From IMG/VR virus record IMGVR_UViG_3300025066_000019: a stretch of 64,000 nucleotides of DNA. One strand, written 5' to 3'. Shown here piece after piece: positions 1 through 64,000 of this stretch. This DNA comes from an uncultured virus (IMG/VR IMGVR_UViG_3300025066_000019) (lineage: Duplodnaviria; Heunggongvirae; Uroviricota; Caudoviricetes). The notes under the pieces were generated by a model. It was not told the origin of the DNA and made no database searches. It saw only the letters and a program-made list of their open reading frames with translations. Made by a program: the position numbers and the translations under genes. Numbering within the stretch: position 1 is the first letter of the stretch; each line of letters starts with the position of its first letter.

Positions 1-479
1 TTTACTGCTGAGGTTGTATGAGTAAAATCAGCATTATGTGGACCGATGATAGAAGTACCCGGTTTAGAATTACCCATCTTGTATTCTAATACAGCACGAG
101 CATACTTATCACATAGGTCTTCTGCCCACGCTTTGGTATCTGTGCTTGCTGTTCGGCCATCAATTGAGGAGACATCGTCCTTAACGACAAATCCTTGCCT
201 GGATTTACGTCTCCATTCTCCCTGTCCAAGAAGACACGCCGCCTTAAGGACCACAAGATTTACAAACGCTTCATCGCGAGTGGCATCTGTCGGGTCTGGC
301 GTAATGTCGGGAGTGGTATGGTCAAAGGTATAAGACTTAGAGAAGTCTACCTCTTGTATCATGAGTTGACCAGAAGATACTATTAGTTGTTGCAGTGAGG
401 TATCATTGAACTCGTAAGGAGTGGTAATATCACCCACAACGGAACGAAGGATAGTCACCATTTCGGTTTGCCAAGACAT
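1..479 (-). CDS. Partial virion protein, probably head completion/head-tail adaptor (runs off window)
   Basis: Open frame from ATG at 479 (MSWQTEMVTILRSVVGDITTPYEF...), GGAGAG RBS upstream, directly after capsid gene; function inferred from position. Confidence 0.6.
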   Translation of the reverse strand, partial: MSWQTEMVTILRSVVGDITTPYEFNDTSLQQLIVSSGQLMIQEVDFSKSYTFDHTTPDITPDPTDATRDEAFVNLVVLKAACLLGQGEWRRKSRQGFVVKDDVSSIDGRTASTDTKAWAEDLCDKYARAVLEYKMGNSKPGTSIIGPHNADFTHTTSAV

Positions 480-506
480 GCTCTCTCCAAGTTTGATTGT
501 TAAGAC

Positions 507-540
507 AAAAGAAAAGGCCGGATTGCTCCGACCTTTCCTT
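507..540 (-). terminator. Intrinsic terminator after major capsid gene
   Basis: Minus strand AGGTCGGA-GCAA-TCCGGCCT followed by TTTCTTTT. Confidence 0.75.
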
Positions 541-567
541 TGACTTTCGACTTTTAAGAAACTTCTC

Positions 568-1566
568 TTAGAAGCTGCCGAGGATGACTCGACGGTTGTC
601 CAAGATACCGAATCCGTGTTCTGCCCAAGCGTAGAACCCGGCACGACGCTGACGGTGCAGCATGTTGTCGGTGAACACTTGAACGTCTTCAACCACAGGC
701 ATGACGAAGGAGTCATTGGTGGACAAGTCCAGGCCAACAACCAATTCAAGGTCACTACCTTGCAATGAACCGGAAAGCTCATTGGTGAAGAAGTTTTGAT
801 ACTCTTGACCTTCGCCAAGTTCGTCAAGGTCATGCAGGTTAACCTGGAAGATACGGTTTAGCGTACCATCGGCTGCATTGAAGATGCGATTACGAGTAAT
901 CTCATCAACTTGGTCAACACCCCAGTTACGGATGTCTTCGACACCTTCTGGGCTGAGGTACATGTCCGTGAGCTTACCACGGTTTTGGCTAGTGGAGTTA
1001 CCACCACCATTACGACGCATGACAGTCTTCATCAAGCTAACGATTCGCTTGGTGAACTGACCAGCGGAAGCATCGGAGTCAAAGACCACGATGTTACGGT
1101 CAACGCCAGCAGCCATAATGGTATGCCAAGCGTCGTCATTCGTCTTCTTGACGAAAGATGCCTGAAGCACTTGCAAAGCACGAGCCACAACATCCCAACG
1201 AGCATTACGAGCGTAACGCAGAATCCAGTCAATGGACGCACCTACTTCGTAGGTTGGAACCATGACGTAATCGCCTTCGACGTTACGTTCTGGAATTCGA
1301 CCGTGGTTAGGAATGGTGTAAGCAACGAAATCTTTCTCGGTGCCTGGAGCGAGGAAGTCGAGTGGGAACTCAGGCGGGGAGCCTGGAACCAAACCGATTC
1401 GCTCAAAAATATTCCCGGTAATATCACCGGCAAGAACACCCTGGCGTAGAGGAGTCGTCAACGCGACGGCCAATTTGCGAGTTGCAGCCAGGGAGATTTC
1501 TTCGTTAGTACTTCCACTACGCACGAGCAAGTCGGTCATAGCTTGAGTAGGCTTAATAGTAGCCAT
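568..1566 (-). CDS. Major capsid protein (HK97-like)
   Basis: 332 aa, AGGAG RBS, last gene of portal-protease-decoration-capsid order, followed by terminator. Confidence 0.8.
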   Translation of the reverse strand: MATIKPTQAMTDLLVRSGSTNEEISLAATRKLAVALTTPLRQGVLAGDITGNIFERIGLVPGSPPEFPLDFLAPGTEKDFVAYTIPNHGRIPERNVEGDYVMVPTYEVGASIDWILRYARNARWDVVARALQVLQASFVKKTNDDAWHTIMAAGVDRNIVVFDSDASAGQFTKRIVSLMKTVMRRNGGGNSTSQNRGKLTDMYLSPEGVEDIRNWGVDQVDEITRNRIFNAADGTLNRIFQVNLHDLDELGEGQEYQNFFTNELSGSLQGSDLELVVGLDLSTNDSFVMPVVEDVQVFTDNMLHRQRRAGFYAWAEHGFGILDNRRVILGSF

Positions 1567-1589
1567 TGTGTTTAGTCTCCTTTTGTTAA

Positions 1590-2081
1590 TTACGCCAATG
1601 TTGGACGTGGGCCAGAGGTAGGCAGTTTGACGTAGACCTTAGTATAGCCGTCTTCGTCTGCAACGCCTTGGAATTCCCCAATTGGGAAAGCACCATTGGC
1701 TTCTGCCGTATCAAGTAAACCGGAAGGACCGACAAAACAAGTTTCGCTTCCCACAGGGGCAGCGACGATGTCAGGTCGAACCATATTGGTGACAACGTAA
1801 CCTTCCTTAAGAAGCGTTACCTTTCCACCCTTCTGATGTTCATTCTTGTGTTCATTAATCTTGGTACGAGTCAGGTCTTTGTTGACCATGTCGTTCAGAA
1901 GGATACCAAGCGGAACTGCACCGGATGGATTAGCTGCGTATGTGGCCAAGTTTTGACTTTGGTCCATAGCTGCTCCAGAGCCAGCGGTAGAGAGGGTTGC
2001 GATACCACCACGCTCGGCAACTTCATTCATGTGCCAAGCAATATCAGTGATTCCCTCGTAGCGGTCACCTTTGAGTGCCAT
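1590..2081 (-). CDS. Capsid decoration/cement protein
   Basis: 163 aa, Gly/Ala-rich, GGAGG RBS, between scaffold and capsid genes. Confidence 0.6.
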   Translation of the reverse strand: MALKGDRYEGITDIAWHMNEVAERGGIATLSTAGSGAAMDQSQNLATYAANPSGAVPLGILLNDMVNKDLTRTKINEHKNEHQKGGKVTLLKEGYVVTNMVRPDIVAAPVGSETCFVGPSGLLDTAEANGAFPIGEFQGVADEDGYTKVYVKLPTSGPRPTLA

Positions 2082-2134
2082 TGTGTTTAACCTCCGTTAG
2101 GTTGTTAAGTGAGTGAATAAAAAAGAATCGGCAA

Positions 2135-3739
2135 TTACTTGCTGTCTTCTTCGGGACCGTCAGAAGGACTAAGCATAGACCCAAAAGTGCTGGCCATTGA
2201 AGCCATCAATTCAGCGTCTTCATCGTCCTGTTCTGAACTTGCAGCGGAAAGGTCGATACCATCTTCCTCTTCGCCATTTTCGAGGGCAGATGCAGCGGAA
2301 GCTTCATCACCTTCTTCTTCTTCAGAAGACGCATCAGCTTTTTCGTCTTTTTTGTCTTCGTCTTTGCCTTTGCCTTTCTTCTTAAACTTATCTTTGTCGA
2401 ACTTCCCACGGGCCTCAACAAGGTCAGCTTGCGTGCTAACAAATTCCGCGAAAATTTCGTCATCGACGCCAGAGAACTTTTCAGCCATCTGTTCTGCGTC
2501 TGCCTTATCAACACCCTTATCGACTAGTTGAGAAACTCGCTCAGTCTTTGCGGAAGTTGCAGCAATCTCTTCAAGCTTCTCGGAAGCTGTGGAAAGTTCG
2601 CTTTTGGTTTTGTCATGGTCTGCGGTAGCAGACTCGGTAGCTTTTTCAGCCTCAGCCTTTGCACTTCGAAGATTACTGATTTCAGTATCCTTCTCTGCAA
2701 TGGTGGACGTAAGAGCTTCAATCTCAGAGCGAAGAGTCGCGTACTCAGCTTGAATCTTCTCTTCACCGGCTTTATCAAGTCGGTCGCGAAGTTCAGCAAT
2801 TGCACGCTGAGCGTCTTGCCATTGAGCGTCAGTGACAACACTAGTAATCGTGTCGGCCATACTGGTCTCCTTCTTTGTGTTTGAGTTAATTATGATTTTC
2901 GACTGCGGAACGATTAAACCATCTTTTTCGTTGAAAGAGGCCACTATCCCTTCGAACCTTGAAACATCATTTAAGATGTGACTTTCAGGATTACCTGGGT
3001 CATCTACCAAACCTTTTCCGCTAAAGGCGAGGTTTCGCATCATTCTTCCTACACGGTGGCCTTCGTATTCGCCATTACCGCCGTAAGCTCTCAAATGCTT
3101 GGTTAAAAACGCACTGTCGTTAGAGCGGGCAACGACGTGACTTAGTCCATCTGGGGCTGTGACTGCGTAATCAAAGTTAGAGAACAACACTTCCATTGAG
3201 ACCATCCACTTACCAGCGGCAATCTCTTGTAACATTTCCGCCGTCTCATCTTCAAGTGTTTCATCTCTACAACTTAGATGTTTATAGAGTACCGCACTTG
3301 TGAGAAGGTGGAACTTATCAGGAAGGTCATCAATAACTGTATTGTTAGGTATCAGACTATAGTTGTCATCAACCCCGCAGCATCCAGTAATATGGCCGAG
3401 AATGTGCCTAGGGTTATGCTGAAAGTTAAAAGGCTTATCTTCTGGCGTCAATCTAGCCGCCCAAGTCTCTTCTCTATCAAACACATCATCATTCTTATTC
3501 CAACCAGTTGTGGTCAAAATAGTATGAAGATAGTGTAAGTCATACTGACCCTTATTAGTAGCATGTGCTACCTTAGCCCATTTTTTAGCTGATTCTTCAT
3601 GGCTGGTACTTGCGACCGCACTCAGAATTCGCTCATCGACTGTTACTGGACAAGCTATTGCAATGGAACTTTTTTCTTGTATTATGTTAGTCAACCCAGC
3701 ATCACGCTCGGCTGCATAAGTAGCTATTGCTCTATGCAT
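2135..3739 (-). CDS. Prohead protease-scaffold fusion
   Basis: N-terminal globular domain (NKNDDVF, PFNFQH, SMEV) plus acidic coiled-coil C-terminal half; between portal and capsid. Confidence 0.7.
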   Translation of the reverse strand: MHRAIATYAAERDAGLTNIIQEKSSIAIACPVTVDERILSAVASTSHEESAKKWAKVAHATNKGQYDLHYLHTILTTTGWNKNDDVFDREETWAARLTPEDKPFNFQHNPRHILGHITGCCGVDDNYSLIPNNTVIDDLPDKFHLLTSAVLYKHLSCRDETLEDETAEMLQEIAAGKWMVSMEVLFSNFDYAVTAPDGLSHVVARSNDSAFLTKHLRAYGGNGEYEGHRVGRMMRNLAFSGKGLVDDPGNPESHILNDVSRFEGIVASFNEKDGLIVPQSKIIINSNTKKETSMADTITSVVTDAQWQDAQRAIAELRDRLDKAGEEKIQAEYATLRSEIEALTSTIAEKDTEISNLRSAKAEAEKATESATADHDKTKSELSTASEKLEEIAATSAKTERVSQLVDKGVDKADAEQMAEKFSGVDDEIFAEFVSTQADLVEARGKFDKDKFKKKGKGKDEDKKDEKADASSEEEEGDEASAASALENGEEEDGIDLSAASSEQDDEDAELMASMASTFGSMLSPSDGPEEDSK

Positions 3740-3778
3740 TAAAACTGTCCCTTCGTATTAGTTATACACCAAAAAATA

Positions 3779-4126
3779 TTAATAGCCCAGTTTTCCTCTT
3801 AAAAACTGGTTTATCTCTTCGTCCACAGGGTCTACCTCAGCAATACCCACTAGACCTGGAAGCTTATCTGAGGTAATTGCACTACCATCGGCAATCGCCT
3901 TTTCGGCCTCATTTGAGCCAGCAGAGAAGAAAACCACTCGTTTCGCAAGTTCTTCGTCCACATTGACTTCCGCCGTTTCTACAGAAACTTCTACGAAATT
4001 CTGGTTATCGGCCTCATCGTGGCTTCTCCACACGGAAACATGATTGACATTCTTCAATCTTTCACCGTTGACATCCACGTCTAATTGTTTAGATTTAGTA
4101 TCATACGCTACGTTAATAATCGCCAT
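3779..4126 (-). CDS. Hypothetical protein (head module)
   Basis: 115 aa ORF with AAGGAG RBS. Confidence 0.7.
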   Translation of the reverse strand: MAIINVAYDTKSKQLDVDVNGERLKNVNHVSVWRSHDEADNQNFVEVSVETAEVNVDEELAKRVVFFSAGSNEAEKAIADGSAITSDKLPGLVGIAEVDPVDEEINQFLRGKLGY

Positions 4127-4135
4127 TGTTTCTCC

Positions 4136-6346
4136 TTAGTTAACTTGTTCCCACAATAAAGAATACACCGCAGCTTGTACCGAACGCATTTCGTCGATAT
4201 TTGGCTCACGTCCATTATTCTTCTTTAGCTGGGACACGAAAGCACTGTGGCACTTGTTAAAGATTAGTGGAAGGGGTTTATTATTTGCTGCTATTCTAGC
4301 AATTACATCATCTGTTACTTCTTCAAAAGGGCTCAGGCTGGCCAGTACCTTAAACTTCATGCGTTCTGCCGCTGCCGTCTCCTTCTTAGATAGGCTTCTC
4401 ATGCTGTCTTTACCGAAGTGGGAAAGCATAACAGGATTGACCTTGTCGGCTATAACATCTTGAACTTGCTTAGCCCACGTCATTTGTGTAAGGAAGGACG
4501 CTGTATCCTCTATAGAATCAGCAGCGGTTCTCACCTTGAAGCTACGCTCCTTGCGTCCACCGGGGCCATCCTTCTTTCCGGCTGGTCGTCCGTTTTTGCC
4601 AGGAACCTTCTTAGAGGGGTCTCCAGGCTTACCTGATTGAGCATTCTTCTGTATCATCGTTTCAAGCTGTCGGTCGAATGGAGATTTCTTGTCAGGGGTT
4701 AAGTCTTCTAGTCCAGCATCTTCTGGATTAATATAACCTCGCTGCAATGCCATCTTAGTATACTCATGTTCTTTCTCAGCAGTAAAGAAGGCACCAGCCT
4801 TAGGATTACGCTTACCAGACTCACGTTCTTTCTTCTCTCTCTTCTTACGAATCATTTCGACTGCATCATCCTCTCCAAATCGCTCCAACAAGGTTTCATC
4901 ACTAATAAGGTCTATCTCATACAGACTCTTAAGTAGACCCTTCTCTGCGGCTTTATCAGTCAACGTCATTTGGTCAAATACCACTTTAGCCCCTGGTTTT
5001 AGGCCCATTGCCTGTCGGAACAACTCAATCTCCTGCTCCCAGAATGCAGTCAAAATACCACGTCCATAGTTCAGTCTCTCCACAAGTGTTTGCATAGAGA
5101 TGAAGTTATTAGTAGTACCACTCATGCTGCTATTACCAGTTAGAGTACCTGGAACACCAAACGTTTCGTATAGAGAGTTTAGCACAGGCTCGTACTTAGT
5201 AGAGCCGAGAAACTGATGAACATCTGTCTTCACGCTATCGACCTTGAGGTCTGGACCCCAAATAAGGTCAAAGGCTCCACCACCGGGGTTACTTAGAAGG
5301 ATGTCGGCTAGTTTGTTAATAGCTTCATCTGTAGGAATAATGCCTTGGTCTAGGTCACCAAGTGTCCAAACACGGACTTGAGAGATAGCACCGTCGAGTG
5401 CTGCGAGGTCTGCCAGTTTCATCTTCTCTAGCAGGATAAGGTCATCCATGGCGGCATAGGCGATAGGGTCTGCCCACGTTTGCCAGTCGTCCTTTTTGTA
5501 GTGAGATACTACAATTTTATCTCCATCAAGAATATAGAACTGCTTACCGCTCTGTGCTGCTACACGAATATCATTAGGAATCTTCGCCACTAACGCACGC
5601 TCTAGTTCATCACGAGGGTGTAGAATCTGATTTCTCAGGTTGGCAGGCAGAGCCAAGGCGATAACTTGCTCGCCCACAAATTGTCCTAGTGCCCCACCAG
5701 CAATCTCTATGGTCATCGGGTTTAAAAAGTTGTAGCGACTGGGGATTACACCCTTTCTAGTCTGTAGAGGAGCATCTAGTTCTTCTGTGGCCTCTAATTT
5801 GGCACCCATTGCAGACATTAGCTTCTTAGCTTTTTTGCCCAACTTAGCTGTCCATCGCTGAACCACCACATTTCCTAACCTGTATAAATAGTTAGCAAAA
5901 CGTTCTGAAACATGCTTACCACGAACTTTCTTCCACCACGCTCTATACAACTTCTGTTGTTTCTTATCTGGGTGAACTATGTTAACACCCTGTACAGTAA
6001 AGTCGCCCATGAGGTCCACAATATTACGAACCAAGCCCACTCTCCTGTAGGCCTGATTTGAAAAGGACATGATGTCTTTCGGCTTTACCGGGACACTCTC
6101 TGATGGCCGAAACGATTCATAGGACTTACGAGTGAATTCGTTACGCACACTGATGTTCGTAGACACATCCTCAAATAAAGTCCTATCAGCACTAGCAAAG
6201 TGCATCCTGTCACCCGCTGCGACACCAGTGTACGACCCCACGGCTTGGGTCAATGCGTTCTGGGCAATCTGAATGCCATTCTCACTGTTGGGATTAAATA
6301 CGGCAACCGCAACCTTCGATTTTTGAGATAAGTCGTTTGTTTCCAT
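4136..6346 (-). CDS. Portal protein
   Basis: 736 aa immediately after large terminase; helical core and basic low-complexity C-terminal region. Confidence 0.75.
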   Translation of the reverse strand: METNDLSQKSKVAVAVFNPNSENGIQIAQNALTQAVGSYTGVAAGDRMHFASADRTLFEDVSTNISVRNEFTRKSYESFRPSESVPVKPKDIMSFSNQAYRRVGLVRNIVDLMGDFTVQGVNIVHPDKKQQKLYRAWWKKVRGKHVSERFANYLYRLGNVVVQRWTAKLGKKAKKLMSAMGAKLEATEELDAPLQTRKGVIPSRYNFLNPMTIEIAGGALGQFVGEQVIALALPANLRNQILHPRDELERALVAKIPNDIRVAAQSGKQFYILDGDKIVVSHYKKDDWQTWADPIAYAAMDDLILLEKMKLADLAALDGAISQVRVWTLGDLDQGIIPTDEAINKLADILLSNPGGGAFDLIWGPDLKVDSVKTDVHQFLGSTKYEPVLNSLYETFGVPGTLTGNSSMSGTTNNFISMQTLVERLNYGRGILTAFWEQEIELFRQAMGLKPGAKVVFDQMTLTDKAAEKGLLKSLYEIDLISDETLLERFGEDDAVEMIRKKREKKERESGKRNPKAGAFFTAEKEHEYTKMALQRGYINPEDAGLEDLTPDKKSPFDRQLETMIQKNAQSGKPGDPSKKVPGKNGRPAGKKDGPGGRKERSFKVRTAADSIEDTASFLTQMTWAKQVQDVIADKVNPVMLSHFGKDSMRSLSKKETAAAERMKFKVLASLSPFEEVTDDVIARIAANNKPLPLIFNKCHSAFVSQLKKNNGREPNIDEMRSVQAAVYSLLWEQVN

Positions 6347-6416
6347 ATGTTTAGGTCGCCCTTGATAGTAATTGTATTGGTTATGGGTTTACAATGGTAT
6401 TATACGCCAAATAATA

Positions 6417-8525
6417 CTATTGCCGATGAACACCCTTCCCATATGACCGCTTATTCATTCCAGAAACAATATGGGCGGGTCCAGTATATAACTGACCAGT
6501 CACCCCTCTCGATACGCTTTGTTGCCCAACGAACCCTCCCACAAAATTATGTGGCTGTCCTTCCAGCTTCCAATCCATAACATGTGCCACCTGATTAGCT
6601 ATAACAAGGGCACTGTACCTATCCTTGCGGAGGCGGGACTTCTTACCACCGGGTGCCGGAACTTCGGGCGTGTCCCACTTATCCCTACCTGCTGGAGTTT
6701 GCGTATGTTCGATAATTGCAAGCTCATCTTTAATTGCTTCGATTTCCATAACACAATCTTCCAGCGTGTCGTAGGTTTTGTTAGCAATACTATCTTGAGC
6801 AATAGCATCACCCACTGTCGCAGAGTCGAACCACGGAAACAAGATAACTTTATTCTCTAGGTCTTTTCTAAGGTTGTGATTGGCTTCTGAGTTAAAGTTA
6901 GCATTAGCGAACTGGACCATATGAAGAATATGAAGTCCCGGTTCTCCGTCTGTAGGCTTCTTTTCTTTCTCCCACCAGAACGGGTCTTTTTCTCCAGGTG
7001 TCCCCTCGCAACGATAAGGCCATATCATAACCTCACCCTCTTCCAAAAGCTTTGTATCGTGTAATGCTTCCATGATAGCAATACCACCACCTTGTGCATC
7101 AATCGCGATATGGTCAGTTGGGAATACCTTCATGAGGTTTCTAATCTTACGGGCACAGTAGTTATAGTAAGATTGATTAGTAGCTTCTCCAGTATTCTTC
7201 ATTCTCTTTCTAAGCTCTTGTCGAGTCACGGACCACGAGTAGACAATCTTTCGGTGTCCAGGGCTTACCTCTAGGATGACTAAAGAGAAGTTGTCATTTT
7301 CAGATGCAGGGTCCAAGCCATATACATATTTAACATTTGGATTACCTGATGTAACCGCAGAGAACGGCTTAATGGTTTCGCCCGTTCCAATAAGCATATC
7401 CTTGCTACACACGCAACTCTCGACGAGGGAGCGTTTAAAGAACCCGTTAGAATCCTTAGCGAAACATGCTGCATACTCCATTAGATAGTAGGAAGAGTGA
7501 TACAGAGCCTTAGCCTGAGAGATTTGACCCATATCCATGAAGCCCTTAGGCATACTATTAACATCCAGACGGATGATAGAGTATTGTTTCCAATCAAACT
7601 CTTCTGGCACTTGTCCCTGTAGAATCTCTTGCAGTTTTCTTTCGTCTCCACCGCTATTGATAATATTGCGATAACGAACAAAATAATCATGGAAGTGATT
7701 GAAACCATAATAAGCTGTCCCAGAAATAATATTCTGGTTACCCATCGGGAGTTCTTCTTCAGCATCCTCAGCTTCCCTATACATACCAAGCATCTTAAGG
7801 GCCTCAATTCGCCCTTGGTCAATAACCTTAGTAACAGGGTCTAATTGTACCGAACCGAAACCCTTAATAACAATTTCGAAAATCTCTTGTGGAATGGATG
7901 CAAATTCGTCAGCCACGATATAGTTAGCACGTAAACCACGAATCTTAGAACCATCACCGAGAGGAATAGCAGAGATAATACTGGAGCCGATGTAGAAGAT
8001 ACACCTGTCGATGTCTCTCTTTGGTCCCTGGTGTTTTCCATCGCCCACAATGTTACGGAAGATGGGACTGTTACGCCACAGGGTTTCCATGTATTCAAAC
8101 AGAAGCTTAGACTGACGGAATGCAGCACCAACCACAACAACCTTAGCCCCAGGCTCAAAGATAGCCCTAAGCACAGAGTACAAGGCTAGGAGGAATGTTT
8201 TACCACCACCACGAGTAGCGATAAACATTGGGAACTTACGCTGCCAAAATTCTTGCAAGATAGCAATCTGAACAGGGTGTAAGTTTATATTGAATAGCCA
8301 CTTACATGTATACCAGAAGTTTTCCGGCTGTCGCATGAAGTCAATCATTTCATCAATCGGGGACTGATGCCATGACTTATCCATTAGTGGATTATCAATC
8401 TTTAGTTTTCTGGTATCGCCTAACCCCAAGTAGTATTCATCAAGGAATCTTTCTAGGTTATTGGGGTCATTGACAATATCCGCACTAACTATCGGTGCTA
8501 TCTTTGGAATCAACAACTTTGCCAT
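6417..8525 (-). CDS. Terminase large subunit
   Basis: Walker A ATRGGGKT, Walker B IVADEF, nuclease motifs GLDPA and KDRYSA; likely start MAKLLIP at 8525. Confidence 0.9.
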   Translation of the reverse strand: MAKLLIPKIAPIVSADIVNDPNNLERFLDEYYLGLGDTRKLKIDNPLMDKSWHQSPIDEMIDFMRQPENFWYTCKWLFNINLHPVQIAILQEFWQRKFPMFIATRGGGKTFLLALYSVLRAIFEPGAKVVVVGAAFRQSKLLFEYMETLWRNSPIFRNIVGDGKHQGPKRDIDRCIFYIGSSIISAIPLGDGSKIRGLRANYIVADEFASIPQEIFEIVIKGFGSVQLDPVTKVIDQGRIEALKMLGMYREAEDAEEELPMGNQNIISGTAYYGFNHFHDYFVRYRNIINSGGDERKLQEILQGQVPEEFDWKQYSIIRLDVNSMPKGFMDMGQISQAKALYHSSYYLMEYAACFAKDSNGFFKRSLVESCVCSKDMLIGTGETIKPFSAVTSGNPNVKYVYGLDPASENDNFSLVILEVSPGHRKIVYSWSVTRQELRKRMKNTGEATNQSYYNYCARKIRNLMKVFPTDHIAIDAQGGGIAIMEALHDTKLLEEGEVMIWPYRCEGTPGEKDPFWWEKEKKPTDGEPGLHILHMVQFANANFNSEANHNLRKDLENKVILFPWFDSATVGDAIAQDSIANKTYDTLEDCVMEIEAIKDELAIIEHTQTPAGRDKWDTPEVPAPGGKKSRLRKDRYSALVIANQVAHVMDWKLEGQPHNFVGGFVGQQSVSRGVTGQLYTGPAHIVSGMNKRSYGKGVHRQ

Positions 8526-9003
8526 ACTGCTCGACCATCCTTTTGAATATACTACCAGCCACACTTAGTCCGTCGTCTTCACCAACGAATAAAACATGAA
8601 CATTTGGAAATTTAACTTGTAGTTCGAGGGTCTTACTGAGAGCAGCATAACCCTTGAACCGTATCATATTAGCTGCGGCACGAGGAATCTCGGGTATCTT
8701 AGGATACTTCAAGAATTTCCCCATGTCAAACTCAAGGACAAGCCAGATGTGTTTAAGATGAGAGCCACGCTCCATCTCTTTGTAGAATCTGGTACTGTGT
8801 TTAGCTAGGTTAGCAGCAAACTCAGAAATAGCACCTTTTCGTTCTATTGTAAATATATCCTCAAAGCCCTCAAGGGTGTAATCACCCACCTCCAACTTTT
8901 GAGTTTTCATCCCCGCACACTTATCAGTCTTGTAGAAGAACCACCCTTGTTCGGTCTTCTCTCTAGTGTCACGAATAACTGAGTATTTTTTTGTAGTCTT
9001 CAT
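8485..9003 (-). CDS. ERCC4/XPF-family nuclease
   Basis: DTRE...GDY...IERK signature. Confidence 0.85.
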   Translation of the reverse strand: MKTTKKYSVIRDTREKTEQGWFFYKTDKCAGMKTQKLEVGDYTLEGFEDIFTIERKGAISEFAANLAKHSTRFYKEMERGSHLKHIWLVLEFDMGKFLKYPKIPEIPRAAANMIRFKGYAALSKTLELQVKFPNVHVLFVGEDDGLSVAGSIFKRMVEQYGKVVDSKDSTDS

Positions 9004-10084
9004 CGACCATCTCTTTCACTAATTCTTCAAACTGAATCTCAGGCTCCCACCCAAGTTCCCTCTTTGCCTTGGAGGCGTCTCCAAGTAGGTATTCTACATC
9101 GAAAGGCCGAAAGAATTCTGGGTCAACTACCACGTAGTCAGTCCAATCTTCAATGCCAATCTCCTTGAACGCGACATCTAGTAGGTCGCGGATACTGAAC
9201 GTTTTACCTGTTGCTAATACATAGTCATCAGGAGTCTCTTGTTGTAACATCATCCACATACCACGGATATAGTCTCGGGCATGTCCCCAGTCTCTACGAG
9301 CATCTAGGTTACCAAGCCGAAGTTTAGGAAAACCTTCTTCATTAGCCACTGAGTTATACAGCATGTCCTTATCTCCAGAAAGACCCTGTCCATTATTGTT
9401 CCACTCTTTAAACTTGGCAATCCACATAGTAACCTTACGGGTTACAAACTTCTCTCCTCGTCGTGGCGACTCATGGTTAAATAAGATACCACTACACGCG
9501 AAAAGACCATAACCTTCACGATACATACGAACAGCATTATGAGCGGCAAGCTTAGCGATGGCATAGGGTGAATTGGGATGGAATTCTGTAGTTTCATCTT
9601 GGTAGTACTCCGTAGTATATTCAGGTGGACTATTTGGTATTTCCCCTTGGTTCTCATTAAGACTATGGCGTTCCTTCATATTACTGCCGAACATCTCTGA
9701 AGTAGAAGCTTGGTAGACGCGACTGTGTGGCGAATGCTCCTTTACAGCGTCCAGAACGTTGAATGTGCCGTTCGCGTTGACTTCGTGAGTGAGAGTCGGT
9801 TGTTTAAATGAAGTGCCCACATGACTCTGTGCGGCAAGATTGTAGACTTCCTGTGGTTGGTGTTCGGCTATAATCTGGGATACGCTCTTGGCATCCACTA
9901 AATCGCCCTCGACCAACTTAAAATTGGGGTTGTCTAGGATGTGCTTTAGTCTTTGTGTGTTGTCAGTACTTGTTCTTCGGACGACACCTATTACTGTATA
10001 TCCTTTTTCAAGTAGGAACTCACTTAGGTAAGAACCGTCTTGACCGCCACATCCCCAAATAATTGCTACCTTACGCTCTGTCAT
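8969..10084 (-). CDS. gmd: GDP-mannose 4,6-dehydratase
   Basis: GQDGSYL, YNLAAQSHV, QASTSEMFG, SPYAIAK, NHESPRRG, LGNLDARRDWGHA; start MTERK. Confidence 0.95.
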   Translation of the reverse strand: MTERKVAIIWGCGGQDGSYLSEFLLEKGYTVIGVVRRTSTDNTQRLKHILDNPNFKLVEGDLVDAKSVSQIIAEHQPQEVYNLAAQSHVGTSFKQPTLTHEVNANGTFNVLDAVKEHSPHSRVYQASTSEMFGSNMKERHSLNENQGEIPNSPPEYTTEYYQDETTEFHPNSPYAIAKLAAHNAVRMYREGYGLFACSGILFNHESPRRGEKFVTRKVTMWIAKFKEWNNNGQGLSGDKDMLYNSVANEEGFPKLRLGNLDARRDWGHARDYIRGMWMMLQQETPDDYVLATGKTFSIRDLLDVAFKEIGIEDWTDYVVVDPEFFRPFDVEYLLGDASKAKRELGWEPEIQFEELVKEMVDEDYKKILSYS

Positions 10085-10544
10085 ATTTTTTTCCTTTGTG
10101 TAGATTTTCCTTAGCCCATAAAGGCTGTAAGTTTGATTTGTCCTCTTCGGACTCAAATGAAGTTGGTATTATTGGTGTACAAATAACCAACTCTTCTCTC
10201 CTTTTCTTTCTCTCTGCTATTCTTTTATCCTCATGGTAGGTTTTACACCCTGATTCGTCACGATGAATAACCTTAACTATTTGAGGAGTAGCTAATATTT
10301 CCGAAAATGCCTTTTCCATGTCTTCGATAATAAGTGCTTCCTCAAAGACACCACCAGACGCCTTCAGTTTTCTTTCTTTTACTGTCTTTTGAAACCTGTC
10401 AGACCTGTCGTAGTAATACCCTGCACGACTTTCGTATTTTTCAATAACCTCTTCTGTTACTTCTGGCTCCTTAACCTTCTCGGGTCTTTGTTTGCTATAG
10501 AACCAATACTTAATAAGTTCCTTAATCACTTTCCACTTAAACAT
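10071..10544 (-). CDS. Hypothetical protein with degenerate HNH-like C-terminus
   Basis: Ends IIP...NLQPLWAKENLHKG, typical of phage HNH tails, but lacks the preceding His motif. Confidence 0.55.
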   Translation of the reverse strand: MFKWKVIKELIKYWFYSKQRPEKVKEPEVTEEVIEKYESRAGYYYDRSDRFQKTVKERKLKASGGVFEEALIIEDMEKAFSEILATPQIVKVIHRDESGCKTYHEDKRIAERKKRREELVICTPIIPTSFESEEDKSNLQPLWAKENLHKGKKYDRA

Positions 10545-10648
10545 TCGTTTTCCTTTATATTATCATTATGAACGAGACTAGCCATATTACTCCTGCAACA
10601 CATAAGCCAGTCAAGAACCCCTTCTGGAATGCCTTATCGTATCTATCT

Positions 10649-11542
10649 TTACACAGCTTCAGTTTCGTCTGGAGAAGACGGAGCTTCGCTCTCTTCACCA
10701 ACACGTACTGTCTCTTCTTCTGATATTTCTGCATGACGTTCTCTATCCCTCTCTACCGCTTCGGGTGTTAGGAAAACCTTGTCGTACTCTCCATCTTCAA
10801 ACTCATGGTCTACCTCAAACCCCTCTTGGAACTTAAGGGCTGAAAGCTTAATTAGCTCGTTACGGCGACCCTGTTCGTCTCTCTGTTTCTTCTCGTCTAA
10901 ATATTTGATTCTCTCAAAGAAGTTAACCTTGCTTTGCTGTTCGGTTTTAAATCGCTGGTCACGAGTACCCTTCAACTGCTCGAACTTCTTATCCTTCTTA
11001 CCTTGAAGGTCATTACCCATCTTGGTAGCGGTCTCCATAGCAGCAACACACTGGGAGATGGTACGATTTATGTTCGACACCTTCTCTGTCTTCTCACCGA
11101 CATCTTCAATTCGGTAGGCCTTCTCCAAATCGCCTCTCAGCCTCTCAATATCAGTTGATAGACTACTACGGTCTTCCAGGGCTCGGTTCAACTGAATGTC
11201 CAGCATGATAAGGTCTTTAATCATCATTTCATCAGTATGAGCTACATCACTACCAACAAACTGTTCATATAGTGCTGCCCAAGACTGTTCGAAATACCTC
11301 TTCTCGTCAGAGCTAATAAGCTGTCTCTGTACGGCATTCCAAAAATAACGGGTGTGAAGAACTGCTACATAATTATTAGAGGGGGCAGGATTACTCTCGA
11401 CTGCCTTGCTTTCCGCTCGGATTCTCTCGACGGCCAAAACCGTCCTATCAAATCTCTTTGCGATGTCTTTGTCGGATTCAGTAGCTAGATAAGATTCTAT
11501 CCGACTCTTCTCGTCTGCCCCTATTCTACCCTTCTTCGTCAT
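10649..11542 (-). CDS. Coiled-coil protein with N-terminal HTH-like segment; candidate small terminase
   Basis: 297 aa; SDKDIAKRFDRTVLAVERIR HTH-like; upstream of terminase operon; function inferred. Confidence 0.45.
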   Translation of the reverse strand: MTKKGRIGADEKSRIESYLATESDKDIAKRFDRTVLAVERIRAESKAVESNPAPSNNYVAVLHTRYFWNAVQRQLISSDEKRYFEQSWAALYEQFVGSDVAHTDEMMIKDLIMLDIQLNRALEDRSSLSTDIERLRGDLEKAYRIEDVGEKTEKVSNINRTISQCVAAMETATKMGNDLQGKKDKKFEQLKGTRDQRFKTEQQSKVNFFERIKYLDEKKQRDEQGRRNELIKLSALKFQEGFEVDHEFEDGEYDKVFLTPEAVERDRERHAEISEEETVRVGEESEAPSSPDETEAV

Positions 11543-12095
11543 GGTTGAGTATCTCCTTAATTTTGTCGATTAATTTATCACGCCGGGGCTTGGGGACTGT
11601 TACACCGTCAAGAAAAGATATAAAATCACGTCTAAACTCAACTGGCAACTCCCTGTCAATAATGTCAAAAATCTCTGAACGTTGAATGTGGTCAACAAAG
11701 TTAAACTTATCAGTGTTTTCATAGTTACTCTCCATAGCGAAGGGTTGGGCGATGTTTCTTTTTAAGGAGTTTCTCTCACGCCACTTCTCGCGTTTTTCTT
11801 CGGAAATATCTTTGGGTTCGGGACGATACCATTTGTCTCTTTTTAGGGAGATGAGACGGTTGCGGATATGGGTTACTAGAAAAGTGCGGAGCGAAGCCCC
11901 GCGAGTTGCATCATATTTATCCAGCACATTCAGTGCGAAAATCCATGCTTCCTGACTAATATCTTCTACATCGTATGTGCCGAAGGTAAACTTGCCTGCA
12001 AACATTCTGATGACCTCAGTGATGGTGTCCATCACTTCTTCTTCAGTATATCCTTCAGGAATATTATTAAGCATTGCTGTTGGAATTGTCGCCAT
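11526..12095 (-). CDS. Phage sigma70-family sigma factor
   Basis: Region-2 motif EDISQEAWIFALNVLDKYDATRGASLRTFLVTHIRNRLISLKRD; AAGAGG RBS before MATIP. Confidence 0.8.
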   Translation of the reverse strand: MATIPTAMLNNIPEGYTEEEVMDTITEVIRMFAGKFTFGTYDVEDISQEAWIFALNVLDKYDATRGASLRTFLVTHIRNRLISLKRDKWYRPEPKDISEEKREKWRERNSLKRNIAQPFAMESNYENTDKFNFVDHIQRSEIFDIIDRELPVEFRRDFISFLDGVTVPKPRRDKLIDKIKEILNHDEEG

Positions 12096-12240
12096 CCTCT
12101 TTTTTAGAGCCGAGAAGAACATCTAGTCCATCTTCCTTCGATGGGTCTTCTTGCTCTAATTCATCTTTTGTCTGCTTTTGGCTGTTCGCCGCTTCTGTGG
12201 TGTATAATTTGCTAGGGACCACATTTTGGTTGGAATTCAT
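12067..12240 (-). CDS. Small acidic hypothetical protein (57 aa)
   Basis: AGGAG RBS, MNSNQNVVPSK..., overlaps sigma start. Confidence 0.55.
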   Translation of the reverse strand: MNSNQNVVPSKLYTTEAANSQKQTKDELEQEDPSKEDGLDVLLGSKKEDGDNSNSNA

Positions 12241-12307
12241 AAAGTCTCCTGTGTATAAAAGTTACCAATCACACCCTATTATACACATAGAGAAAGGAAA
12301 ATGTCAA

Positions 12308-12718
12308 ATGAACAAAGTTTGGAATGAAGTAGAAATCGCATTCTTGAAAGAAAATGCACAAAGACTTACTGATAATGATGGTGCCCGTAAGCTCAGTGAA
12401 TTGGTAGGAAGAACAATCACTATGGAGTCTTGGCGTAAGAAGAGACAGAAGCTCAAGATTAGGAAGAGACCCGGTCGCGGAGTGTGTGAACTAGAAACCA
12501 CTAGGACTGTTGTCGGCTTTAATGGTGAGATTAAGTACACCCCTGCTGACTGGCCTGATAAACAACCGAACGTAAACTGCTACGGTGAACCGGCTTACGT
12601 CAATCCTGACCTCTGGCCCGGTGGTGCTGAGTATCTCGAACAAGAGGAAATCAAGAGATTGGTGGAACGTAGCAAGGTGTCTGAGGTAAACCCTCCTAGT
12701 GAGAAAAAGGACAAGTAA
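12308..12718 (+). CDS. Putative DNA-binding protein
   Basis: MNKVWNEVEIAFLKEN...RKKRQKL HTH-like pattern; AAAGGA RBS. Confidence 0.55.
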   Translation: MNKVWNEVEIAFLKENAQRLTDNDGARKLSELVGRTITMESWRKKRQKLKIRKRPGRGVCELETTRTVVGFNGEIKYTPADWPDKQPNVNCYGEPAYVNPDLWPGGAEYLEQEEIKRLVERSKVSEVNPPSEKKDK

Positions 12719-12719
12719 C

Positions 12720-12956
12720 ATGAGTAAGAACTATGAAGAGAAAACGTGGGAAGAGTTTCGGGACAGTGGCTTAGGTTGGTTTATTAATATGACCCTACAT
12801 GCCTTTGGTTGGAGTCTGTGCTTTGAGTCAGATGAGAATGGTATTAGAAGGGTGTTTCCTGCCAGAACTACTTGGATTGGGTTTAGTGAGGAAGATAACG
12901 AAATCTCTCACGAGAAATTCAAGAAATATATGAAAGATTATACTAATGAAAAATAG
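12720..12956 (+). CDS. Hypothetical protein
   Basis: Closely spaced ORF MSKNYEEKTWEEFRDSGL. Confidence 0.65.
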   Translation: MSKNYEEKTWEEFRDSGLGWFINMTLHAFGWSLCFESDENGIRRVFPARTTWIGFSEEDNEISHEKFKKYMKDYTNEK

Positions 12957-13185
12957 CACCGACAAGATATACGCCTGCCCGCTTTGTGGGCACTACTTTG
13001 CCTCGTTAGGAACAGACGGATGCTTTCATAGTCCTCAAGGGTTACTTGGTATGATTACGCCTGTGTTGATGGAGGTTGACGAAGCTTTGAGTAGGTGTTA
13101 TGAAGACATGGAGGAGTTGCAGACCAAGATGGCAAACGCCTCCGACAACCTTGAAAAGCTAAAGGAGATTAAGCGTGACTATTAA
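12946..13185 (+). CDS. Hypothetical protein (CxxC)
   Basis: Overlapping ORF in operon. Confidence 0.6.
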   Translation: MKNSTDKIYACPLCGHYFASLGTDGCFHSPQGLLGMITPVLMEVDEALSRCYEDMEELQTKMANASDNLEKLKEIKRDY

Positions 13186-13208
13186 GAGACGCTCGACACT
13201 TCGCCACA

Positions 13209-14012
13209 ATGTCAATTGATATACACTATAAGGGGCGACTTGGTAATAACCTCTTTCAGTATGGTATCGCTCTTATAATAGCAGAAGAAACAGGAATAGG
13301 TCTCGCTCCCTACCAGGGAAGAAATAGAGACTTGTTTAAAAACTGCATGAGTCACATACCAGAAAACAGAGTAAGAGATATGTCTTACTTTATCCCAGTC
13401 GTTAATATAAGACAAGACTTTGATTTTAATGAAATAGTTTCTATCTCTAGTCATATTGATAAGATTCACCTTGATGGATTTTTTCAAGTGGCTGACTACT
13501 ACGAATGTTACAGGAATAGACTTAAGCACTGGTATCATATTCCAGAAACAGACTGGACCCCAGATGAAGAAGACATTGTATTCCACATTAGAAGAAGCGA
13601 CTTTGCTCCCAACGATTCAATACTGCCTTTCTCTTGGTATGAAAAGGTTTTAGAGGTTGATAACTACAAAAAGGTATATTTGTGTGGCCACCCGGTTGAC
13701 TTAGATGACGAGGTAAGAGGCTTCTTTAAGAAGTACAATGCTGAGTGTATAGGAACAGAAAACGAACTTTCTGCAATTCAAAAAATAAAAAGGTTTACAA
13801 AAGTGGTTCAGTCCACAAGTTCATTTTGCTGGTGGGCTGTTTATTTATCAGATAAAGCTATCAAAATATACACGCCTATTCCAAGTAAGGGGTTCTGGAG
13901 CCCCTCACGAACAGAACAGAGATTAATCATCAATCGTCCAGAATATATAAACTTTAAACAAGAAGAAGGAAAGTGGCAACTACAATCGAAAGTCGCAACT
14001 CCAGGCGTATAA
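13209..14012 (+). CDS. Glycosyltransferase family 11 (alpha-1,2-fucosyltransferase-like)
   Basis: GRLGNNLFQY, HIRRSDF and STSSFCWWA motifs. Confidence 0.85.
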   Translation: MSIDIHYKGRLGNNLFQYGIALIIAEETGIGLAPYQGRNRDLFKNCMSHIPENRVRDMSYFIPVVNIRQDFDFNEIVSISSHIDKIHLDGFFQVADYYECYRNRLKHWYHIPETDWTPDEEDIVFHIRRSDFAPNDSILPFSWYEKVLEVDNYKKVYLCGHPVDLDDEVRGFFKKYNAECIGTENELSAIQKIKRFTKVVQSTSSFCWWAVYLSDKAIKIYTPIPSKGFWSPSRTEQRLIINRPEYINFKQEEGKWQLQSKVATPGV

Positions 14013-14062
14013 TATAGTGGGGTATCACACTATCATCACTCTTAAGGGGAGAGAGACACGCC

Positions 14063-14341
14063 ATGGCAAATCAAATCAAGCTAAAACTAGAGTATCGACT
14101 GAAGCGAGCAGGGGCCAACTACCAACAGGCACTACTCGATGGAAACGGAAAGGATATAGAGAAATACCACAAAAAATTCCAAGATATTCAAATGACGTTA
14201 GGTTCGCCCGCCCGCATGAAGTTTGAGGAGGCGAATGAAGAGATAAGAATGTGCTATCTTAACGTGATGAGTATTGTTGGCGATGACGTGTGGGACTTCC
14301 TCATTAAAAATGAATTCTACAAAACCCCCTACACACACTAA
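14063..14341 (+). CDS. Hypothetical protein
   Basis: 92 aa with purine-rich RBS. Confidence 0.6.
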   Translation: MANQIKLKLEYRLKRAGANYQQALLDGNGKDIEKYHKKFQDIQMTLGSPARMKFEEANEEIRMCYLNVMSIVGDDVWDFLIKNEFYKTPYTH

Positions 14342-14963
14342 GAAACGGATATTAATAACAGGAGCAGGCCGGTCAGGCACGAGTGTCTTTAAGATGCTCA
14401 TGTCCACCGGCTTTTTTAATATACGGGCTCTACCGGGCGAGAAGTTCCCCGAAAAAAAGTTCATAACACCCCCAAAAATTCTCCTCGGCAAGTGTCTCGC
14501 CATCCCTCTCAAACGGATGCAAAAGTATCTACTTGACAGCGACTTAGCTGTCCTCTTTATGATTCGCCACCCCTATGATGTTCTGGTGTCAGAGCATCCA
14601 TCAACGAGGGGGACTTATTGTACCCCACCGGAAGTGTGGAATCACATGGCAGACATAGCCTTATGTATGAGTGAGTCGATGACTGTTGTTAGTTACGATA
14701 AGCTAGTTAACCAGCCCGATGTACAGCAGAAACGTATAGCCGAAAAGTTGAGTCTCACAATTAAACGCCCGTTCTCAGAGTGTCACGAATACTTCGACGA
14801 GACCGATGTCGAGATGGTGAAGAACATGGGTGGGATAAGGCCTATGGATACTTCTAGGAATAAGATGTGGCACCGTCACTGGCACGCCGAACGAATCAAT
14901 GATATTAAAGAACGATACCCTGACATGCTAAGGAAATATAACGATGTTCTCGAACTCTCATAA
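14310..14963 (+). CDS. Sulfotransferase-family protein
   Basis: 5'-PSB motif ITGAGRSGTS, 3'-PB motif RHPYDVLVS, SYDKLV. Confidence 0.75.
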   Translation: MNSTKPPTHTKKRILITGAGRSGTSVFKMLMSTGFFNIRALPGEKFPEKKFITPPKILLGKCLAIPLKRMQKYLLDSDLAVLFMIRHPYDVLVSEHPSTRGTYCTPPEVWNHMADIALCMSESMTVVSYDKLVNQPDVQQKRIAEKLSLTIKRPFSECHEYFDETDVEMVKNMGGIRPMDTSRNKMWHRHWHAERINDIKERYPDMLRKYNDVLELS

Positions 14964-15603
14964 GTTTGTGTATGTTCACCCACAAAAAACGGGTGGGAAT
15001 ACCATCTCTGAATATCTCTTTCCTCATACGGAGCATGTCAAGTATACTCGGGGCCAACTACTCAAGGGAGGCTTCAGTCTCGGACAGTCACAAGGTATCG
15101 GCAAGCACGCCGGGATTGAGTCTTACAAACGACTGGGGTTTCACCTTCGCATGGAGGAATGGACCGTGTTCGGCTCTATACGGTATCCCCTTGACAGGTT
15201 ACTAAGCTGGTGGTATTATGAGAAGAGTGTAAAGACAGGTGAAGCAAATGGACCTACCAACTTCTACTCGTTGACCGCCTTTGCCAAGAAGTGGTATAAG
15301 GGGTACTCTTACAAAAATATGTTCCATGACGAAGCAGGGGAGCTAATTGTGAGAGACGTAGTTCGTCTCGAACGTATAGCCGACGACCTACCTCCTCTCT
15401 TAGCCAAAATAGGGATTGAGATAAAGGGTGAGGAGATTCCCAGGATTAATGGGAACAGTAAGAGGCCCATTGAGACGGAAGGGGAAGTCATGGCGAACCT
15501 CGACGCCTGGATGAGAGAGCGATTTCCGTTCGATTTCAGTTACTATGAGGAGAGTCCGTTGGAGAGGCTGAGGAACTGGGGGTATCAAAAGAGACTACTC
15601 TAA
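14944..15603 (+). CDS. Sulfotransferase family 2 (carbohydrate sulfotransferase-like)
   Basis: FVYVHPQKTGGNTI, IRYPLDRLLSWW, RLERIADDL. Confidence 0.8.
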   Translation: MFSNSHKFVYVHPQKTGGNTISEYLFPHTEHVKYTRGQLLKGGFSLGQSQGIGKHAGIESYKRLGFHLRMEEWTVFGSIRYPLDRLLSWWYYEKSVKTGEANGPTNFYSLTAFAKKWYKGYSYKNMFHDEAGELIVRDVVRLERIADDLPPLLAKIGIEIKGEEIPRINGNSKRPIETEGEVMANLDAWMRERFPFDFSYYEESPLERLRNWGYQKRLL

Positions 15604-16689
15604 TGGTATGCCATTCGGAAACATCTTATCTAACTCCTTTTTTCTTTTCCATGATTTTCTTGTGTATCCATGGGGCACTTCTGCCGCATCTTCTTCTGTC
15701 CATCCATTATTGATTCTTGATACATATATACTTGGAGATATTCCCTCTGCTAATTTTTTTGGCGAGTCAATTCTTTTCTTTTTATTGTTGTTTGATGTTG
15801 GTGGGGTAAGTATACATTCCGCATCATTCATTCCTAACTCTTTTCTTTTTTTAAGAGTAGTGTCGCATACTTTACATCTTGGGTCTCTCGCCCATTCCTT
15901 TAAGGTTTTTCTTTCTCCGTCAAACTCAAGAAATATTTTTTGTCTCCCGTATTTTGTGCTAAGACCTTTCTTTTTTAAGAAATTATACACAGAAGAATCC
16001 TTAACTCCATACAAAGGGGCTATTTCACGATACTTCATTCCCTTCCGTCTCATTTCAAGTATGTCTTCTAAATAAGGTTCTAACTGAGACTTTCTATTGT
16101 TGGCGACACCTTCTCTTTTTTTCATGGCTTTCTTATAACCTTCTGACTTCTTCCAGTCTTCCATATTATCTTTTGTAGAGCCGACAAGTAAATGCTCAGG
16201 ATTCACACATGTTTTATTGTTACATCTATGTCTAATCACAAGCCCAAGAGGCCATTCCTCAGTATGTAAAAAATAAGATACTCTATGGGCCAACTTGCCG
16301 CTTATGTATAGATAGCCATCACGGTACGGTTTCTTTCCTGGGATTGTTAAACAGCCTGTCTCTCCTAAAGGCTCCAGGTTATTTTTCGATAACACCCTGC
16401 GGATATATGCGGTTAGCTTAGGGGGTTCAGAAGGAATCGTCTTGTTTGAGTATAGGTCTCTATTGGCTACCAACTCTTTGCCTTCCAGAGTCGCTGCTTC
16501 TTTAGCATCTTTACATTGAGCAAATAATGCGGCATAGTTATATCTTCGGTTTCGGACTCTACTACCTATATCATAAGACGAGCCCAAATAGGGCTTCTCG
16601 GAGGGGCTATTAGTTACCTTTAGGAGATAGACGCCTGGGATTCCAGAAAATTTACTTCGGAATGCTTCGATGGTGGTATAATGTGTCAT
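15595..16689 (-). CDS. Homing endonuclease with HNH domain and N-terminal GIY-YIG-like segment
   Basis: AHRVSY...RHRCNNKTCVNPEHL...DN; GVYLL...YLGSS; C-terminal HTH-like repeats; AT-rich, opposite strand to neighbours. Confidence 0.8.
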   Translation of the reverse strand: MTHYTTIEAFRSKFSGIPGVYLLKVTNSPSEKPYLGSSYDIGSRVRNRRYNYAALFAQCKDAKEAATLEGKELVANRDLYSNKTIPSEPPKLTAYIRRVLSKNNLEPLGETGCLTIPGKKPYRDGYLYISGKLAHRVSYFLHTEEWPLGLVIRHRCNNKTCVNPEHLLVGSTKDNMEDWKKSEGYKKAMKKREGVANNRKSQLEPYLEDILEMRRKGMKYREIAPLYGVKDSSVYNFLKKKGLSTKYGRQKIFLEFDGERKTLKEWARDPRCKVCDTTLKKRKELGMNDAECILTPPTSNNNKKKRIDSPKKLAEGISPSIYVSRINNGWTEEDAAEVPHGYTRKSWKRKKELDKMFPNGIPLE

Positions 16690-16789
16690 ATTCTATTATA
16701 CCTCTCAAAAAAGGAAATGACCACTAAATAAACGGACTTAATTTTAAAAGATGGAGAAGCTCGCCTGGACCACCTACTCTTTTTACGGA

Positions 16790-18200
16790 CCCCGGCCCCC
16801 CCCAACCGGGTTTATAAAACCCCCCATCGGAATATGCGGGGGGTATGGTTGACCCAATGGTGGGGGAGTCAGGCATCATGCCAGCGTAGGCGTGAGCGGG
16901 GGGTATGGCCATCCCTCATCGGGGGGGAGTCATGGGTGGTGCGTGGGGTGGGGGGTATGCTCGCCCCAATGGTGGGGTATACGCCTGGGGTAGCATACGG
17001 GGGGTGTGGTTGCCCCAATGGTGGGGAGTTATGCTGCATTTCGTCGCGATTCTAGCGGGGGGTATGTGCCCGCCCACTGGAGGGGGTGCATCCGTTTTAA
17101 CACCCCTAGGGGACGATTCTAGTGGGGGGTGGATTTTGTGGGTCAACATACCTTATACGTATACGCTATCTGTGGGGCAAGCTAGACCCACTAGCAACCG
17201 GAGGCTTGGAACCCCCCATAGGTGGTAATCATTGTTTTTGGGAAGGTATAACCTTGTTTTTGGGAAAGAAATATCGGGTGGGGGGTGCGTACCCCCCCGT
17301 ACCTGAGAGGCTCTGTGGGGGCTATGTGAGGCATCAAAATTTTAGGGTATAATACCCCAAAACGCGAAATATCCTACTTTTGGGGGTGGAGGTGACCACT
17401 ACCCTCGCAAGGGGGGTATTACCTTATCTAACCCCCTCCAACGGGGGTGGTGGTATACTCAACGCCAATGGTGGGGTAAAATTGTACTGCCCTATCTAAC
17501 CCCCTCGGATGGGGGTGGTGGTAAACCCAACACCAATGGTGGGGTATCACCATATCTAACCCCCTCCAATGGGTGTGGTGGTAAGCTCCACGCTAATGGT
17601 GGGGTAAAAACATACTGGCCCCCTCTAACGGGGGTGGAGATGACCACTACCCCCGAAAGGGGGGTAAATCTGTACTGCCCTATCTAACCCCCTCCACCGG
17701 GGGTGGTGGTATGCTCCACTCCAATGGTGGGGTGAATTGTGCTATCTAATCTTACCCCCTCGATTGGGGGTGGTGGTATACCCAACACCAGATGGGGGGT
17801 GATGTATCACCAGACCATACCCACTCGAATGGGGGTGGTGGTGACCTCCATCCCAATGGTGGGGGAAACGCGAGTATTCGGCAATACCCCCCTAATGGAA
17901 AACATGTTTTTTCCTTACACCCCTCAAATGGAAAACAAAATACTTTCCAATTATTTTAACCCTAGGCTATCAAACGACTTACGACGATTTTTAACGGGGG
18001 GTATGGTGCAAAACACAATAGGTAAGATAGGGGGATAATCGACGTAAACCCTTTGATACCAATGGATTACGTAAACCCCCCTTTTGGGGCAATCGGTGTA
18101 GAGTAGAGGGACACGACGAAAACGAAAAAAAAAGTTCTTTGACAATTCAAACAAGCAGAGACAGATTGGCCCCCCGGCGGAGGTAACCCCCTCCCCCCCG
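16790..18200. repeat. Non-coding G/C-run repeat region with ~55-70 bp imperfect tandem units
   Basis: TATCTAA units at 17425, 17493, 17553, 17681, 17743 (consensus TATCTAACCCCCTCCAANGGGGGTGGTGGTA...CCAATGGTGGGGT); CCAATGGTGGGG also recurs in 16850-17030. Confidence 0.85.
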
Positions 18201-18412
18201 GCTAATCCTCACAAAAAAAATTCCACTAGACCACTAGACCACCAACTAGACAGTTGGTACAATGCTATTAGACGAAAACGAAAACGCGAAAATGAGGGAA
18301 TCAAAAATGTTAGGCTATCTAGTAGAAATTCTTAAAAAACAAGCCGAAAACGAAAACGCGAAAACTACCGAAAACGAAAACGAAAACTAACCCCCCCTTT
18401 TGGAGAAATGCT

Positions 18413-19198
18413 ATGTTTTACACTGTTTTAAATGAGTCGCAAGTTTACGCCGATGCAATTTTAAACGCCCCCGGCGTTTTGCTTGATTTACGTGACTCCC
18501 CCCAAGTGGGGTCTGGTTGGGCCACCTATTTAGGGGTGGACGAAAGTGACCTAGTTCTACCGGGGGGTCGGTCTGCTACGGTGCGGATTTGCCGAAAATC
18601 GGTAGAGGAGCTTACCCCCCGACAGAGGCGTAAGCAAATGAGAAAAGAGATTGCCCCCCGAATGGCGGCGGAAGTCGCCTCGGAAGAGGGAGTCGAATGT
18701 GACCCCCTCCAACTGGTGGCTGGCCTTGCCATGAAAGAGGCATCGTCGATTCTCGATGATAAAGACCACCCGGTTGGGGGGTACTTTGACATCCCCCCGA
18801 AAGAGTGGGGTGCGGAAGTGATGAAACAACTCCGCATTCTGGGGGGTCGCCGCCTAGCTATGCTGGGGACCACGAAAGCGAAAGCAAAACGGGCGAAAGT
18901 TATCGAGAATTTGACTATCTCGATGGAATATGTGAGCACCACCTACTTGGGGGGGACGGTTACTAGCCCCCCACAAGTGGCAAGTGACAAGACCCTCGAA
19001 TCCCCCACCGATGAGGGGGAAGAGGCCCCCCACGTCGAAACTCAGGCTGTAACCTTCAACGATATTGTTGAGGGAAACGCCTTCCTATCGGGGGGTGTGG
19101 AACACGTCAAAAGTGGCTCCTCCGAATCGGTGGTTTTTGACGGCGAAGAAATTACCTCCTTCAATTGGGGGGGTGAGGAGGAAGTGGGGGCACTGTAG
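18413..19198 (+). CDS. Hypothetical early protein
   Basis: 261 aa, GGAG RBS, first long ORF after repeat region. Confidence 0.7.
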   Translation: MFYTVLNESQVYADAILNAPGVLLDLRDSPQVGSGWATYLGVDESDLVLPGGRSATVRICRKSVEELTPRQRRKQMRKEIAPRMAAEVASEEGVECDPLQLVAGLAMKEASSILDDKDHPVGGYFDIPPKEWGAEVMKQLRILGGRRLAMLGTTKAKAKRAKVIENLTISMEYVSTTYLGGTVTSPPQVASDKTLESPTDEGEEAPHVETQAVTFNDIVEGNAFLSGGVEHVKSGSSESVVFDGEEITSFNWGGEEEVGAL

Positions 19199-19291
19199 CC
19201 CCTACGGGGGGGGGAGGGTAACACCTAACCCCCCAAGGGTGGGGGCAGGACGGTTCAAGTTAATTTCAAGTTTTTTCAAGGGAATTTCAAA

Positions 19292-19615
19292 ATGTTCAAA
19301 GCAATTGAGAAAATCGAGCGAAACCAGTTATGGGACTTACCCCCCGGAAGTACTATAGAGGTTCTCGCCTACTTCCGAATCTGGAAAGACGGCGTACCCC
19401 CCACAGTACGTAAGAAGCCAAATCAGAACCCCCCCCGAACGGAGGAGTGGACGGCTGGTTGGGTGTTGCGTCGTGTTGCGGGTGCTATCGAAGTACTAGA
19501 CAATGCTCATGTGAAACTAGTCATTATGAGGGACTCGCAAGGGAATCGGGAACATGCCGGACGATTCACTTCGGTGAATCACGATAAAGTGAAAGAGTAC
19601 TATCTGGGGGGGTAA
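19292..19615 (+). CDS. Hypothetical protein
   Basis: 107 aa, AAGGGA RBS, ends in repeat copy 1. Confidence 0.65.
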   Translation: MFKAIEKIERNQLWDLPPGSTIEVLAYFRIWKDGVPPTVRKKPNQNPPRTEEWTAGWVLRRVAGAIEVLDNAHVKLVIMRDSQGNREHAGRFTSVNHDKVKEYYLGG

Positions 19616-19709
19616 CACCCCCCCGAAAGGGAGACGCCGAATGAGAGCCCCCCGCCTGGGGGGTTCGACTTACAGTTTCTTTTTTTCACCCCCACCAACG
19701 AGGTATATC

Positions 19710-19919
19710 ATGTTGTGTCAAATCGAAGGCGTAAAAATGGACAAGCGTAAAACTTTCGTAAAGGAGATTACCGCCCCCTCCCTTCGGGTGTTGAAAAAAC
19801 ACCAAGCTGACTACCACCAAAGGGGGACTACCGCCACCCTCTGTGGTGGCCCCACTGTAGGGTGGTGGCTGAATGTTCGTACCCTTGTCAAGGAAGATGA
19901 CATAGAGGTAAACGAGTAA
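19710..19919 (+). CDS. Hypothetical cassette protein
   Basis: GAGGT RBS after repeat 1; TAA begins repeat 2. Confidence 0.65.
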   Translation: MLCQIEGVKMDKRKTFVKEITAPSLRVLKKHQADYHQRGTTATLCGGPTVGWWLNVRTLVKEDDIEVNE

Positions 19920-20011
19920 CCCCCGAAAGAGGGAGACGCTGAATGAGAGCCCCTCACATGGGGGGCTCGACTTACAGTTTCTTTTTCACCCCTAAAACGA
20001 GGTATAAGACT

Positions 20012-20302
20012 ATGGACAAGCGACTAGCAGAAATTGAAGCACGATTAGAATGGATGGATGAGAATTACCACGGTTGTGATTGGTGTTGTGGGGGGGGAGA
20101 CGAGGAGAGGAGGGAGCTACTAGAGGAGAGGGGGAAACTAGTCGAGGCAATCAAGGTTTCGACCCGTACCCCCCAAAAGTATGTTTGTGATAAATGCGAG
20201 GAGGAAACAAACGAGTTGTTCGAGCCCCCCAAAGGAGGGGAAGTGTGTGAATACTGTTACAAAAAGGAATTAGAACAGAGAAATTATCGAGACATGCAAT
20301 AA
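20012..20302 (+). CDS. Hypothetical Cys-rich cassette protein
   Basis: GAGGT RBS; CDWCC and two CxxC motifs; TAA begins repeat 3. Confidence 0.7.
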   Translation: MDKRLAEIEARLEWMDENYHGCDWCCGGGDEERRELLEERGKLVEAIKVSTRTPQKYVCDKCEEETNELFEPPKGGEVCEYCYKKELEQRNYRDMQ

Positions 20303-20392
20303 CCCCCCAAGAGAGGGAGACGCTGAATGAGAGCCCCCCGCTGGGGGGGTTCAACTTACAGTTTCTTTTTCCCCCCTAAAAGGAGTAGTTTG

Positions 20393-20701
20393 ATGCCTAC
20401 CTATAACGAAATTTTGTTGCAAGCCCAACAGGAACATGCCGAATGCGGTATTGTGGTTTCAATCGAGAACTCCCCCCCGGTTGACAATTTTATGGCAATC
20501 GAGGTTGAGACCCTCCAAAAGTGGGGTCCGATGACTATCTATAATTTCGGTATTCACTGGCGAGAATACGATATTGTGACCGATAGTTATGGCGAATCCA
20601 ACGAAAGATTGAACATTGTAACCTACGGACCAACCCCCACTATAGAGGGGGGCAAGGTTGTCGGCTATGATTTTGATTGCTACACTTGTTATGCTTCCTA
20701 A
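20393..20701 (+). CDS. Hypothetical cassette protein
   Basis: AAGGAG RBS; TAA begins repeat 4. Confidence 0.7.
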   Translation: MPTYNEILLQAQQEHAECGIVVSIENSPPVDNFMAIEVETLQKWGPMTIYNFGIHWREYDIVTDSYGESNERLNIVTYGPTPTIEGGKVVGYDFDCYTCYAS

Positions 20702-20789
20702 CCCCCCGAAAGAGGGAGACGCTGAATGAGAGCCCCCCGCTGGGGGGGTTCGACTTACAGTTTCTTTTTCCCCTACTAGAGAGGTAGTC

Positions 20790-20927
20790 ATGGACCCCTA
20801 CAAATTACTATGTCAATTACTGGAACATTTCGAGGCAGAATTCAGAAACCCCTCCAATGGGGTATCTTACAAGTGTGCCTTGATGCTAGGAATTGAAGCA
20901 TTGAAGCGTATCAGACCCTTTATGTAA
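20790..20927 (+). CDS. Hypothetical 45-aa cassette protein
   Basis: GAGGT RBS after repeat 4; MDPYKLLCQLL...; followed by terminator. Confidence 0.55.
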   Translation: MDPYKLLCQLLEHFEAEFRNPSNGVSYKCALMLGIEALKRIRPFM

Positions 20928-20942
20928 CCCCCCAAATGGAAA

Positions 20943-20975
20943 AGGCCTCACCCCTCTGGGGTGGGGTCTTTTTTT
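20943..20975 (+). terminator. Intrinsic terminator ending cassette array
   Basis: AGGCCTCACCCC-TCT-GGGGTGGGGTCT + T tract. Confidence 0.8.
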
Positions 20976-21089
20976 ATGCACTGGCCCTGACTCCCCACCT
21001 ATGGGTGGGTGTACTACCCCACCTAACCCCGTCGCACCCGCACCCCCAAAAGGAGGGGGCAAAAACCTGCCCCTCTCCCTGACTCCCTA

Positions 21090-21275
21090 CTATCGAGGGG
21101 GGAGCGAACCCCCTGAGCCATGATATGCCAATCGACCAAAATAAAATTCCTCGGATTTTACTTCCACCCTCACATCGGGGGAGGGGGTATAAGCAAGCGA
21201 CAAAGTGGCGGGGGTAGCACAACCCCCCGAAAGAAGTATAGCCGAACAGATGAGCATTGCAAGTAAAATTCGCAT
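21090..21275 (-). CDS. Small putative lipoprotein
   Basis: MRILLAMLICSAILLSGG-C signal/lipobox-like start; AAGGA RBS. Confidence 0.5.
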   Translation of the reverse strand: MRILLAMLICSAILLSGGCATPATLSLAYTPSPDVRVEVKSEEFYFGRLAYHGSGGSLPPR

Positions 21276-22261
21276 TTTCGTTTTCCTTGTGTGAGTTGAT
21301 TACCTTCCTACTTATATCATCGACAATCGAGAGGGAAAGCATTAGGGAATATCAAAAAATTTTGGATGGGCTCTGACTCCCCCACTCTGGGTGGTATCCT
21401 CGGCACTTGTGCATAAATGCCTAGGAAACGTAACTGGCTCCCCCACTCTGGGTGGTATCACCTAACCCAACAATTTCGCTCGGGGGGTGTGGGGTGCCAC
21501 CATACCCCAGAGGAGGGGGTTCGGCTCTTACTGGCTGACTCCCCCCTTGTGGGTATCATATTATTCTAATGGTGGGGGTTGACAGAATGACGACGATATG
21601 CTTTACCCATACTGATGGGGGGTGCGTTCGCACTGGCTCTGACTCCCCCCTTTTGGGTGTGTGTACCACCCAATATAGGGGGCTCACACCATAACGACAG
21701 CCAGCGAAAACGACGCCCTGACTCCCCCCTTGTGGGGAGTACCAGCTAACCCAACAATTTCGTCCAATGGGGGGTGGGGTGACCCCCATCCCAATGGTGG
21801 GGTATTGACAGAATGACGACCATTTGCTATAATATAGGCACAAGAGGGGGGGAAGAGGGGTTGGTTAAACTGGGTCATCCTGATGGATTGGGCAGTTTCC
21901 ACCCCTTCCACCCTCGATTTGACAAAATGACGACGATTTGCTATAACTAGGGCACAAGGGAGATAGTCTGAGACACGAATAAGCAAGTGAACAAGATGAT
22001 GATGTGCGAGGTCTCACGCCTCGGGGTCGCTTCTTTCTTTACAATTACCGCACGCTCTCGTCCTAGGCGGGATGACGCTGACGGAACCTTGGAAAGAATG
22101 AGCCCAGCATGTGAGAAAGATTGCACAAAGTCTGACGGGAATACAACACGAGCCAAAGTAGTCAAAATGGGTAAGATGGCCATCCCCATAAAAAACGAAA
22201 CCGCCTTGTTTGACCCGTCTGTTTGCTGTTTTTACAATTTCATTTTCGGGAGAAAATCAAG

Positions 22262-22474
22262 ATGCCTGCGAAACTCAAGAGTCAGTTTGTACCCGCCCGC
22301 CGCGAAACCCTCCAAATGGGGGACACGGTTCGACGAGTCCTGGCAGACGGAAGTCTGTCGGCCCCCCTAGCAGTGGGGCGTGAAGACGGGAAGTTCGCTC
22401 TGGTTACAGAGCACGGTTTGAAGTTCGCTTACCCCCGACATGGGGGGCTTGTGAGACGACTAGTCAAAGGGTAG
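22262..22474 (+). CDS. Hypothetical protein
   Basis: GGGAGA RBS, MPAKLKSQF. Confidence 0.6.
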   Translation: MPAKLKSQFVPARRETLQMGDTVRRVLADGSLSAPLAVGREDGKFALVTEHGLKFAYPRHGGLVRRLVKG

Positions 22475-22538
22475 TCAGAACGGGGGAGGGGCACTTTTCT
22501 GTTCGGCTATAACGAAACATTTTTTGGGAGTTAAGACG

Positions 22539-22904
22539 ATGCTGCGAACAATGGACGATTTGGTCACAATTCAACGCATGTTTGAAATGACTGACGACAA
22601 GGGGCAACAACGAGCATTGCGAACAATCGCACGAACGATTTTCGATGAAGTTTTCCCCGCTGTTCCAAGTGTAATGCTGGCGAGACGACTTCCGAGTGTC
22701 GCCCCTCACACTTATTCGATGCTCGACGGAACCGACCTGCGGAAACTGTTCACCATGGAGGAAATGGAGCAGTGGGTTGACAACAAAAAAATTGGGGTCA
22801 TCAAGCTTGTTAAGAGCCGCACCGGAATGAATCTGATGGATGCCAAACATTATGTCGAAGACCACTTGAAGTTCATCCCCTATTCGGGGCAAACCACCTT
22901 TTAG
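22539..22904 (+). CDS. Protein with ribosomal L7/L12 C-terminal-like domain
   Basis: KKIGVIKLVKSRTGMNLMDAKHYVED matches the L7/L12 CTD pattern. Confidence 0.65.
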   Translation: MLRTMDDLVTIQRMFEMTDDKGQQRALRTIARTIFDEVFPAVPSVMLARRLPSVAPHTYSMLDGTDLRKLFTMEEMEQWVDNKKIGVIKLVKSRTGMNLMDAKHYVEDHLKFIPYSGQTTF

Positions 22905-22948
22905 AAGGGAGGCACGTTTTCCTCTAATTTCACCGCGAAACTAAAACC

Positions 22949-22976
22949 AGGCCCCTCGAAAGAGGGGTCTTTTTTT
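22949..22976 (+). terminator. Intrinsic terminator
   Basis: AGGCCCCTC-GAAA-GAGGGGTCT + T tract. Confidence 0.85.
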
Positions 22977-23428
22977 GTGCCTGTCGTCTGACTCCCCCCT
23001 TGCGGGGGTGTCCTACCCCACCTAGGTGGGTCGCACCAATCACAAAGCCAGCGGCCTGACTCCCCCCTTGTGGGTTGTCCCAGCCCACCCATCACTTTCG
23101 CGATTTTCTAATGGGGGGTATGGTAATAGCCAGCGGTGGGGGTTGACAAAACAAACAGAACATGGCTGACTCCCCGCCTCTGGGGGGTACTACCTAACCC
23201 TTCAATTTCCGCCGGGGGGTGGGGTGACCCCCACGCCAATGGTGGGGGGTTGACAGAATAGAGGTAAAATGCTATAATATAGGCATAAGAGGGAGGATGG
23301 GAGTCGCGGGGCTGACCCTGATGGGTAGGCCGCTCTCCCCGCCCTCGGGGGGTGTTGACAGAATAGCGTCAAGTTGCTATAATTTAGGCATCAAGGGGAG
23401 TCAAGTCAAACGCTTGGGAGAACAAGCT

Positions 23429-23731
23429 ATGAGTGAGGAAAGAACAGTCTGTTCGACGTTCCATATCGTCGAGCATCAGTATGGGAACATGCGTCTAGAG
23501 AACGAACAGGAAATCCCGCAGCACCTATTTGAAGTAACTGTGTCCGCCCCCTGGATAGGGGAGGATACAATCCACGTCTTGGCGGCATCCGAAGAGGAAG
23601 CGTCGTGTCAGGCTGATTGCAGATGGGGCATTTCGTACTACAGTATGGACAAGCTGGCCCTTGCGTCCATAACTAAAACCGTCAAGCAAATGCCGATGTT
23701 GGCAAGGGGGTGGTCTGGAATCACGTTCTAA
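23429..23731 (+). CDS. Hypothetical protein
   Basis: GGGAGA RBS after tandem promoters. Confidence 0.65.
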   Translation: MSEERTVCSTFHIVEHQYGNMRLENEQEIPQHLFEVTVSAPWIGEDTIHVLAASEEEASCQADCRWGISYYSMDKLALASITKTVKQMPMLARGWSGITF

Positions 23732-23879
23732 AATGGGAATGAGTTGACCCACTCGACGATTAGCAAGGTCTAACGTGACCAAAATCCAACACCCCCCAAT
23801 ATGCCTATGGCCTGGGGGTGAGGTGAGGTCAGAACCGCCTAGCTCGGTTTGCACGTAAGCTGGTCGTTTTCCGTTTAAC

Positions 23880-23915
23880 GCCCGTATCAGGTAAATTCCT
23901 GGTGCGGGTTTTTTT
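23880..23915 (+). terminator. Intrinsic terminator
   Basis: CCCGTATCAGG-TAAATT-CCTGGTGCGGG + T tract. Confidence 0.8.
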
Positions 23916-24260
23916 GCGTACTTCTGGCTCCCCCCTTTTGGGTGTGTGTAACACCCAATCTGGGTGGCTCGCACCTATAAGCATAGCCAGCGGCCTGACT
24001 CCCCCCCAACGGGGAGTACCACCTAACCCAACAATTTCGTCTTTCGGGGGGTGGGGTGACCCCCATACAACATGGGGGGTATTGACAGAATGAAGGGTAA
24101 ATGCTACAATATAGGCATAAGAGGGGGGTGGGACGGGAGACGGGGCTGACCCTGATGGGTAGACCTCTCCCCCCTATCCTCGGGGTGTTGACAGAACAGA
24201 GTCGAAATGCTATAAATGAGGTATCAAGGGGAGTCACTAGTCTTAGTCTGGGAGAAAGTC

Positions 24261-24527
24261 ATGGAAATGACCTTAGGACGTTTTTTACACCAAATGGGGG
24301 GTCACACCGGAATGGGATGTGGCTATCTAGTCCCCGCCTGTGGGGGGGATGAGAACCCCACGATGTTCACATCACCGTGTGGCATGTGGAAAGAATGGCT
24401 GCTATACATGTGGAACGTCCGAACGGGCGACCATGTGTGGGTAGACCTTAAGGGTCGGGAATTTCGCCTACCTGAGGACGTTTTCAAGTCAGGTCAGGTC
24501 ACTAGCGGGGGGTTTGTAAACGAGTAA
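24261..24527 (+). CDS. Hypothetical protein
   Basis: GGGAGA RBS after tandem promoters. Confidence 0.6.
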   Translation: MEMTLGRFLHQMGGHTGMGCGYLVPACGGDENPTMFTSPCGMWKEWLLYMWNVRTGDHVWVDLKGREFRLPEDVFKSGQVTSGGFVNE

Positions 24528-24747
24528 AGCCGAAAAGTCAAGGTCACCAATATACCGGGTGAAAACTAGTTGAGTAGCCCGGTATACTGACCTATGGTTA
24601 ATCCCGTCTCGCTTCTTCTAAACGCCTTTGAGCTATTAGGATGCTTGGCAATGACAAGCGATGTTGGTGTAAGTCCAACTCGGGACGGATATACCGATTT
24701 GACAAAATGAGGGGATAATGTTACAATCTAGTCATGGGAGAAACAGT

Positions 24748-25050
24748 ATGTGTGACGACAAATCAGTGATTAAGGAAGATAGGGAACCGGGTTGGCGTGG
24801 CAGCGAGCATGTTATCGTGACATGCGACTGTGGGCAGAAAATCAAGCGGTACGCCGATGAGAACGGCGAATATTACCACAATACGGTTTGCCCGCGATGT
24901 GACCGTACCTCTTCTGGGGGGAACTATCGCACCGGGGTGCTGTCTGCTGGTTGGATGAGCCGGTCGGCTGTTGATTCAAGTCAACGGGAGTATGAGCGTC
25001 AGATGTTTGATTCTGATATGAACCAGATGTATGGAAGGGGGAATTGGTAA
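24748..25050 (+). CDS. Hypothetical zinc-ribbon protein
   Basis: GGGAGA RBS; CDCG and CPRC. Confidence 0.65.
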   Translation: MCDDKSVIKEDREPGWRGSEHVIVTCDCGQKIKRYADENGEYYHNTVCPRCDRTSSGGNYRTGVLSAGWMSRSAVDSSQREYERQMFDSDMNQMYGRGNW

Positions 25051-25206
25051 ATGGACATGAGAGGATGGCGAGTTTACCTAAACAGGCGACTAATCGACAT
25101 TGTGTTTTATCGTTCTAAATACAGTGCCGAATACGTCAAAGAATCCCTAATCGAACATGATGGGTACAATCCCGATATTCATGTGATGTTGGACAGAGCA
25201 ATATAA
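25051..25206 (+). CDS. Small hypothetical protein
   Basis: Abuts previous stop; WRVYLN..LIDIVFY...SLIEHDGY. Confidence 0.55.
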   Translation: MDMRGWRVYLNRRLIDIVFYRSKYSAEYVKESLIEHDGYNPDIHVMLDRAI

Positions 25207-25727
25207 CCTCAGAAAAGGAGCATTATGGATTTGACAATTAATTTAGAGCCATGGGCGGCGGCTGTGCTGTTCCTGGTAATCGCCTGGGCGGTTGGCGTCA
25301 CCGCCTTCGCCTTTGTGGAAAAATGAAATTCTCCCCGCCCTGTCTAGGTCTCCCACCTAGTCGGGGCTTTTTTGCGTACACGCCTGACTCCCCTCCTTTG
25401 GGGGCGTGTCGCACCCAATCTGGGTGGGTCGCACTATAAAGAAAGCCAGCGGCCTGACTCCCTCCTAACAGGGGGTCTTACCTAAACTAACAATTTCGCC
25501 AAATGGGGGGTAGGGGGTTCCTCCATAGCTCAGAGGAGGGGGGTTGACAGAATGAGGGTTAAATGGTACAATTAGGGCATAAGAGGGAAGGGGACGGGAA
25601 ACGCGAGGCTGACCCTGATGGGTAGCTCGCTTCCCCCCTGACCGAAGGGTGTTGACAGAATGATGACGGAATGGTATAAATGGGGCATAAGAGGGGAAGT
25701 CACAAGTCACTTGTTTGGGAGAACATT

Positions 25728-26024
25728 ATGAGTAGTCGCGTGATGGATGCTATCGACACCGTGGAAAAACGGTTGACGGGGAAAATGACACCTGAGGAGC
25801 TAAATGTTGCCTCCAAGTCGCTCAATATCGACTTTCAGGATATGTGCGAATTTCAGGAAATAAAAAGTCTGGCAGTTGCCAACGGGATTCTTACTCCTCA
25901 AGAGGGGTCTGAAATCTACTGTCGAGTGGGGCATAGTCCCAAGACGTTCAACAATCAGCCCTTTTGCGTGAAGTACGGAATTACGGCTATCATTGCGAGC
26001 GTGAGCAAGCAGTTGACAAAATAA
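25728..26024 (+). CDS. Hypothetical protein
   Basis: GGGAGA RBS. Confidence 0.65.
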   Translation: MSSRVMDAIDTVEKRLTGKMTPEELNVASKSLNIDFQDMCEFQEIKSLAVANGILTPQEGSEIYCRVGHSPKTFNNQPFCVKYGITAIIASVSKQLTK

Positions 26025-26083
26025 CGGGGAAGTGTTACAATCTGGGTATCAAGTCACAAGTCACTTTGTTCGGGAGAAACAAA

Positions 26084-26668
26084 ATGGAAGGTACAAGTCA
26101 CAGCGGCTACCTACGAGATATGTTTGCGTCACCGGCTGCACTGTATGAGGCAGTCGAATACCTGAAGGACGTTATCGAGGAGCAAGCGATTGAATTCGAT
26201 GCCATCGTCGTTCGGGGGGTGTCGGGGGCAGTCATCGGGGGGGCTTTAAGTCTGGCCCTGAGGAAACAGTTGACGGTAGTCCGCAAGAGGGGGGTGGATT
26301 GCCACTCCGAAATCGTGGGCCAATGTGAGGGGTTGTTACACGCCCCCCACAAGTACCTGATAGTTGACGATTTTGTGGCAACGGGTAAAACACTCGCCCA
26401 CATCGTCGCAGAAGTGGGGCTAGGGAATGCGATGGCTGAGTGTGTCGGCTTTATTCCCTACCACAACGATTATCGGGATGGGGAAGTTCGGGATTTGAAC
26501 CAAGCCACGCATCGGCTTATGCAAGCGGCGATGGCTGGCAAGTTTGACCCTACGGATGGGAGTGTTGACGACGATTGGGATAGGGCTTGGCACGCTGGGG
26601 AAGCGGAACGCTTTGAGGAGTATCTCCGCAAGGCTGGTGCATTACTAGAGGAGGAACCAACAGAATGA
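26084..26668 (+). CDS. Phosphoribosyltransferase-domain protein
   Basis: PRPP-binding loop YLIVDDFVATGKTL; RGVSG and VVRK motifs. Confidence 0.85.
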   Translation: MEGTSHSGYLRDMFASPAALYEAVEYLKDVIEEQAIEFDAIVVRGVSGAVIGGALSLALRKQLTVVRKRGVDCHSEIVGQCEGLLHAPHKYLIVDDFVATGKTLAHIVAEVGLGNAMAECVGFIPYHNDYRDGEVRDLNQATHRLMQAAMAGKFDPTDGSVDDDWDRAWHAGEAERFEEYLRKAGALLEEEPTE

Positions 26669-27336
26669 TGTTTTACAAAGTGGGGGGTTGCGTCCGTGAT
26701 GAAATCATGGGCGTCAACTCCAAGGATATTGACTACACTGTAGTCGGTGAATCGTTTGAAGCGATGAAATTAGAAATTGAGAATCGAGGGGGTCAAATCT
26801 TCCTTGAGAAACCTGAATTTCTAACCATTCGAGCGAAAGTCCCCGGTATGGGGGCGTGTGATTTTGTTCTAGCCCGTCAGGATGGTGACTATAGCGATGG
26901 TCGCCACCCCGAAAGGGTGGAGCCAGGAACTCTTGAAGATGACTTGGCCCGTCGTGACTTCACGATGAACGCAATCGCCCAAGGGGAAAACGGTGGAATC
27001 ATCGACCCCTACGGTGGGCGGTTTGATATTGCCCGCAGGGTAATCGTGGCAGTCGGGAATCCTTACGACCGATTCAAAGAGGACTATCTAAGGATGTTGC
27101 GGGCTGTACGGTTTGCAATCACCAAGGATATGAAACTATCGCAGGACGTTAATGACGCTATCGTAGTGTTAAGGCGTCACATCAGCGAGGTAAGTGTCGA
27201 GCGAATCCGCGAGGAATTGTACAAGGCATTTATGCACGACACTTTGAAAACTATCGCTCTACTGAGCGAATTGAAACTACTTGAGGAGGTGTTTGATAAA
27301 ACTCCCCTCAGGTTAAAACCTACTTTGGAATCCTGA
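26665..27336 (+). CDS. cca: tRNA nucleotidyltransferase (CCA-adding/poly(A) polymerase family, short form)
   Basis: VGGCVRD, KDIDY, DLARRDFTMNAIA, EDYLRMLRAVRF, ERIREEL; no HD domain. Confidence 0.9.
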   Translation: MMFYKVGGCVRDEIMGVNSKDIDYTVVGESFEAMKLEIENRGGQIFLEKPEFLTIRAKVPGMGACDFVLARQDGDYSDGRHPERVEPGTLEDDLARRDFTMNAIAQGENGGIIDPYGGRFDIARRVIVAVGNPYDRFKEDYLRMLRAVRFAITKDMKLSQDVNDAIVVLRRHISEVSVERIREELYKAFMHDTLKTIALLSELKLLEEVFDKTPLRLKPTLES

Positions 27337-28251
27337 GAGATTCTCCCCGCCCTGCTTGGTTCTCCCGCCAAGTGGGGCTTTTTTCGTGGGCGTCTGACTC
27401 CCCCCTCGTGGGGGGATGTCCCACCCCACCTAGGTGGGTCGCACCAATCGCACTAAGCACAAAGCCAGCGGTTGACTCCCCCCTTCTGGGGTGTCCTACC
27501 CCACCCATCAATTTCGGTTTTTTCCGAATGGGGGGTATGGTGGTAGCCACATGGGGGGTTGACAGGATGAATGAAATATGGTTGGCTCCCCCCTTCTGGG
27601 TGTAAGCTAAATCCGAACGGGGGTGTAAGGAAAAACCACATGGGGGGCACCCGAATGGATTTAACTAACAGACCAAAGGAGGGGGTACGGTATACGCTGA
27701 CTCCCCCCCTCTGGGTTGTCCCAGCCCACCCATCAATTTCGGTCGGGGGGTGGGGTGACCCCCATCCAATGAGAGGGGTGTTGACAGAATGGGGGCTAAA
27801 TGCTATAATAGGGGCATAAGAGGGAAGGGCAGAGCAGAGCGAACCGAACAGGTTGCCTGCCCCCTACCTCGGGGGTGTTGACAGAATGACGACGATTTGG
27901 TATAAATGAGTCATACAAGGGAGGACACGACCAGTGGAGCACTGAAAGGGGACCGGATGAACCCCCTGGAATAGGTGGAAAGTCGGATAGGCCACTACTA
28001 TGTCTAGAAACTAAGTCAGCAACAATGGGAGGACGGGCCAATGGGCTACTAAAAGGGGACCGATATACACCCCTGGGATGGCTGAAGTCGGATAAGCCGG
28101 ATGACTTGACAGAATGACGACCAGATGTTATAATTTTCTACAGAGCCCATCGGATGAGAACCGACCCTGGCAACTACCCCCTGATAGGGGGAGCGGTTAG
28201 ACAGTATGTCCTTTCGGCTCTAATTTGACAAAACAAGGGAGAGATGATACA

Positions 28252-28437
28252 ATGGGAGAACAAGCGAAAAAGGTCTATGTCATCTTGAATACGACCGAAT
28301 ATAGCACGACAATTGCTCAGTGTTACACTGACCCCAGAACCGCTATCCATATGCTCAACGTGTTCAACGAGAAAGCAAGGAAAGGCCAGACGTACAAGAT
28401 ACATATTGAAAGGCTCAACGAGCGAGTCACAGTTTGA
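28252..28437 (+). CDS. Hypothetical protein
   Basis: GGGAG RBS within promoter spacer. Confidence 0.6.
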   Translation: MGEQAKKVYVILNTTEYSTTIAQCYTDPRTAIHMLNVFNEKARKGQTYKIHIERLNERVTV

Positions 28438-28460
28438 CAAAACAAGGGAGAGATGCTACA

Positions 28461-28667
28461 ATGTTCAAGTACCAAGTTATTGTGGGGAATGTGGGAACCG
28501 TCTACGATGGTGACGGTTATCACGAGTCTCTGGAAATTTACAGCCACTACAAAAAAGCATCAAAGTCTGGTGTTGGTCGTGCAAGTGGGGAGGATGTCGC
28601 CCTAGTCGTTGACGGTGACATTAGGTTTGAAACTTTAGGGAGCAATTACCATGACGCCAATCACTAA
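28461..28667 (+). CDS. Hypothetical protein
   Basis: YQVIVGNVGTVYDG; RBS within promoter spacer. Confidence 0.65.
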   Translation: MFKYQVIVGNVGTVYDGDGYHESLEIYSHYKKASKSGVGRASGEDVALVVDGDIRFETLGSNYHDANH

Positions 28668-28884
28668 GCGTGAGCCCCCAGTGGGGTATCAAGAGGAATG
28701 GGATAGCACCACCTGGAACATGGGCTTTGTATTCCGGTGGTCTGAATTCTACGAAGCGTGGCTAGATTGTGGAATCGTCTTGACGGTTAAGCCGGGACAA
28801 ACACTAGCCGAAGCGTTTGAAGTCCGTATGGACGAACCGATGTGGAAACAGTACAGTATTTTCTTCAATGTTGACAAATCATAG
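28651..28884 (+). CDS. Hypothetical protein
   Basis: GGGAG RBS, overlapping ORF. Confidence 0.6.
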   Translation: MTPITKREPPVGYQEEWDSTTWNMGFVFRWSEFYEAWLDCGIVLTVKPGQTLAEAFEVRMDEPMWKQYSIFFNVDKS

Positions 28885-28897
28885 GGAGTATGCTATA

Positions 28898-29179
28898 ATG
28901 GGACAAACAGCAAAAGTCAGAGGCGTGGCGACTAGCATTCGTACAGCCGACAAGGTAACGTCCATCAGATACCACAATACCGATGTGGTGGAATTCAGCG
29001 ACAAGGAAATTATCCTCAACAGTGGGGGGTGGCAAACTGCCACAACTAAAACCCGCATGAACCAAGCGGCTAACCAGTTCGACTTGGGGTACACTGTCTA
29101 CCAGACTAAGGGGGAATGGTTTGTGGGGTACAAGGGGAAAGATTTGAAGTTTACGGACAAAATGATTTTGGAGAGATAG
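28898..29179 (+). CDS. Hypothetical protein
   Basis: YHNTDVV...LNSGGWQTATTKTRMNQ; RBS in promoter spacer. Confidence 0.7.
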   Translation: MGQTAKVRGVATSIRTADKVTSIRYHNTDVVEFSDKEIILNSGGWQTATTKTRMNQAANQFDLGYTVYQTKGEWFVGYKGKDLKFTDKMILER

Positions 29180-29227
29180 GAAAGTGTTTTCCTGTCAGTT
29201 TACATTTTTTTGAGGGAGTGTTGAGTT

Positions 29228-29431
29228 ATGCGTCAGACAAGCATTTTGATTGAGAATTGTGTTCCTGGTGATTCGATTACCGGAATGGGCAAAGTCATCT
29301 CGGTTCAGCGTTACAATGGGGCACAGAATCGTGTCCTCTTGACAACCACCACTTTGGGGACCGTTCGACGGCTCAAAGGGACAAGGTTGAAAGTCAATCG
29401 TCCGAAGTACAATCGTTCGACGGTTAAGTAA
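29228..29431 (+). CDS. Hypothetical basic protein
   Basis: GAGGGAG RBS. Confidence 0.6.
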   Translation: MRQTSILIENCVPGDSITGMGKVISVQRYNGAQNRVLLTTTTLGTVRRLKGTRLKVNRPKYNRSTVK

Positions 29432-29571
29432 ACCATAAAGGGGGGTGCAGGGAAACCGTAAGTCGCCCCACTAGATACAGTAGCGAGTGACCACCCAATA
29501 GCAGGGTGGATAACAGCCTGAAACCTGGCATGGCTCGCTAATCTTTCTTACATCTTACTTGAGGGAATAAC

Positions 29572-29814
29572 ATGGGACAATTATTAATTGACGACCAGAC
29601 AAAAAAAGTAGACGCTACGTATCGAGCATCCCACCTGGAAGTGGGGGAAGTGTTCAGCGGCAAGCTTGACGGTTTTACTGGGGTGTGGTTGCGAATTTGC
29701 GACCGGGCTGTGCTACTGAAAGACCCTATGATTATCGTCCACATTTACGACAATGACGACACCATCACCGATTTTGTGCGTCTGAACGCCACTATCACTA
29801 TCACAAATGTCTAA
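29572..29814 (+). CDS. Hypothetical protein
   Basis: GAGGGA RBS. Confidence 0.6.
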   Translation: MGQLLIDDQTKKVDATYRASHLEVGEVFSGKLDGFTGVWLRICDRAVLLKDPMIIVHIYDNDDTITDFVRLNATITITNV

Positions 29815-29828
29815 GGGAGAGTAAAGCC

Positions 29829-30092
29829 ATGGGTAGAGCCAAACAAATTGTAACGACACCAGAACCTCAAGTTCTCGGCTATACGCTGGACCTGGAACCT
29901 AAGGAAGCCGACCTATTAGTCCAGTTGTTACACTGTCATATAACCGGGCCGTCTGGAACTGATAGCCCCCGCGATACCCTCTGTAACCTAGCTTATAGGT
30001 TGATGGAAGCGGGCGTGAAAGAACCTGAGGAATACGGCAGATGGTTTACGGTTACCAATCGAGGTAAGCCAGATAATCTTTACATCAGCTAG
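29829..30092 (+). CDS. Hypothetical protein (paralogue family)
   Basis: GGGAG RBS; TLDLEPKEADLL motif. Confidence 0.6.
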   Translation: MGRAKQIVTTPEPQVLGYTLDLEPKEADLLVQLLHCHITGPSGTDSPRDTLCNLAYRLMEAGVKEPEEYGRWFTVTNRGKPDNLYIS

Positions 30093-30942
30093 GAAGGAAA
30101 CTCCCTCCCCGCCCGCTTGAGCTTCTCCCGCTCTTGCGGGCTTTTTTTATGTCCCGTCTGACTCCCCCCTTGCGGGGTGTCCCACCCCACCCAGGTGGGT
30201 CGCACCAGTAAGTCGCCCGTTGATGAGAGCCAGCGAGCCTGACTCCCCTCCTCTGGGGTGTATCAGCCCACCCAACAAATTCGCGTTTTTCCGAATGGGG
30301 GGTATGGTAGGGGCCACATGGGGGGTATAAGCCCTTGACTCCCCCCTAATGGGTGGTCCTACCTAACCCATCAATTTCCGATGGGGGGTGGGGTGACCCC
30401 CACTCCAAGCGAGGGGGTTGACAGACTGAGGAGATTATGGTTGACTCCCCTCTAATGGGTGTAAGGTAAATCCAGATGGGGGTGTAAGGGAAAACTTTTT
30501 GCTAACACCCTCTTATGGTTTTTTGTAACACCCAATGTGGGTGGCTGGCACCATACGAACAGTCAGCGGTTGACTCCCCCCCAATGGATTTTAGTAACAG
30601 ACCAGCGGAGGGGTGCGTATAGAAACGCCTGACTCCACCCCTATGGGGGTGTATCACCCCACCCAACCCCGTCGGCGGCACAGACGGATTTGCCCTATGC
30701 GGGGGGTAACGTCCCTCTCGATACTTTCATTGTAGCAAATAGGCTTCATTGTGTCAAGGGGTTGACAGAATGACGATGGAATGCTATAATGGGGGCATAA
30801 GAGAGAGAATGAGACAAGCGGGGGGGGTTGACAGAATGAAACATAAATGCTATAAATGAGGCATAAGAGGGAATGACACACAACGCCGCCAGTCGGGGGG
30901 TGTTGACAGAATGACAGAACAATGTTATAAAGGGAGCATAAG

Positions 30943-31122
30943 ATGAAACGCTATTTGCTGTTTGCTGGGGACTACTACTACCCCTGTGGAGGGATGAACG
31001 ATTTCATCAAGTCATTTGATACTGCGAATGACGCATTTGAACACGCATTAAGTCTAAAGGTAGACTGGTGCCACATGCTGGATAGTCAGACGGGTAGTTT
31101 CGTCGATACGCCTAGCATTTGA
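30943..31122 (+). CDS. Small hypothetical protein
   Basis: MKRYLLFAGDYYYPCGGMNDF; GGGAG RBS. Confidence 0.6.
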   Translation: MKRYLLFAGDYYYPCGGMNDFIKSFDTANDAFEHALSLKVDWCHMLDSQTGSFVDTPSI

Positions 31123-31189
31123 CAGAATGACGCAAAGATGCTACAATTGGGGCATCAAGCAACAATACACTTACTTGAGGGAGTCAGTT

Positions 31190-31972
31190 ATGTTATCTGT
31201 ACCATTGAAGTATAGTGAGGCTAACGCCAAACTAAAGAATATGGCGAAAGTCGCTAGACTGGTCAAGTTTCTTACTTGTAAGGGCAAGCGGAATCGTAAG
31301 ATATTTAGTCTGGACCTACTTGCGGGATTTAGCTGTCCCTTTGCGGAACAGTGTCTCAGCAAGGTGAAGCAAACCGATGATGGTTTGAAGATAGTAGACG
31401 GGCCGAAAACTGAATTCAGATGTTTCTCGGCAAGTCAAGAGGCTATCTACACAAATACGTATAAGCGTAGGAAGTCGAATATGGACTACCTACAGGAAAG
31501 TAAGACGGTGGAGGATATAGCCGACAAGCTATGCCTAGCCCTACCCAAAAATGCGGGTATCGTGAGAATTCACGTATCGGGTGACTTTTACAATGAGGCT
31601 TATTTCCTTGCGTGGTTGGAAGTGGCCAATCGTAATCCTGATAGGTTGTTCTATGCTTATACCAAGTCATTGGGGTGGTGGGTGAAACATAGGGATAACA
31701 TACCAAAAAATTTGGTTTTGACTGCCTCCTATGGGGGGCGACAAGACCACCTGATTGAGGAACATGGTCTGCGATACGTCAAAGTAGTCTATTCTGTAGA
31801 TGAAGCTAAGCAGCTAGGTCTCAAGATAGATAGCAATGATTCGTTTGCTGCCAATCCCAATTGGAGGGATAAGTCGTTCGCCCTACTGATTCACGGCATT
31901 CAGCCTAAGGGGTCTGAGGCGGGTAAGGCTGTTTCGGCTCTAAATGGTAAAGGTTCCTACAGTAGGAAGTAA
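31190..31972 (+). CDS. Phage gp88-like Cys-cluster protein
   Basis: FSCPFAEQC...RCF, RIHVSGDFY, FYAYTK. Confidence 0.65.
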   Translation: MLSVPLKYSEANAKLKNMAKVARLVKFLTCKGKRNRKIFSLDLLAGFSCPFAEQCLSKVKQTDDGLKIVDGPKTEFRCFSASQEAIYTNTYKRRKSNMDYLQESKTVEDIADKLCLALPKNAGIVRIHVSGDFYNEAYFLAWLEVANRNPDRLFYAYTKSLGWWVKHRDNIPKNLVLTASYGGRQDHLIEEHGLRYVKVVYSVDEAKQLGLKIDSNDSFAANPNWRDKSFALLIHGIQPKGSEAGKAVSALNGKGSYSRK

Positions 31973-32524
31973 TTTGACAGAATAAGGGATAATTGATATA
32001 ATGGTCGCATGGTGTACTAAGTCCTTTGCGTACTAAGTCCGATGTAAGACGACCACTTCATTACTTGACAGAATAACAGGGAGATGATACAATGCAGGAA
32101 CATTTCACGGTCTGTGTTCGCATCGTTGCGACACTCAAGGAAGCTACTGAGCTAACAAATAAAATCAGTGACGTTGCCGACAATACCATTCTATGGTTAG
32201 ACGCCGATACCGTACTGATTGATAGCAAGGGGAAAGAAGTTAATTGACAGAATGAAAGGGAAGTGATACAATGAGCAACGAAATAGAGTGCAATGACTTA
32301 GATGATTTTGTCGATGTTATCGAAAAACTGACAATTAAGGGAATAAAGTTTGAGGCTTCCACTGGAACCCTTACAATCACAATCACTGGATACTAGTGTA
32401 CCACCTGACCCACCAAGGGCAGGGACAGCGGGGGAATTGACGAATATGCTTAAAACGCTAGGTTTAGTAGGTTTTCTCGCTAGTGAGGGAACGACGTTTG
32501 ACAAAACAAAGGAAAAGTGTTACA

Positions 32525-32920
32525 ATGGAAGCAACAACAGACGACGCCCAGATGCTCACGCTACTGGTCGCTAACGAAATGGGCCTTTTGGGGGAGAACA
32601 TACGGTCTCCTGAGGTAGCAAATGAACTAATTGCTACAATAAGTCGTGTAGAATGTGGTGTAGAATGTTGTGTAAAAACGCATGAAGAATTGAAGAAACT
32701 AGCTATTTTGGCAGTAAATGTAGTCAAATTAGGGTTAGTCAGCACAAATTTAGAGGAAATGGACGATTTTCCCCCTCCTTTTGGTGAGGAAACGCAAGTG
32801 AAGTCACCTTTTGAGTATAGGGAAAGAACAAAACATACGGATTTTGGGGCAGGAGTGTTTGAAAATGAACCTTTTGTCGTCGATTCGCCCCTCGAAAGGG
32901 GGGAAAGTGACGAAAACTGA
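32525..32920 (+). CDS. Hypothetical protein
   Basis: ATG overlaps -10 box, AAGGA RBS. Confidence 0.55.
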   Translation: MEATTDDAQMLTLLVANEMGLLGENIRSPEVANELIATISRVECGVECCVKTHEELKKLAILAVNVVKLGLVSTNLEEMDDFPPPFGEETQVKSPFEYRERTKHTDFGAGVFENEPFVVDSPLERGESDEN

Positions 32921-34015
32921 GCGAAATTGATTGGTTTTGAGCGAAAATGAGCGATAGTCTGCTTGTTGTCTGGTCACTAGGTACGAATTGAGGTCAAAAT
33001 GAACGCAGGAACCGAATTCATCATCTGCCTTACATGTGTTCTATACTGTGTACGGTGGTTCTTAGAACCTTGGAATTGTGAGTAAGTCTAGGAAAGCAAA
33101 GGGTTTAGGGGATATGAGCAACAAGTCCGAAGTCTTGGAAAGCGTAGTCCTAATGGTTATGGCAGCGGCGATGTTGTTCGCTCTCGCATATCTCTTTGAT
33201 ATGACACTATTGGAGCTAGTTGACAAAATGAACTAATAATGTTACAATTCTTTGTATTACTGAGGGAGTAAAGCAAAAAATGAATTACAGTGAAGTATTC
33301 GACGTGTTTGCAAAACAAAATTGGGATAACGACACAAAACTGTCTCTGATAATGGACTTCCTAGACCGGAATGATTACACAATTATCACCCCAGGAATGT
33401 TTGAGGATTATCTGCTAGACGTAGTTCTTAGGAGTAAAGCAAATGTGGGATGAAAACACAAAAGAGACCGTTGACACTATCGAAAACATGCGGGATATAG
33501 CCGAAAAGTACCTACAACACTTGGCCTTTCCGCTATATGAGCTAGAGTCGGTCGAAATGGACGGTACAATCTATTGGAAGCCAATGCTTAATGAGGACCA
33601 GTTGACAGAATAACCAATAAATGGTAGAATGAGGGAGTAAGACAGATGGACGCAAAATTTGAACTGATTGATTTAATACATGAGGCGATACGAAAGCTGA
33701 ACGACCCAAGGGTGAAACACCTGAGTTTCGATTGTGACAATGACAGTGCGTCTCTCATAATTGAGTTAGAAGAACAGGATTTTATCCTCTCTACCTCTGA
33801 CGTTCGTGAGTTGACAGAATAACGAAACAATGCTAGAATGAGGGAGTTGAGACAATGAAGGCTTTACCTGGACAAGTAGTTGCTGGGCTACGGTGGCGTT
33901 TTACCTTCTCAATTGAGGGGAAGGCATTCACAAGCTGCCAATCGTTTACCAGTGCGGCTGTTGCTAAACAGTCAATGAGGGAATTCGTTAAACACTTAAA
34001 TGAGGGGTTGAGCAA

Positions 34016-34252
34016 GTGAGTAGGCGAGCAACATTAACAAGGGATATGTGTGAAGCAGACACAGGCTGTGGCATGGTATTCCCGAAGGGCTGGGAGGGCC
34101 TTGTAGATGACGAGGATGGCAGTCTGTTGTTTCGTCCATACGATACATGTGCGATGGAGTCGTTCGGTTTTTATCTGTCTGCTGATGACATTGCATACAC
34201 TGGGATTAAGCAAACGAGAGACCCCAATGGGAACGGACCATTGACAGATTAA
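34016..34252 (+). CDS. Hypothetical protein
   Basis: ORF in promoter-punctuated array. Confidence 0.55.
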   Translation: MSRRATLTRDMCEADTGCGMVFPKGWEGLVDDEDGSLLFRPYDTCAMESFGFYLSADDIAYTGIKQTRDPNGNGPLTD

Positions 34253-34450
34253 CGAGTAAATGATAGAATGGGGACATGAGACAACGGAAGATAGTTGCGA
34301 AAAGAGCATAGGAACTCCCGCACAAATGGGATTGGCTACAAGCTGGGTGTGTCATATGGGCATCTGGTTGCCAAGGTAAGTCGCACGTCGTTGTCTCTGT
34401 CTCTTATTTGACAGAATAACCAACAAATGATACAATGAGGGAGTAAGACA

Positions 34451-34720
34451 ATGATTGAGTTTGAACCAACAGAGATAACGTACAAAGTCTGGGGAATAGA
34501 CGAAGCTGGCTATTGGGTGCGGAGCTATCGCTCACTGGACGAATTGACCAAGGCATTAGAGGTTATTCCTCTGGAACACATTGAAAACATTACGGTTACG
34601 GAAACATCTAACGCTAGAATTGACATGCGAACGCTAGAGAAACTGGCGAAGATTGAAGGTGGTGTTGTCGGCTCTATCGCCCTACTTGTGGGGGGATTAC
34701 ACGAGGGAATTGAGAAGTAA
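34451..34720 (+). CDS. Hypothetical protein
   Basis: GAGGGAG RBS after promoter. Confidence 0.6.
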   Translation: MIEFEPTEITYKVWGIDEAGYWVRSYRSLDELTKALEVIPLEHIENITVTETSNARIDMRTLEKLAKIEGGVVGSIALLVGGLHEGIEK

Positions 34721-34756
34721 GTAACACCTAATCAACAAGGCTCAGAGGGCAAAGAG

Positions 34757-34987
34757 ATGATTGATAAAAATGTGCAAGTTGGCGACGTTGTGCTAGTGTC
34801 ATACAATGATGCGAACGACGGTCCTGTCTACATAGTTACGATTACTACAGTAGACGAAATTGGTATCTGGGGAGCATACGAGCTATTGTGTCTGGGACTG
34901 AAACTAACCCCTCCCCCTGGTGATAGACCTGGAGGCGGATTGTGGAGGTGGGACAACATTGGCCTATTGACGAAGTTGACAAAATAA
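34757..34987 (+). CDS. Hypothetical protein
   Basis: GAGGG RBS. Confidence 0.6.
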   Translation: MIDKNVQVGDVVLVSYNDANDGPVYIVTITTVDEIGIWGAYELLCLGLKLTPPPGDRPGGGLWRWDNIGLLTKLTK

Positions 34988-35018
34988 CGACTAATTGGTA
35001 CAATGAGAGGGTAAGACG

Positions 35019-35228
35019 ATGGAAACGGTAAACGTGGTAGAGATTAATGAGGGGTTGATTATCAGCCTGCGTAGCTTTGAGACGGCAGAAATGGCTGAGT
35101 TGCTATTTACGCAACTCCTGATTGAGGAAGGGGTTACGTCCGAACGTATCGAAGAGTTTTACTTGTGTGAGGGTCACTACAGCAGTTGTGGGGGAACGTA
35201 CAGTATTCAACTAGTACACTCCATTTGA
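35019..35228 (+). CDS. Hypothetical protein
   Basis: RBS after promoter; TGA inside next -35. Confidence 0.6.
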   Translation: METVNVVEINEGLIISLRSFETAEMAELLFTQLLIEEGVTSERIEEFYLCEGHYSSCGGTYSIQLVHSI

Positions 35229-35267
35229 CAAAACAACAACCAAATGTTACAATGAGGGAGTAAGGCA

Positions 35268-35501
35268 ATGGAAATCACGAGAACAACAGTCGAAGTAACC
35301 CAAGTGGTTGAAGTCCCAGGTATTACACTGGAACTGACGATGGTGGAAGCGGGTGCTATTCGTAAGATTATGTCCAGTGTCGGTGGAGTCGGAGTATGCC
35401 GCGACGTGTCCGACAAACTATGGAATGCCCTACAATTAGCTGGTGTCGATACCGATGCGACATCTTTCACTAACGACTCACTGGTTTTTCGACAGGAATA
35501 A
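35268..35501 (+). CDS. Hypothetical protein (paralogue family)
   Basis: Similar to 35734-35967. Confidence 0.65.
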   Translation: MEITRTTVEVTQVVEVPGITLELTMVEAGAIRKIMSSVGGVGVCRDVSDKLWNALQLAGVDTDATSFTNDSLVFRQE

Positions 35502-35510
35502 GGTGGAACA

Positions 35511-35729
35511 ATGGGTAGAAGAATCGCATACGAGACCGTACAGAGGTCGCTAGACAATGGGTTACATGACCTGCAAATTTTAAGCGGGGACGTTGTAGGA
35601 CCGTCTGGGGCATCTGTGAGAGACGTGGTTGAGACAGCCAAGATAAATCTTGGAACAGTCTTGAGATACCTGGAACAAGAGGGTGGATTTGGGGTTTTCC
35701 CAGAAGTTAGATTAAAAACAGGAGAGTAG
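35511..35729 (+). CDS. Hypothetical protein
   Basis: Closely spaced ORF with RBS. Confidence 0.6.
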   Translation: MGRRIAYETVQRSLDNGLHDLQILSGDVVGPSGASVRDVVETAKINLGTVLRYLEQEGGFGVFPEVRLKTGE

Positions 35730-35733
35730 ACAC

Positions 35734-35967
35734 ATGGCAAAAGTAGAGATGACCAAGAAAATGGTTGAAGTTGAGACAGAGGTTATTACGGTCGAGATGA
35801 CCAAGAAAGAGGCTAGTGCCCTCAAGACAATAACTGGGTCCATTGGGGGAACCAGCATTGTAAGAAAGGTGGCGGATAGCATCTGGCATAGCCTCAACAG
35901 GTTGGACATTGAACAGGAACATGGCGTCAAAGTCACCTCGTCGATGTACCTAACAGACATTGATTGA
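35734..35967 (+). CDS. Hypothetical protein (paralogue family)
   Basis: Similar to 35268-35501. Confidence 0.65.
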   Translation: MAKVEMTKKMVEVETEVITVEMTKKEASALKTITGSIGGTSIVRKVADSIWHSLNRLDIEQEHGVKVTSSMYLTDID

Positions 35968-36096
35968 CAGATTAAGGAGTAGTTGATACAATGAGAGAAG
36001 AAGAACTTTATGAGCTACCTCCCACGATTGAGGAGGAGTATCTGAGAGACCAACGAAGTGACGACCTGAGGGAAGCTAAAATAGAGGAGGAGTTAC

Positions 36097-36474
36097 ATGG
36101 GTAAGCCAAAATTGTTCAAAACCAAGCAAAATTGCTGGGGTGAGCCGGTACGAGTGCCTAATTTCATGCACAATCGGCAGCTAGAGACGGCGATGAACGA
36201 CTACGCTAAGACGTTAGAGCCGAAACAGACAGAGCTAACCTTCAGTGTCACGTTTGCTGACGGTAGTGTATTGACCGAGACGATTGAGCGACAAACTCGC
36301 ACCTTTACCTACAAGGATTACGATGGTGAGGAGTGGGAGGTTGAGTACAGTGGAAAGAAATGGGAGGAGTCTGATTGTATCAGCACCTCTTGGAAGAAAG
36401 TTGTGATTGAGGCTTGGGGCCTTGAGGGTTACGAAACTACTAAAATTGTGGAGGTGGAGTATGTCGGTGTATAA
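36097..36474 (+). CDS. Hypothetical protein
   Basis: GGAGG RBS. Confidence 0.7.
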   Translation: MGKPKLFKTKQNCWGEPVRVPNFMHNRQLETAMNDYAKTLEPKQTELTFSVTFADGSVLTETIERQTRTFTYKDYDGEEWEVEYSGKKWEESDCISTSWKKVVIEAWGLEGYETTKIVEVEYVGV

Positions 36475-36838
36475 CAGAGTTACTGTAGATGTCGATGTTT
36501 GTACGTCTGGCCTTGTTCAGTCGTTGTTATTCAAGTATGGCTACCAGTGGCCTCAGGGTGGTGAAACAGTACAGTACGAAGATGAAAAGCGTTTGTATAT
36601 CAACGAACGAAGCCGTACCATTACCTATGGCGGTATGGAAGAGGGAGACCTTCACCTCCGTAACAATCAGGAATTAATCGACTACCTGAACGGTGAACTT
36701 ACACCAAAGGCTGTTGAGATTGAAGTGGGTGATTACGATGTACTCATAAACCCTGGTCATTCTATCAAGTTTGGCTGTACCACCCTCAACAAAGAACAGG
36801 TTGAGACAGTTATTAAAGCCTGGAATAAGGAGAGGTGA
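36461..36838 (+). CDS. Hypothetical protein (paralogue of 37103-37501)
   Basis: Shared GY.W and PG.S.KFGCTT motifs. Confidence 0.7.
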   Translation: MSVYNRVTVDVDVCTSGLVQSLLFKYGYQWPQGGETVQYEDEKRLYINERSRTITYGGMEEGDLHLRNNQELIDYLNGELTPKAVEIEVGDYDVLINPGHSIKFGCTTLNKEQVETVIKAWNKER

Positions 36839-36839
36839 C

Positions 36840-37079
36840 ATGGAGAAGTATGAGATTGAGATTACTTGGGAAATGTCGGGGAAGGTGACTGTTGAGGCTG
36901 ATAGCCTGGAAGACGCCATCTGTGACGCAGCAGGTTGTTCTCTCCCCCTGGACGGGGAGTATGTGAGTAACTCTTTCAGGGTACTAACACGAGAGTGTGA
37001 CTACTGTGGAGGGAACTGCCCGAATGATGACAGTGGTGATAATTTATGCGATGGGTTTGCTGCCGGTTGGACAGCTTGA
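36840..37079 (+). CDS. Hypothetical protein
   Basis: GAGG RBS; VTVEADSLEDA; Cys-rich tail. Confidence 0.6.
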   Translation: MEKYEIEITWEMSGKVTVEADSLEDAICDAAGCSLPLDGEYVSNSFRVLTRECDYCGGNCPNDDSGDNLCDGFAAGWTA

Positions 37080-37102
37080 CAAAATAAAAACAAAGAGGTA
37101 TA

Positions 37103-37501
37103 ATGATGGAAACAATCGACAAGGTTAGTATTGTTGTTACCCCCGAAGAATCTCCGTTTATTCAGCTTATGCTGTTCAGTCATGGTTATGGATGGAACAG
37201 AGGAGCAACCAAGGAGGTACGCAACGTAAACAATAGTCGTCTCTTTCTTTATGTGACCAGTAAAGACTTAACCTACGGAAGGGAATGTTTTGTGGAAGAA
37301 TTCGTTCCAACCCTTACCGCAGAAGAACTCTCTGGTTTTTTGAGTGGCTCTTATGTTCCTCCTCCACTATGTAAGAAATTCACGGTTGACGAATACGATG
37401 TTACCGTTTTTCCTGGTGGGAGCGTTAAGTTTGGATGTACGACAATCGACAAGGATGATGTCAAGAAGATTGTTGAGGCGTGGACTGTAACAGCTAACTA
37501 A
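37103..37501 (+). CDS. Hypothetical protein (paralogue of 36461-36838)
   Basis: Shared motifs. Confidence 0.7.
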   Translation: MMETIDKVSIVVTPEESPFIQLMLFSHGYGWNRGATKEVRNVNNSRLFLYVTSKDLTYGRECFVEEFVPTLTAEELSGFLSGSYVPPPLCKKFTVDEYDVTVFPGGSVKFGCTTIDKDDVKKIVEAWTVTAN

Positions 37502-37518
37502 CAAAGATAGGAAAGAAC

Positions 37519-37776
37519 ATGGCAAAGGCTACAGCAACGAAGGTATCAATAACTACTGTAAACCTAGAGCTAACTGAATTAGAGGCTCAGTTGCTAATTA
37601 GAATGTACGGACAGTTTATTGTCGGTCCTAACTCAAAAGGGGGACCAGTAAACCTATTACAAGGAATTGCTCAATCCCTTGAACATGTAGGTATTGAAGA
37701 CCAATGGGATTTATTAGATAGTTCAGGTACTCAAACACTGGCACTAAACAAGGGGCCAAACTGGCCTAAAGGTTAA
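37519..37776 (+). CDS. Hypothetical protein (paralogue family)
   Basis: VNLELTELEAQLL motif. Confidence 0.6.
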   Translation: MAKATATKVSITTVNLELTELEAQLLIRMYGQFIVGPNSKGGPVNLLQGIAQSLEHVGIEDQWDLLDSSGTQTLALNKGPNWPKG

Positions 37777-37793
37777 GCACCGAGACTCCCTCC

Positions 37794-37837
37794 GACCCCC
37801 GGTAGTTCCCCTCCCTCATGCTGCCGGGGGTCTTCTT
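37794..37837 (+). terminator. Terminator-like hairpin with CTCCC loop
   Basis: GACCCCCGGTAG...CTGCCGGGGGTC, weak T tract. Confidence 0.6.
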
Positions 37838-38111
37838 ACATCTTCCTCGTCACTTGACAGAATAAGAGATAGATGCTATAATAAGGACATAAGAAAGAAT
37901 GAACTTCAAAGAAGCACAAGGGTGGGTTAAGGAAAAGATGGTAGGGGTGGTTGATGACGACTATCCTGATGCACTGGACGATTTGGTTGTTGAACTTATG
38001 ATTCATCACAGTTTTACAGAGGCAGAAGGTGACGCTGTTGTTCAATCAGAATGGTGGGTTTGACAGAATAAGAACTAAATGGTAGAATAAGAGCATGAAA
38101 GAGAGGGAACG

Positions 38112-38357
38112 ATGATAACAGCACAAGAACGACGAAAGAAGATTGAAGCAGAGAAGGCTAAAAGGGCCACTGACGCTACAGCTAAGTTGATAGCTAAGGT
38201 GACAGATGAAATTGAACGAGACGAGCAGAACGGATACACAAACAGTATCCATTGCAACAAAGAGGTTGTTAAGTACCTGGAAGCCTTAGGTTATGAAGTC
38301 ACCTATAGACCTGCGGCTGGCATGGGGGATGTAGAGTCACATGTTATCAAATGGTAG
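38112..38357 (+). CDS. Hypothetical protein
   Basis: GAGGGA RBS. Confidence 0.6.
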   Translation: MITAQERRKKIEAEKAKRATDATAKLIAKVTDEIERDEQNGYTNSIHCNKEVVKYLEALGYEVTYRPAAGMGDVESHVIKW

Positions 38358-38388
38358 TCACTTGACAGAATAAAGGAACAATGTTATA

Positions 38389-38601
38389 ATGGCGAACATG
38401 TTAAAAGAAGTACTAGAACACATTGAGCTAGAGACAAAACTAATTGCCACCCTTGAGGCCAATCCGGTCAAGCCCGAATACTATGAGGGGTATAACTACC
38501 CCAAGGGTGACTATGCGGTGTACGTGACAGAAATTAAAGATGCCTACTGGCGACGACGAAATTTATACATGAAGCGTGACCAGTTGACAGGTTTAGAATA
38601 A
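38389..38601 (+). CDS. Hypothetical protein
   Basis: ATG overlaps -10 box. Confidence 0.6.
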   Translation: MANMLKEVLEHIELETKLIATLEANPVKPEYYEGYNYPKGDYAVYVTEIKDAYWRRRNLYMKRDQLTGLE

Positions 38602-38759
38602 AATGGTAGGATAAGGACATGAAACTACAACGAGCATTGGACTGGGTTCACTACCATGGAACTAGCAAGCCAACAGAAAGCATTAGTGATGCGAGATGGA
38701 AAGCTATGGTTCAACACATCTACTTATACTACTTGACAAAATGAGAGGGAGTTGATACA

Positions 38760-39299
38760 ATGGAAGAGTACCTAACACATAGTCAGTGTCAGAGGGTTAT
38801 CGACTGGACATTTGATACCCTTGGATGCCCTGAACTAAAGAAGATGACGACATTGAAGTTCAACAGGCGGTTCACCGCTAGGTTGGGGGATGCAGGAAGA
38901 AAACTGGTAGAAATGAATACCTATCGGTACACAATCCGCCTGTCATCCTCACAACTATGGTCAAGAGCGACCATTAAAGAGCGATACGAAACTATCGTCC
39001 ATGAGGCTTGCCATATTGCACAGTTTTATAAATGGCCGAAAGGGACAGACGCACATGGGGTCGAGTGGAAGTCTCTCATGCGAGCATGTGGAGTAAAGCC
39101 GACACGATGCCATACCGTGGACCGTACAGGTCTCAAACGCAAGACGCGACGGGTGAAGGTCTTCGGCTGTACATGTGGCAGTTGTCCTGACGTGACGGTA
39201 CGACGGGCTAATAAAATGCGGAAAATGACGGGAACCCGTTTGTTCTGTATGAGATGCAAGGAAACACTAACACTTGACAGAGTAAGGACTAAGTGCTAA
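38760..39299 (+). CDS. SprT-like zinc metalloprotease
   Basis: ETIVHEACH...HGVEWK...C plus C-terminal Cys ribbon. Confidence 0.85.
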   Translation: MEEYLTHSQCQRVIDWTFDTLGCPELKKMTTLKFNRRFTARLGDAGRKLVEMNTYRYTIRLSSSQLWSRATIKERYETIVHEACHIAQFYKWPKGTDAHGVEWKSLMRACGVKPTRCHTVDRTGLKRKTRRVKVFGCTCGSCPDVTVRRANKMRKMTGTRLFCMRCKETLTLDRVRTKC

Positions 39300-39300
39300 A

Positions 39301-39555
39301 ATGAAGATAACACTGATAGAAAACAAGCCGGTAGGAATGGCGATTAGTAATTTTTCTGGCGGGGACATTGTTCAATGTGTTAAGGTTCCCCCAGGTGCAA
39401 ATGCAGACCGAGATAAAATATGTATGGTTATCGAGGATTATAAACACCCTCTGGTAAACATGAAACCAAGCGATGGGTTTACCCTATGGGGAAACGAACA
39501 CAGCGGATACCTGTTTAAGAAGATAGGTTATCTACAGATTGACTTGACAGAATAA
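39301..39555 (+). CDS. Hypothetical protein
   Basis: RBS in promoter spacer. Confidence 0.6.
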   Translation: MKITLIENKPVGMAISNFSGGDIVQCVKVPPGANADRDKICMVIEDYKHPLVNMKPSDGFTLWGNEHSGYLFKKIGYLQIDLTE

Positions 39556-39570
39556 GGAACAAGTGCTATA

Positions 39571-39828
39571 ATGAGTGAACAAGACAAAGACGAAGCCGTG
39601 TGTGTCAACTGTGAAGATGGTGGCTGTGGTCACTGTGAAAACCTGGAGGAATTAACTCCTGCATCACAGGCATTGGCTAATGCGTTTGACAACCCTGATG
39701 ACTTTGATTGGGGAATGACTGAAGAACGTGAGGAAGCCGGATTCGCCAACTTCGGGACAACTCCTGAAGAGGCAGAGCGATTGCGTCAGTTGGAGTATGA
39801 CAAGGTAGAATTGCCAGAGACCGACTGA
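39571..39828 (+). CDS. Hypothetical acidic protein (CxxC x2)
   Basis: RBS in promoter spacer. Confidence 0.6.
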   Translation: MSEQDKDEAVCVNCEDGGCGHCENLEELTPASQALANAFDNPDDFDWGMTEEREEAGFANFGTTPEEAERLRQLEYDKVELPETD

Positions 39829-39861
39829 GTACCACCTAAACGACAAAGATTGGAGGGAGCA

Positions 39862-40371
39862 ATGAGAGACACGATTGAAAGAATACCGATGTGCTGGAAG
39901 TGTTCTGAATGTATCTCTGTGGAGCTACCTGTTGAGATGCATCTCCCTGCTGTACGTGAGATGGTAGGTTGTAAGGCTTGCGATGAAATCAAGTCTTACA
40001 TAGATGCCGATAAGTTATGTCCTATTCTTAAAAAAAGAGAAGAGATTATGATTGGCTACAAGCTGTTCAAAAAGCGTAAGAACGGGACGCTGGGTCCGCT
40101 ATTTATCAATCGCAAGCTGGTAGTTCCTATTGGCGAGTGGATGCAAGCAGAGGCCCATCGTACTAAAGGTTTCGCGTTTCGTCCAGGGTGGCACGCCTGT
40201 GCTGTTCCTGTAGCTCCTCACCTGAAGATGAACCTAGCCAACGGAGAGACAAGGGTTTGGTGTAAGGTTGAGTTGCTAGATGTTGATGTAGAAGAGAGAC
40301 CAAAGGCTCAGGGAGGAAAGTGGTTCCTCGCTGGTCAGTTAAGAGTTATTGAAGAGGTTGTTGCCTCTTGA
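39862..40371 (+). CDS. Hypothetical protein (possible second start at MIGYKLF)
   Basis: GGAGGGAG RBS; GYKLF...GPLFIN...RPGWH. Confidence 0.65.
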   Translation: MRDTIERIPMCWKCSECISVELPVEMHLPAVREMVGCKACDEIKSYIDADKLCPILKKREEIMIGYKLFKKRKNGTLGPLFINRKLVVPIGEWMQAEAHRTKGFAFRPGWHACAVPVAPHLKMNLANGETRVWCKVELLDVDVEERPKAQGGKWFLAGQLRVIEEVVAS

Positions 40372-40412
40372 CAGAATGAATACTAAATGTTAGAATGTGG
40401 AGACAAGAGAGA

Positions 40413-41036
40413 ATGATGAAAATGCCAAACGATGTAAAAGTTGGAGACGTGATTGACTTTCGATACTCAAGGGGCACAAACCCTGGAGCTATCAGAACAA
40501 AGGTGAAGATTATAGGAAAGGACAAGCATTTGCTGAAAGCGTTGCTTCCTCCCTATCTTTCAACGTCTGATTGTTATAGGAATTATAACACAAACGGAAT
40601 GAGTCACATTCTCAAGGTTGGGTCGTTCAACCCTGAGGCAAGACAAATATCCATGAGTGAAGCGAAGGATATTATTGTTGACAAGATTGATGCTTCAGAG
40701 GCATCAGGCGAAAGCATTGCTGAGTTGATAGTCCAATCACTGGGCGACCGACAAACCCTTGCACACTTACAGTCGATTCTGAAGGATGAAGACGTTACCT
40801 TCAACGATTCGACATATGAGTTTGAGGTTCATCCTGAAAAGCATGGTAAATTCGTTGAGTCCTTAGGTGGTGCCAACGTGGTGATGAAAAACACAAAAAG
40901 AGATACATTTGTCATTGAGCCAACAAAACAAGACGGTGAGGCAAGAGTCCTTATCACTGGTGGACCAGAGATTATAGATAAGAGTGTAAAAACCCCTGAG
41001 GAACTTTGTGAACTATTAGAGAACTTTCTCTCGTAA
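40413..41036 (+). CDS. Hypothetical protein
   Basis: ~207 aa after promoter. Confidence 0.7.
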   Translation: MMKMPNDVKVGDVIDFRYSRGTNPGAIRTKVKIIGKDKHLLKALLPPYLSTSDCYRNYNTNGMSHILKVGSFNPEARQISMSEAKDIIVDKIDASEASGESIAELIVQSLGDRQTLAHLQSILKDEDVTFNDSTYEFEVHPEKHGKFVESLGGANVVMKNTKRDTFVIEPTKQDGEARVLITGGPEIIDKSVKTPEELCELLENFLS

Positions 41037-41068
41037 ACTTTTTCTTTTTTTTGAGGAACCATGAAACA

Positions 41069-41527
41069 ATGGAAAACTCTACAACTGCGACCGAGACCCC
41101 TGCTGTTACTGAAACTGCTGCCCCTGAGGCTGCTGCCACTCCTGAGGCAAAGCCTGCTGCAAAGCCTGCTGCCCCTCCTCGTGTGGATGCTGAGACGTTC
41201 GTCAACGGCTTTCGAGACGTTGCTAATGGAACAGCAACCTTTACCGACAAGTCTAAGCCTTGTGGACCAATCAAGACGATTGTGGTTGGTGCCTCTGTTC
41301 CTGTGAGCCGCAACGGTGTTGCTGCCCTTTTGGGAATGAAGTATAACGCTGCGGTGAACCGCGAGAAGGCTTATCGTGAGAAGGGAGTTAAACTTCCTGA
41401 GATTAAGCTGTCTCAGCGAGGTGCGTCCCTCGACGTGGCATCACTGAACGCATTGCTCGTCGATGCCGAAGTGGTCGAGCAGGCTGTGGCTGAGCCTACA
41501 ACTGAAACGGTAAGCGACCAAGGCTAG
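41069..41527 (+). CDS. Hypothetical protein with Ala/Pro/Thr-rich N-terminus
   Basis: GAGG RBS; precedes the tRNA-like RNA cluster. Confidence 0.7.
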   Translation: MENSTTATETPAVTETAAPEAAATPEAKPAAKPAAPPRVDAETFVNGFRDVANGTATFTDKSKPCGPIKTIVVGASVPVSRNGVAALLGMKYNAAVNREKAYREKGVKLPEIKLSQRGASLDVASLNALLVDAEVVEQAVAEPTTETVSDQG

Positions 41528-41535
41528 TGACGGTC

Positions 41536-41628
41536 GTGGACATGGTCTAGTGGACAAGACGCCCCTCGACGGTAGGATTTAATTACCCCTACCGAGGGGA
41601 GACTAGGGTTCGACTCCCTATGTCCTAC
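41536..41628 (+). ncRNA. tRNA-like RNA with elongated anticodon arm
   Basis: D-arm GTCT-AGTGGACA-AGAC, T-arm TAGGG-TTCGACT-CCCTA, GGACA/TGTCC acceptor pairs; anticodon arm replaced by CCCCT..CGGTAGG/CCTACCG..AGGGG. Confidence 0.7.
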
Positions 41629-41696
41629 TTAGAAGAAATCCAAACATCGACGCAAGGGGTATGCAACCCGCCGCGAGAATCGCGGTTCGATGTAAC

Positions 41697-41775
41697 GGGC
41701 TTGAAATGGCTTCGACTCACTGAAAATCTTTAACGAGAACAGTTGAGTACTAGGGTTCGATTCCCTACAGGTCCA
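41697..41775 (+). ncRNA. Minimal tmRNA tRNA-like-domain RNA
   Basis: GGGCTTG/CAGGTCC-A with G3.U70 and A73, stemless AAATGGCTTCGAC loop, short helix, canonical T-arm; no tag ORF. Confidence 0.7.
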
Positions 41776-41788
41776 CTTGATACATATA

Positions 41789-41907
41789 TACTGTTCTGGG
41801 TTTGGCCTTGAGCAAAACTCACCACAAGGTCTAAAGTAAGACAGTGAGTGTCAGAAACGGTCCTAGTGTTGCTTAGGCGGCAAGTTCAACTCTTGCCAAC
41901 AGTACCA
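41789..41907 (+). ncRNA. tRNA-like RNA with encoded CCA and non-canonical core
   Basis: TACTGTT/AACAGTA-CCA, T-arm GCAAG-TTCAACT-CTTGC, internal TGAGCAA/TTGCTTA and ACTCAC/GTGAGT helices. Confidence 0.6.
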
Positions 41908-42145
41908 ACTCAACTTTGTTTTACTTAAACTACCAAGATTGGAGAGAGAGATGCAATACGAAGTATACCTGACCAAGACCGTACACCTCTTTGTTGAGGC
42001 TGACAACAGCGACGATGCCGCTAACCTAGCATTGCTGGAAGCGGACACAGATAATAGCTGGGGTAACGCCCCTGCTGACCTGTACAGTGTAGACGAAGTT
42101 GATGAAGACTAACACCATTTGACAGAATAAGGGAGAAGTGCTACA

Positions 42146-42328
42146 ATGGAAATCAAAGACTTAGGAACGATGAACGGATGGGGTGAAACCTATCCTCAAG
42201 CCTACGACGACCACGTTAAGAATGACGAATGTAGGAATAAGGCTGAAGTGGTTAAGACCGGAAACTGTCGCTATCAGACCACTTGTGGCAACTGTGGAGT
42301 TCGATTCAGCGTTGACTCCTCAGACTGA
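42146..42328 (+). CDS. Small hypothetical protein (CxxC)
   Basis: RBS in promoter spacer. Confidence 0.6.
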   Translation: MEIKDLGTMNGWGETYPQAYDDHVKNDECRNKAEVVKTGNCRYQTTCGNCGVRFSVDSSD

Positions 42329-42405
42329 TTTGACAGAATAACGACCAAGTGCTACAATACTAGAACAAGACGACGAAACATTTTACTTTTTTTGGAGATG
42401 CAAAG

Positions 42406-43671
42406 ATGAATACTAAAGTTTTAGGTAACGGCGACACGTTGGCAGACCAGAAGGAACACTTCACTGACTCACAAGATAAGGGTCATGGGTTCCGTAACGT
42501 GTCCAAAGTTTGGACTGAGCAATGTATTACATTCCAGCAGGGACGAGAGTTGCTGGCTGACCAACAGCAGGCTATTACCGACATTCGGTGTGGTCTCGAT
42601 GGTTGGGCTACCGATGTTGTGGATGGACAGTTTGTGATGGTTCATAAGGCAAGCGGTAACGCTTACCGTCCAACCTCTCATGCAATCAAGAACATTGCAT
42701 ACGTGGGGAAGGGTTCGAGTTGGCAACTGGCTGACTTGTTAGAGCCGAAAGTGCATACCTCCTCCAAGGACAAGCGGACGGGTGAGCCTAAGGTGTTGTT
42801 CGAGCGTGACGAACGAGATGCAGAGTTGCTCTGTAACATCGTGGACCACTACTTGTTTAACGCAGACCGATTGGAGCAGGATAAGATTCGTCTGTTCCGA
42901 ACGTGGAGTGATGGTACTTTGCGGGCTGTATTGTCGGACCAGTACTCAATCGTGAACAATGATTGGTACATGTCTGTCCTTGAGGAAGCAATTCCTGGGG
43001 GGTTATTGTCCCACTGGCGAGGGGATGCCGACACTATCTTCGGCAACGTACTCATTCCCGATAGCATTCGTCAGGAAGACGATTCTGCCTACGGTGGTAT
43101 GCTTTCGGTGGGTAACTCAGAGATTGGTTTGCGACGTATCATGTCCCTGCCTAGTGTGTTTCGAGCAATCTGTATGAATGGTTGCATCTGGGACCAAGAG
43201 AACGGCAAGGGGTGCAACAAGGTGCATCGTGGAGAGATTAACCTGGAGCAACTCAAGTTTGAGATTATCGAGGGTCTCCAGAAGCAAATCCCTCTGTTGT
43301 CAAGCGGTATCGACCGACTGTTGCTCACCAAGCAACTGAAGATTGGTATTACCCCACTAAAGAATATCCTTGCGGTTATCTGTAAGGAAAACGGCATCAC
43401 TAAGAGACGAGTGCCTGCCCTTGCTAAAGCCTTCAAAGTTGAGGAGAACATTCTCGGCTCTGAGGTTCGTACTGCCTTTGGTGTTGTTTCAACCATTACC
43501 CGGTTTGGTCAAGAACTGGAGAATGACGGTTGGGTTAAGATGGATATGGTTGGGGGTGAGCTTTCCAACATTGATTCTCCATCTTGGGAAAACCTGTTGA
43601 AGCGTGCTGGCGGCTTGTCTGACAAGCAAGTAGAGAAGATTCTGGGTGATATTTCTCACCTTCTCGGCTAA
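42406..43671 (+). CDS. DUF932-like protein
   Basis: RAVLSDQYSIVNN, GNSEIG, FRAICMNG motifs. Confidence 0.65.
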   Translation: MNTKVLGNGDTLADQKEHFTDSQDKGHGFRNVSKVWTEQCITFQQGRELLADQQQAITDIRCGLDGWATDVVDGQFVMVHKASGNAYRPTSHAIKNIAYVGKGSSWQLADLLEPKVHTSSKDKRTGEPKVLFERDERDAELLCNIVDHYLFNADRLEQDKIRLFRTWSDGTLRAVLSDQYSIVNNDWYMSVLEEAIPGGLLSHWRGDADTIFGNVLIPDSIRQEDDSAYGGMLSVGNSEIGLRRIMSLPSVFRAICMNGCIWDQENGKGCNKVHRGEINLEQLKFEIIEGLQKQIPLLSSGIDRLLLTKQLKIGITPLKNILAVICKENGITKRRVPALAKAFKVEENILGSEVRTAFGVVSTITRFGQELENDGWVKMDMVGGELSNIDSPSWENLLKRAGGLSDKQVEKILGDISHLLG

Positions 43672-43874
43672 ACCCGAAGCATCTCATGGGTGGGGGGCAA
43701 TTGACATGTCCCCTGCCCATCTTTACTACTTGACAAAACAAGCTCACTTTGCTAGAATAGCGTATGACCACTATAATGACAATCATAATCGTACTGAGCA
43801 TCGCCAAAGGAATTTGGGACGATGTTAAGTAATACTCTGTTACAACTAAACCACAAAGATTGGACAGTCTTCTT

Positions 43875-44255
43875 ATGGGTTCACAATTTAACACAGCAAC
43901 CAAACTCGTTGAGACAACCACTGAACCTATTAAAGAAACCCCTATTACCTTTCTGACTCGTATTTGTCAAGAGGCACTAAGCGATGGGGATTTTGGAATC
44001 ATTCACAAGGGACCAGAGAGTTTACTTCAGATGGTTTCTATGTGCCCTTCTTCGGCGTTTGAGGGTGCCTACGTTGCAGTCTTTACCTTCCCAGAAAATC
44101 AACAGCAATGGACTATGGAGCTATTAAGAATTCTCCCAGAGATTGTTATTGAGCTAGAAAAAACTTTCCACCATGTGAGAATCGTTCACGGTTATTACTT
44201 GCCAGAGTCAGCTTATAAGAACAGGTCTATTGGCATTAGGATTGAAACAGAATGA
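43875..44255 (+). CDS. Hypothetical protein
   Basis: ORF coupled to next gene. Confidence 0.55.
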   Translation: MGSQFNTATKLVETTTEPIKETPITFLTRICQEALSDGDFGIIHKGPESLLQMVSMCPSSAFEGAYVAVFTFPENQQQWTMELLRILPEIVIELEKTFHHVRIVHGYYLPESAYKNRSIGIRIETE

Positions 44256-44548
44256 AAAAACCCGAACGCAAAGACTACGATAAAGAGTGGGAATACGAGC
44301 ATGAGCTAGAGATGTATGAGAGGCGTATAGATGCCCAAGAGAATCGTACAGCTTTCCTGCTCGCCTTGGCAGACCTGATGGAGAAACATGGAGTCGAGGT
44401 GGGAAGGGCAGAAGTAAGAGGTCGTGACTGGACCATGAACGAGGACAGCCCATGCTTTGAGTTTGACGCAATATTTTCAGAAGACTATGACTTTGGCTTT
44501 TATTTAACACCAGAAAACATTAGACGTTCATTAACAGCAGGGGATTAA
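44252..44548 (+). CDS. Hypothetical protein
   Basis: ATGA overlap. Confidence 0.65.
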   Translation: MKKPERKDYDKEWEYEHELEMYERRIDAQENRTAFLLALADLMEKHGVEVGRAEVRGRDWTMNEDSPCFEFDAIFSEDYDFGFYLTPENIRRSLTAGD

Positions 44549-44619
44549 CATGTGTAGGTCAATTTCTGAATGTTGCGGTGCAGACCCCAACTACTCGACC
44601 CACCAGAAGGATTTAAGAA

Positions 44620-44859
44620 ATGAAAGTTGAAACCAATAAGAGCAAAACAGAGTTTAGTCCTATTGAACTTACCATCACCATTGAAAATATTGAGGAGGCT
44701 AGTACTATTTTAAATATTTTTAATAGTACCCCCGCTGAAGTTCGTAGCAACAGTCAACAGGTAGACTTCAACACTTTTCCTTCAGATAGGATTATTTCTA
44801 ACGAAATACTCTATCCTATCTATTCCACTCTTATTGACTCATTAAGGGCTAACAAATAA
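44620..44859 (+). CDS. Hypothetical protein (tandem paralogue)
   Basis: FSPIELTITIE..EEA, similar to next ORF. Confidence 0.65.
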   Translation: MKVETNKSKTEFSPIELTITIENIEEASTILNIFNSTPAEVRSNSQQVDFNTFPSDRIISNEILYPIYSTLIDSLRANK

Positions 44860-45095
44860 TGAAACTTACAACAGTACAAGAAGAGGACCAGTTCAAGCCT
44901 ATTACATTAAACATCGTACTAGAGACGAGGCGAGAGGCTAACACTTTTCTCAAGGTTTTAAATGTTGTTCCTGCAAGCATTAAAGATGGTCCCCCCATTG
45001 CGGGTGCTGACCTTGTCCTGACAGACGTAGGAATATCAGATATGCTCTACGAAATTTATGATGCTCTCAGCACTAAGCTGAAAGTTAATAAGTAG
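44859..45095 (+). CDS. Hypothetical protein (tandem paralogue)
   Basis: FKPITLNIVLE..REA. Confidence 0.65.
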   Translation: MKLTTVQEEDQFKPITLNIVLETRREANTFLKVLNVVPASIKDGPPIAGADLVLTDVGISDMLYEIYDALSTKLKVNK

Positions 45096-45190
45096 TAACA
45101 GCTAATATATCAACATTAACGGTTTTAAGTCTGACTGACACTGGAGTTAGCGAAATTGACAGACTGACGTAAGAATGTTATAATACTTAT

Positions 45191-45273
45191 AGTTGTTGCG
45201 AAGGTCGTTCGATTCGACCGGGCCTTGGTCTGCTCTGTGCCATTTGACGGGTGCAACAGGAGGCAGCACAACT
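45191..45273 (+). ncRNA. Promoter-proximal small RNA containing a T-arm
   Basis: Starts just after TATAAT; terminal stem AGTTGT/ACAACT; GGTCG-TTCGATT-CGACC. Confidence 0.5.
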
Positions 45274-45285
45274 TAAAACAATTTT

Positions 45286-45404
45286 GGTACTGTGGCGGAA
45301 AGTAGACGCATCCTGGGCGGGATTCTTTCGCCCTGAATGATGGCAGTTCAGTGCCGAAGAAACTGAGCGAAGAAGTTTTGCAGGTTTCAATCCTGCCAGT
45401 ACCG
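45286..45404 (+). ncRNA. Leu-type tRNA-like RNA lacking a canonical anticodon arm
   Basis: GGTACTG/CAGTACC-G acceptor, D-arm GCGGAAAGTAGACGC, T-stem GCAGG/CCTGC; central ~70 nt forms two other hairpins. Confidence 0.65.
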
Positions 45405-45422
45405 CTTTTTTTGGAGAATGAG

Positions 45423-45653
45423 ATGAAAAAGATAAAGCTAAAAGGCGGCGATGTTGGACGCTATGTAAGAGTTCTATACAGTGATGTAGGTGCTCAAGAT
45501 GGAGTAATTACTAAGGTGAACGGACCAGACGACTTCCGATATATTGGGTTGTCTACTGTCGGTCATGTTGGTAACGACGAGAGTAATAATGGGGCTCCAG
45601 TTATAGCACTTGGCAACTACATTTCAGCAGAAAATTCAGGATTGAACAAATGA
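45423..45653 (+). CDS. Hypothetical protein
   Basis: GGAG RBS. Confidence 0.6.
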   Translation: MKKIKLKGGDVGRYVRVLYSDVGAQDGVITKVNGPDDFRYIGLSTVGHVGNDESNNGAPVIALGNYISAENSGLNK

Positions 45654-45907
45654 GTGAAGATTGCGACAGAATTAAAAAAGAGTTATTGGAGACCTACGGT
45701 CAAGAGGCTGTAGAGTATTTTAAAGAATACTACGAAGAAGAATTAGACGACAATGTTTTTATTTCTTTTAGTGGTCAAAACTGTGAATATACAGATGATG
45801 GAGAATTTTGTAGTGGATGGGATGGCGAAAGCAGAAGATGTTCCTGTGGCAATCGTCGAGTAGCCTGGGATTGGGATAATGAATACTTAACAGCAGAGGC
45901 ATACTAA
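45650..45907 (+). CDS. Hypothetical acidic Cys-containing protein
   Basis: FSGQNC...CSGWDG.SRRCSCGNRRV. Confidence 0.65.
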   Translation: MSEDCDRIKKELLETYGQEAVEYFKEYYEEELDDNVFISFSGQNCEYTDDGEFCSGWDGESRRCSCGNRRVAWDWDNEYLTAEAY

Positions 45908-46323
45908 TGAGTGAAGCAATAAAAAAGGCTCAAAGAGCAATTGTTCTGGCTAATAACTCGTCTTGTGACCAAATTGAAATAGCCAAGGTTATAGCTATGG
46001 CAGCACAAACTATAGCTATTGCTGAATTAGCTGAGGCAGTCAAGAGTATTGACATTAACATGCCGTTTGCCCCCTACGCTGCCCCTGTTCAGCCTGTTCA
46101 ATATGTACCACCCAGCCTAGGCGAACCATTCCCAGACCAACCTGGATTTCCTCCTTATATTACATGTGAGGCTAACCTTGATAACCATGGTAATGAGACC
46201 CCTGGTTTCAAAATGGGTGAGGGTTTGCAACCGGGTGAGATTAATGTTGTTTCAGCTAGGACAGACGTTGGAAAAAGTGTTTATAAATTAATACATGATG
46301 AAAGAATTATTGATAATGAATAA
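45907..46323 (+). CDS. Hypothetical protein with DnaB-like P-loop fragment at C-terminus
   Basis: GLQPGEINVVSARTDVGKS. Confidence 0.55.
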   Translation: MSEAIKKAQRAIVLANNSSCDQIEIAKVIAMAAQTIAIAELAEAVKSIDINMPFAPYAAPVQPVQYVPPSLGEPFPDQPGFPPYITCEANLDNHGNETPGFKMGEGLQPGEINVVSARTDVGKSVYKLIHDERIIDNE

Positions 46324-46635
46324 CATCATAGAGATTATACAATATGCAATGGGGCACTTACCTCTCCATGACTACCTAATGGTTCACTATCATACAACCT
46401 TAGAGGCTTATTATGACTACCCTTGGTCATTGCCTCTTGCAGCAATCATGCTTGTACAACTAATCATCTTACTACAAATGACTCCTACGCGAAAGTAGCA
46501 TAGCGTTCGGTGCTATCAGAAAATATGAGGTGCAATTTCCTCATGCCGAGTTCTGGAGTCACACCTTCTCTGTTGACACTGGCCTGTAAAGCTGGTTGAG
46601 CAGAGGGGGTTTTTTATTATATAAAAGGAAACACA

Positions 46636-46887
46636 ATGAAAGAATGGGTAAAGAAAGAACTAGATAGGCAACACCAACACTGGCTGAACCAACGAGAAGA
46701 AGAACAAAAAGAAAAGAAAAGAGAGTTTATTAGACGTTATGTCCTTACGTTCATTGCGTCATGGGCTGGTCAAAGACATGATGAGGCGTGTGCGTCCGAT
46801 GGTCACGATGAATTAAAGAGTCCTCCTATTGAGGATGCTGAGGATTTAGCTGAGTTGGCATGGGAACAGGTTAAACATCAATACTAA
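46636..46887 (+). CDS. Hypothetical protein
   Basis: AAGGA RBS. Confidence 0.6.
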   Translation: MKEWVKKELDRQHQHWLNQREEEQKEKKREFIRRYVLTFIASWAGQRHDEACASDGHDELKSPPIEDAEDLAELAWEQVKHQY

Positions 46888-46899
46888 GAGGAACGAGAC

Positions 46900-47193
46900 A
46901 TGATTGTTGGAAAGAACCACCGTAAGATGATAGAGAAAAAAAGAAAAGAGAAACAAGAGAAGCGTGCTTACCTAAAATGGGGCTCTACCCGCATCCTAGA
47001 TGTTGTTATGCGTCACTTAAGAGTTGACCATAAGAGCATTATCTCTAACACTCTAATCTTTAACTCTCATCATAAAGTTACAGGGTCAGAAAAAGTCAAG
47101 GGTGATGTTACTATCTCAAATGGCGTAAGGTATTCAATCACGATTGAGAGAGTACCAACCCCTGACGAAGAAAGACTAAGAGGAGGATTCTAA
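46900..47193 (+). CDS. Hypothetical basic protein
   Basis: GAGG RBS. Confidence 0.6.
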   Translation: MIVGKNHRKMIEKKRKEKQEKRAYLKWGSTRILDVVMRHLRVDHKSIISNTLIFNSHHKVTGSEKVKGDVTISNGVRYSITIERVPTPDEERLRGGF

Positions 47194-48026
47194 TGAAACC
47201 CCAATGGTTTATTGAAACAACTATCTTTGAGAAAGAGTCACAGGCTCTTGTCGATGAAATAGTCAAGCAAGGGATGTCCTACAAGACCGCTGAGGGAGCA
47301 GAGGAGCGATGGGGTTCTCCCAGCTACCTCAACCTCTTCAATGCTCACGAGTGTGTAGTCTATCGTGGCTCGCTGGAATTTGGGGCTCAGGTACAGAGAG
47401 AGGCACCGTGGATTCCCGGTGTCTACCGGAACATGGATGCCTTTGATTGTACAAATTACTATCCACACTTCGGCAGCAACCTCGTCAACGAAGAGTATAT
47501 AATGCTGCCATGGGGCGAGCTACGCAGGCGTAGGGACTGGCTATTTAAAAAAGTGGGGTCGAGTGACGCTGTCTTTATTAGGCCTAACAGAGGCAATAAG
47601 ATATTCACTGGGAAGGTGGTTCACAAAGAAGACTGGGATAAGGACTTGGACCTTCTCGGCTTTTACGAAGTACCTGACGATGAACTATGTGTCGTAGCTT
47701 ATCCTCAAAACTTAGGTTCTGAGTTTCGATGGGTAATTGTAGATGGCAAGGTAGTGTCTGGATGTAAGTACAAGACAGTGTCCCATCCTGAAATTGCTGA
47801 ATTTACCCCCATAAAAGAATTCATCCAGAGGATAGTAGACAGGGCCGAATTTAACCCTGAGCGTGTGTGGATTATGGACACATGTCACACTAAAGAAGGA
47901 CACAAACACCAAGTGTTAGAAGTAGGGTGTTTCTCGTGTTCTGGTCTTTATACCTGTCCGGTGGAACCAATCGTGCGAGAGGTGTCTCGCGTTGCTCTGG
48001 AGGAATGGAAGGAATATAATGAATAA
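47193..48026 (+). CDS. ATP-grasp domain protein (R2K/DUF4343-like)
   Basis: FIRPNRGNKIFTG, EFRWVIVDGKVV, IMD...VLEV...SGLY. Confidence 0.8.
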   Translation: MKPQWFIETTIFEKESQALVDEIVKQGMSYKTAEGAEERWGSPSYLNLFNAHECVVYRGSLEFGAQVQREAPWIPGVYRNMDAFDCTNYYPHFGSNLVNEEYIMLPWGELRRRRDWLFKKVGSSDAVFIRPNRGNKIFTGKVVHKEDWDKDLDLLGFYEVPDDELCVVAYPQNLGSEFRWVIVDGKVVSGCKYKTVSHPEIAEFTPIKEFIQRIVDRAEFNPERVWIMDTCHTKEGHKHQVLEVGCFSCSGLYTCPVEPIVREVSRVALEEWKEYNE

Positions 48027-48305
48027 ATGGGAAAAGGACTTTTTAAAGTACTTGATTCTAGGTAATTTGGCAGCACTAACCGGATTTGCTGTCCTAGTTT
48101 TTGTACTTCATAAGATGCTACAATTACTATGATTAGAAGAATCCTCTTAGCGGTCCTTGAGATTCTCTGGGAAGAAGTTCCGTTCCTTGTCACAGTAACC
48201 ATTATTCTATGGATTCTGGGAGTTCTAATACTATGCTAAATCAAACTGAGTACACTCTTCTCTTACTTGTGTGTATTACTCTAGGTGTACAAATAATAAT
48301 CAACA

Positions 48306-48542
48306 TCATTTGCCCAGACGGCGGCGAAGACCGTTAGATTCTCTCACATGTAGGTCACGCTGACCACGAACCATCTTTAGTCTAGCCTTGAGACCTTCTA
48401 TTCTATTAATAGAGTCGCTCATTAAAGCCGAGAAGTGGCAGCATTCACACACATGTCCAACGTCGGTGTCACATGTACAATGCCCAGGCTTATTGAAGTA
48501 GTCACGAGCCTGTTTAAGTTCTTCTATTAGTTCTTCCTTCAT
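48306..48542 (-). CDS. Hypothetical Cys-rich protein
   Basis: AAGGTG RBS; downstream of tRNA-Gln unit. Confidence 0.55.
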   Translation of the reverse strand: MKEELIEELKQARDYFNKPGHCTCDTDVGHVCECCHFSALMSDSINRIEGLKARLKMVRGQRDLHVRESNGLRRRLGK

Positions 48543-48845
48543 GTCTCACCTTATTTCCCAAGGTCGTTAGTGTATAAAAGAAAACGCCCCGATTAAGGAG
48601 CGTTGACCTAATGCTGACTACGGTAAGTGAATGTCACATTAGGGAGTTTCGTATTTAGACTCGCCATTACTCACTTACACTAGGAATACATCGGTCGTCC
48701 TAGGAGAGGTGTTCGAGTATGATAACTGCCAAAAAAACCGATATTGGTGTGCGTTCAGAGGTCCGACACATTGTGTAAGAACTAAATCCTACAATCACTG
48801 TCATACCTGTGACACCCTCCAAAGTATTCGGTAAGGGGGGCAGAG

Positions 48846-48916
48846 CTACTCGACTAGGATTTGAACCTAGACAAAGACCTTCAGAGAGTCTTGTGCTACC
48901 GTTACACCATCGAGTA
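48846..48916 (-). tRNA. tRNA-Gln(CTG)
   Basis: Full cloverleaf TACTCGA/TCGAGTA, loop CTCTGAA; CCA not encoded. Confidence 0.9.
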
Positions 48917-48991
48917 TCAAAAATGTCATACACTTAGTCCGAGCAGAGCTAACATGGAGTGGAAGGTGCAAATACTAAGGAATATGACAAG

Positions 48992-49063
48992 CAGTTCACC
49001 TAGGAGTCGAACCTAGTCTTTAAGCTTCAAAAACTCGCGTGCTGACCATTACACTAGTGAACT
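48992..49063 (-). tRNA. tRNA-Gln(TTG)
   Basis: Cloverleaf AGTTCAC/GTGAACT, loop TTTTGAA, weak anticodon stem; CCA not encoded. Confidence 0.8.
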
Positions 49064-49125
49064 AAATGCCGACTTTTGGTTACCGGAGTCGCCAACCGGG
49101 AAGGAAGCGTTGTTGTCGCTACTAA

Positions 49126-49200
49126 TATTATAGCTTTGAAACCCGAAAAGGTCAAGTGATTTAGAAAAAAGTTGACAAATGGCTGTTTGGGTCGTATGAT
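49126..49200. promoter_or_regulatory. Divergent sigma70 promoters (tRNA unit leftward, nuclease rightward)
   Basis: Minus TTGACC-17-TATAAT; plus TTGACA-17-TATGAT with ATG 5 nt downstream (likely leaderless). Confidence 0.75.
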
Positions 49201-49205
49201 AGAGT

Positions 49206-49661
49206 ATGAGAAGCAAGAAAATATCCCCGAGGCAGAGAACAGAGAGGATTCAGACCCTTCTGGGCAGCGATAAGTACGAAAAAGTTAAGCCTTATGATGT
49301 TCGTATAAAACACAGCCCTGGACATAAGGAGTTTGATTTTCAAGCTTATATCTGGGCATCCCTAAGAAAAAAGGGGTGGGATGTCAGAGGTGAAGTTTTA
49401 GTAAAAACACCAGACGGTAATATAATACTAGACCTAGTTGTTTTTAACTCAAATAAAATACCTGTACGGATAATAGAGGTAAAAACAAACAGAGGTATGA
49501 AAAAACCTATACTTGTAAGCAATCAGGTAAACCAACAAAGACGATTAGGTCTTGGGGTAGACCTTCTTGCTGGCAAAAAAAGAATAAAAAAGTATATAGA
49601 ATCATGGCCTATTTTTGGAGAAGGTAAGATACCTGACCCTCACTTCGACGCTATAAAATAA
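49206..49661 (+). CDS. PD-(D/E)XK nuclease-like protein
   Basis: GEV...LDLVV...IIEVK; Lys-rich, AT-rich. Confidence 0.65.
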   Translation: MRSKKISPRQRTERIQTLLGSDKYEKVKPYDVRIKHSPGHKEFDFQAYIWASLRKKGWDVRGEVLVKTPDGNIILDLVVFNSNKIPVRIIEVKTNRGMKKPILVSNQVNQQRRLGLGVDLLAGKKRIKKYIESWPIFGEGKIPDPHFDAIK

Positions 49662-50175
49662 ATCGGCCAAGGGGATAGCTTGTCACCCCTCACACGCTCT
49701 GTTGCGACCCTCAACGCCCCCTGGGCGGACAAGACGACGATTATACGGCACGAATGAAACGTATTAATGGTCGAGTAGCGATGTGCTTGCTATTGCCCCG
49801 CCTAACAGTATAGGCATCTTCGTATAAATGGTCTTTTATGCGTTTTTAGAATCGCTCTTTCTCCCAGACTTAGTCCCAAATTGAAATGATGAGCTTATGC
49901 TTACTGAACTGCCCTTAGAGGCTTCGATTGACGATAACCGGGGAAGAGACCATTGCTATTATATCTCCACGCAGAGTTGACTTACCAGTGTAAGACGCAT
50001 CGGGTATAGCCGAAGAGAGGTTAAAACAACCTAGTGAGAATTCTCCGAAGTGGGTTGACAGAATCCGCTGCCGATGGTAAGATACCTCACATAGCTGGCG
50101 ACGTGCCAATGAATTAAAGCTTAACAAGAGAAGAATCTCTTAGACTCTACTGTTTCTATAAGGAAAGACACTACA

Positions 50176-50415
50176 ATGCGTGACATGACTACTCTAATTG
50201 GCTGTATGCTGTGCTTGATTCCGAAAGAGGACAACCTTGGGCTCTACGAAGAGTTGGAGGAGATTAAGGATAGTTCAATGTATCAACCTCCTGAGTCAAC
50301 GCTCTGTGTGGAACGTGTTGGCGAATTGCTTTATGAGGAATTAGGTGCTACTCCTCCTACTTCTGGGTGGCAGGGTGATGTCGCTAAAATTTGGATGGGA
50401 AAGGGGACACCATAG
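50176..50415 (+). CDS. Hypothetical protein
   Basis: AAGGA RBS. Confidence 0.6.
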   Translation: MRDMTTLIGCMLCLIPKEDNLGLYEELEEIKDSSMYQPPESTLCVERVGELLYEELGATPPTSGWQGDVAKIWMGKGTP

Positions 50416-50486
50416 GTTGACGAAATCTAGGTGAGAAGCTAAGATAGAATAGACATTCAATTCCCTCAATCCTAACGGAGTAGCCC

Positions 50487-50771
50487 ATGAAAACCATCTG
50501 GAAGTTTAAGATTCCTTCTACTACTTACCCAAATATCACAATGCCAACAGGAGCAGAAATCCTCTCCGTAGGAGTCCAAAACAATGAGGGGTATGTCTGG
50601 GTTAGATGCTCAGGAGAAAAGGGGGCGAGCATGGAGATTCGCAAGTTTGTCCTTGTTGGTACAGGAAGAGAGTGTCCTGGTGACACAGGTGAATATCTCG
50701 GTACTATCCATACGGAAGCAAATCCTAATATTCACCATGTTAATCACCTATTTGAAAGAATCGCTCGCTAA
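50487..50771 (+). CDS. Hypothetical phage protein
   Basis: MKTIWKF...ILSVGVQ...GTG...YLGT. Confidence 0.7.
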   Translation: MKTIWKFKIPSTTYPNITMPTGAEILSVGVQNNEGYVWVRCSGEKGASMEIRKFVLVGTGRECPGDTGEYLGTIHTEANPNIHHVNHLFERIAR

Positions 50772-51034
50772 TGAACTATCAAGTCAATAAGAAGTTATAC
50801 TATCTTATAGAAGAGATAACTGATGTAGAAAGCTTTTATGAGTTTCTTAGACTGAACAAAAGATTAAAAGTTAGATGCCTTGTCACTATCAGTGGTTATG
50901 ACAGTAATCACCATTCGATTAGTATGTGGCGAGGCAATAACAAGGTAGAAGTAAAGGAAACTAACAACTGTGATGTTTGGAATACTGTTCGCACAGGACT
51001 TCGTACCCTTTTAGGAGTATCTCATAATGGATAG
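50771..51034 (+). CDS. Hypothetical protein
   Basis: Coupled ORF. Confidence 0.55.
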   Translation: MNYQVNKKLYYLIEEITDVESFYEFLRLNKRLKVRCLVTISGYDSNHHSISMWRGNNKVEVKETNNCDVWNTVRTGLRTLLGVSHNG

Positions 51035-51230
51035 TGTAGGAAAACATGTAAGCAATCCTCACAAGGTAGACTTTTCAGACGACACCACCCCACCTGAATC
51101 CGAAACGGAGAAGAGGTTTCGCGGTTTAGAAGAAACGATTGCGGGTCTTAGCCACAGGATTGCGTTGCTTGAGAATGACCCGTATGTCTCACTTAACACC
51201 CCCAGGTCTCGTTTCCGAACCGAAAGTTGA
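51027..51230 (+). CDS. Hypothetical protein
   Basis: AGGAG RBS. Confidence 0.55.
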   Translation: MDSVGKHVSNPHKVDFSDDTTPPESETEKRFRGLEETIAGLSHRIALLENDPYVSLNTPRSRFRTES

Positions 51231-51261
51231 CAGATTAGCGACCATAAGGTAAAATGCTGAC

Positions 51262-51918
51262 ATGATTGACCCAAACAACATTGTAAATCGTGACTACACT
51301 GACGAGCAGTTGGAAGAACTTCTTATCTTCTGCATCTGTGTGGCTGGCAAAACCGCTTCTACTATTGCACCACGAGTGCATAAAATGCTTGAGGAAATGA
51401 AACGTCAAGCAATTCCTTTTGGTTACGGAAAACATACCAGTTATGACTATGGGTATGGACTAAAACCTCTTGGTGTTATTCGTAGATACCTAGAATTCCG
51501 TAATAAGGAAGGAAGCATGTCTGAGCGTCGTGACCTGTTAGCTAAAATGCTAAAGAAACACGGCATAGGAACAATGAAGATGAAGGCAACTTCTATCATT
51601 GAAGCGGCATATAGTTTTCACTGTGAAGACCTACGAAGTATTAAAGCCGACACGCTTGCCTCTTTTTACGGCATCGGCCCGAAGACTTCACGCTTCTTCA
51701 TCATGTGCTTTAAACCAGAGTCGAGGTATGCTGCGTTAGACACGCACATTTTGAAATTCTTAAAAGAGAAGGGGATAGAGAACGTCCCTAAGGTGACACC
51801 GGGTTCTCGCGTTGCTTATCGTAGGCTCGAAAAGGCCTTTCTTAAATTAGTGCCAGAGGGTAAGACCCCAGGCGAATTCGACTTAGAGGTATGGAAGAGT
51901 TATGCCTTGACAGATTAA
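51262..51918 (+). CDS. HhH-GPD DNA glycosylase (8-oxoguanine glycosylase-like)
   Basis: HhH GIGPKTSRFF, ALDTHIL, Y..LE..F, FDL.VW. Confidence 0.8.
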   Translation: MIDPNNIVNRDYTDEQLEELLIFCICVAGKTASTIAPRVHKMLEEMKRQAIPFGYGKHTSYDYGYGLKPLGVIRRYLEFRNKEGSMSERRDLLAKMLKKHGIGTMKMKATSIIEAAYSFHCEDLRSIKADTLASFYGIGPKTSRFFIMCFKPESRYAALDTHILKFLKEKGIENVPKVTPGSRVAYRRLEKAFLKLVPEGKTPGEFDLEVWKSYALTD

Positions 51919-51971
51919 CGAACAGTTGCTATAATGACGAGACAAACACAAAACCCACTAAGGAAAACAAA

Positions 51972-52181
51972 ATGAGATTTGACACAGTATTCGCAGTATT
52001 TGGCCCCGACACAGAAGATTGTAATGGTTCGCTTGTCGGCTGTACAATCAGCGTGTTCGTCGCCACAGAGATGATGGAAGAGGCACCCAGGGGTAGTGTA
52101 ATGGTCTATGTGGACGGTTCTCCTACCGACTCTTTAACCTACGAACAATTTCAAGATAAGTATTGTGAGGCAGTAAAGTGA
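51972..52181 (+). CDS. Hypothetical protein
   Basis: AAGGA RBS. Confidence 0.55.
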   Translation: MRFDTVFAVFGPDTEDCNGSLVGCTISVFVATEMMEEAPRGSVMVYVDGSPTDSLTYEQFQDKYCEAVK

Positions 52182-52305
52182 TATTGTTCGGGTGTCCAAT
52201 CTGTGGTTGGATTATTGAAACGTGGGTGATTGCAACCCTTGCTGGAAGTGGAGGCTTAGCCGCTCTAGCCTCCCTCATAAACAAAGTTCTAAAGAGAAAG
52301 GGTAA

Positions 52306-52506
52306 ATGCAAATGCTCAAAATCTTAATGTGGGTGCCGGGGTTGTTCTGGCTATTTCCGTTTTGGTTGATTATCTCAGTAATAAGTGAGGCAAGGGGTAA
52401 TTACCAAGAACCTCCTAGTGAGTCCTTTATTAAGTTTTATACTTTTTACAGTGCCGTTCAGTCATTTATAATCGCTCTTTTTTTAGGAATTTGGATTAGC
52501 TCATAA
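52306..52506 (+). CDS. Small membrane protein
   Basis: Two hydrophobic segments. Confidence 0.55.
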   Translation: MQMLKILMWVPGLFWLFPFWLIISVISEARGNYQEPPSESFIKFYTFYSAVQSFIIALFLGIWISS

Positions 52507-52663
52507 TGTACCACACCGGAAAAAACGGACATCCAGAAACCCTAGCTAGGCATGAAACTCTAGATGCCGCTAGGAACAGACTTGACTATATTGAAAACAA
52601 TGTGGACCCAGAGGGTATCGCCCGAGGCGATTGGTATCTCGATGTCCCCCAGGAAGAATCATA

Positions 52664-53029
52664 ATGGGCTACACACAGAAACAATTCGATAAGCTACCTA
52701 AGTGGGCTCAGTCTGAGATTAGCAGGCTTAAGGCTAATAATGAATACCATAAAGACCGGCTTGCGTCGGTAGTTGGAGGAGACACAAAAACATCTAGTGT
52801 CTGCCTGCGAACTGGCTATGAAGAGAAAGATATTTGCCTGCCAGAGCATTCTCATATAATTATGAGAGACAGTAAGGGGTGTGAGTTTGATATTTCTGTT
52901 GATAATAGCTCTGTATATAGTCAAGGAGTAGAGATTAGGGCAAAGACCGTTAAGGGGTTTACTGGCACTTTACTGGTTAAACCCGTTTGTTCTAACGTGG
53001 TTAATGTCGTAGGGGAAAAGAGAGAATGA
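52664..53029 (+). CDS. Hypothetical protein
   Basis: KLPKWAQ motif; AGGA RBS. Confidence 0.65.
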   Translation: MGYTQKQFDKLPKWAQSEISRLKANNEYHKDRLASVVGGDTKTSSVCLRTGYEEKDICLPEHSHIIMRDSKGCEFDISVDNSSVYSQGVEIRAKTVKGFTGTLLVKPVCSNVVNVVGEKRE

Positions 53030-53262
53030 AAAAAGTAGTTGATGTTTTATTGGGAATAACTGCTGCAATCTGTTTCATAGCGTTCCTCTCTATTCGTGTT
53101 TGGCTTGAATGGTGGGCACCTGTCCCAGAGGCGTCGTCTCGTGCGTTAGTTGACTGGGTAATGTTTTGGGAATACCTTCCTTATGAGATTACCTCTTATG
53201 TGTTGATTCTTACGACCGTTTGTATCTGTGGGTTTTTAGGAATGCGGAGCAACTTTGACTAA
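53026..53262 (+). CDS. Small membrane protein
   Basis: Two hydrophobic segments, ATGA overlap. Confidence 0.6.
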   Translation: MKKVVDVLLGITAAICFIAFLSIRVWLEWWAPVPEASSRALVDWVMFWEYLPYEITSYVLILTTVCICGFLGMRSNFD

Positions 53263-53569
53263 ATTAAAAGTAGGTGATATACTAACCTCAACGCCCGATG
53301 GTGAGTATCGAGTAGGCAAGAAGGCGACCTTGGTCGGCTGGCTCAAAGAGTTGTATCTGTTTGGTGACTGCAAGGGTGACAACTTTCAAATCACTGATGC
53401 GAACAGGAAGAGGTACGTCAAGGCTTGCGACATCTTACGTGGTCATGCTGGATTATCTAAAAGAACAAGGTCTAACATAGCAGACGCAGACCTACACGAT
53501 TACGAAGAGAAGATAACGAATAAGAAGGTTGTATCTTTACTTAATAAGACAATAAAGGATATGGAATGA
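53255..53569 (+). CDS. Hypothetical protein
   Basis: GGAG RBS, TTG start. Confidence 0.6.
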   Translation: MTKLKVGDILTSTPDGEYRVGKKATLVGWLKELYLFGDCKGDNFQITDANRKRYVKACDILRGHAGLSKRTRSNIADADLHDYEEKITNKKVVSLLNKTIKDME

Positions 53570-53799
53570 AAACTTGTATAGCAATTTTTCTAGCGACGGT
53601 GTTTGTAATTGGATGTTCAGTGGGGACACAGGCTAAGACGAAGTCTTGGGCGGTCCAACATGGCACTGTCAGAAATACACATATTGTGACGTTTGAAGTT
53701 AAGGGGCATGAATATATATTAGCAAATAAACAATGGCAAGATGGTGGGGACTCTTTGCTTCACTCTGCAAGTTGTCCTTGTCACAATAAGGATAAGTAA
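53566..53799 (+). CDS. Small putative lipoprotein
   Basis: Hydrophobic leader VIG-C; HSASCPC tail. Confidence 0.55.
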   Translation: MKTCIAIFLATVFVIGCSVGTQAKTKSWAVQHGTVRNTHIVTFEVKGHEYILANKQWQDGGDSLLHSASCPCHNKDK

Positions 53800-53968
53800 T
53801 GGGACAATTAACAGAAAGACATATGCTAGACCGCATTCGAAAGCTAGAGGAGATATGCGAAGGTCAAAACAATCTTCTTATGGATTATCACGTCCGTATT
53901 GCTGTGCTAGAAAAGAAGATGGACCTTACTAAAAAATACCTGGGTGATATGGCGGAGATAATAAAACT

Positions 53969-54679
53969 ATGAGAAAAGTAATCAGCTATTCCCTCTGGGG
54001 AAAATCAAAACTGTATTGTCAAGGTGCCATTGAGAACGTCAAGCTCTCGGCTGAGCATTACCCTGGTTGGATTAACCGTTTTTATATAGCCGCAGACTGC
54101 CCTGCTACCAACCATCTTAGGGGCCTGCCTAATGTTGAATTACAAATCATGCCTCCTATGGAGGGTGTTGATAGGACACAGGAGAATCACGTTTGGCACA
54201 ACAACCCGTCTAACAATGCGATGATGTGGCGTTTCTCTGCCATTGATGACTGTAGTGCGGACTATGTTATCTTTCGTGACACTGACTCTCGGCTTAACCC
54301 TCGTGGTGCTGCTGCGGTAGAGGAATGGATTAAGTCTGGTAAGTATGCCCATCGTATGCATGAGTGTAAGGAACACTGGAATGCGTTGATGATGGGAGGA
54401 ATGTGGGGAATCAAGGGTGGAAAACTAATAAGAAACCACACAATAAAGGAGTGTTATGAGGCTTATGTTGACCCAACGAATTTATTTGGTTTCTATCGGC
54501 TAGGAGAACCCACTATTTTTGTAGACCTTTACTTTATCAAGGATACCATCTGGCCTATGGTGAAGAACGACTGTATGGGGCATGGTTATGGTCATCCTCT
54601 TAACTTCCCTCCTGTCAGGTATGATGGTAAAGTAGGAGATGTTGCCAATGAGGAATGGAGAAAGGAAGACTTCAAGTGA
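53969..54679 (+). CDS. Putative glycosyltransferase-like protein
   Basis: ISYSLWG, MWRF, RDTDSR (DxD), MGGMWG. Confidence 0.6.
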   Translation: MRKVISYSLWGKSKLYCQGAIENVKLSAEHYPGWINRFYIAADCPATNHLRGLPNVELQIMPPMEGVDRTQENHVWHNNPSNNAMMWRFSAIDDCSADYVIFRDTDSRLNPRGAAAVEEWIKSGKYAHRMHECKEHWNALMMGGMWGIKGGKLIRNHTIKECYEAYVDPTNLFGFYRLGEPTIFVDLYFIKDTIWPMVKNDCMGHGYGHPLNFPPVRYDGKVGDVANEEWRKEDFK

Positions 54680-55158
54680 TATATCTATCTAACGTAGGCA
54701 TTAGTCAAAACTCACTTCGTAATCCACTGTCTGTGGTTCCAATGAGTCAGTACGTTTCCGAAGGAGGTTTATTTAATAGAACAACCCTTCCGAAGGAAGC
54801 ACCACTAATTTCTATCGCTAGGTTTGAAGATGGTTACCAGATGATTCGTGATGGTCACCATCGTGCTTGTGCAATGCTCATTGGTGGCAGAAAGTATATT
54901 GACTGGTCGGAGTACCTGATTGAACACTACACATATAAACGATATAACAGTGTAAACTACTCAGCAGGATGGGTTACCCCCATCGACCCAATCACTGAAG
55001 TAAGAATTGGAGACTTAAAAGACTGGAAGCAAAGAGTTAAGCAAATCTGGGATACTCAAAGTCCCCAACATGCAATTCACCTAATCAACACCAGACGGGA
55101 TTTATACTCTAGTAAGAAAGAGTTTGATACCATCGAGTCACTATCAGAAAGAATGTAA
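54676..55158 (+). CDS. ParB/sulfiredoxin-like domain protein
   Basis: IRDGHHRA motif. Confidence 0.6.
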   Translation: MIYLSNVGISQNSLRNPLSVVPMSQYVSEGGLFNRTTLPKEAPLISIARFEDGYQMIRDGHHRACAMLIGGRKYIDWSEYLIEHYTYKRYNSVNYSAGWVTPIDPITEVRIGDLKDWKQRVKQIWDTQSPQHAIHLINTRRDLYSSKKEFDTIESLSERM

Positions 55159-55709
55159 TGAAGAGAGAAACAGTAGCAGAAAATAAATGGATGGGTATGT
55201 ATCAGATTCTAGATGATAGACCCTATACCTACGCCAGTCGTCGTCCAGTTGGTAAACAACACATGGATGGTGGTCAAACCGCCGATGCCGTAACCGTGAT
55301 TGCCTTACATGGTGAAGAGATTGTCTTTATCAAGAATAATAATCGTCCTGTGATTGGTGAGCCCCAGTTGGAACTTCCCGCTGGAATGATTGATGAAGGC
55401 GAGACAGTGATGGAGGCAGGTATTCGTGAACTTAAGGAAGAGACCGGATTAACCTTTAATGAAGAAGATAATCCTCTGGTTATCCCCAAGTGTTTTAAGT
55501 CGGCAGGTTTCACTGACGAGAGTACAGGTCTGCTTATCGGCTCTTGTTTTGGAGAACCATCGAAAGAATTCCAAGAAGATAATGAAGATATTGATGTTAT
55601 CATCTGTGGACCACAAGACCTAAAGCGTATCATTGAGGAAGAAGGATGTCAGATGTCTATTTCTGTAGGTATCTTTTATGCGATTGCAACTTCTCGATAC
55701 CCCTCTTGA
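55158..55709 (+). CDS. Nudix hydrolase (ADP-ribose pyrophosphatase-like)
   Basis: Nudix box ELPAGMIDEGETVMEAGIRELKEETG. Confidence 0.9.
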   Translation: MKRETVAENKWMGMYQILDDRPYTYASRRPVGKQHMDGGQTADAVTVIALHGEEIVFIKNNNRPVIGEPQLELPAGMIDEGETVMEAGIRELKEETGLTFNEEDNPLVIPKCFKSAGFTDESTGLLIGSCFGEPSKEFQEDNEDIDVIICGPQDLKRIIEEEGCQMSISVGIFYAIATSRYPS

Positions 55710-55777
55710 CAAACCAACGACCCTTTGCTATAATATTCATATAACAACCTGTGACCTTTAACGAGTGAGGAAACGAA

Positions 55778-56101
55778 ATGGGCAAGTATGCCGATTCAAT
55801 CAAAGCTTCGCGGCAACACATGTCGCCACAAAAAATCGCGGAAGAGAAGAACGCGAGGTGTCGGGCACGTAATGCCCAACGACGCAAGGAAGTACAGGAG
55901 GAAGTTAGTGAGCGATTGCTACACTGGCAGTCTCTTTCTCTTGAGCAACAGTTGGAGCAGTTAGATGCTCGACTGGGGAAGGACGTGGGGGCTGTTAAGC
56001 AGCGAGCCCGCATTCTCCACTCTATCGCTGATAGAGCCAACAAGGCTATTGCCAATGACGAGGCTCGTCGTGCTAAGAAGAAAAAGAAGAAAAAGAAATG
56101 A
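55778..56101 (+). CDS. Hypothetical basic helical protein
   Basis: GAGG RBS after promoter; poly-Lys tail. Confidence 0.65.
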   Translation: MGKYADSIKASRQHMSPQKIAEEKNARCRARNAQRRKEVQEEVSERLLHWQSLSLEQQLEQLDARLGKDVGAVKQRARILHSIADRANKAIANDEARRAKKKKKKKK

Positions 56102-56424
56102 GCAAGTGGTATATAACCTCTGGTAGTATCAAGAGCATCATTACGTCTGACCACCCGTTGGACGCTGCTGCTGAGGCACTTAGTAAGGCCAAAGAAGGAA
56201 CCTTTGTAGAGAACTTTATCTATGTTGACCAACGTGGACATAGACCTCTCTCATGTGAACCATGGGCTGACGAGGATGGTATTCGTCATCCTACTGAAAA
56301 GTCTAGTGATGACTTAGTCACTAAGATTGGTGAACAGAATTACTTGGCTCCTCAGTTTGCTTATTCTACAGAAACAGTATTTGAAAGGATGGGTTGGAAT
56401 GCCAAGAGGGACAAAGACCTGTAA
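56098..56424 (+). CDS. Hypothetical protein
   Basis: ATGA overlap. Confidence 0.6.
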   Translation: MSKWYITSGSIKSIITSDHPLDAAAEALSKAKEGTFVENFIYVDQRGHRPLSCEPWADEDGIRHPTEKSSDDLVTKIGEQNYLAPQFAYSTETVFERMGWNAKRDKDL

Positions 56425-56902
56425 AAATCAATCCTGTGGTGCAGCTAATGGCCCAAGGTCATTCTTCTGCAAGGAATGTGGTGAACCTTTTGTGGTTAAA
56501 GGTAAGAAGTCAACGCCAATTATGAAGGCAGCGACCGATACCAATGACTACAAGGAACACTTCGACGAGATTGATTATAGCCGAGACGAGTCCAACGTCA
56601 GAAACTTTGACGGTACTGCTCGCTGCTGGGTTAGTAAGTGCGGCAAATTCCGCATTAGACAGTACAAGACCTTCCAGGGTATTGACGTAGGTCATTCTCG
56701 ACGTACTATTCTGGAGTCTAGGATTGAACACCCCGCTGAGTTCGGGCCTAAGTGGAAGATTGTCTCTCGTCATGTTGTCTTTAAGTCTGCTGGTCGTCGT
56801 TATGTAAGAATGGCACGACAACAAAAGATTAGGAAGACAGCAGAAGAACAACGTCAAGAAAGTTTTAATGCAAGACTGAGTCATCGTCTAACAAGAAAGT
56901 GA
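56399..56902 (+). CDS. Zinc-ribbon protein
   Basis: MPRGTKTCKNQSCG..NGPRSFFCKECG. Confidence 0.65.
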   Translation: MPRGTKTCKNQSCGAANGPRSFFCKECGEPFVVKGKKSTPIMKAATDTNDYKEHFDEIDYSRDESNVRNFDGTARCWVSKCGKFRIRQYKTFQGIDVGHSRRTILESRIEHPAEFGPKWKIVSRHVVFKSAGRRYVRMARQQKIRKTAEEQRQESFNARLSHRLTRK

Positions 56903-56906
56903 TACC

Positions 56907-57374
56907 ATGTTTAGACCCCTGGTGCTACTATTGTTATTATGTGCTACAGCCTTTTCTTATGACGGGAAGAATGAGAATCCCTACGTCGTTAAAGACAACA
57001 TAGATAAGGTTGAGAGAAACAATTTCTATGACGACGAGGGGAGACTGGTATTTGTCCAGTTTATTTTCTGGGAAGAAACCCCTCATTGGCATAGTCGCCC
57101 ATATAACGTAATGGCCTGGAGGCTAGACAAGGGAATCCCACGTCCTTCTTATATGTATGACACTGGTAGTGTTTATAGATATAGAATGATTTGGAATGAT
57201 GGCGGAACAATGAGAGACATCAGGTGTAAAATCTTTACAGAGACATGGACACAAGAGGATGTAGAGATACTTGAAAGAGAGTTTTTACCAAAAGAGCATC
57301 GGAAGGGGTTATTGAAACTCCGAAAGGCTCGTCCAGAAATACGTATGGAAGATTTACTTCTTCCTCCTAAGTAG
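56907..57374 (+). CDS. Secreted hypothetical protein
   Basis: Signal peptide MFRPLVLLLLLCATAFS. Confidence 0.65.
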   Translation: MFRPLVLLLLLCATAFSYDGKNENPYVVKDNIDKVERNNFYDDEGRLVFVQFIFWEETPHWHSRPYNVMAWRLDKGIPRPSYMYDTGSVYRYRMIWNDGGTMRDIRCKIFTETWTQEDVEILEREFLPKEHRKGLLKLRKARPEIRMEDLLLPPK

Positions 57375-57383
57375 GAAAATACC

Positions 57384-57692
57384 ATGGCATTAGACAGACA
57401 GGGTGAATGCCCAGAATGTGGAGTCAGTTGGGATGGTGGATGTATCTTCGAAACCTGTATCGCTGAAAATAATTGGCAAAAACACCACGATACAGAACAA
57501 GCGTATATTGCACATCTTAAAGAATTTTACAGTCCGCCGTATCGCTGGGGGAGAATGATTGGTATTCAACTAGGATACGACCACCCAAATCATTATGACG
57601 GGGTCTCTTACTGGCAATGCCCCGATTGCAAAGCTACCTGGAATCGTTTTACTGAAGAACTTGAGGAAATACCTAGACATGTTAAAGATTGA
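57384..57692 (+). CDS. Zinc-binding hypothetical protein
   Basis: CPEC...YDGVSYWQCPDC. Confidence 0.65.
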   Translation: MALDRQGECPECGVSWDGGCIFETCIAENNWQKHHDTEQAYIAHLKEFYSPPYRWGRMIGIQLGYDHPNHYDGVSYWQCPDCKATWNRFTEELEEIPRHVKD

Positions 57693-58152
57693 CATTGAAC
57701 ATCTACGACAGAAAGACCTAACAGATGTTTTAGCGATTGAAGAAGAAGCCCATGACTATCCTTGGTCGGCGGGTGACTTTAATAAACACGCTATGCACCT
57801 ATCCACTCGACAGTTTACAGCAACAGTAGACGGTGAGATTGTCGGCTATATTGCAATCAATACTGACAGAGAGAGGGTTAGGACTATTGAGAACATTGCT
57901 GTTCGTAAAGACATGAGAAGGAAAGGGATTGCGACATACTTAGTTAAGGAGACATGCGACTTTTTTCCAGAAGAGTTTGATATTGTTCAGGCAATGGTTA
58001 ATGAAACCAATGATGTTGCTATTGGATTCTTCAGTAAAGGAATTGGTTGCAAGGCTGTACTAGTTAAAGAACCCTACGAGGAAATCGACCGAGACGGATA
58101 CTTATTTTCACGATTCTGGAATGGAGATAGAGAACTTGTCGAGGCAAATTAA
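57679..58152 (+). CDS. GNAT acetyltransferase (RimI-like)
   Basis: IAVRKDMRRKGIA acetyl-CoA motif; VNETNDVAIGFF. Confidence 0.85.
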   Translation: MLKIDIEHLRQKDLTDVLAIEEEAHDYPWSAGDFNKHAMHLSTRQFTATVDGEIVGYIAINTDRERVRTIENIAVRKDMRRKGIATYLVKETCDFFPEEFDIVQAMVNETNDVAIGFFSKGIGCKAVLVKEPYEEIDRDGYLFSRFWNGDRELVEAN

Positions 58153-58158
58153 CATAAA

Positions 58159-58620
58159 ATGTTTTACTTACTTACGGAGATACTGCTAGAGATGACACCG
58201 AAAACGATACCTGTACTTAAACTACAAGAAGATGCCGTACTGCCACACAAAGACGATGGGGACGCTGGCTGGGATTTACACTCAACAGAAGACATCAAGT
58301 GCCCCTCACAGGACGCTGTTTTAGTTTCCACTGGAATTGCCATGGAAATCCCCGAGAACCACGTTGGTCTTTTATGGGACCGCTCAGGGATGGCATCTAA
58401 GAAGAAATTTCATCGGATGGCAGGGGTTATCGACTCCTCTTATCGTGGTGAGATTAAAGTCCTACTACAAAACAATAGTCACTTCACTCAGTACATAGCT
58501 GCGGGAGATAAGATTGCTCAGATACTTATTCAGGAAGTGCCAGAGTTTGAAATGAAGGAAGTGAAAGAGTTGAACGAAACTAAACGAGGTGATGGCGGTT
58601 TCGGCTCTACAGGAGAATAG
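58159..58620 (+). CDS. dut: dUTPase (true start may be 58192)
   Basis: AGWDL, RSG, GVIDSSYRGEI, IAQ, RGDGGFGSTG. Confidence 0.95.
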   Translation: MFYLLTEILLEMTPKTIPVLKLQEDAVLPHKDDGDAGWDLHSTEDIKCPSQDAVLVSTGIAMEIPENHVGLLWDRSGMASKKKFHRMAGVIDSSYRGEIKVLLQNNSHFTQYIAAGDKIAQILIQEVPEFEMKEVKELNETKRGDGGFGSTGE

Positions 58621-58716
58621 GGTGGCGACTGGTGACTGGTGTTGCCCTTGGTCTACAAAACCAATGAGGGGTGCGTAAACCGCATCCTTGGTAGGTTCGA
58701 TTCCTATCCGCCACCG
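58621..58716 (+). tRNA. tRNA-Sec-fold tRNA with ACA anticodon
   Basis: 8-position acceptor, 6-bp D-stem with 4-nt loop, long variable arm, 5-bp T-stem, G73; anticodon loop CTACAAA. Confidence 0.8.
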
Positions 58717-58751
58717 CTTGACGAATGAAGGTTGAGGTGTTAAGATAAGAT

Positions 58752-59600
58752 ATGAGAAGAAACAGACTAAACCGAATGCGTACTTACTTGGTAGGTGCAA
58801 TGGAATTCGCTCCTGATGGAGGTGTTCAATGGCGAGAAAGAATTACTCCCTGGCTTAATAGTCGAGGTGTATCTGTCTTTAACCCATGTGATAAGCCCTG
58901 TGATGTAGGAAGCGAGAAACCAGAGGATAGGTTGCTGCGACAGGCAATGCTTGCTCGTGGACAGTATGACGAATTCCTAGATGACGCTGGTCCACTTCGT
59001 CCTTACGACCTAAGAATGGTTGATATATCAGATTTCCTGATTGTTCATATTGATACTGACCTTCATGCTTGTGGTACATACGAAGAGATTACCACAGCAA
59101 ACAGACAGAAGAAACCTATCATTATTCATTGTAAGCAAGGCAAGAAGGGTCTTCCTCCTTGGTTGTTTTTGATGCTTGGTAAGTCTCATGTTACAGTATT
59201 TGATTCATGGACAGAGGTTGAGAGCTATCTTGATTATATTAATTCATACGACTCCATTGACCACTTGAAACGTTGGGTGTTCTTTGATTTAGACAAAGTT
59301 GATAAACCTGCTGAGGAGGCGTTTAGAAAACGTCAGTTTAAACTTGATTTTCGTGAAAGGATTAATCCTGTGTATGTTGGAGCAGAAGCGGATATTGGTG
59401 ACAAGGTTGTTTATAGTAATGTCAATGCTGGTTACGAAGGTGACCAAGATGATGCTGCTGAACACCTAATCATGAATGCAGAGTATACTATTTCTTCTGT
59501 ATTGGTTGAAAAATGGAGTACTCGTATATACCTTGACGAGGCTCCTGGTATTGCCTTTAACAGTGTTATGTTCTCCCCAGCCTTAGTAGAGGAAGAGTGA
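58752..59600 (+). CDS. Nucleoside 2-deoxyribosyltransferase-like protein with C-terminal extension
   Basis: YLVGAM...WR...FNP...DL..VD.SD...GTYEE. Confidence 0.75.
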   Translation: MRRNRLNRMRTYLVGAMEFAPDGGVQWRERITPWLNSRGVSVFNPCDKPCDVGSEKPEDRLLRQAMLARGQYDEFLDDAGPLRPYDLRMVDISDFLIVHIDTDLHACGTYEEITTANRQKKPIIIHCKQGKKGLPPWLFLMLGKSHVTVFDSWTEVESYLDYINSYDSIDHLKRWVFFDLDKVDKPAEEAFRKRQFKLDFRERINPVYVGAEADIGDKVVYSNVNAGYEGDQDDAAEHLIMNAEYTISSVLVEKWSTRIYLDEAPGIAFNSVMFSPALVEEE

Positions 59601-59920
59601 TGCCTTACATAGAACAAGGTAAGCGTTTATATATTGATGACGACATTAACGAACTTAAACGTGGTTTAATTAGCAACTTCGGTAGTGAAGACATTGAAGG
59701 GGCTCTGCATTACGTAATAGCTCAACTCTTAGAGGTTATTCCTCAATCGTCCAGTCTGTCTGGTGAGTGGAGATATAAATACATTAATCGTGCGTCAGGA
59801 GTGCTAACACAAGTACAAGAGAACTTCGACGAACGTATCGTTAAACCCTATGAACGAATGGCGATGGAAAAGAATGGTGACATCAGTAGCTATGCAAAGT
59901 TTGACGATTCCCGTAAGTAG
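59597..59920 (+). CDS. Hypothetical phage protein
   Basis: MPYI...G.LHY...PYE...KNGD. Confidence 0.7.
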   Translation: MMPYIEQGKRLYIDDDINELKRGLISNFGSEDIEGALHYVIAQLLEVIPQSSSLSGEWRYKYINRASGVLTQVQENFDERIVKPYERMAMEKNGDISSYAKFDDSRK

Positions 59921-60179
59921 TCTCGACTGGAAGTTTCTCACCAAGGTAATTCAACAGCTTGGTAGACTGACAGAGGAAGAGATTGACCCTATAACGTGGC
60001 GTAAAGCTTTTAATAAGGTTGGCGTAACATATGGTGGAGACCTTACTCCTCTTGCTGTTAAAGCCGAAGAGAAGCCTTATCTACTTATTACATTTACAAC
60101 CCCTAACCTGAAGACTGTCAAGCAGCGTATTACCTTTAGTGGTGCTTACGAGCCCGTCAGATTCGAGGCACCTCAGTGA
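59892..60179 (+). CDS. Hypothetical protein
   Basis: Overlapping ORF. Confidence 0.55.
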   Translation: MQSLTIPVSSLDWKFLTKVIQQLGRLTEEEIDPITWRKAFNKVGVTYGGDLTPLAVKAEEKPYLLITFTTPNLKTVKQRITFSGAYEPVRFEAPQ

Positions 60180-60451
60180 ATATCCTCTTACATGTTCTAG
60201 TATTCCTATTTGTGACGTTTATGTACTCAGGTCTGAGTGCTGTTACTGCCTTATGGACAAAACAGGTGGTGAATGGTAAGGCATGGGGAAGTTTTATGAC
60301 AGGAAGTTTGTCGAGATTATTAGCATTGGGTGGGTTGTCCTTTGCGTTCTTATTTGAGCAATTCGTCGTAAGTGCTTTCGTAGGAATGGTTTTGGGCGAG
60401 GGATTAGGTTCCTATCTCGTGGTGAAGTACCATATGATTGATAGCAAGTAA
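60176..60451 (+). CDS. Small multi-pass membrane protein
   Basis: Three hydrophobic segments. Confidence 0.6.
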   Translation: MNILLHVLVFLFVTFMYSGLSAVTALWTKQVVNGKAWGSFMTGSLSRLLALGGLSFAFLFEQFVVSAFVGMVLGEGLGSYLVVKYHMIDSK

Positions 60452-60522
60452 TTATCCCTTTTGTGGTCTTTCGGTGTATAATACAGTGTAAGACAATTAT
60501 TCTGTACAGGAGAACAAGAGAC

Positions 60523-62796
60523 ATGCGTAAAATCCTAATGGCTTTCATGCTAGTTCTCGCAATGTCACTCCCTGCTGCGGCTTACCCACTGAGTTTGAAC
60601 GAGATTGCACAAGCAACCTGCCGTGTTGGCGTTTCTGGTGCTTCTGGTTCTGGTACTGCTATTCATGAAGATAAGGACTATGTGTACATTCTAACCAATG
60701 CTCACGTAGTTGGCAACTCTCGGTCGGGTTTAGTTGAGTTTTTCCCAGGAGGTAGGAAAACAGCTAAGATTCCAGCAAGTGTCATTTGGCGAGAACACCA
60801 AGCTAACACAGATGTAGACTTCGCTATTATGAAGGTAGCTAAGAATACATTGTATGGGTACAAGCCTAGGATTATCCCCCTGGCTCCCTCGTCCTATCAA
60901 ATCAAAGCAGGTCAATATATTGCTTCGGTTGGACACCCTGCTGCTCGTTGGGCACAGGCGTGGGAAGGTTACGCATTAAGAGACGGCAGTAGTCGAGTAT
61001 TATTTACTCCTCCACCTCTGGGTGGACAGTCTGGTTCTGGCATCTTTGTTAATATTGATGGTTATACCTATCTCGGGGCAGTTCTTACATGGAGAATTGG
61101 AAGAGATGGTAGAGACTCAAAGGGTTATGACCTAGCTCAAGGTGGTGCGATTCCATCAAGTACCTTTGATAAGGTGTTTGGTGGTAAGGTTTCGTATACC
61201 CCAGAGAGAACTCCCTATAATTACCGTGAGGTTAAAACCGTAATCACCAAGATTGGTTATGCTAAAGACTCAAATGGTAAATGCTGGCCGATAACATATT
61301 ATGACGATGGTAGCTATGAGGCTAAGGTTCCACCAGGAACCCAAATAGTTCAATGGAACTTGAGCCAGTCTCAATGTAATCCATTTGGTTCCCGCCCTGG
61401 TCCAGGGTTTTTAGATGGAATCAATCCTTTTACTCCTCCTCGTCGTAATCCTCCTAGTCCTAAGCCAGAAGCACCGGCTCCTCCGTATATTGACCCAGGA
61501 AAACCTGATGTTGTTCCTCCTCCATCTATTGGTGGGTTTGGTCATGGCACCCCAGGCAATGGTATTTATGGTAGTCTTGAAGAGTTGAAGAAGAAGAATG
61601 AAGAACTGCTTAATCAGAATAAGGGGTTGTCTAATCAGTTGACAGATGCCCAGAAGGCACTGGATATTGAACGCACTCACTTGTCGGCTCTAAAAGACAG
61701 TCTTGATGCCGCACAGGCAGACCTTACTATTAAGGACGGTCAGATTAAGAGACTTGAGGGTTCAGTGAAAGACTTATCTTCCAAAGTGGAAGGTTTAATT
61801 AGTCAAATTGGTCTTAAAACTGCTATCATCAACGATAATGCTGGTAAAATTACTGAACTAAAAGATAAAGCTAAGGCTGATGCAACAGCTTTGGCTACTG
61901 CAAAAGGTAACACTGATGTAGTAATAAAGAATAATGTGTCTCTTCAGACCCAGAAAGACCGACTCAAAAATGGATTATGGGGCGTGTCTGGGCTAAGTGG
62001 CGTATTATTACTAGTGGGGGGATGGTTCTACAGGAAGAAGCTTAGGCCGAAGCTTGATGGAGCCGCAGAGAATATCATTGATAAAGTAGAAGACAAGGTT
62101 GAAGATAAAATTGGCGGTTATCTTCCAGACGTTATTAAGGATTTTGGAGATGCTAAGCTTCATAATCTGAAAGACAAACTGTTTTCGAAAGTTGATGAAA
62201 AGCTTAATGCCGAGAAGGAAGAACTTGGTAAGATTGGTGATGTCCTAGGTAAGATTTCAACATTACTAGAGAAGACTGACGAAAGAATGACAACGATGGA
62301 GACTAAGGTATCCCTTGTTTCTGCCCCTGTCGTTAATGCACCTACTCAGGTAAGTATTGAGATTGAAAACCCTGTAATTCCGCCTGCTGACCCTGTCCCT
62401 GCTGAAGGGCTTAGACAGTTTGCAGAGTTATGGAAGGCAGAAGGGCAAGACCCCAAGAAATTGGCACTCTATGGTATTTTGTACCATGAGGCCGTCAACC
62501 TGCTTCGTAAGGGGCAGTTATATGTTAAAGGCAACGACCGTACACAGGGTCAGGAAGCCACCGCTAATAAATTGGACGAGTGGGTAGAGAATCAAATACT
62601 TACTCGACCAGCAGATGTTCTCTTGCAAGGTAATGAAGTAATCCACCAAGTAATGGTTGGTCATCTTTACCGTGAGGCAGTAGAGAAACTTCGAAACGGA
62701 GAATTCCCAGTGTTGGGAGCAAAGGAAACTGCTAATATCATCGACAGATGGGTACAGCAGGAAATGCTAAGACGAATGAACAAATCAGTAAGATAA
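60523..62796 (+). CDS. Membrane-anchored trypsin-like serine protease with coiled coil
   Basis: Signal peptide; LTNAHVV, D, GGQSGSG triad motifs; Pro-rich linker, coiled coil, TM helix, duplicated C-terminal motif. Confidence 0.85.
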   Translation: MRKILMAFMLVLAMSLPAAAYPLSLNEIAQATCRVGVSGASGSGTAIHEDKDYVYILTNAHVVGNSRSGLVEFFPGGRKTAKIPASVIWREHQANTDVDFAIMKVAKNTLYGYKPRIIPLAPSSYQIKAGQYIASVGHPAARWAQAWEGYALRDGSSRVLFTPPPLGGQSGSGIFVNIDGYTYLGAVLTWRIGRDGRDSKGYDLAQGGAIPSSTFDKVFGGKVSYTPERTPYNYREVKTVITKIGYAKDSNGKCWPITYYDDGSYEAKVPPGTQIVQWNLSQSQCNPFGSRPGPGFLDGINPFTPPRRNPPSPKPEAPAPPYIDPGKPDVVPPPSIGGFGHGTPGNGIYGSLEELKKKNEELLNQNKGLSNQLTDAQKALDIERTHLSALKDSLDAAQADLTIKDGQIKRLEGSVKDLSSKVEGLISQIGLKTAIINDNAGKITELKDKAKADATALATAKGNTDVVIKNNVSLQTQKDRLKNGLWGVSGLSGVLLLVGGWFYRKKLRPKLDGAAENIIDKVEDKVEDKIGGYLPDVIKDFGDAKLHNLKDKLFSKVDEKLNAEKEELGKIGDVLGKISTLLEKTDERMTTMETKVSLVSAPVVNAPTQVSIEIENPVIPPADPVPAEGLRQFAELWKAEGQDPKKLALYGILYHEAVNLLRKGQLYVKGNDRTQGQEATANKLDEWVENQILTRPADVLLQGNEVIHQVMVGHLYREAVEKLRNGEFPVLGAKETANIIDRWVQQEMLRRMNKSVR

Positions 62797-62811
62797 TTAG
62801 GAGATTTCAAA

Positions 62812-63447
62812 ATGCCTACAAGTAACACTTTTCATGGTTCCAATACCCGATTCGCCAATGGCGGACTTCACGCTTTACTTGCGGAAATTATTAAATTCCG
62901 TAAACAACTAACTGTACGCACTGAGTTTCGTGCCCAGAGTGGTTGGGATAACGCCCTGAATGCCTATATGGTTGAAGGACTGGAACATCTAGGTAATACC
63001 CTAGAAAACATCACTTATAATCCAGCATCAAGAACTAAGGAAGAGTTAGAAATTGACGCTGCTGACACTACCCGTCAATTAGCAGATGATTATGATGCAC
63101 AAGCCATCTCGTCTGATAATGTTGTAATGCCCCCCGGTCGTGAACGCGATGTTGTGTGGCAACTTGACGGAACAGATGTTGACATTCCTCAGATGACTAC
63201 CGACAATTGTCCGAATGACTTTGCTCGCATCTTTATTACAGGACTTGATGGTTTCTTTACTGAAGCCACTCGTGTTGACTCTCGATTTAACCGTAACGTG
63301 ATTACGAAAAACGAGAGCGTAATGTTGCGTAATCTGTTGGACGAACTGTATACTGTATGTCAGCGTAAGGGTGGTGAAGCCAACCGTACAGACATTGTAC
63401 AGGGTACTCTTCCAAGTCAAGAGCCTGAAACTTTCCAAGGAGCATAA
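62812..63447 (+). CDS. Hypothetical protein
   Basis: 211 aa, AGGAG RBS, followed by terminator. Confidence 0.75.
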   Translation: MPTSNTFHGSNTRFANGGLHALLAEIIKFRKQLTVRTEFRAQSGWDNALNAYMVEGLEHLGNTLENITYNPASRTKEELEIDAADTTRQLADDYDAQAISSDNVVMPPGRERDVVWQLDGTDVDIPQMTTDNCPNDFARIFITGLDGFFTEATRVDSRFNRNVITKNESVMLRNLLDELYTVCQRKGGEANRTDIVQGTLPSQEPETFQGA

Positions 63448-63476
63448 GGATAAAAAACAATCCTTCTTCAAAGGCA

Positions 63477-63513
63477 AAGGGGCGGCTCTTTCGAGAGAGT
63501 CGTTCCTTTTTTT
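63477..63513 (+). terminator. Intrinsic terminator
   Basis: GGGGCGGCTCT-TTCGAG-AGAGTCGTTCC + T tract. Confidence 0.8.
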
Positions 63514-63564
63514 ATGGATTGACTTGACAAAACCCCGTTGGGGATGCTATAATAAGGTACACAA

Positions 63565-63968
63565 GGGCCATCACTGGTATCGACTGGATGGATTGAATTG
63601 TGAATTGCGTGTCGTGGTTGGTTAGTTGGCCACGTAAAAAGCTAACCGAAAATCTTAATTGCTAACACAAATAAGAACGTTATCGCCAATACCATCGCTG
63701 GTGTTGCTCCTCGTTTCGAGGGAAATAGCCTAAACGCCACAAGCGTTTCTGCTATCCGTTCCGTAGCTCTGGTTGCGTAACAAAGCCTTGGTCGGGCTAA
63801 ACAGACCAAACGTGTCGGCGTTACCGGCCTAGTCCCAACAATGTGTATGAGTGGGTAAAGACATCCATTACACTGACTTTGTTTGCTGAGTAAGATTCAA
63901 CAAACTATACACGTAGACGTTTGCGGTACAGACATAACAGGACTCGGGTTCGACTCCCGAATGGTCCA
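63565..63968 (+). ncRNA. ssrA: tmRNA
   Basis: GGGCCAT/ATGGTCC-A with G3.U70, CTGGTATCGAC 5' motif, T-arm TCGGG-TTCGACT-CCCGA, tag ORF 63661-63780 ending ALVA*; own promoter at 63524. Confidence 0.92.
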
Positions 63969-64000
63969 CTTGACAGAAAAGGTTTGAAATGGTAGAAAAG

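What the first reader, a model, noticed from the sequence alone, without database searches (positions are those of the whole stretch)
41536..41907. Operon-like cluster of non-decoding tRNA mimics
Seen within 370 bp: (1) a tRNA with normal D and T arms but a 12-bp extended anticodon arm, (2) a three-way junction ACATCGA/TCGATGT at 41644-41693, (3) a tmRNA-like mini RNA, (4) a CCA-ending RNA with T-arm, stemless CTGGGTTTGGC loop and a large insert. Elements 1, 3 and 4 keep the acceptor/T-arm surface and lack a usable anticodon. Established: EF-Tu, RNase P, CCA enzyme and several tRNA-targeting defence toxins recognise that surface. Inference: a family of decoy or effector RNAs rather than decayed tRNAs, since the replaced arms are themselves well paired. 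This is the best candidate for an undescribed system in the window.
Basis: partly seen in the sequence, partly recalled or inferred. Interest (0 to 1): 0.85.

Follow-up and report, generated by a model that had tools for sequence, protein, structure and literature searches.

The report
Phage mini-tmRNA with tRNA-shaped companions
A novel large phage packs into one 370-base gap between genes a tag-less mini version of the ribosome-rescue RNA (a type already known from phage DS6A) and two tRNA-shaped RNAs that cannot read codons, a long-known but still unexplained kind of phage RNA.

Summary
In detail: all four elements are in the sequence at the stated coordinates and are beyond chance. The claim of an undescribed system does not hold.

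- **Element 3 (41697-41775)** is a TLD-only, tag-less mini-tmRNA. A covariance model built from 12 other phage copies scores it 57.8 bits. The published DS6A copy scores 57.0; ordinary tRNAs score 33 or less.
- **Element 1 (41536-41628)** is a true tRNA body: canonical D and T arms, an ARAGORN default call, and 0 such calls in 40 shuffles. A 12-bp arm replaces its anticodon loop.
- **Element 4 (41789-41907)** is a 119-nt RNA with a T arm, a closed acceptor stem and an encoded A-CCA end.
- **Element 2 (41644-41693)** is a small Y-shaped fold with no known family.

Elements 1 and 4 match the known but unexplained class of phage tRNA-like stable RNAs (T5 RNA1-3, T4 RNAC/RNAD). The cluster has no promoter or terminator of its own, so tRNA-processing enzymes must cut the RNAs out.

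No close relative of this phage was found, so elements 1, 2 and 4 have no conservation evidence. A decoy role is plausible only for the mini-tmRNA.

This scan has found mini-tmRNAs and anticodon-less phage tRNA look-alikes many times on other DNA. Verdict: new members of known kinds, moderate to low interest.

The parts
41536..41628 (+). Element 1: 93-nt tRNA-framed RNA. Acceptor 5' strand 41536-41542; D arm 41545-41560; 12-bp arm with 3-nt bulge 41562-41599 (11-nt loop 41577-41587); T arm 41604-41620; acceptor 3' strand 41621-41627. No 7-nt anticodon loop.
   Evidence: ARAGORN default call, 0 calls in 40 shuffles; drawing; energies. The Rfam tRNA model does not reach threshold.
41644..41693 (+). 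Element 2: 50-nt Y-shaped fold. Closing stem ACAUCGA/UCGAUGU, hairpins GGGU-AUGCA-ACCC and GCCGCGA-GAA-UCGCGGU. No known family.
   Evidence: Fold z -3.29, 1 of 200 shuffles. Kept in the 413-nt context fold. No Rfam match at E up to 10.
41697..41775 (+). Element 3: TLD-only (tag-less) mini-tmRNA. Acceptor GGGCUUG/CAGGUCC with G3:U70 and A73; D-loop analogue AAAUGGCUUCGAC; closing hairpin; T arm 41751-41767. No encoded CCA.
   Evidence: Rfam tmRNA 46.8 bits, ends only. Model R1, built from 12 other phage copies, gives 57.8 bits, E 4.9e-13. DS6A copy 57.0 bits.
41789..41907 (+). Element 4: 119-nt tRNA-framed RNA. Acceptor 41789-41795 / 41898-41904; T arm 41880-41896 (loop UUCAACU); encoded CCA 41905-41907. 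The ~85-nt interior has an uncertain fold.
   Evidence: T arm plus 7-bp closure plus CCA: 1 observed against 0.02 per shuffled window. Fold z -2.38, 3 of 200 shuffles. The frame is the unconstrained optimum.
40368..40396 (+). Nearest upstream copy of the phage's repeated promoter (TTGACAGAAT...TGnTAnAAT); likely start of the transcript that carries the cluster.
   Evidence: family D1, at least 35 copies. No promoter of this type and no terminator-like site between here and 42119.
41051..41527 (+). Upstream ORF (158 aa, no family). Its stop codon lies 8 nt before element 1.
41939..42112 (+). Small downstream ORF (ATG at 41952) with no promoter of its own. It depends on read-through of the RNA cluster.
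42119..42147 (+). Next promoter copy, closing the transcription unit.
63565..63971 (+). The phage's full-length one-piece tmRNA with its own promoter. Its last 11 nt with trailer (GGTCCACTTGA) are identical to those of element 3.
   Evidence: Rfam tmRNA 103.1 bits; sequence. Candidate tag only at a relaxed ARAGORN threshold.
26665..27336 (+). Phage CCA-adding enzyme (tRNA nucleotidyltransferase). Inferred partner, because elements 1 and 3 encode no CCA.
   Evidence: PHROGs E 2.6e-51. Pfam PolyA_pol head 2e-21.

Best explanation
The 372-nt gap holds four small RNA modules made as part of one longer transcript, probably from the promoter at 40368. They are cut out by the host's tRNA-processing enzymes: RNase P at the 5' ends, a 3' tRNase at the 3' ends, and CCA addition, for which the phage brings its own enzyme.

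One module has an assignable job. Element 3 is a TLD-only mini-tmRNA. It carries the alanine identity pair G3:U70 and A73 and the tmRNA-type D-loop analogue and T arm that hold SmpB, but it has no message. It should be charged with alanine and bind SmpB and EF-Tu. It would then compete with full-length tmRNA (the host's, and perhaps the phage's own at 63565-63971), so that stalled ribosomes are tagged less, or not at all.

Elements 1 and 4 are tRNA-framed stable RNAs of the T4 RNAC/RNAD and T5 RNA1-3 kind. They keep the surface read by processing enzymes and present a custom hairpin where the anticodon should be, so they cannot decode. Their job is unknown. Element 2 is a structured spacer or small partner RNA.

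Shown: the sequence features, the family membership of element 3, and the lack of a promoter of its own. Inferred: processing, charging, SmpB competition, and that elements 1, 2 and 4 are maintained rather than decaying.
For: **Element 3.**
- Rfam tmRNA matches both ends with 314 model positions replaced by 23 nt.
- In an alignment of 12 of them, 12 of 23 predicted pairs show compensatory changes and G3:U70 is present in 12 of 12.
- Model R1, built from those 12 without the window, scores the window copy 57.8 bits, all 24 of 24 metagenome pattern hits 51.5-85.6 bits and DS6A 28478-28557 at 57.0 bits. T5 tRNAs reach at most 20.8 bits.
- Literature: DS6A 'TLD only', and a similar molecule strongly inhibits tmRNA (passages of PMC4131195, and PMC11915505).

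**Element 1.** ARAGORN default call against 0 calls in 40 shuffles. The cloverleaf with the long arm is 10 kcal/mol better than the rival fold.

**Element 4.** Closure plus CCA is expected 0.02 times per window.

**The gap.** It is non-coding and folds with z -3.35.

**Transcription.** Phage promoters lie at 40368 and 42119 with none between, and there is no terminator-like site.

**CCA enzyme.**

**Known class.** The T5 record annotates RNA1 and RNA2 as 'tRNA-like stable RNA with unknown functions' and RNA3 as 'putative tRNA-like RNA' among its tRNA genes. These fold as acceptor/T-arm frames with large interiors. T4 RNAC/RNAD have unknown roles.
Against: - There is no conservation evidence for elements 1, 2 and 4. 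No close relative turned up in cultured phages, IMG/VR, the one metagenome scan or bacterial genomes.
- The 18 relatives at 35-51% protein identity have only terminators and promoters at the matching spot.
- Element 1 has two mismatches at the top of its acceptor stem, which could impair RNase P and CCA handling and looks like decay.
- Element 3 falls 0.2 bits under Rfam's gathering score, and its closing hairpin lacks the family's common CCGCAnGCGG motif.
- Companion tRNA look-alikes are not a family habit. In 47 other mini-tmRNA loci, 6 further T-arm motifs lie outside called tRNAs and only 1 of them closes; flanks were only 300-2500 nt.
- The phage also has a full tmRNA, which a pure 'block trans-translation' role does not explain. 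In 5 other mini-tmRNA phage contigs (3 of them at least 99% complete) no full tmRNA was found.
- No expression or processing data could be obtained.
Confidence: 0.6

Rival explanations
1. Only the mini-tmRNA is functional. Elements 1 and 4 are dead tRNA genes that took short insertions in the anticodon region, and element 2 is leftover spacer.
For: - Element 1 has G1.A72 and U2.U71 mismatches.
- A 5-nt direct repeat CCCCT flanks its insert (sequence), like the scar of an insertion or partial duplication.
- Its T arm is 95% identical over 19 nt to that of element 3, suggesting recent duplication and shuffling.
- The cluster is absent from all 18 distant relatives.
Against: - The inserts extend the helices almost perfectly: 12 bp in element 1, and a -38.1 kcal/mol frame in element 4.
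- The D and T arm tertiary residues of element 1 are intact.
- Element 4 keeps a perfect Watson-Crick acceptor stem and an encoded CCA.
- The genome is tightly packed, and the downstream ORF depends on transcription through this gap.
- Phages are known to maintain such RNAs (T5).
Confidence: 0.2
2. The tRNA-shaped modules mainly serve as cut-here signals ('tRNA punctuation', like plant mitochondrial t-elements; recalled). RNase P and the 3' tRNase would separate the upstream two-gene mRNA from the small downstream ORF. This does not exclude the best explanation.
For: - The cluster has no promoter or terminator of its own.
- It starts 8 nt after the upstream stop codon and ends about 45 nt before the next ATG.
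- Earlier notes of this scan reached the same reading for similar phage modules (e1-5930242, e1-5356741).
Against: One tRNA-like unit would be enough for cutting; four tightly packed, different modules are more than punctuation needs. Element 3 belongs to a family with strong covariation and conserved alanine identity, which a mere cleavage signal would not require.
Confidence: 0.25
3. One reading: elements 1 and 4 are decoys or sponges for host tRNA-targeting defence nucleases or other tRNA-binding proteins.
For: - The acceptor/T-arm/elbow surface is kept while decoding is abolished.
- The 5' side of element 1's arm reads CGACGG, and A20 and C35 are present. These are tRNA-Arg(ACG)-like features (identity rules recalled, not tested).
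- The phage invests in tRNA biology: a CCA enzyme, a tmRNA and an odd tRNA-Sec-like gene.
Against: - No defence or repair gene lies beside the cluster. Pfam and PHROGs give no RNA ligase, kinase or nuclease among the neighbours scanned.
- Most known tRNA-cutting toxins read the anticodon loop, which is exactly what is missing or buried here (recalled).
- No conservation data.
Confidence: 0.12
4. Elements 1 and 4 are intron-bearing tRNA genes that are spliced to working tRNAs (ARAGORN intron mode: tRNA-Gly(ACC) with a 23-nt intron, tRNA-Thr(AGU) with a 48-nt intron).
For: With introns allowed, ARAGORN at its default threshold calls element 1 as tRNA-Gly(acc) with the loop CUACCGA (U33, G37). 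At a relaxed threshold it calls element 4 as tRNA-Thr(agt) with the loop CUAGUGU.
Against: - The relaxed intron mode makes 128 calls in this window, so the element 4 call means nothing.
- The 'introns' sit at 30/31 and 25/26, not at the usual site.
- They are far too short for group I introns, and no intron family matches.
- Only one 3-nt bulge is present, so there is no bulge-helix-bulge.
- The spliced element 1 would have a 4-bp anticodon stem and an ACC anticodon, which bacteria do not use (recalled).
- Promoters and tmRNA mark a bacterial host, which has no tRNA splicing endonuclease.
Confidence: 0.03
5. Elements 3 and 4 together are a two-piece (circularly permuted) tmRNA gene.
For: - The Rfam tmRNA_permuted model matches 41751-41804 (21.6 bits, E 0.031).
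- GGGUUUG at 41798-41804 can pair with element 3's CAGGUCC and differs by one base from element 3's own 5' strand.
- ARAGORN at a relaxed threshold prints a 'permuted tmRNA'.
Against: - 21.6 bits is far under the gathering score of 47.
- ARAGORN's 'tag' lies inside the downstream protein ORF, and the call appears only at a relaxed ARAGORN threshold; a related relaxed setting with introns allowed makes 128 tRNA calls in this window.
- Element 3 closes on its own 5' strand exactly as 47 other one-piece mini-tmRNAs do.
- Element 4 has its own acceptor stem, T arm and CCA.
- R1 does not match element 4 at E up to 10.
Confidence: 0.03

Closest known systems
'TLD only' (CDS-less) tmRNA of Mycobacterium phage DS6A (JN698994.1, 28478-28557; named in PMC4131195 and PMC11915505)
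   Same: About 80 nt. Acceptor stem with G3:U70 and A73, GGnUUCGAC D-loop analogue, one closing helix with an inner hairpin, tmRNA-type T arm, no tag message. Both score 57-58 bits with the same independent model. Both are unannotated gaps between phage genes.
   Different: The window copy is AT-richer (46% against 70% G+C). Its inner hairpin lacks the common CCGCAnGCGG motif. It sits directly between other structured RNAs, and its phage also carries a full-length tmRNA.
Phage T5 RNA1, RNA2 and RNA3 (AY543070.1 30501-30644, 32959-33083, 33877-33949; RNA1 and RNA2 annotated 'tRNA-like stable RNA with unknown functions', RNA3 'putative tRNA-like RNA')
   Same: 73-144 nt RNAs encoded among phage tRNA-type genes. 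They have an acceptor-type closing stem and, in RNA1 and RNA2, a T arm (RNA1's loop UUCAACU is the same as element 4's). A large non-anticodon interior replaces the decoding arm. Function unknown.
   Different: No sequence similarity: no blastn match of the window region in the phage collection. T5's lie inside a large array of ordinary tRNA genes, whereas the window's nearest ordinary tRNAs are 7 kb away. Stability and processing are shown for T5 (per the record's notes) but not here.
Phage T4 RNAC and RNAD (species 1 and 2 RNAs)
   Same: Small RNAs transcribed from the phage tRNA region, of unknown role (passages of PMC3014915, and PMC9697503).
   Different: I did not fetch or compare their sequences. 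That they have a tRNA-like 3' part is recalled, not tested.
Full-length tmRNA (Rfam RF00023)
   Same: Element 3 keeps both ends of the model (positions 1-24 and 339-374), with alanine identity and the SmpB-facing D-loop analogue.
   Different: The pseudoknots, resume codon and tag reading frame are absent: 314 model positions are replaced by 23 nt. The score is 46.8 against a gathering score of 47.

Membership tests
TLD-only (CDS-less) phage tmRNA, DS6A type | 7-bp acceptor stem with G3:U70 and discriminator A73 | tested here: met
   GGGCUUG/CAGGUCC + A. Same in 24 of 24 distinct sequences and in 24 of 24 metagenome hits.
TLD-only (CDS-less) phage tmRNA, DS6A type | tmRNA D-loop analogue (GGnUUCGAC) and T arm GGGUUCGAnUCCC | tested here: met
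   GGCUUCGAC and UAGGGUUCGAUUCCCUA. These columns are invariant in alignment A1.
TLD-only (CDS-less) phage tmRNA, DS6A type | No mRNA-like domain; about 65-85 nt in all | tested here: met
   79 nt. Rfam alignment shows 314 model positions replaced by 23 nt.
TLD-only (CDS-less) phage tmRNA, DS6A type | Scores like known members with a covariance model built without it | tested here: met
   R1 scores: window 57.8 bits, DS6A 57.0 bits, T5 tRNAs at most 20.8 bits. The best non-member elsewhere scored 32.8 bits.
TLD-only (CDS-less) phage tmRNA, DS6A type | Charged by AlaRS; binds SmpB; inhibits tmRNA | not testable with these tools
   Only literature on a similar molecule (Mao et al. 2009, as cited in PMC4131195).
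tmRNA (Rfam RF00023) | Reaches the family's gathering score | tested here: not met
   46.8 against 47 bits. Five other phage mini-tmRNAs reach 50.8-75.3 bits.
Phage tRNA-like stable RNAs (T5 RNA1-3, T4 RNAC/RNAD) | tRNA-type acceptor/T-arm frame with a non-decoding interior | tested here: met
   Element 1. Element 4. T5 RNA1 and RNA2 folds for comparison.
Phage tRNA-like stable RNAs (T5 RNA1-3, T4 RNAC/RNAD) | Encoded among the phage's tRNA-type genes | tested here: inconclusive
   They flank a mini-tmRNA, but the ordinary tRNA genes lie at 48845-49063 and the tRNA-Sec-like gene at 58621.
Phage tRNA-like stable RNAs (T5 RNA1-3, T4 RNAC/RNAD) | Accumulate as stable processed RNAs during infection | not testable with these tools
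Phage tRNA-like stable RNAs (T5 RNA1-3, T4 RNAC/RNAD) | Sequence homology to the T4/T5 RNAs | tested here: not met
   No blastn match of 41400-42000 in 50,697 phage records. This class is defined by kind, not by homology.
Canonical tRNA (Rfam RF00005) | Matches the tRNA model; 7-nt anticodon loop with U33 | tested here: not met
   No RF00005 match for elements 1 or 4 at the gathering score, and none is listed at E up to 10 (that call left out one lower-scoring overlapping match to a family of the same clan, so a weak RF00005 match under the tRNA-Sec hit on element 1 cannot be excluded). The loop is replaced by 28 nt in element 1 and by a long interior in element 4.
Intron-containing tRNA (group I or bulge-helix-bulge) | Group I core, or two 3-nt bulges 4 bp apart at the splice sites | tested here: not met
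   Inserts of 21-23 and 48 nt; no intron family in Rfam; only one bulge in element 1. ARAGORN's relaxed intron mode gives 128 calls per window.
Permuted two-piece tmRNA (Rfam RF04321) | Reaches the gathering score; coding piece with a tag frame | tested here: not met
   21.6 against 47 bits. ARAGORN's tag appears only at a relaxed threshold and lies inside a protein ORF.

The most novel reading that the evidence does not exclude
The four modules act as one phage toolkit for taking over the host's 'tRNA-shaped RNA' surveillance. The alanine-charged mini-tmRNA would draw SmpB and EF-Tu away from host tagging, while the phage's own full tmRNA supplies a phage-chosen tag. The two anticodon-less tRNA frames, finished by the phage's CCA enzyme, would present custom hairpins that soak up host tRNA-targeting defence or modification proteins. 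The T4/T5 'stable RNAs of unknown function' would then be members of a general anti-defence RNA class.
Probability: 0.1. Interest if true: 0.75.

Novelty: new member of a known kind. Interest (0 to 1): 0.35.

Why it matters
Phage tRNA look-alikes that cannot decode have been known since the T4 and T5 era, and nobody knows what they do. Tag-less mini-tmRNAs are in print for one phage only, yet they turn up in dozens of uncultured phage contigs here. This window puts both kinds side by side in one transcription unit, in a phage that also carries a full tmRNA, a CCA-adding enzyme and an odd tRNA-Sec-like gene. That makes it a compact test bed for asking whether such RNAs tamper with ribosome rescue and tRNA surveillance. 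As a discovery it adds members to known kinds rather than a new kind, and the two tRNA-framed RNAs rest on a single sequence.

Tried and rejected
**Search for relatives of the cluster**
- blastn of 41400-42000 against cultured phages: no match.
- The upstream 158-aa protein in IMG/VR: 42 pattern stretches, none confirmed.
- The downstream 421-aa protein: 17 IMG/VR loci at 35-51% identity, no match in cultured phages, and 1 contig from an uncultured-genome assembly (MAG) at 51%. None has RNA genes at the matching spot.
- Search of five whole relative contigs with the DNA of the cluster: only T-arm-sized matches.

**Pattern scans**
- A two-T-arm pattern: 24 loci, only ordinary tRNA arrays.
- An exact 29-mer of element 4: 0 hits, so the window's own contig is not in IMG/VR.

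**Other dead ends**
- The metagenome scan found 24 more mini-tmRNAs but no relative of this phage.
No expression data, and no SmpB search beyond the window.
- No SmpB, RNA ligase or repair domain among the 87 of 133 ORFs scanned with Pfam.
- The idea that the CUUGA trailers after the RNA genes are a processing signal is rejected. After the full tmRNA and the tRNA-Sec-like gene they are the -35 box of the next promoter.
- YrlA/Y RNA considered and dropped: no Rfam match, and its ends lie at the opposite pole (recalled).
- The 421-aa neighbour as an RtcB-type ligase: no Pfam family.
- Among 542 ARAGORN tRNA calls in 321 fetched loci, only 3 are 90 nt or longer and not Leu, Ser, Tyr or Sec (the long-variable-arm tRNAs). 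None has an extended anticodon arm.
- The similarity of element 4's inner GGGUUUG...ACUCAC to the 5' half of element 3 is weak.
Full report
**What the window is.**
The 64-kb window is part of a novel large phage.
- PHROGs finds a large terminase (6417-8564, E 3.9e-22), an HNH endonuclease and a tRNA nucleotidyltransferase (26665-27336, E 2.6e-51). Pfam confirms the PolyA_pol head domain of the last.
- The + strand carries at least 35 copies of one promoter, TTGACAGAAT...TGnTAnAAT.
- Rfam at gathering thresholds finds a full-length tmRNA (63565-63971, 103.1 bits), a tRNA-Sec-like gene (58621-58715, 68.9 bits) and two tRNA-Gln genes.
- No whole genome is held. The region of interest has no blastn match among 50,697 phage records.

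**The observation.**
The gap 41528-41938 has no + strand ORF of 40 aa or more. It folds better than shuffles on the + strand (z -3.35, 0 of 100) and less so on the - strand (z -1.93). It holds three T-arm motifs. The whole window has 9 against 1.04 expected in shuffles; with looser pairing rules the count is 12 against 2.8.

*Element 1 (41536-41628).*
- ARAGORN at default settings calls it a tRNA, and makes 0 calls in 40 dinucleotide shuffles of the window.
- It has U8, a canonical D arm, G26, a 4-nt variable region and a canonical T arm.
- The anticodon stem runs on for 12 bp in all, with a 3-nt bulge and an 11-nt loop. The top two acceptor pairs are mismatched.
- The cloverleaf with the long arm costs -33.5 kcal/mol, near the optimum of -36.4. 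A rival 57-nt fold that uses GUAGGAU (41572) as the acceptor strand costs -23.3.

*Element 2 (41644-41693).* This is the predicted three-way junction (z -3.29). It has no Rfam match.

*Element 4 (41789-41907).*
- It has a T arm, an all-Watson-Crick acceptor closure and an encoded A-CCA.
- That combination is expected 0.02 times per shuffled window.
- The tRNA-like frame is also its unconstrained optimal fold.
- Its interior fold is uncertain.

**Element 3 is a tag-less mini-tmRNA.**
- *Rfam.* The tmRNA model aligns 41697-41778 at both ends, with 314 positions replaced by 23 nt (46.8 bits, gathering score 47).
Of these, 27 hold the same architecture, giving 23 distinct sequences. All have G3:U70, A73, GGnUUCGAC and a closing helix, and they often sit inside phage tRNA arrays.
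- *Covariation.* Twelve of them with equal 5' spacing give a consensus structure in which 12 of 23 pairs show compensatory changes.
- *Model scores.* The model built from those twelve (R1) scores the window copy 57.8 bits (E 4.9e-13). It scores all 24 of 24 hits of a metagenome pattern scan 51.5-85.6 bits. It scores the unannotated gap 28478-28557 of mycobacteriophage DS6A 57.0 bits. Ordinary tRNAs score far lower: T5 tRNA-Ala 20.8 bits, and the best odd tRNA-like in a relative 32.8 bits.
- *Literature.* DS6A's 'TLD only' tmRNA is in print. The same passages say that a similar molecule strongly inhibits tmRNA, perhaps by titrating SmpB (PMC4131195; PMC11915505; passages seen only).
- *Conclusion.* Element 3 is a new member of a published type.

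**Elements 1 and 4 belong to an old, unexplained class.**
- The T5 record AY543070.1 annotates RNA1 and RNA2 as 'tRNA-like stable RNA with unknown functions', and RNA3 as 'putative tRNA-like RNA', among its tRNA genes.
- Folded, RNA1 and RNA2 are acceptor/T-arm frames with large interiors. RNA1 has the same T loop, UUCAACU, as element 4.
- T4's RNAC and RNAD come from its tRNA region and have unknown roles (PMC3014915; PMC9697503; passages seen only).
- Earlier notes of this scan list many anticodon-less phage tRNA look-alikes and pointed me to T5. They also list many mini-tmRNAs.

**Context and processing.**
- The nearest upstream promoter is at 40368 and the next is at 42119. No terminator-like site lies between them.
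- Element 1 starts 8 nt after the stop codon of the upstream ORF. The small ORF after element 4 (ATG at 41952) has no promoter of its own.
- The RNAs must therefore be cut out of a longer transcript. This fits RNase P and 3' tRNase recognition of tRNA-like frames, and CCA addition by the host or phage enzyme. That step is inferred.

**Limits.**
- I found no close relative of this phage.
- The 17 IMG/VR loci and one contig from an uncultured-genome assembly (MAG) with a 35-51% identical neighbour protein have terminators and promoters, not RNA genes, at the matching place.
- Elements 1, 2 and 4 therefore rest on one sequence.
- Companion look-alikes are not a habit of the mini-tmRNA family. In 47 other loci only 6 further T-arm motifs lie outside called tRNAs, and 1 of them closes.
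- In five other mini-tmRNA phage contigs no full tmRNA was found.
- Read data were not available.

**Rejected readings.**
- *Spliced tRNAs.* ARAGORN's intron mode gives tRNA-Gly(acc) for element 1 and, at a relaxed threshold, tRNA-Thr(agt) for element 4. The relaxed mode makes 128 calls in this window. The inserts are too short for group I introns and have no bulge-helix-bulge.
- *Two-piece tmRNA from elements 3 and 4.* Support is 21.6 bits against a gathering score of 47, plus a relaxed ARAGORN call whose tag lies inside a protein ORF.

**Verdict.**
The cluster is a new instance of two known kinds of phage RNA placed side by side. A decoy-like mechanism is credible only for the mini-tmRNA.

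Noticed in passing
window 58621-58715 (+): A tRNA-Sec-shaped gene (Rfam tRNA-Sec 68.9 bits) whose anticodon loop reads CUACAAA, so the anticodon is ACA, not UCA. ARAGORN default misses it. It may be one of the tRNA-Sec-like 'allo-tRNAs' reported in bacteria and their phages (PMC5389517, abstract and passages).
   Followed up: partly
window 63565-63971 (+): The full-length phage tmRNA with its own promoter is not called by ARAGORN at default. At a relaxed threshold a candidate tag ATSVSAIRSVALVA appears. Its last 11 nt with trailer (GGTCCACTTGA) are identical to those of the mini-tmRNA at 41770-41780, hinting at a shared origin.
   Followed up: partly
window 21500-52000 (+), e.g. 39544-39572, 40368-40396, 42119-42147: At least 35 copies of one strong promoter, TTGACAGAAT-N-TGnTAnAAT, with one in front of nearly every small gene. 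The 'CTTGAC' seen right after the tmRNA and the tRNA-Sec-like gene is the -35 box of the next copy.
   Followed up: partly
window 17400-31000: Dense families of repeated GC-rich hairpin elements between the small genes: 23 copies of CTGACTCCCCCCTTGTGGGG-like units, six tandem units of about 65 nt at 17413-17880, and four 90-nt units at 19614-20788 (families D11, D13-D19). Not explained.
   Followed up: no
window 41602-41620 and 41749-41767: The T arms of elements 1 and 3 are 95% identical over 19 nt. The 3' 57 nt of element 1 are the second-best match of the mini-tmRNA model in the window (20.4 bits). Element 1 may be a chimera of a tRNA 5' part and a mini-tmRNA-like 3' part.
   Followed up: partly
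L004 1922-2054 (-): A distant relative (143-kb IMG/VR contig) has a 133-nt RNA-like unit just after a terminator. It has a 7-bp acceptor closure AAAGGUG/CACUUUU, a T arm (loop UUCAAAU) and no D arm, and neither ARAGORN nor Rfam calls it. It is another long tRNA-framed RNA in this phage group.
   Followed up: partly
L005 5290-5364 (+): An odd tRNA-like gene right after the 421-aa homologue. ARAGORN says tRNA-Ile(tat), Rfam tRNA does not reach threshold, and the mini-tmRNA model gives 32.8 bits.
   Followed up: no
L272-L274, L279, L280, L282, L284-L287, L291, L293, L294 (about 5-70 nt after the mini-tmRNA): A group of GC-rich metagenome contigs keeps a conserved long hairpin (GGUAGACGGCGGGG...CCCCGCCGYCUACC) directly downstream of the mini-tmRNA.
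   Followed up: no
L076 279-369 (-): A 91-nt 'tRNA-Ala(cgc)' with G3:U70 and a long variable arm, in a phage tRNA array.
   Followed up: no

What the first reader, a model, noticed from the sequence alone, without database searches (positions are those of the whole stretch)
41697..41775. 79-nt tmRNA tRNA-like domain with no mRNA-like domain
Seen: it parallels this phage's own tmRNA (GGGCTTG-AAATGGCTTCGAC vs GGGCCAT-CACTGGTATCGAC; AC-TAGGGTTCGATTCCCTA-CAGGTCCA vs AC-TCGGGTTCGACTCCCGA-ATGGTCCA). It keeps the G3.U70 and A73 alanine identity, but helix 2 (ACTCACTG/CAGTTGAGT) is capped by a 17-nt loop instead of pseudoknots and a tag ORF. Established: the TLD binds SmpB and EF-Tu, and tag-less tmRNAs occur in some mitochondria. 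Inference: an SmpB sponge that blocks host trans-translation, or a tag-free ribosome rescue RNA.
Basis: partly seen in the sequence, partly recalled or inferred. Interest (0 to 1): 0.85.

Follow-up and report, generated by a model that had tools for sequence, protein, structure and literature searches.

The report
Phage tag-less mini-tmRNA beside full tmRNA
This uncultured phage carries a real 79-base gene for only the alanine-accepting, tRNA-like end of the bacterial ribosome-rescue RNA (tmRNA), a cut-down form already published for mycobacteriophage DS6A and common in phages, which here sits in the same genome as a complete tmRNA.

Summary
Window 41697-41775 (+) is a tmRNA tRNA-like domain (TLD) with a 7-bp acceptor stem, G3:U70, A73, the tmRNA-specific UGGCUUCGAC motif, a T arm, and helix 2 closed by 17 nt. 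It has no pseudoknots and no tag frame. Rfam tmRNA scores it 46.8 bits (cut-off 47). A covariance model built only from 23 other viral mini-tmRNAs scores it 70.9 bits (E 4e-16).

It belongs to a phage family. 93 of 120 IMG/VR pattern hits are such RNAs, and covariation is strong, with G3:U70 in 75 of 75 distinct sequences. The published "TLD only" tmRNA of mycobacteriophage DS6A scores 63.5 bits on the same model. The kind is therefore known, and this scan has reported it before on other DNA.

What is less usual is that this phage also carries a full tmRNA (63565-63971, 39-residue tag) behind its own perfect sigma-70-type promoter. Only 1 of 15 other mini-tmRNA phage records tested had both.

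My best reading is that it is charged with alanine, uses host SmpB and EF-Tu, competes with full tmRNAs at stalled ribosomes, and adds no degradation tag. Function is inferred, not shown. Verdict: new member of a known kind, moderate-to-low interest.

The parts
41697..41775 (+). TLD-only mini-tmRNA gene (79 nt, through discriminator A73)
   Evidence: R1 covariance model 70.9 bits, E 4.2e-16, model 1-78. Rfam RF00023 46.8 bits over 41697-41778.
41697..41703 (+). acceptor stem 5' strand GGGCUUG (G3 at 41699)
   Evidence: Sequence. It pairs with 41768-41774. The family keeps G1:C72 in 74/75, G2:C71 in 75/75 and G3:U70 in 75/75.
41707..41716 (+). UGGCUUCGAC, the tmRNA-specific D-loop analogue
   Evidence: Aligned to the Rfam tmRNA consensus UGGaUUCGAC. 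UGG and UCGAC are invariant in the family alignment A3 (75/75), and the U before them is kept in 74/75. Part of this motif was fixed by my search pattern.
41716..41722 (+). helix 2 (P2) 5' strand CUCACUG
   Evidence: R1 alignment. The family helix shows covariation, with 5 of 6 pairs changed on both sides.
41723..41739 (+). 17-nt cap AAAAUCUUUAACGAGAA replacing pseudoknots and tag frame; possible 3-bp hairpin UCU/AGA (41727-29 with 41736-38)
   Evidence: Sequence. The family has an A-rich run followed by a small hairpin (e.g. CCG-CACG-CGG) at this place. It is too short for any tag frame.
41740..41747 (+). helix 2 3' strand CAGUUGAG (one bulged U), followed by UAC where most members have GAC
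   Evidence: The second G of the family's GGAC is G in 66/75 and U in 5/75 including the window; the following A is 75/75.
41751..41767 (+). T arm UAGGG-UUCGAUU-CCCUA
41768..41775 (+). acceptor 3' strand CAGGUCC (U70 at 41772) and discriminator A73 (41775)
41776..41778 (+). 3' trailer CUU: CCA is not encoded
   Evidence: CCA is encoded in only 14 of 75 family members.
40368..40396 (+). nearest upstream sigma-70-type promoter (TTGACA-17-TAGAAT); likely start of the transcript carrying two ORFs and the RNA cluster
   Evidence: No promoter or terminator lies directly at the gene. Co-transcription is inferred.
26665..27336 (+). phage tRNA nucleotidyltransferase (223 aa, head/neck only), a candidate to add the missing CCA
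   Evidence: Pfam PolyA_pol 77 bits. PHROG 2244 'tRNA nucleotidyltransferase' 176 bits. NCBIfam CCA tRNA nucleotidyltransferase 140 bits, below its full-length cut-off.
63565..63971 (+). the phage's full-length tmRNA (context): tag frame from 63661, 39 residues ending ALVA, stop at 63778-63780
   Evidence: Rfam RF00023 103.1 bits. Tag read. Ortholog in a related 125-kb viral record.
63524..63553 (+). perfect sigma-70-type promoter (TTGACA-18-TATAAT with TG) 12 nt before the full tmRNA, after a terminator at 63476-63509

Best explanation
It is a phage gene for a TLD-only ('mini') tmRNA of the DS6A type. The RNA is cut out of an early transcript and given CCA, possibly by the phage's own nucleotidyltransferase. 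It is then charged with alanine by the host AlaRS through G1:C72, G2:C71, G3:U70 and A73. Bound by host SmpB and EF-Tu, it enters ribosomes stalled on message ends in competition with full-length tmRNA. It can accept the nascent chain on its alanine, but it offers no resume codon and no tag. The net effect is that degradation tagging (trans-translation) is suppressed or bypassed, and the ribosome must be cleared by host back-up routes. Shown here: the anatomy, membership of the family, selection on structure and on alanine identity, and the absence of a message. Inferred: charging, SmpB/EF-Tu binding, ribosome entry, and the effect on the host.
For: Identity: RF00023 46.8 bits with the whole middle deleted. 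R1, built from 23 other viral mini-tmRNAs, scores it 70.9 bits.

Same family as published DS6A: NC_023744 28478-28557 scores 63.5 bits on R1.

Selection: in A3 (75 distinct sequences) 97.9% of cells pair, against 68.4% in shuffles. 409 cells changed on both sides, against 126 in shuffles and about 50 with slid partners.

Alanine identity: G3:U70 is kept in 75/75, G2:C71 in 75/75, G1:C72 in 74/75 and A73 in 75/75, while acceptor pairs 4-7 vary freely. The acceptor stem was not part of my search pattern. This argues that charging matters, which a passive sponge would not need.

Host dependence: there is no SmpB among 121 window ORFs or in 5 of 5 mini-tmRNA phage records.

Own expression signal in a syntenic relative: TTGACA-N16-TAGAAT lies 8 nt before the mini-tmRNA of L255.

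Literature (passages read):
- A similar TLD-only molecule strongly inhibits tmRNA in E. coli (PMC4131195, PMC11915505, both citing Mao 2009).
- A truncated TLD-only tmRNA accepts peptidyl transfer in vitro (PMC3895274, citing Shimizu and Ueda 2006).
- A truncated tmRNA was crystallised with SmpB and EF-Tu on the ribosome (PMC8363625).
Against: No experiment exists on this RNA or this phage, and the host is unknown.

The quoted E. coli result says inhibition did not need chargeability, which favours a plain sponge. I could not read Mao 2009 itself.

The phage also carries a full tmRNA with a perfect early-type promoter. An inhibitor of trans-translation would hit that RNA too, which fits a pro-rescue role better.

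The window copy has U where 66/75 members have the second G of GGAC, and its inner hairpin is weak. The alignment used for pair counts was fitted to the model, and GGG/CCC of the T stem and the UGG..UUCGAC motif were fixed by my pattern.
Confidence: 0.45

Rival explanations
1. Productive tag-free ribosome rescue. The mini-tmRNA exists to free ribosomes stalled on broken messages during infection, alongside the phage's own tmRNA. Release after alanine addition would be done by host factors (ArfA/RF2, ArfB, or drop-off and Pth).
For: Alanine identity is invariant. The phage invests in a full tmRNA as well, so it looks pro-rescue. CDS-less tmRNAs of some mitochondria and plastids are thought to work with SmpB (PMC11915505, passage). 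A TLD-only RNA can accept the peptide in vitro (PMC3895274, passage).
Against: There is no resume or stop codon, so the ribosome is left with peptidyl-Ala-RNA and an empty A site. No RF-1/ArfB-like or Pth gene occurs in 5 of 5 complete mini-tmRNA phage genomes or among the window's 121 ORFs. The one reported test in E. coli saw inhibition, not help (PMC4131195, passage).
Confidence: 0.25
2. Passive SmpB sponge. The RNA only soaks up host SmpB, so charging and ribosome entry are irrelevant.
For: Hudson et al. [quoted passage not shown] The tmRNA-specific elbow motifs are kept.
Against: G3:U70, G2:C71 and A73 are kept in 75 of 75 and G1:C72 in 74 of 75 distinct sequences, while neighbouring pairs vary. 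That is unexplained if charging is irrelevant. A sponge would also starve the phage's own early-expressed tmRNA.
Confidence: 0.2
3. Decoy for a host defence that senses or cuts tmRNA- or tRNA-like RNAs, for example systems with SmpB-like domains.
For: It sits among other odd tRNA-like RNAs. Defence systems with SmpB-like domains are predicted to bind tmRNA (PMC11090510, passages). This is only a lead.
Against: Nothing in the window ties it to such a system. Family conservation matches AlaRS and tmRNA elbow features rather than any known nuclease site.
Confidence: 0.05
4. A dead remnant of a tmRNA gene after an internal deletion, or a mis-read ordinary tRNA, permuted tmRNA piece or attP fragment.
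For: ARAGORN does not call it. Rfam is 0.2 bit under its cut-off. There is a weak tmRNA_permuted match at 41751-41804 (21.6 bits, E 0.031).
Against: It matches a family-wide covarying structure over its full length. Syntenic copies occur in related marine phages (L254-L256, 51-55 bits). It has no anticodon arm, and every other member of the tRNA clan scored lower than tmRNA. It includes the 5' half that an attP core would lack, and no integrase was found among 121 ORFs.
Confidence: 0.03

Closest known systems
'TLD only' / CDS-less tmRNA of Mycobacterium phage DS6A (tmRNA Website tmID 11587; Mao et al. 2009 as cited in PMC4131195; PMC11915505)
   Same: The architecture is the same: acceptor with G3:U70 and A73, UGGU(G)GUCGAC elbow motif, helix 2, A-rich run plus small hairpin, T arm, about 80 nt, phage-encoded, no tag. 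DS6A 28478-28557 scores 63.5 bits and the window 70.9 bits on one model built from neither.
   Different: The phage lineage and likely environment differ (relatives of the window phage are marine metagenome contigs). The window copy is AU-rich (46% GC against 70%), with a weak inner hairpin and U for the second G of GGAC. In the RF00023 searches of 14 of the 15 mini-tmRNA phage records only a short match appeared; DS6A was searched only with the mini-tmRNA model. The window phage has a full tmRNA as well.
Standard bacterial/phage tmRNA (Rfam RF00023), including this phage's own at 63565-63971
   Same: The tRNA-like domain is the same: acceptor, alanine identity, UGGxUUCGAC, GGAC-type junction, T arm.
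   Different: It lacks pseudoknots, resume codon and tag frame. 314 model positions are replaced by 23 nt.
CDS-less organelle tmRNAs (jakobid mitochondria; Mallomonadaceae plastids, about 65 bp)
   Same: They are reduced to the tRNA-like domain and thought to act with SmpB without tagging (PMC11915505, passage).
   Different: They are organelle genes, often permuted in mitochondria (recalled), and arose by reduction in a resident genome. The phage form is a mobile gene acting in a host that has its own full tmRNA. No sequence comparison was made here.
Laboratory TLD constructs (truncated tmRNA used for SmpB/EF-Tu/ribosome structures and kinetics)
   Same: The design is the same: helix 2 closed by a short loop. 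Such RNAs accept peptidyl transfer and bind SmpB and EF-Tu on the ribosome (passages in PMC3895274 and PMC8363625).
   Different: They are engineered from bacterial tmRNAs. The natural family adds a conserved A-rich run and mini-hairpin of unknown role.
tRNA-Ala
   Same: It has G3:U70, A73, an acceptor and a T arm.
   Different: It has no D stem, no anticodon arm and no anticodon. ARAGORN makes no call, and the Rfam tRNA clan members score below tmRNA.

Membership tests
Phage TLD-only mini-tmRNA (DS6A type) | Full-length match to a sequence-and-structure model of the family built without the candidate | tested here: met
   R1 (23 viral members) gives 70.9 bits, E 4.2e-16, model 1-78, no non-standard pair. 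In the same searches ordinary tRNAs and the full tmRNA score 21 bits or less.
Phage TLD-only mini-tmRNA (DS6A type) | Helix 2 closed by a short cap (tens of nt), with no pseudoknot and no tag frame | tested here: met
   17-nt cap at 41723-41739. Family caps range from 4 nt to about 30 nt.
Phage TLD-only mini-tmRNA (DS6A type) | Alanine identity set: G1:C72, G2:C71, G3:U70, A73 | tested here: met
   All are present in the window. Family counts are 74/75, 75/75, 75/75 and 75/75.
Phage TLD-only mini-tmRNA (DS6A type) | Encoded by a phage | tested here: met
   Terminase, capsid and other phage families occur in the window. The family is rare in cellular genomes: 9 of 80 pattern loci scored above 50 bits.
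Phage TLD-only mini-tmRNA (DS6A type) | Junction motif GGAC 5' of the T arm | tested here: inconclusive
   The window has GUAC. The second G is G in 66/75 and U in 5/75; the A is invariant. The effect on SmpB binding is unknown.
Phage TLD-only mini-tmRNA (DS6A type) | Alanylation, SmpB and EF-Tu binding | not testable with these tools
   This needs in vitro charging and binding assays.
tmRNA (Rfam RF00023, functional trans-translation RNA) | Score at or above Rfam gathering cut-off (47 bits) | tested here: not met
   46.8 bits, and not listed in the gathering scan. Other family members reach 51-76 bits.
tmRNA (Rfam RF00023, functional trans-translation RNA) | mRNA-like domain with resume codon, tag frame and stop | tested here: not met
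   Only 17 unpaired nt lie between the strands of helix 2.
tmRNA (Rfam RF00023, functional trans-translation RNA) | tRNA-like domain with tmRNA-specific elbow motif | tested here: met
Ordinary tRNA (RF00005) | Cloverleaf with D stem and anticodon arm | tested here: not met
   ARAGORN makes no call. In the E-value Rfam scan the best clan match is tmRNA and the lower clan match was dropped.
Permuted (two-piece) tmRNA (RF04321) | Acceptor piece followed by coding piece; score of 47 bits or more | tested here: not met
   21.6 bits, E 0.031, covering only the T arm and 3' strand. The 5' strand lies upstream in standard order.

The most novel reading that the evidence does not exclude
The phage runs a two-RNA takeover of trans-translation. 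Both RNAs appear to be driven by early sigma-70-type promoters (inferred). In one version, the mini-tmRNA displaces the host tmRNA from SmpB and stalled ribosomes, so that phage proteins escape the host degron. In another, repeated rounds add short alanine tails. Meanwhile the phage's own tmRNA supplies a phage-chosen 39-residue tag. On this reading the pair together re-programmes, rather than simply blocks or boosts, the fate of stalled chains.
Probability: 0.1. Interest if true: 0.7.

Novelty: new member of a known kind. Interest (0 to 1): 0.33.

Why it matters
Phage interference with ribosome rescue is little studied. A small, easily synthesised natural RNA that engages SmpB, EF-Tu and stalled ribosomes without tagging is a ready probe of trans-translation, which is an antibiotic target. 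The family is widespread and mostly unannotated: DS6A and four cultured Streptomyces phages carry it with no feature in their records.

This window adds one case in which mini and full tmRNA coexist. The invariant alanine identity argues that charging, not just SmpB titration, is under selection. That makes the sponge-versus-rescue question directly testable with a G3:C70 mutant. It does not change the known picture: the kind is published and has been seen repeatedly.

Tried and rejected
- DNA similarity to cultured phages: none for 40500-43000 or for the full tmRNA. The 96-base query gave only T-arm matches to tRNA-Phe genes and similar.
- Exact 20-mer of the gene in IMG/VR: 0 hits.
- Relatives of the upstream 158-aa ORF in IMG/VR: none.
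- Relatives of the downstream 421-aa protein in IMG/VR: 17 loci, no mini-tmRNA. The best hit (35.3 bits) is a tRNA-Ile, as ARAGORN reads the identically placed hit in the metagenome locus L287.
- Whole genome: not held.
- Mao et al. 2009: not held, so it is known only through citing passages.
- Literature search for a described family under 'TLD-only', 'mini-tmRNA', 'minimal tmRNA', 'tag-less tmRNA' or 'truncated tmRNA': no paper on a phage family beyond DS6A. Subscription journals are not covered.
- Single-sequence folding: z -1.58, uninformative.
- Permuted-tmRNA, ordinary-tRNA, attP and pseudogene readings: rejected as set out under the rival explanations.
- Phage-encoded partners in complete mini-tmRNA phage genomes: SmpB 0/5, RF-1/ArfB 0/5, Pth 0/5.
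- The first MAFFT alignment of 54 members (A1) misaligned the 5' strand. I replaced it with the 23 members that have a 3-nt linker (A2).

Full report
**What is there**

Window 41697-41775 (+) reads: GGGCUUG-AAA-UGGCUUCGAC-UCACUG-(17 nt)-CAGUUGAG-UAC-UAGGG-UUCGAUU-CCCUA-CAGGUCC-A. The acceptor stem has seven pairs including G3:U70, and the discriminator is A. The UGGCUUCGAC motif is the tmRNA counterpart of the D loop. Helix 2 has seven pairs with one bulged U and is closed by 17 nt, so there is no room for pseudoknots or a tag frame. CCA is not encoded (the trailer is CUU).

Rfam's tmRNA model aligns both ends and skips 314 model positions, giving 46.8 bits, E 2.7e-17 in an 801-base scan. That is 0.2 bit below the gathering cut-off, and it beats every other member of the tRNA clan. 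This is why the default Rfam scan and ARAGORN are silent.

**The host element**

The window is from a phage. It holds a large terminase, a capsid protein, an HNH endonuclease, dUTPase and a sigma factor. The terminase is at best 24-29% identical to those of cultured phages, and there is no DNA match in INPHARED. No whole genome is held. Relatives found through the 421-aa protein at 42406-43671 are 35-57% identical. They lie on large viral contigs (83-160 kb) and on many contigs whose names point to marine surveys.

**It is a member of a widespread phage family**

The motif was UGGNUUCGAC, then 20-50 nt, then GGGUUCGANUCCC. In 93 of the 120 loci the hit is flanked by a 6-7-pair acceptor stem that my pattern did not ask for, giving 65 distinct sequences of 63-86 nt. 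The 27 rejected loci are mostly tandem tRNA T arms and one repeated unrelated element.

From the 23 distinct members with a 3-nt linker I built covariance model R1, without the window sequence. R1 scores the window element at 70.9 bits, E 4.2e-16, over the full length with no non-standard pair. It scores the phage's full tmRNA at 20.9 bits and tRNAs lower.

I gave R1 80 sources, and 76 matched at E <= 1e-6. In the 75 distinct sequences:
- 97.9% of pair cells are standard pairs, against 68.4% in shuffles.
- 409 cells changed on both sides, against 126 in shuffles and about 50 when partners are slid.
- G1:C72 is kept in 74/75, G2:C71 in 75/75, G3:U70 in 75/75 and A73 in 75/75, while acceptor pairs 4-7 vary freely.

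Two caveats apply. The alignment is fitted to the model. The T-stem GGG/CCC and the elbow motif were fixed by my pattern. The acceptor stem and helix 2 were not.

**It is the published DS6A kind**

Hudson, Lau and Williams 2014 list 'Mycobacterium phage DS6A (TLD only)'. They say a similar molecule, chargeable or not, strongly inhibits tmRNA, perhaps by titrating SmpB, citing Mao et al. 2009 (PMC4131195, passages). The 2025 tmRNA database paper repeats this and adds CDS-less plastid forms (PMC11915505, passages). I could not read Mao 2009 itself.

In the DS6A RefSeq record the RNA is not annotated. R1 finds it at 28478-28557 with 63.5 bits and the same layout. Cultured Streptomyces phages LuckySocke, pSt2308, Shaeky and BRock carry unannotated copies (65-70 bits) among their tRNA genes.

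In the species-representative genome collection the same pattern gave 83 stretches. Of the 80 loci listed and searched, only 9 score above 50 bits, mostly on MAG contigs. The family is therefore essentially viral.

My literature searches found no paper describing the family beyond DS6A. Subscription journals are not covered. This scan has reported the same kind at least six times on other DNA. Those notes agree with what I found independently.

**Conservation in this lineage**

Among 80 metagenome loci encoding relatives of the downstream 421-aa protein, three carry a mini-tmRNA on the same strand about 2-2.4 kb upstream (L254, L255, L256, each about 50% identical). They score 51-55 bits. About 40 of the 80 loci have that much upstream sequence. 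L255 has the same 5' strand GGGCUUG as the window, and a TTGACA-N16-TAGAAT promoter lies 8 nt before the gene. Their elbow and T-loop variants (AGG, UUCGACA) escape my pattern, so the family is broader than the scan shows.

**Context in the window**

The gene lies in a 375-nt RNA cluster (41536-41910) directly after ORF 41051-41527, between two odd tRNA-like elements and a stable hairpin. There is no promoter or terminator at the gene itself. The nearest upstream one is TTGACA-17-TAGAAT at 40368-40396. It is one of 12 near-perfect sigma-70-type promoters on the + strand between 37 and 44 kb. Co-transcription and processing are inferred.

The phage encodes a short tRNA nucleotidyltransferase at 26665-27336, which could add the missing CCA. 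No SmpB, release-factor-like, Pth or integrase gene is among the 121 ORFs of 60 or more codons that I scanned. The window is only part of the genome.

**The unusual point: a full tmRNA in the same phage**

The full tmRNA at 63565-63971 scores 103.1 bits on Rfam. It has a 39-residue tag frame from 63661 ending ALVA. A perfect TTGACA-18-TATAAT promoter ends 12 nt before it, after a strong terminator. An ortholog exists in a related 125-kb viral record (113 bits).

I searched 15 other phage records that hold a mini-tmRNA in full with RF00023 (10 IMG/VR records, 7 of them at least 90% complete, and 5 cultured Streptomyces phages). In 14 only the short match appears. One, Streptomyces phage Riptide, has a 269-nt tmRNA (92.9 bits) plus an off-type mini copy (48.1 bits). 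Coexistence is therefore uncommon but not unique.

**How it most likely works**

Shown by sequence: the RNA keeps everything a tmRNA needs to be charged with alanine and to look like the tmRNA elbow, and nothing to serve as a message.

From the literature passages: a TLD-only RNA binds SmpB and EF-Tu on the ribosome (PMC8363625), accepts the peptide (PMC3895274), and a similar molecule inhibits tmRNA in E. coli (PMC4131195).

Inference: the phage RNA uses host AlaRS, SmpB and EF-Tu, competes with full tmRNAs at stalled ribosomes, and adds alanine without a degron.

Two observations pull in different directions:
- The invariant alanine identity argues against a purely passive SmpB sponge.
- The co-resident, apparently early-expressed full tmRNA argues against a simple blocker and leaves productive tag-free rescue a serious rival. 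Against that rival, no phage-encoded release factor or Pth was found in five complete mini-tmRNA phage genomes.

I put 0.45 on the charged-competitor reading, 0.25 on tag-free rescue, 0.20 on a passive sponge, and the rest on a defence decoy or a remnant.

**Weak points of this copy**

It has U instead of the second G of the GGAC junction (G in 66/75, U in 5/75). Its inner hairpin (UCU/AGA) is much weaker than the family's CCG/CGG type. Expression could not be checked.

**Verdict**

The kind is already published and common, so this is a new member of a known kind. Coexistence with a full tmRNA is its only distinguishing feature.

Noticed in passing
window 58621-58715 (+): A tRNA-Sec-like gene (Rfam RF01852, 68.9 bits) whose anticodon loop reads CUACAAA, giving anticodon ACA rather than UCA. 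ARAGORN at a lowered threshold calls it tRNA-Cys(aca), 94 nt. It may be a Sec-shaped tRNA re-assigned to another codon.
   Followed up: partly
window 41536-41628 (+): A 93-nt tRNA-like element directly upstream of the mini-tmRNA cluster. ARAGORN reads it either as tRNA-Arg(acg) or, with introns allowed, as tRNA-Gly(acc) with a 23-nt intron. The top of the acceptor stem is mismatched and there is no Rfam tRNA match. Its T arm differs from the mini-tmRNA's by one base.
   Followed up: partly
window 41644-41693 (+): A stable branched hairpin between the two tRNA-like genes (-22.5 kcal/mol, z -3.43, 0 of 200 shuffles as good). It may be a processing signal.
   Followed up: no
window 41789-41908 (+): A 120-nt element with a 7-bp closing helix (UACUGUU/AACAGUA), a T-arm-like hairpin GGCAAG-UUCAACU-CUUGCC and an encoded CCA-like end. 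No Rfam or ARAGORN call. Its helix ACUCAC/GUGAGU echoes helix 2 of the mini-tmRNA.
   Followed up: no
window 37076-43758 (+): Twelve sigma-70-type promoters with 11-12 of 12 consensus matches, 17-nt spacers, mostly with the extended -10 TG, in front of nearly every small gene. This is a dense early-gene-like array.
   Followed up: no
window 63565-63971 (+): The full tmRNA is missed by ARAGORN although Rfam gives 103 bits. Its tag frame is unusually long (39 residues, ending ALVA). The ortholog in a related viral record is 346 nt, with gaps in the aligned tag region.
   Followed up: partly
window 26665-27336 (+): A short (223 aa) tRNA nucleotidyltransferase with head and neck domains only, next to a phosphoribosyltransferase-like gene (25964-26668).
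   Followed up: partly
L055 1488-1811 (-): ARAGORN calls a 324-nt tmRNA (tag AWDYNPMWVQCSA) that shares its 3' end with the 80-nt mini-tmRNA of that contig. This is probably an artefact, but it was not checked with Rfam.
   Followed up: no
L322 (Streptomyces phage Riptide PV654398.1 83298-83374 and 94862-95130): A cultured phage with both a 269-nt tmRNA (92.9 bits) and an off-type mini copy (48.1 bits) whose elbow motif (GGUUAGAU) and junction (UGAA) have drifted. The mini copy is unannotated in the record; I did not look at the annotation at the tmRNA's place.
   Followed up: partly
L006, L015, L027, L028 and 10 more loci (IMG/VR sample 3300045988 and others): A repeated element of about 90 nt, CUGGAUUCGAC...GGGGUUCGAAUCCCC, which matched my pattern but has no GGG acceptor or alanine identity. 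It is a different tRNA-like RNA on 93-162-kb viral contigs.
   Followed up: no

Follow-up and report, generated by a model that had tools for sequence, protein, structure and literature searches.

A phage-borne selenocysteine-tRNA-type gene with an ACA anticodon in an uncultured member of the Caudoviricetes

The stretch of DNA analysed here (64,000 nucleotides from an uncultured virus, hereafter the window) carries at positions 58621–58716 of the plus strand a genuine and intact phage-borne tRNA-Sec-type gene, discriminator base included, whose anticodon is ACA, the complement of the codon UGU. It is a tRNA-Sec of actinobacterial build in which the anticodon has been altered from UCA to ACA, and it is the viral variant of a kind of tRNA-Sec(ACA) known from a few bacteria. 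The pairing of ACA with UGU has a direct published precedent in these organisms. To our knowledge, very few organisms are known in which a sense codon has naturally been reassigned to selenocysteine.

Using cmscan against Rfam, we found that positions 58621–58715 (+) match RF01852, the tRNA-Sec family, with 68.9 bits and an E-value of 5.5e-12, the gathering score of the family (47 bits) being used as the cut-off. The score is well above the range of 48–49 bits in which tRNA-Ser(UGA) genes of Actinomycetota also score on RF01852. Moreover, the 96-nt RNA folds unaided into a cloverleaf with a minimum free energy (MFE) of −43.2 kcal/mol (z = −4.27); the mean of the shuffled sequences was −28.7, and none of 200 shuffles reached the energy of the native RNA. 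ARAGORN made no call for the gene at 58621–58716.

The tRNA-Sec architecture proposed in the original prediction is present with all its named stems, in the Rfam match as well as in the MFE fold. The acceptor stem is formed by seven pairs between GGTGGCG (58621–58627) and CGCCACC (58709–58715), as seen in the fold and in a direct check of the pairing, and the eighth position holds an A8/C88 mismatch. Three linker bases lie between the acceptor and the D stem in the MFE fold. Both Rfam and the fold place the D arm at 58631–58646, with a 6-bp stem (GGTGAC/GTTGCC, two G·U pairs) and the 4-nt loop TGGT, and the anticodon arm at 58648–58664, with a 5-bp stem and the 7-nt loop CTACAAA. The anticodon itself (A34, C35 and A36, at 58655–58657) reads ACA in the sequence and in the Rfam alignment, in agreement with the prediction. 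The fold continues with a long variable arm (58667–58689) of 9 bp closed by a 5-nt loop, and with a T arm (58690–58708, also supported by the pairing check) that has a 6-bp stem, made of G70-C88, G71·U87 and four Watson-Crick pairs, and the loop TTCGATT; the stem GTAGG/CCTAT noted earlier is present in this arm. All these features are on the plus strand. The discriminator G73, likewise foreseen, is the G at 58716; CCA is not encoded and CTT comes next.

An 8/5 fold had been proposed for the acceptor/T branch. Its total of 13 bp stands, both in the MFE fold and in the direct pairing check, but the split does not: the branch is 7 + 6, since the pair G70-C88 makes the minimum-energy fold 7/6 instead of 8/5 with an A·C pair, an assignment that follows the lower-energy fold, as the Rfam alignment also permits an 8/4 reading in which one C is bulged. 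Among the tRNA-Sec features checked, the UCA anticodon is the only one missing, and ACA stands in its place.

The same gene recurs in a second strain. A metagenome contig (L156), found via its dUTPase, aligns with positions 55159–61617 of the window at 99.4% identity, with 39 mismatches over 6459 bases, and its tRNA is identical to the window copy, ACA included. At this divergence about 0.6 differences are expected per 96 bases; the two tRNA copies are too similar and therefore say nothing about selection.

The phage genome to which the window belongs is large and has no close relative among isolate phages: megablast and blastn searches against 50,697 INPHARED phage records gave no match. PHROG and Pfam annotation identified a large terminase (6417–8564, minus strand) and, by a weak match, a major head protein (568–1566, minus strand); further products include an HNH endonuclease, a sigma-70-like protein, a GDP-mannose dehydratase, a Nudix hydrolase and a GNAT acetyltransferase. 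Rfam adds two tRNA-Gln genes and a tmRNA (63565–63971, 103 bits). In IMG/VR, 598 relatives of the terminase were found, the best 80 of which are 48–61% identical to it, and the terminase-related records rated 95–100% complete by CheckV measure 143–159 kb; the full genome of the phage is probably much larger than the 64-kb window. Most relatives of the dUTPase are in records whose names refer to the sea or to ocean surveys, so the phage is probably marine.

The neighbours of the tRNA are the dUTPase gene (58159–58620, plus strand; PHROG 135, E = 1.8e-50, and Pfam dUTPase) and an ORF of no assigned function that begins 35 bases past the tRNA. Because the TAG stop of the dUTPase gene directly abuts the first tRNA base (58621), the tRNA is probably released by processing from the transcript of a dUTPase-containing operon; neither a promoter-like site directly 5′ of the tRNA nor a terminator-like site between the dUTPase gene and the tRNA was found. 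A short CCA-adding-enzyme-like protein of 223 aa, encoded at 26665–27336 (+) and recognised by a Pfam PolyA_pol head domain (E = 2e-21) and an RNA-binding domain, may help in the maturation of phage tRNAs whose genes do not encode CCA.

A bacterial counterpart has been described in Aeromonas. Mukai et al. are said to have reported in 2016, in Angew Chem, that Aeromonas salmonicida and its close relatives have a tRNA-Sec(ACA) that recodes UGU to Sec. The A. salmonicida tRNA-SeC is listed with the anticodon ACA, “decoding Cys”, in PMC5756416, while PMC10778597 states that SECIS elements of this species recode the Cys codon UGU to Sec, the anticodon of the tRNA-Sec being complementary to that codon; the Aeromonas tRNA-Sec(ACA) is also covered in PMC10573291, which gives its acceptor domain as 12 bp. 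As in the phage, a tRNA-Sec body is combined with ACA. However, Aeromonas, a bacterium, encodes selA, selB and selD itself, whereas the phage window shows none, and its 12-bp acceptor domain differs from the 13 bp (7/6) of the phage tRNA, the two being compared by description only.

Other bacterial copies were found by scanning 185,579 species, with one genome each, for an ACA-specific structural pattern, which gave 41 places, 7 of them tRNA-Sec-shaped. Aeromonas was not matched, since the pattern demanded a TGGT D loop whereas 14 of the 15 sampled Pseudomonadota have CGGT; other proteobacterial ACA copies of the CGGT type would escape it likewise. All seven tRNA-Sec-shaped genes belong to Streptosporangiales (Planomonospora, Herbidospora and Nonomuraea), and they score 66.8–71 bits on RF01852, comparable to the phage gene. 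They share with the phage tRNA the loop CUACAAA, the TGGT D loop, G73, a 7-bp acceptor, the unpaired eighth position and a 6-bp T stem; the Nonomuraea copy L184, the only one aligned, is 65% identical to it. The surroundings differ: the Streptosporangiales copies sit in a sel module, the phage copy between a dUTPase gene and an unassigned ORF. Flanks were annotated for two of the seven loci. At the Nonomuraea locus L133, selB comes immediately after the tRNA(ACA) and selA lies alongside, and at the Herbidospora locus L123 selB is again the next gene after the tRNA; Herbidospora retains a separate UCA copy elsewhere.

In all seven loci, a DUF6073 gene (Pfam E = 1e-94) adjoins the tRNA(ACA) on the side away from selB. 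Its single Cys codon is TGT in 7/7 loci, despite a GC3 of 0.86–0.89 in this gene, and the other ORFs at these loci overwhelmingly encode Cys by TGC. The bases 3′ of this TGT are nearly invariant in the three genera and make use of rare codons; a hairpin after the DUF6073 TGT had an MFE no better than that of shuffles (z = 0.38). From this arrangement we infer that DUF6073(TGT)-tRNA(ACA)-selB-selA is a compact UGU-to-Sec module in Streptosporangiales.

The structural features of the Sec pathway are given in PMC13449736 as a long variable arm and G73 for SerRS, a D arm of 6 bp and 4 nt for SelA, and a 13-bp branch for SelB. Given that all of these are present in the phage tRNA, its simplest reading is serylation, conversion to Sec and delivery by SelB to UGU codons followed by a SECIS. 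Host SerRS would charge the tRNA with serine via the long variable arm and G73, host SelA would turn the serine into selenocysteine, using the 6-bp D stem and the 4-nt D loop, and host SelB, not EF-Tu, would deliver it, as suggested by the 13-bp branch and the G·U at the second T-stem position. In E. coli tRNA-Sec, the G·U pair at this position is part of the antideterminant against EF-Tu. Delivery would be solely to UGU codons with a SECIS hairpin 3′, in phage or host messages. Where selenium or the machinery is lacking, ordinary tRNA-Cys would read such a UGU as Cys, and the UGU-encoded selenoprotein would fail safe instead of terminating, a fallback that would suit a phage in selenium-poor water.

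By analogy with the bacterial copies, we consider this route, in which SerRS charges the tRNA, host SelA converts the serine and host SelB takes the product to UGU with a SECIS, a plausible but tentative account, to which we give somewhat less than even weight. The original prediction had offered three functions (Sec or Ser at UGU, reading of UGA through inosine, and sequestration of host SelA or SelB), and Sec at UGU is the best supported of these, by analogy only. That the virus itself runs a sense-codon recoding, with its tRNA-Sec(ACA) and the SelA and SelB of the host putting Sec at particular UGU codons of phage genes, is a further step that we hold to be possible but rather doubtful. Were it true, viral selenoproteins would look like ordinary Cys codons and be invisible to annotation, and the phage system would be orthogonal to the UGA Sec decoding of the host, with Cys as the fallback when marine selenium is scarce.

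As had been anticipated, the window holds no sel genes: a Pfam search of 84 plus 41 ORFs gave no match to selA, selB, selD or a known selenoprotein family among these 125 ORFs of the 64-kb window. The search for UGU followed by SECIS-like hairpins, which the prediction had suggested as a check, came out without an excess, as a hairpin defined by our own rule follows 3 of 241 in-frame TGT codons and 185 of 17168 other codons in the 64-kb window. No excess was seen either in the mean folding energy 3′ of TGT (−11.0 vs. −11.7 for the background) or in the hairpins of the 16 genes around the tRNA compared with background. Counted on a crude ORF set, the phage encodes Cys by TGT 241 times and by TGC 100 times; for Ser, AGT (241) is likewise used more than AGC (145), the U-ending codons being preferred. 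Since TGT is the usual Cys codon of the phage, a target cannot stand out by codon choice. In a host that decodes Sec at UGA, the phage tRNA(ACA) could not serve the selenoprotein genes of that host.

As far as the searched collections show, the tRNA-Sec(ACA) gene is limited to one narrow phage lineage. None of 30 terminase-related viral records (49–61% identity) gave an RF01852 match above the cut-off, and their best scores (42–44 bits) belong to ordinary tRNA-Ser or tRNA-Leu genes. Among the dUTPase-related metagenome loci, of which 26 were found and 20 run through Rfam, a single one has a tRNA-Sec, namely the near-identical L156. In IMG/VR, the downstream protein of 282 aa led to no relative and the exact 3′ half of the phage tRNA to no match, while the ACA-specific structural pattern, which requires the TGGT D loop and does not cover D loops of the CGGT type, hit four places, none of them tRNA-Sec-like. 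A34 recurs in the clade in another tRNA, since 8 of 11 scanned loci of terminase-related phages have a tRNA-Ser with the anticodon ACU.

This restriction to one lineage would also fit a captured tRNA-Sec that no longer decodes, whether as a drifting relic or as a decoy that absorbs SerRS, SelA or SelB and shuts down the selenoprotein synthesis of the host. The lack of sel genes or a visible target in the 64-kb window points the same way, and a single U-to-A change at position 34 would abolish UGA reading while it kept all the protein-binding features. However, all stems are intact, the gene scores on a par with the ACA copies in bacterial sel loci, and in this compact genome it occupies exactly the space that two ORFs leave between them. 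The ACA change, moreover, is functional in Aeromonas according to published work and forms part of sel loci in Streptosporangiales, and a decoy would have no known benefit. We consider such a non-decoding tRNA unlikely, although it is the alternative to be taken most seriously.

Position 34 is where TadA acts on its substrates, and the resulting inosine pairs with U, C and A. If a deaminase of the host made A34 inosine, the phage tRNA would read UGU, UGC and UGA, the ordinary UGA/SECIS sites included. The anticodon loop does contain U33-A34-C35, as in tRNA-Arg(ACG), but the natural TadA substrate has G at position 36, where the phage tRNA has A. No deaminase domain was found among the 125 ORFs of the window, and the tRNA-Ser(ACU) of the related phages would presumably misread the Arg codon AGA if their hosts generally deaminated A34. 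We find this modification improbable.

An equally improbable reading, in our judgement, is that of an EF-Tu-compatible tRNA-Ser resembling the allo-tRNAs, which would insert Ser at UGU codons generally, as a missense suppressor. Certain allo-tRNAs place Ser at both sense and stop codons in E. coli, and tRNAs of this unusual type are also known from phages (PMC5389517). Like them, the phage tRNA combines G73 and a long variable arm with an extended D stem capped by a tetraloop and an anticodon that is not one for serine; allo-tRNAs and selC* tRNAs have D and variable arms like those of tRNA-Sec, their anticodons are unusual, and phages carry some of them. Nevertheless, allo-tRNAs are defined by a 12-bp branch, either 8/4 or 9/3 (PMC5389517), whereas that of the phage tRNA is 13 bp and 7/6. 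General insertion of Ser would also damage the proteins of the phage itself, whose ORFs favour TGT over TGC as given above, so that the part of the original prediction that allowed for Ser at UGU is disfavoured on both counts. The selC* tRNA-Cys and tRNA-ReC, for their part, have U73 with GCA or UCA (PMC5389517), unlike the phage tRNA with its G73 and ACA.

A tRNA-Cys that supplements decoding of the UGU codon preferred by the phage would agree with the bias towards U-ending codons and with the A34 tRNA-Ser that related phages have for AGU. The main identity elements of CysRS, however, include U73 and G34 (PMC5389517), while the phage tRNA has G73 and no G at position 34, and its body is that of a tRNA-Sec and not of a tRNA-Cys; we regard this explanation as very improbable. 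Finally, a sequencing or assembly error at 58655 that hides a true TCA anticodon, which would have undone the original prediction, can practically be dismissed, because the A is also present in L156, which was assembled independently from a slightly different strain and departs from the window at 39 other positions.

The gene was also compared with the tRNA-Sec of cellular genomes. The 7/6 form (acceptor of 7 bp, T stem of 6 bp) is reported for all mycobacterial tRNA-Sec genes (PMC13449736, Behra et al. 2026). These resemble the phage gene in the 7/6 split of a 13-bp branch, the 6-bp D stem and G73; they differ from it in their UCA anticodon and in the CCA encoded in most of them (PMC13449736), whereas the phage gene has ACA and no CCA. 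RF01852 was found above the cut-off in 97/101 genomes of Desulfobacterota, 20/121 of Cyanobacteriota, 15/151 of Pseudomonadota and 0/121 of Bacteroidota. The figure for Actinomycetota, 114/151, is an over-count, as tRNA-Ser also obtained 48–49 bits there, and 94 genomes reach at least 61 bits, genomes flagged as unpublished being included in this count.

For the comparison of identity and architecture, five sequences from unpublished genomes were dropped. The identity to the phage tRNA averages 0.62 in Cyanobacteriota (n = 20, maximum 0.71), 0.61 in Actinomycetota (n = 27, maximum 0.68), 0.57 in Desulfobacterota (n = 20, maximum 0.69) and 0.53 in Pseudomonadota (n = 15, maximum 0.59), and the closest sampled cellular tRNA-Sec, at 71% identity, is from a cyanobacterium. 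These values (means of 0.53–0.62, maximum 0.71) are too low to name a donor from tRNA identity, and this approach was ruled out. The architecture is more telling of phylum: a build that is 7/6 only, with an unpaired eighth position and a sixth T-stem pair, is present in 16/27 Actinomycetota and 2/15 Pseudomonadota and in none of the 20 Cyanobacteriota or the 20 Desulfobacterota. The exact arrangement of the phage, A8 together with the G-C pair, occurs in 8/27 Actinomycetota and in 0/55 tRNA-Sec genes of the three other phyla. The 7/6 architecture thus hints, with low confidence, at an actinobacterial donor or host of the phage tRNA. A BLAST search with the phage tmRNA against 301 Actinomycetota genomes, in a run that included no positive control, returned no match.

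If a viral use of UGU for Sec were true, phages could tune or exploit the Sec pathway of their hosts, and viral genomes, perhaps those of cells too, could hold selenoproteins disguised by Cys codons. Current selenoprotein finders seek an in-frame UGA, and selenoproteins encoded by UGU would be missed by them. A tRNA of this kind would also offer synthetic biology a compact and portable element for recoding at UGU/SECIS.

Virus-borne tRNA-Sec genes as such are already known, and the ACA anticodon on a viral copy is new as far as the literature was searched. In the accessible text of that literature, phage tRNA-Sec is the subject of a single passing report, of tRNA-Sec genes in 3/7 huge phages (PMC10747093), and a viral ACA anticodon does not appear; Sec is not mentioned in PMC6409571. 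The same structural pattern with UCA in place of ACA hit 34 places in IMG/VR, and 15 of the 20 tested with Rfam scored at least 47 bits as tRNA-Sec, two of them borderline at 47.4. Several of these viral tRNA-Sec(UCA) genes are members of phage-type tRNA arrays; several more are found at the ends of contigs, where the border of a prophage at selC would be expected. They resemble the window gene in being virus-borne and, for 7/15 of the IMG/VR genes, in the 7/6 build, but their anticodon is UCA in every case, and they are at most 65% identical to the window tRNA; tblastx of their loci against the window showed no protein similarity.

Several by-products of this work can be noted in their own right: the putative DUF6073(TGT)-tRNA(ACA)-selB-selA module of Streptosporangiales, the tRNA-Sec genes in phage arrays and a viral contig that combines SelA with tRNA-Sec(UCA). 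They point to a Sec biology of viruses and actinobacteria that is absent from the 2026 selenoproteome review, in which phage, virus, UGU and Aeromonas have no occurrence. A SelB wing domain was not detected in the four viral records searched for it. The viral contig with SelA is 131 kb long, and its full-length SelA (477 bits), which includes the N-terminal tRNA-binding domain, is encoded about 10 kb from its tRNA-Sec(UCA).

In Streptosporangiales, the tRNA-Sec(ACA) gene stands in a module with a DUF6073 gene. In the Nonomuraea locus L133 (1560-6063) the module consists of the DUF6073 gene, tRNA-Sec(ACA), selB and selA, and in the Herbidospora locus L123 (1561-4885) of the DUF6073 gene, tRNA-Sec(ACA) and selB. 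The compact DUF6073/tRNA-Sec(ACA) arrangement was observed in these two loci and also in L122, L124, L141, L152 and L153. The DUF6073 gene has a single Cys codon, which is TGT in all seven loci despite a GC3 near 0.87. Because this lone codon is TGT in every locus at such high GC3, the DUF6073 gene is a candidate UGU-encoded selenoprotein. The hairpin 3' of the TGT showed no thermodynamic significance in a fold test.

Sec components were also found in viral contigs of IMG/VR. The 131-kb contig G833 carries a tRNA-Sec(UCA) gene (L423:2485-2581) and, about 10 kb from it, a full-length SelA (L429:1267-2646; 477 bits) with its N-terminal domain present; the adjoining ORFs are without annotation, except for one non-specific endonuclease. 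On low-GC viral contigs, tRNA-Sec(UCA) genes lie within tRNA arrays (L413:2307-2581, L409:592-761, L418:545-790 and L397:103-4152), and one tRNA-Sec(UCA) sequence type of 7/6 build is common to five viral loci (L409, L413, L415, L418 and L425). Moreover, an identical 87-nt phage tRNA-like gene was observed in three IMG/VR loci (L304, L330 and L385). Its D stem is long as in tRNA-Sec, its variable arm is long too, its anticodon is GCA and its discriminator, as judged by eye, is U; this combination is the identity pattern of the selC*/tRNA-ReC cysteine tRNAs (PMC5389517).

Among the phages related to the window phage by terminase, 8 of the 11 scanned loci carry a tRNA-Ser of ordinary 7/5 build with anticodon ACU (A34, loop UUACUAA), each at about position 1500 (L081, L084, L088, L091, L095, L098, L099 and L100). 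This clade appears to have a habit of A34 tRNAs for U-ending codons.

Within the window, ARAGORN called a 93-nt 'tRNA-Arg (ACG)' on the plus strand (41536-41628), which had no Rfam match at gathering scores and whose RNA showed no folding advantage over shuffles (z -1.4); the call is either false or marks an insert-bearing tRNA. A one-piece, phage-encoded tmRNA on the plus strand (63565-63971) was found with Rfam (103 bits), with no ARAGORN call. Its tag frame, read by eye, starts at the resume codon GCT (63661) and runs for about 39 codons, which is an unusual length, to a ...VALVA end and a TAA stop.

The window also encodes a short CCA-adding-enzyme-like protein of 223 aa (26665-27336, plus strand), and the encoded CCA is absent from at least one tRNA gene of this phage, the Sec-type gene. 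Finally, the GC content is 0.49-0.53 at about 16000-28000, compared to 0.41-0.45 elsewhere in the window. This stretch contains numerous short ORFs, strong G/C-rich hairpins, and repeated motifs of the CCCC...GGGG and GACCCACC types.
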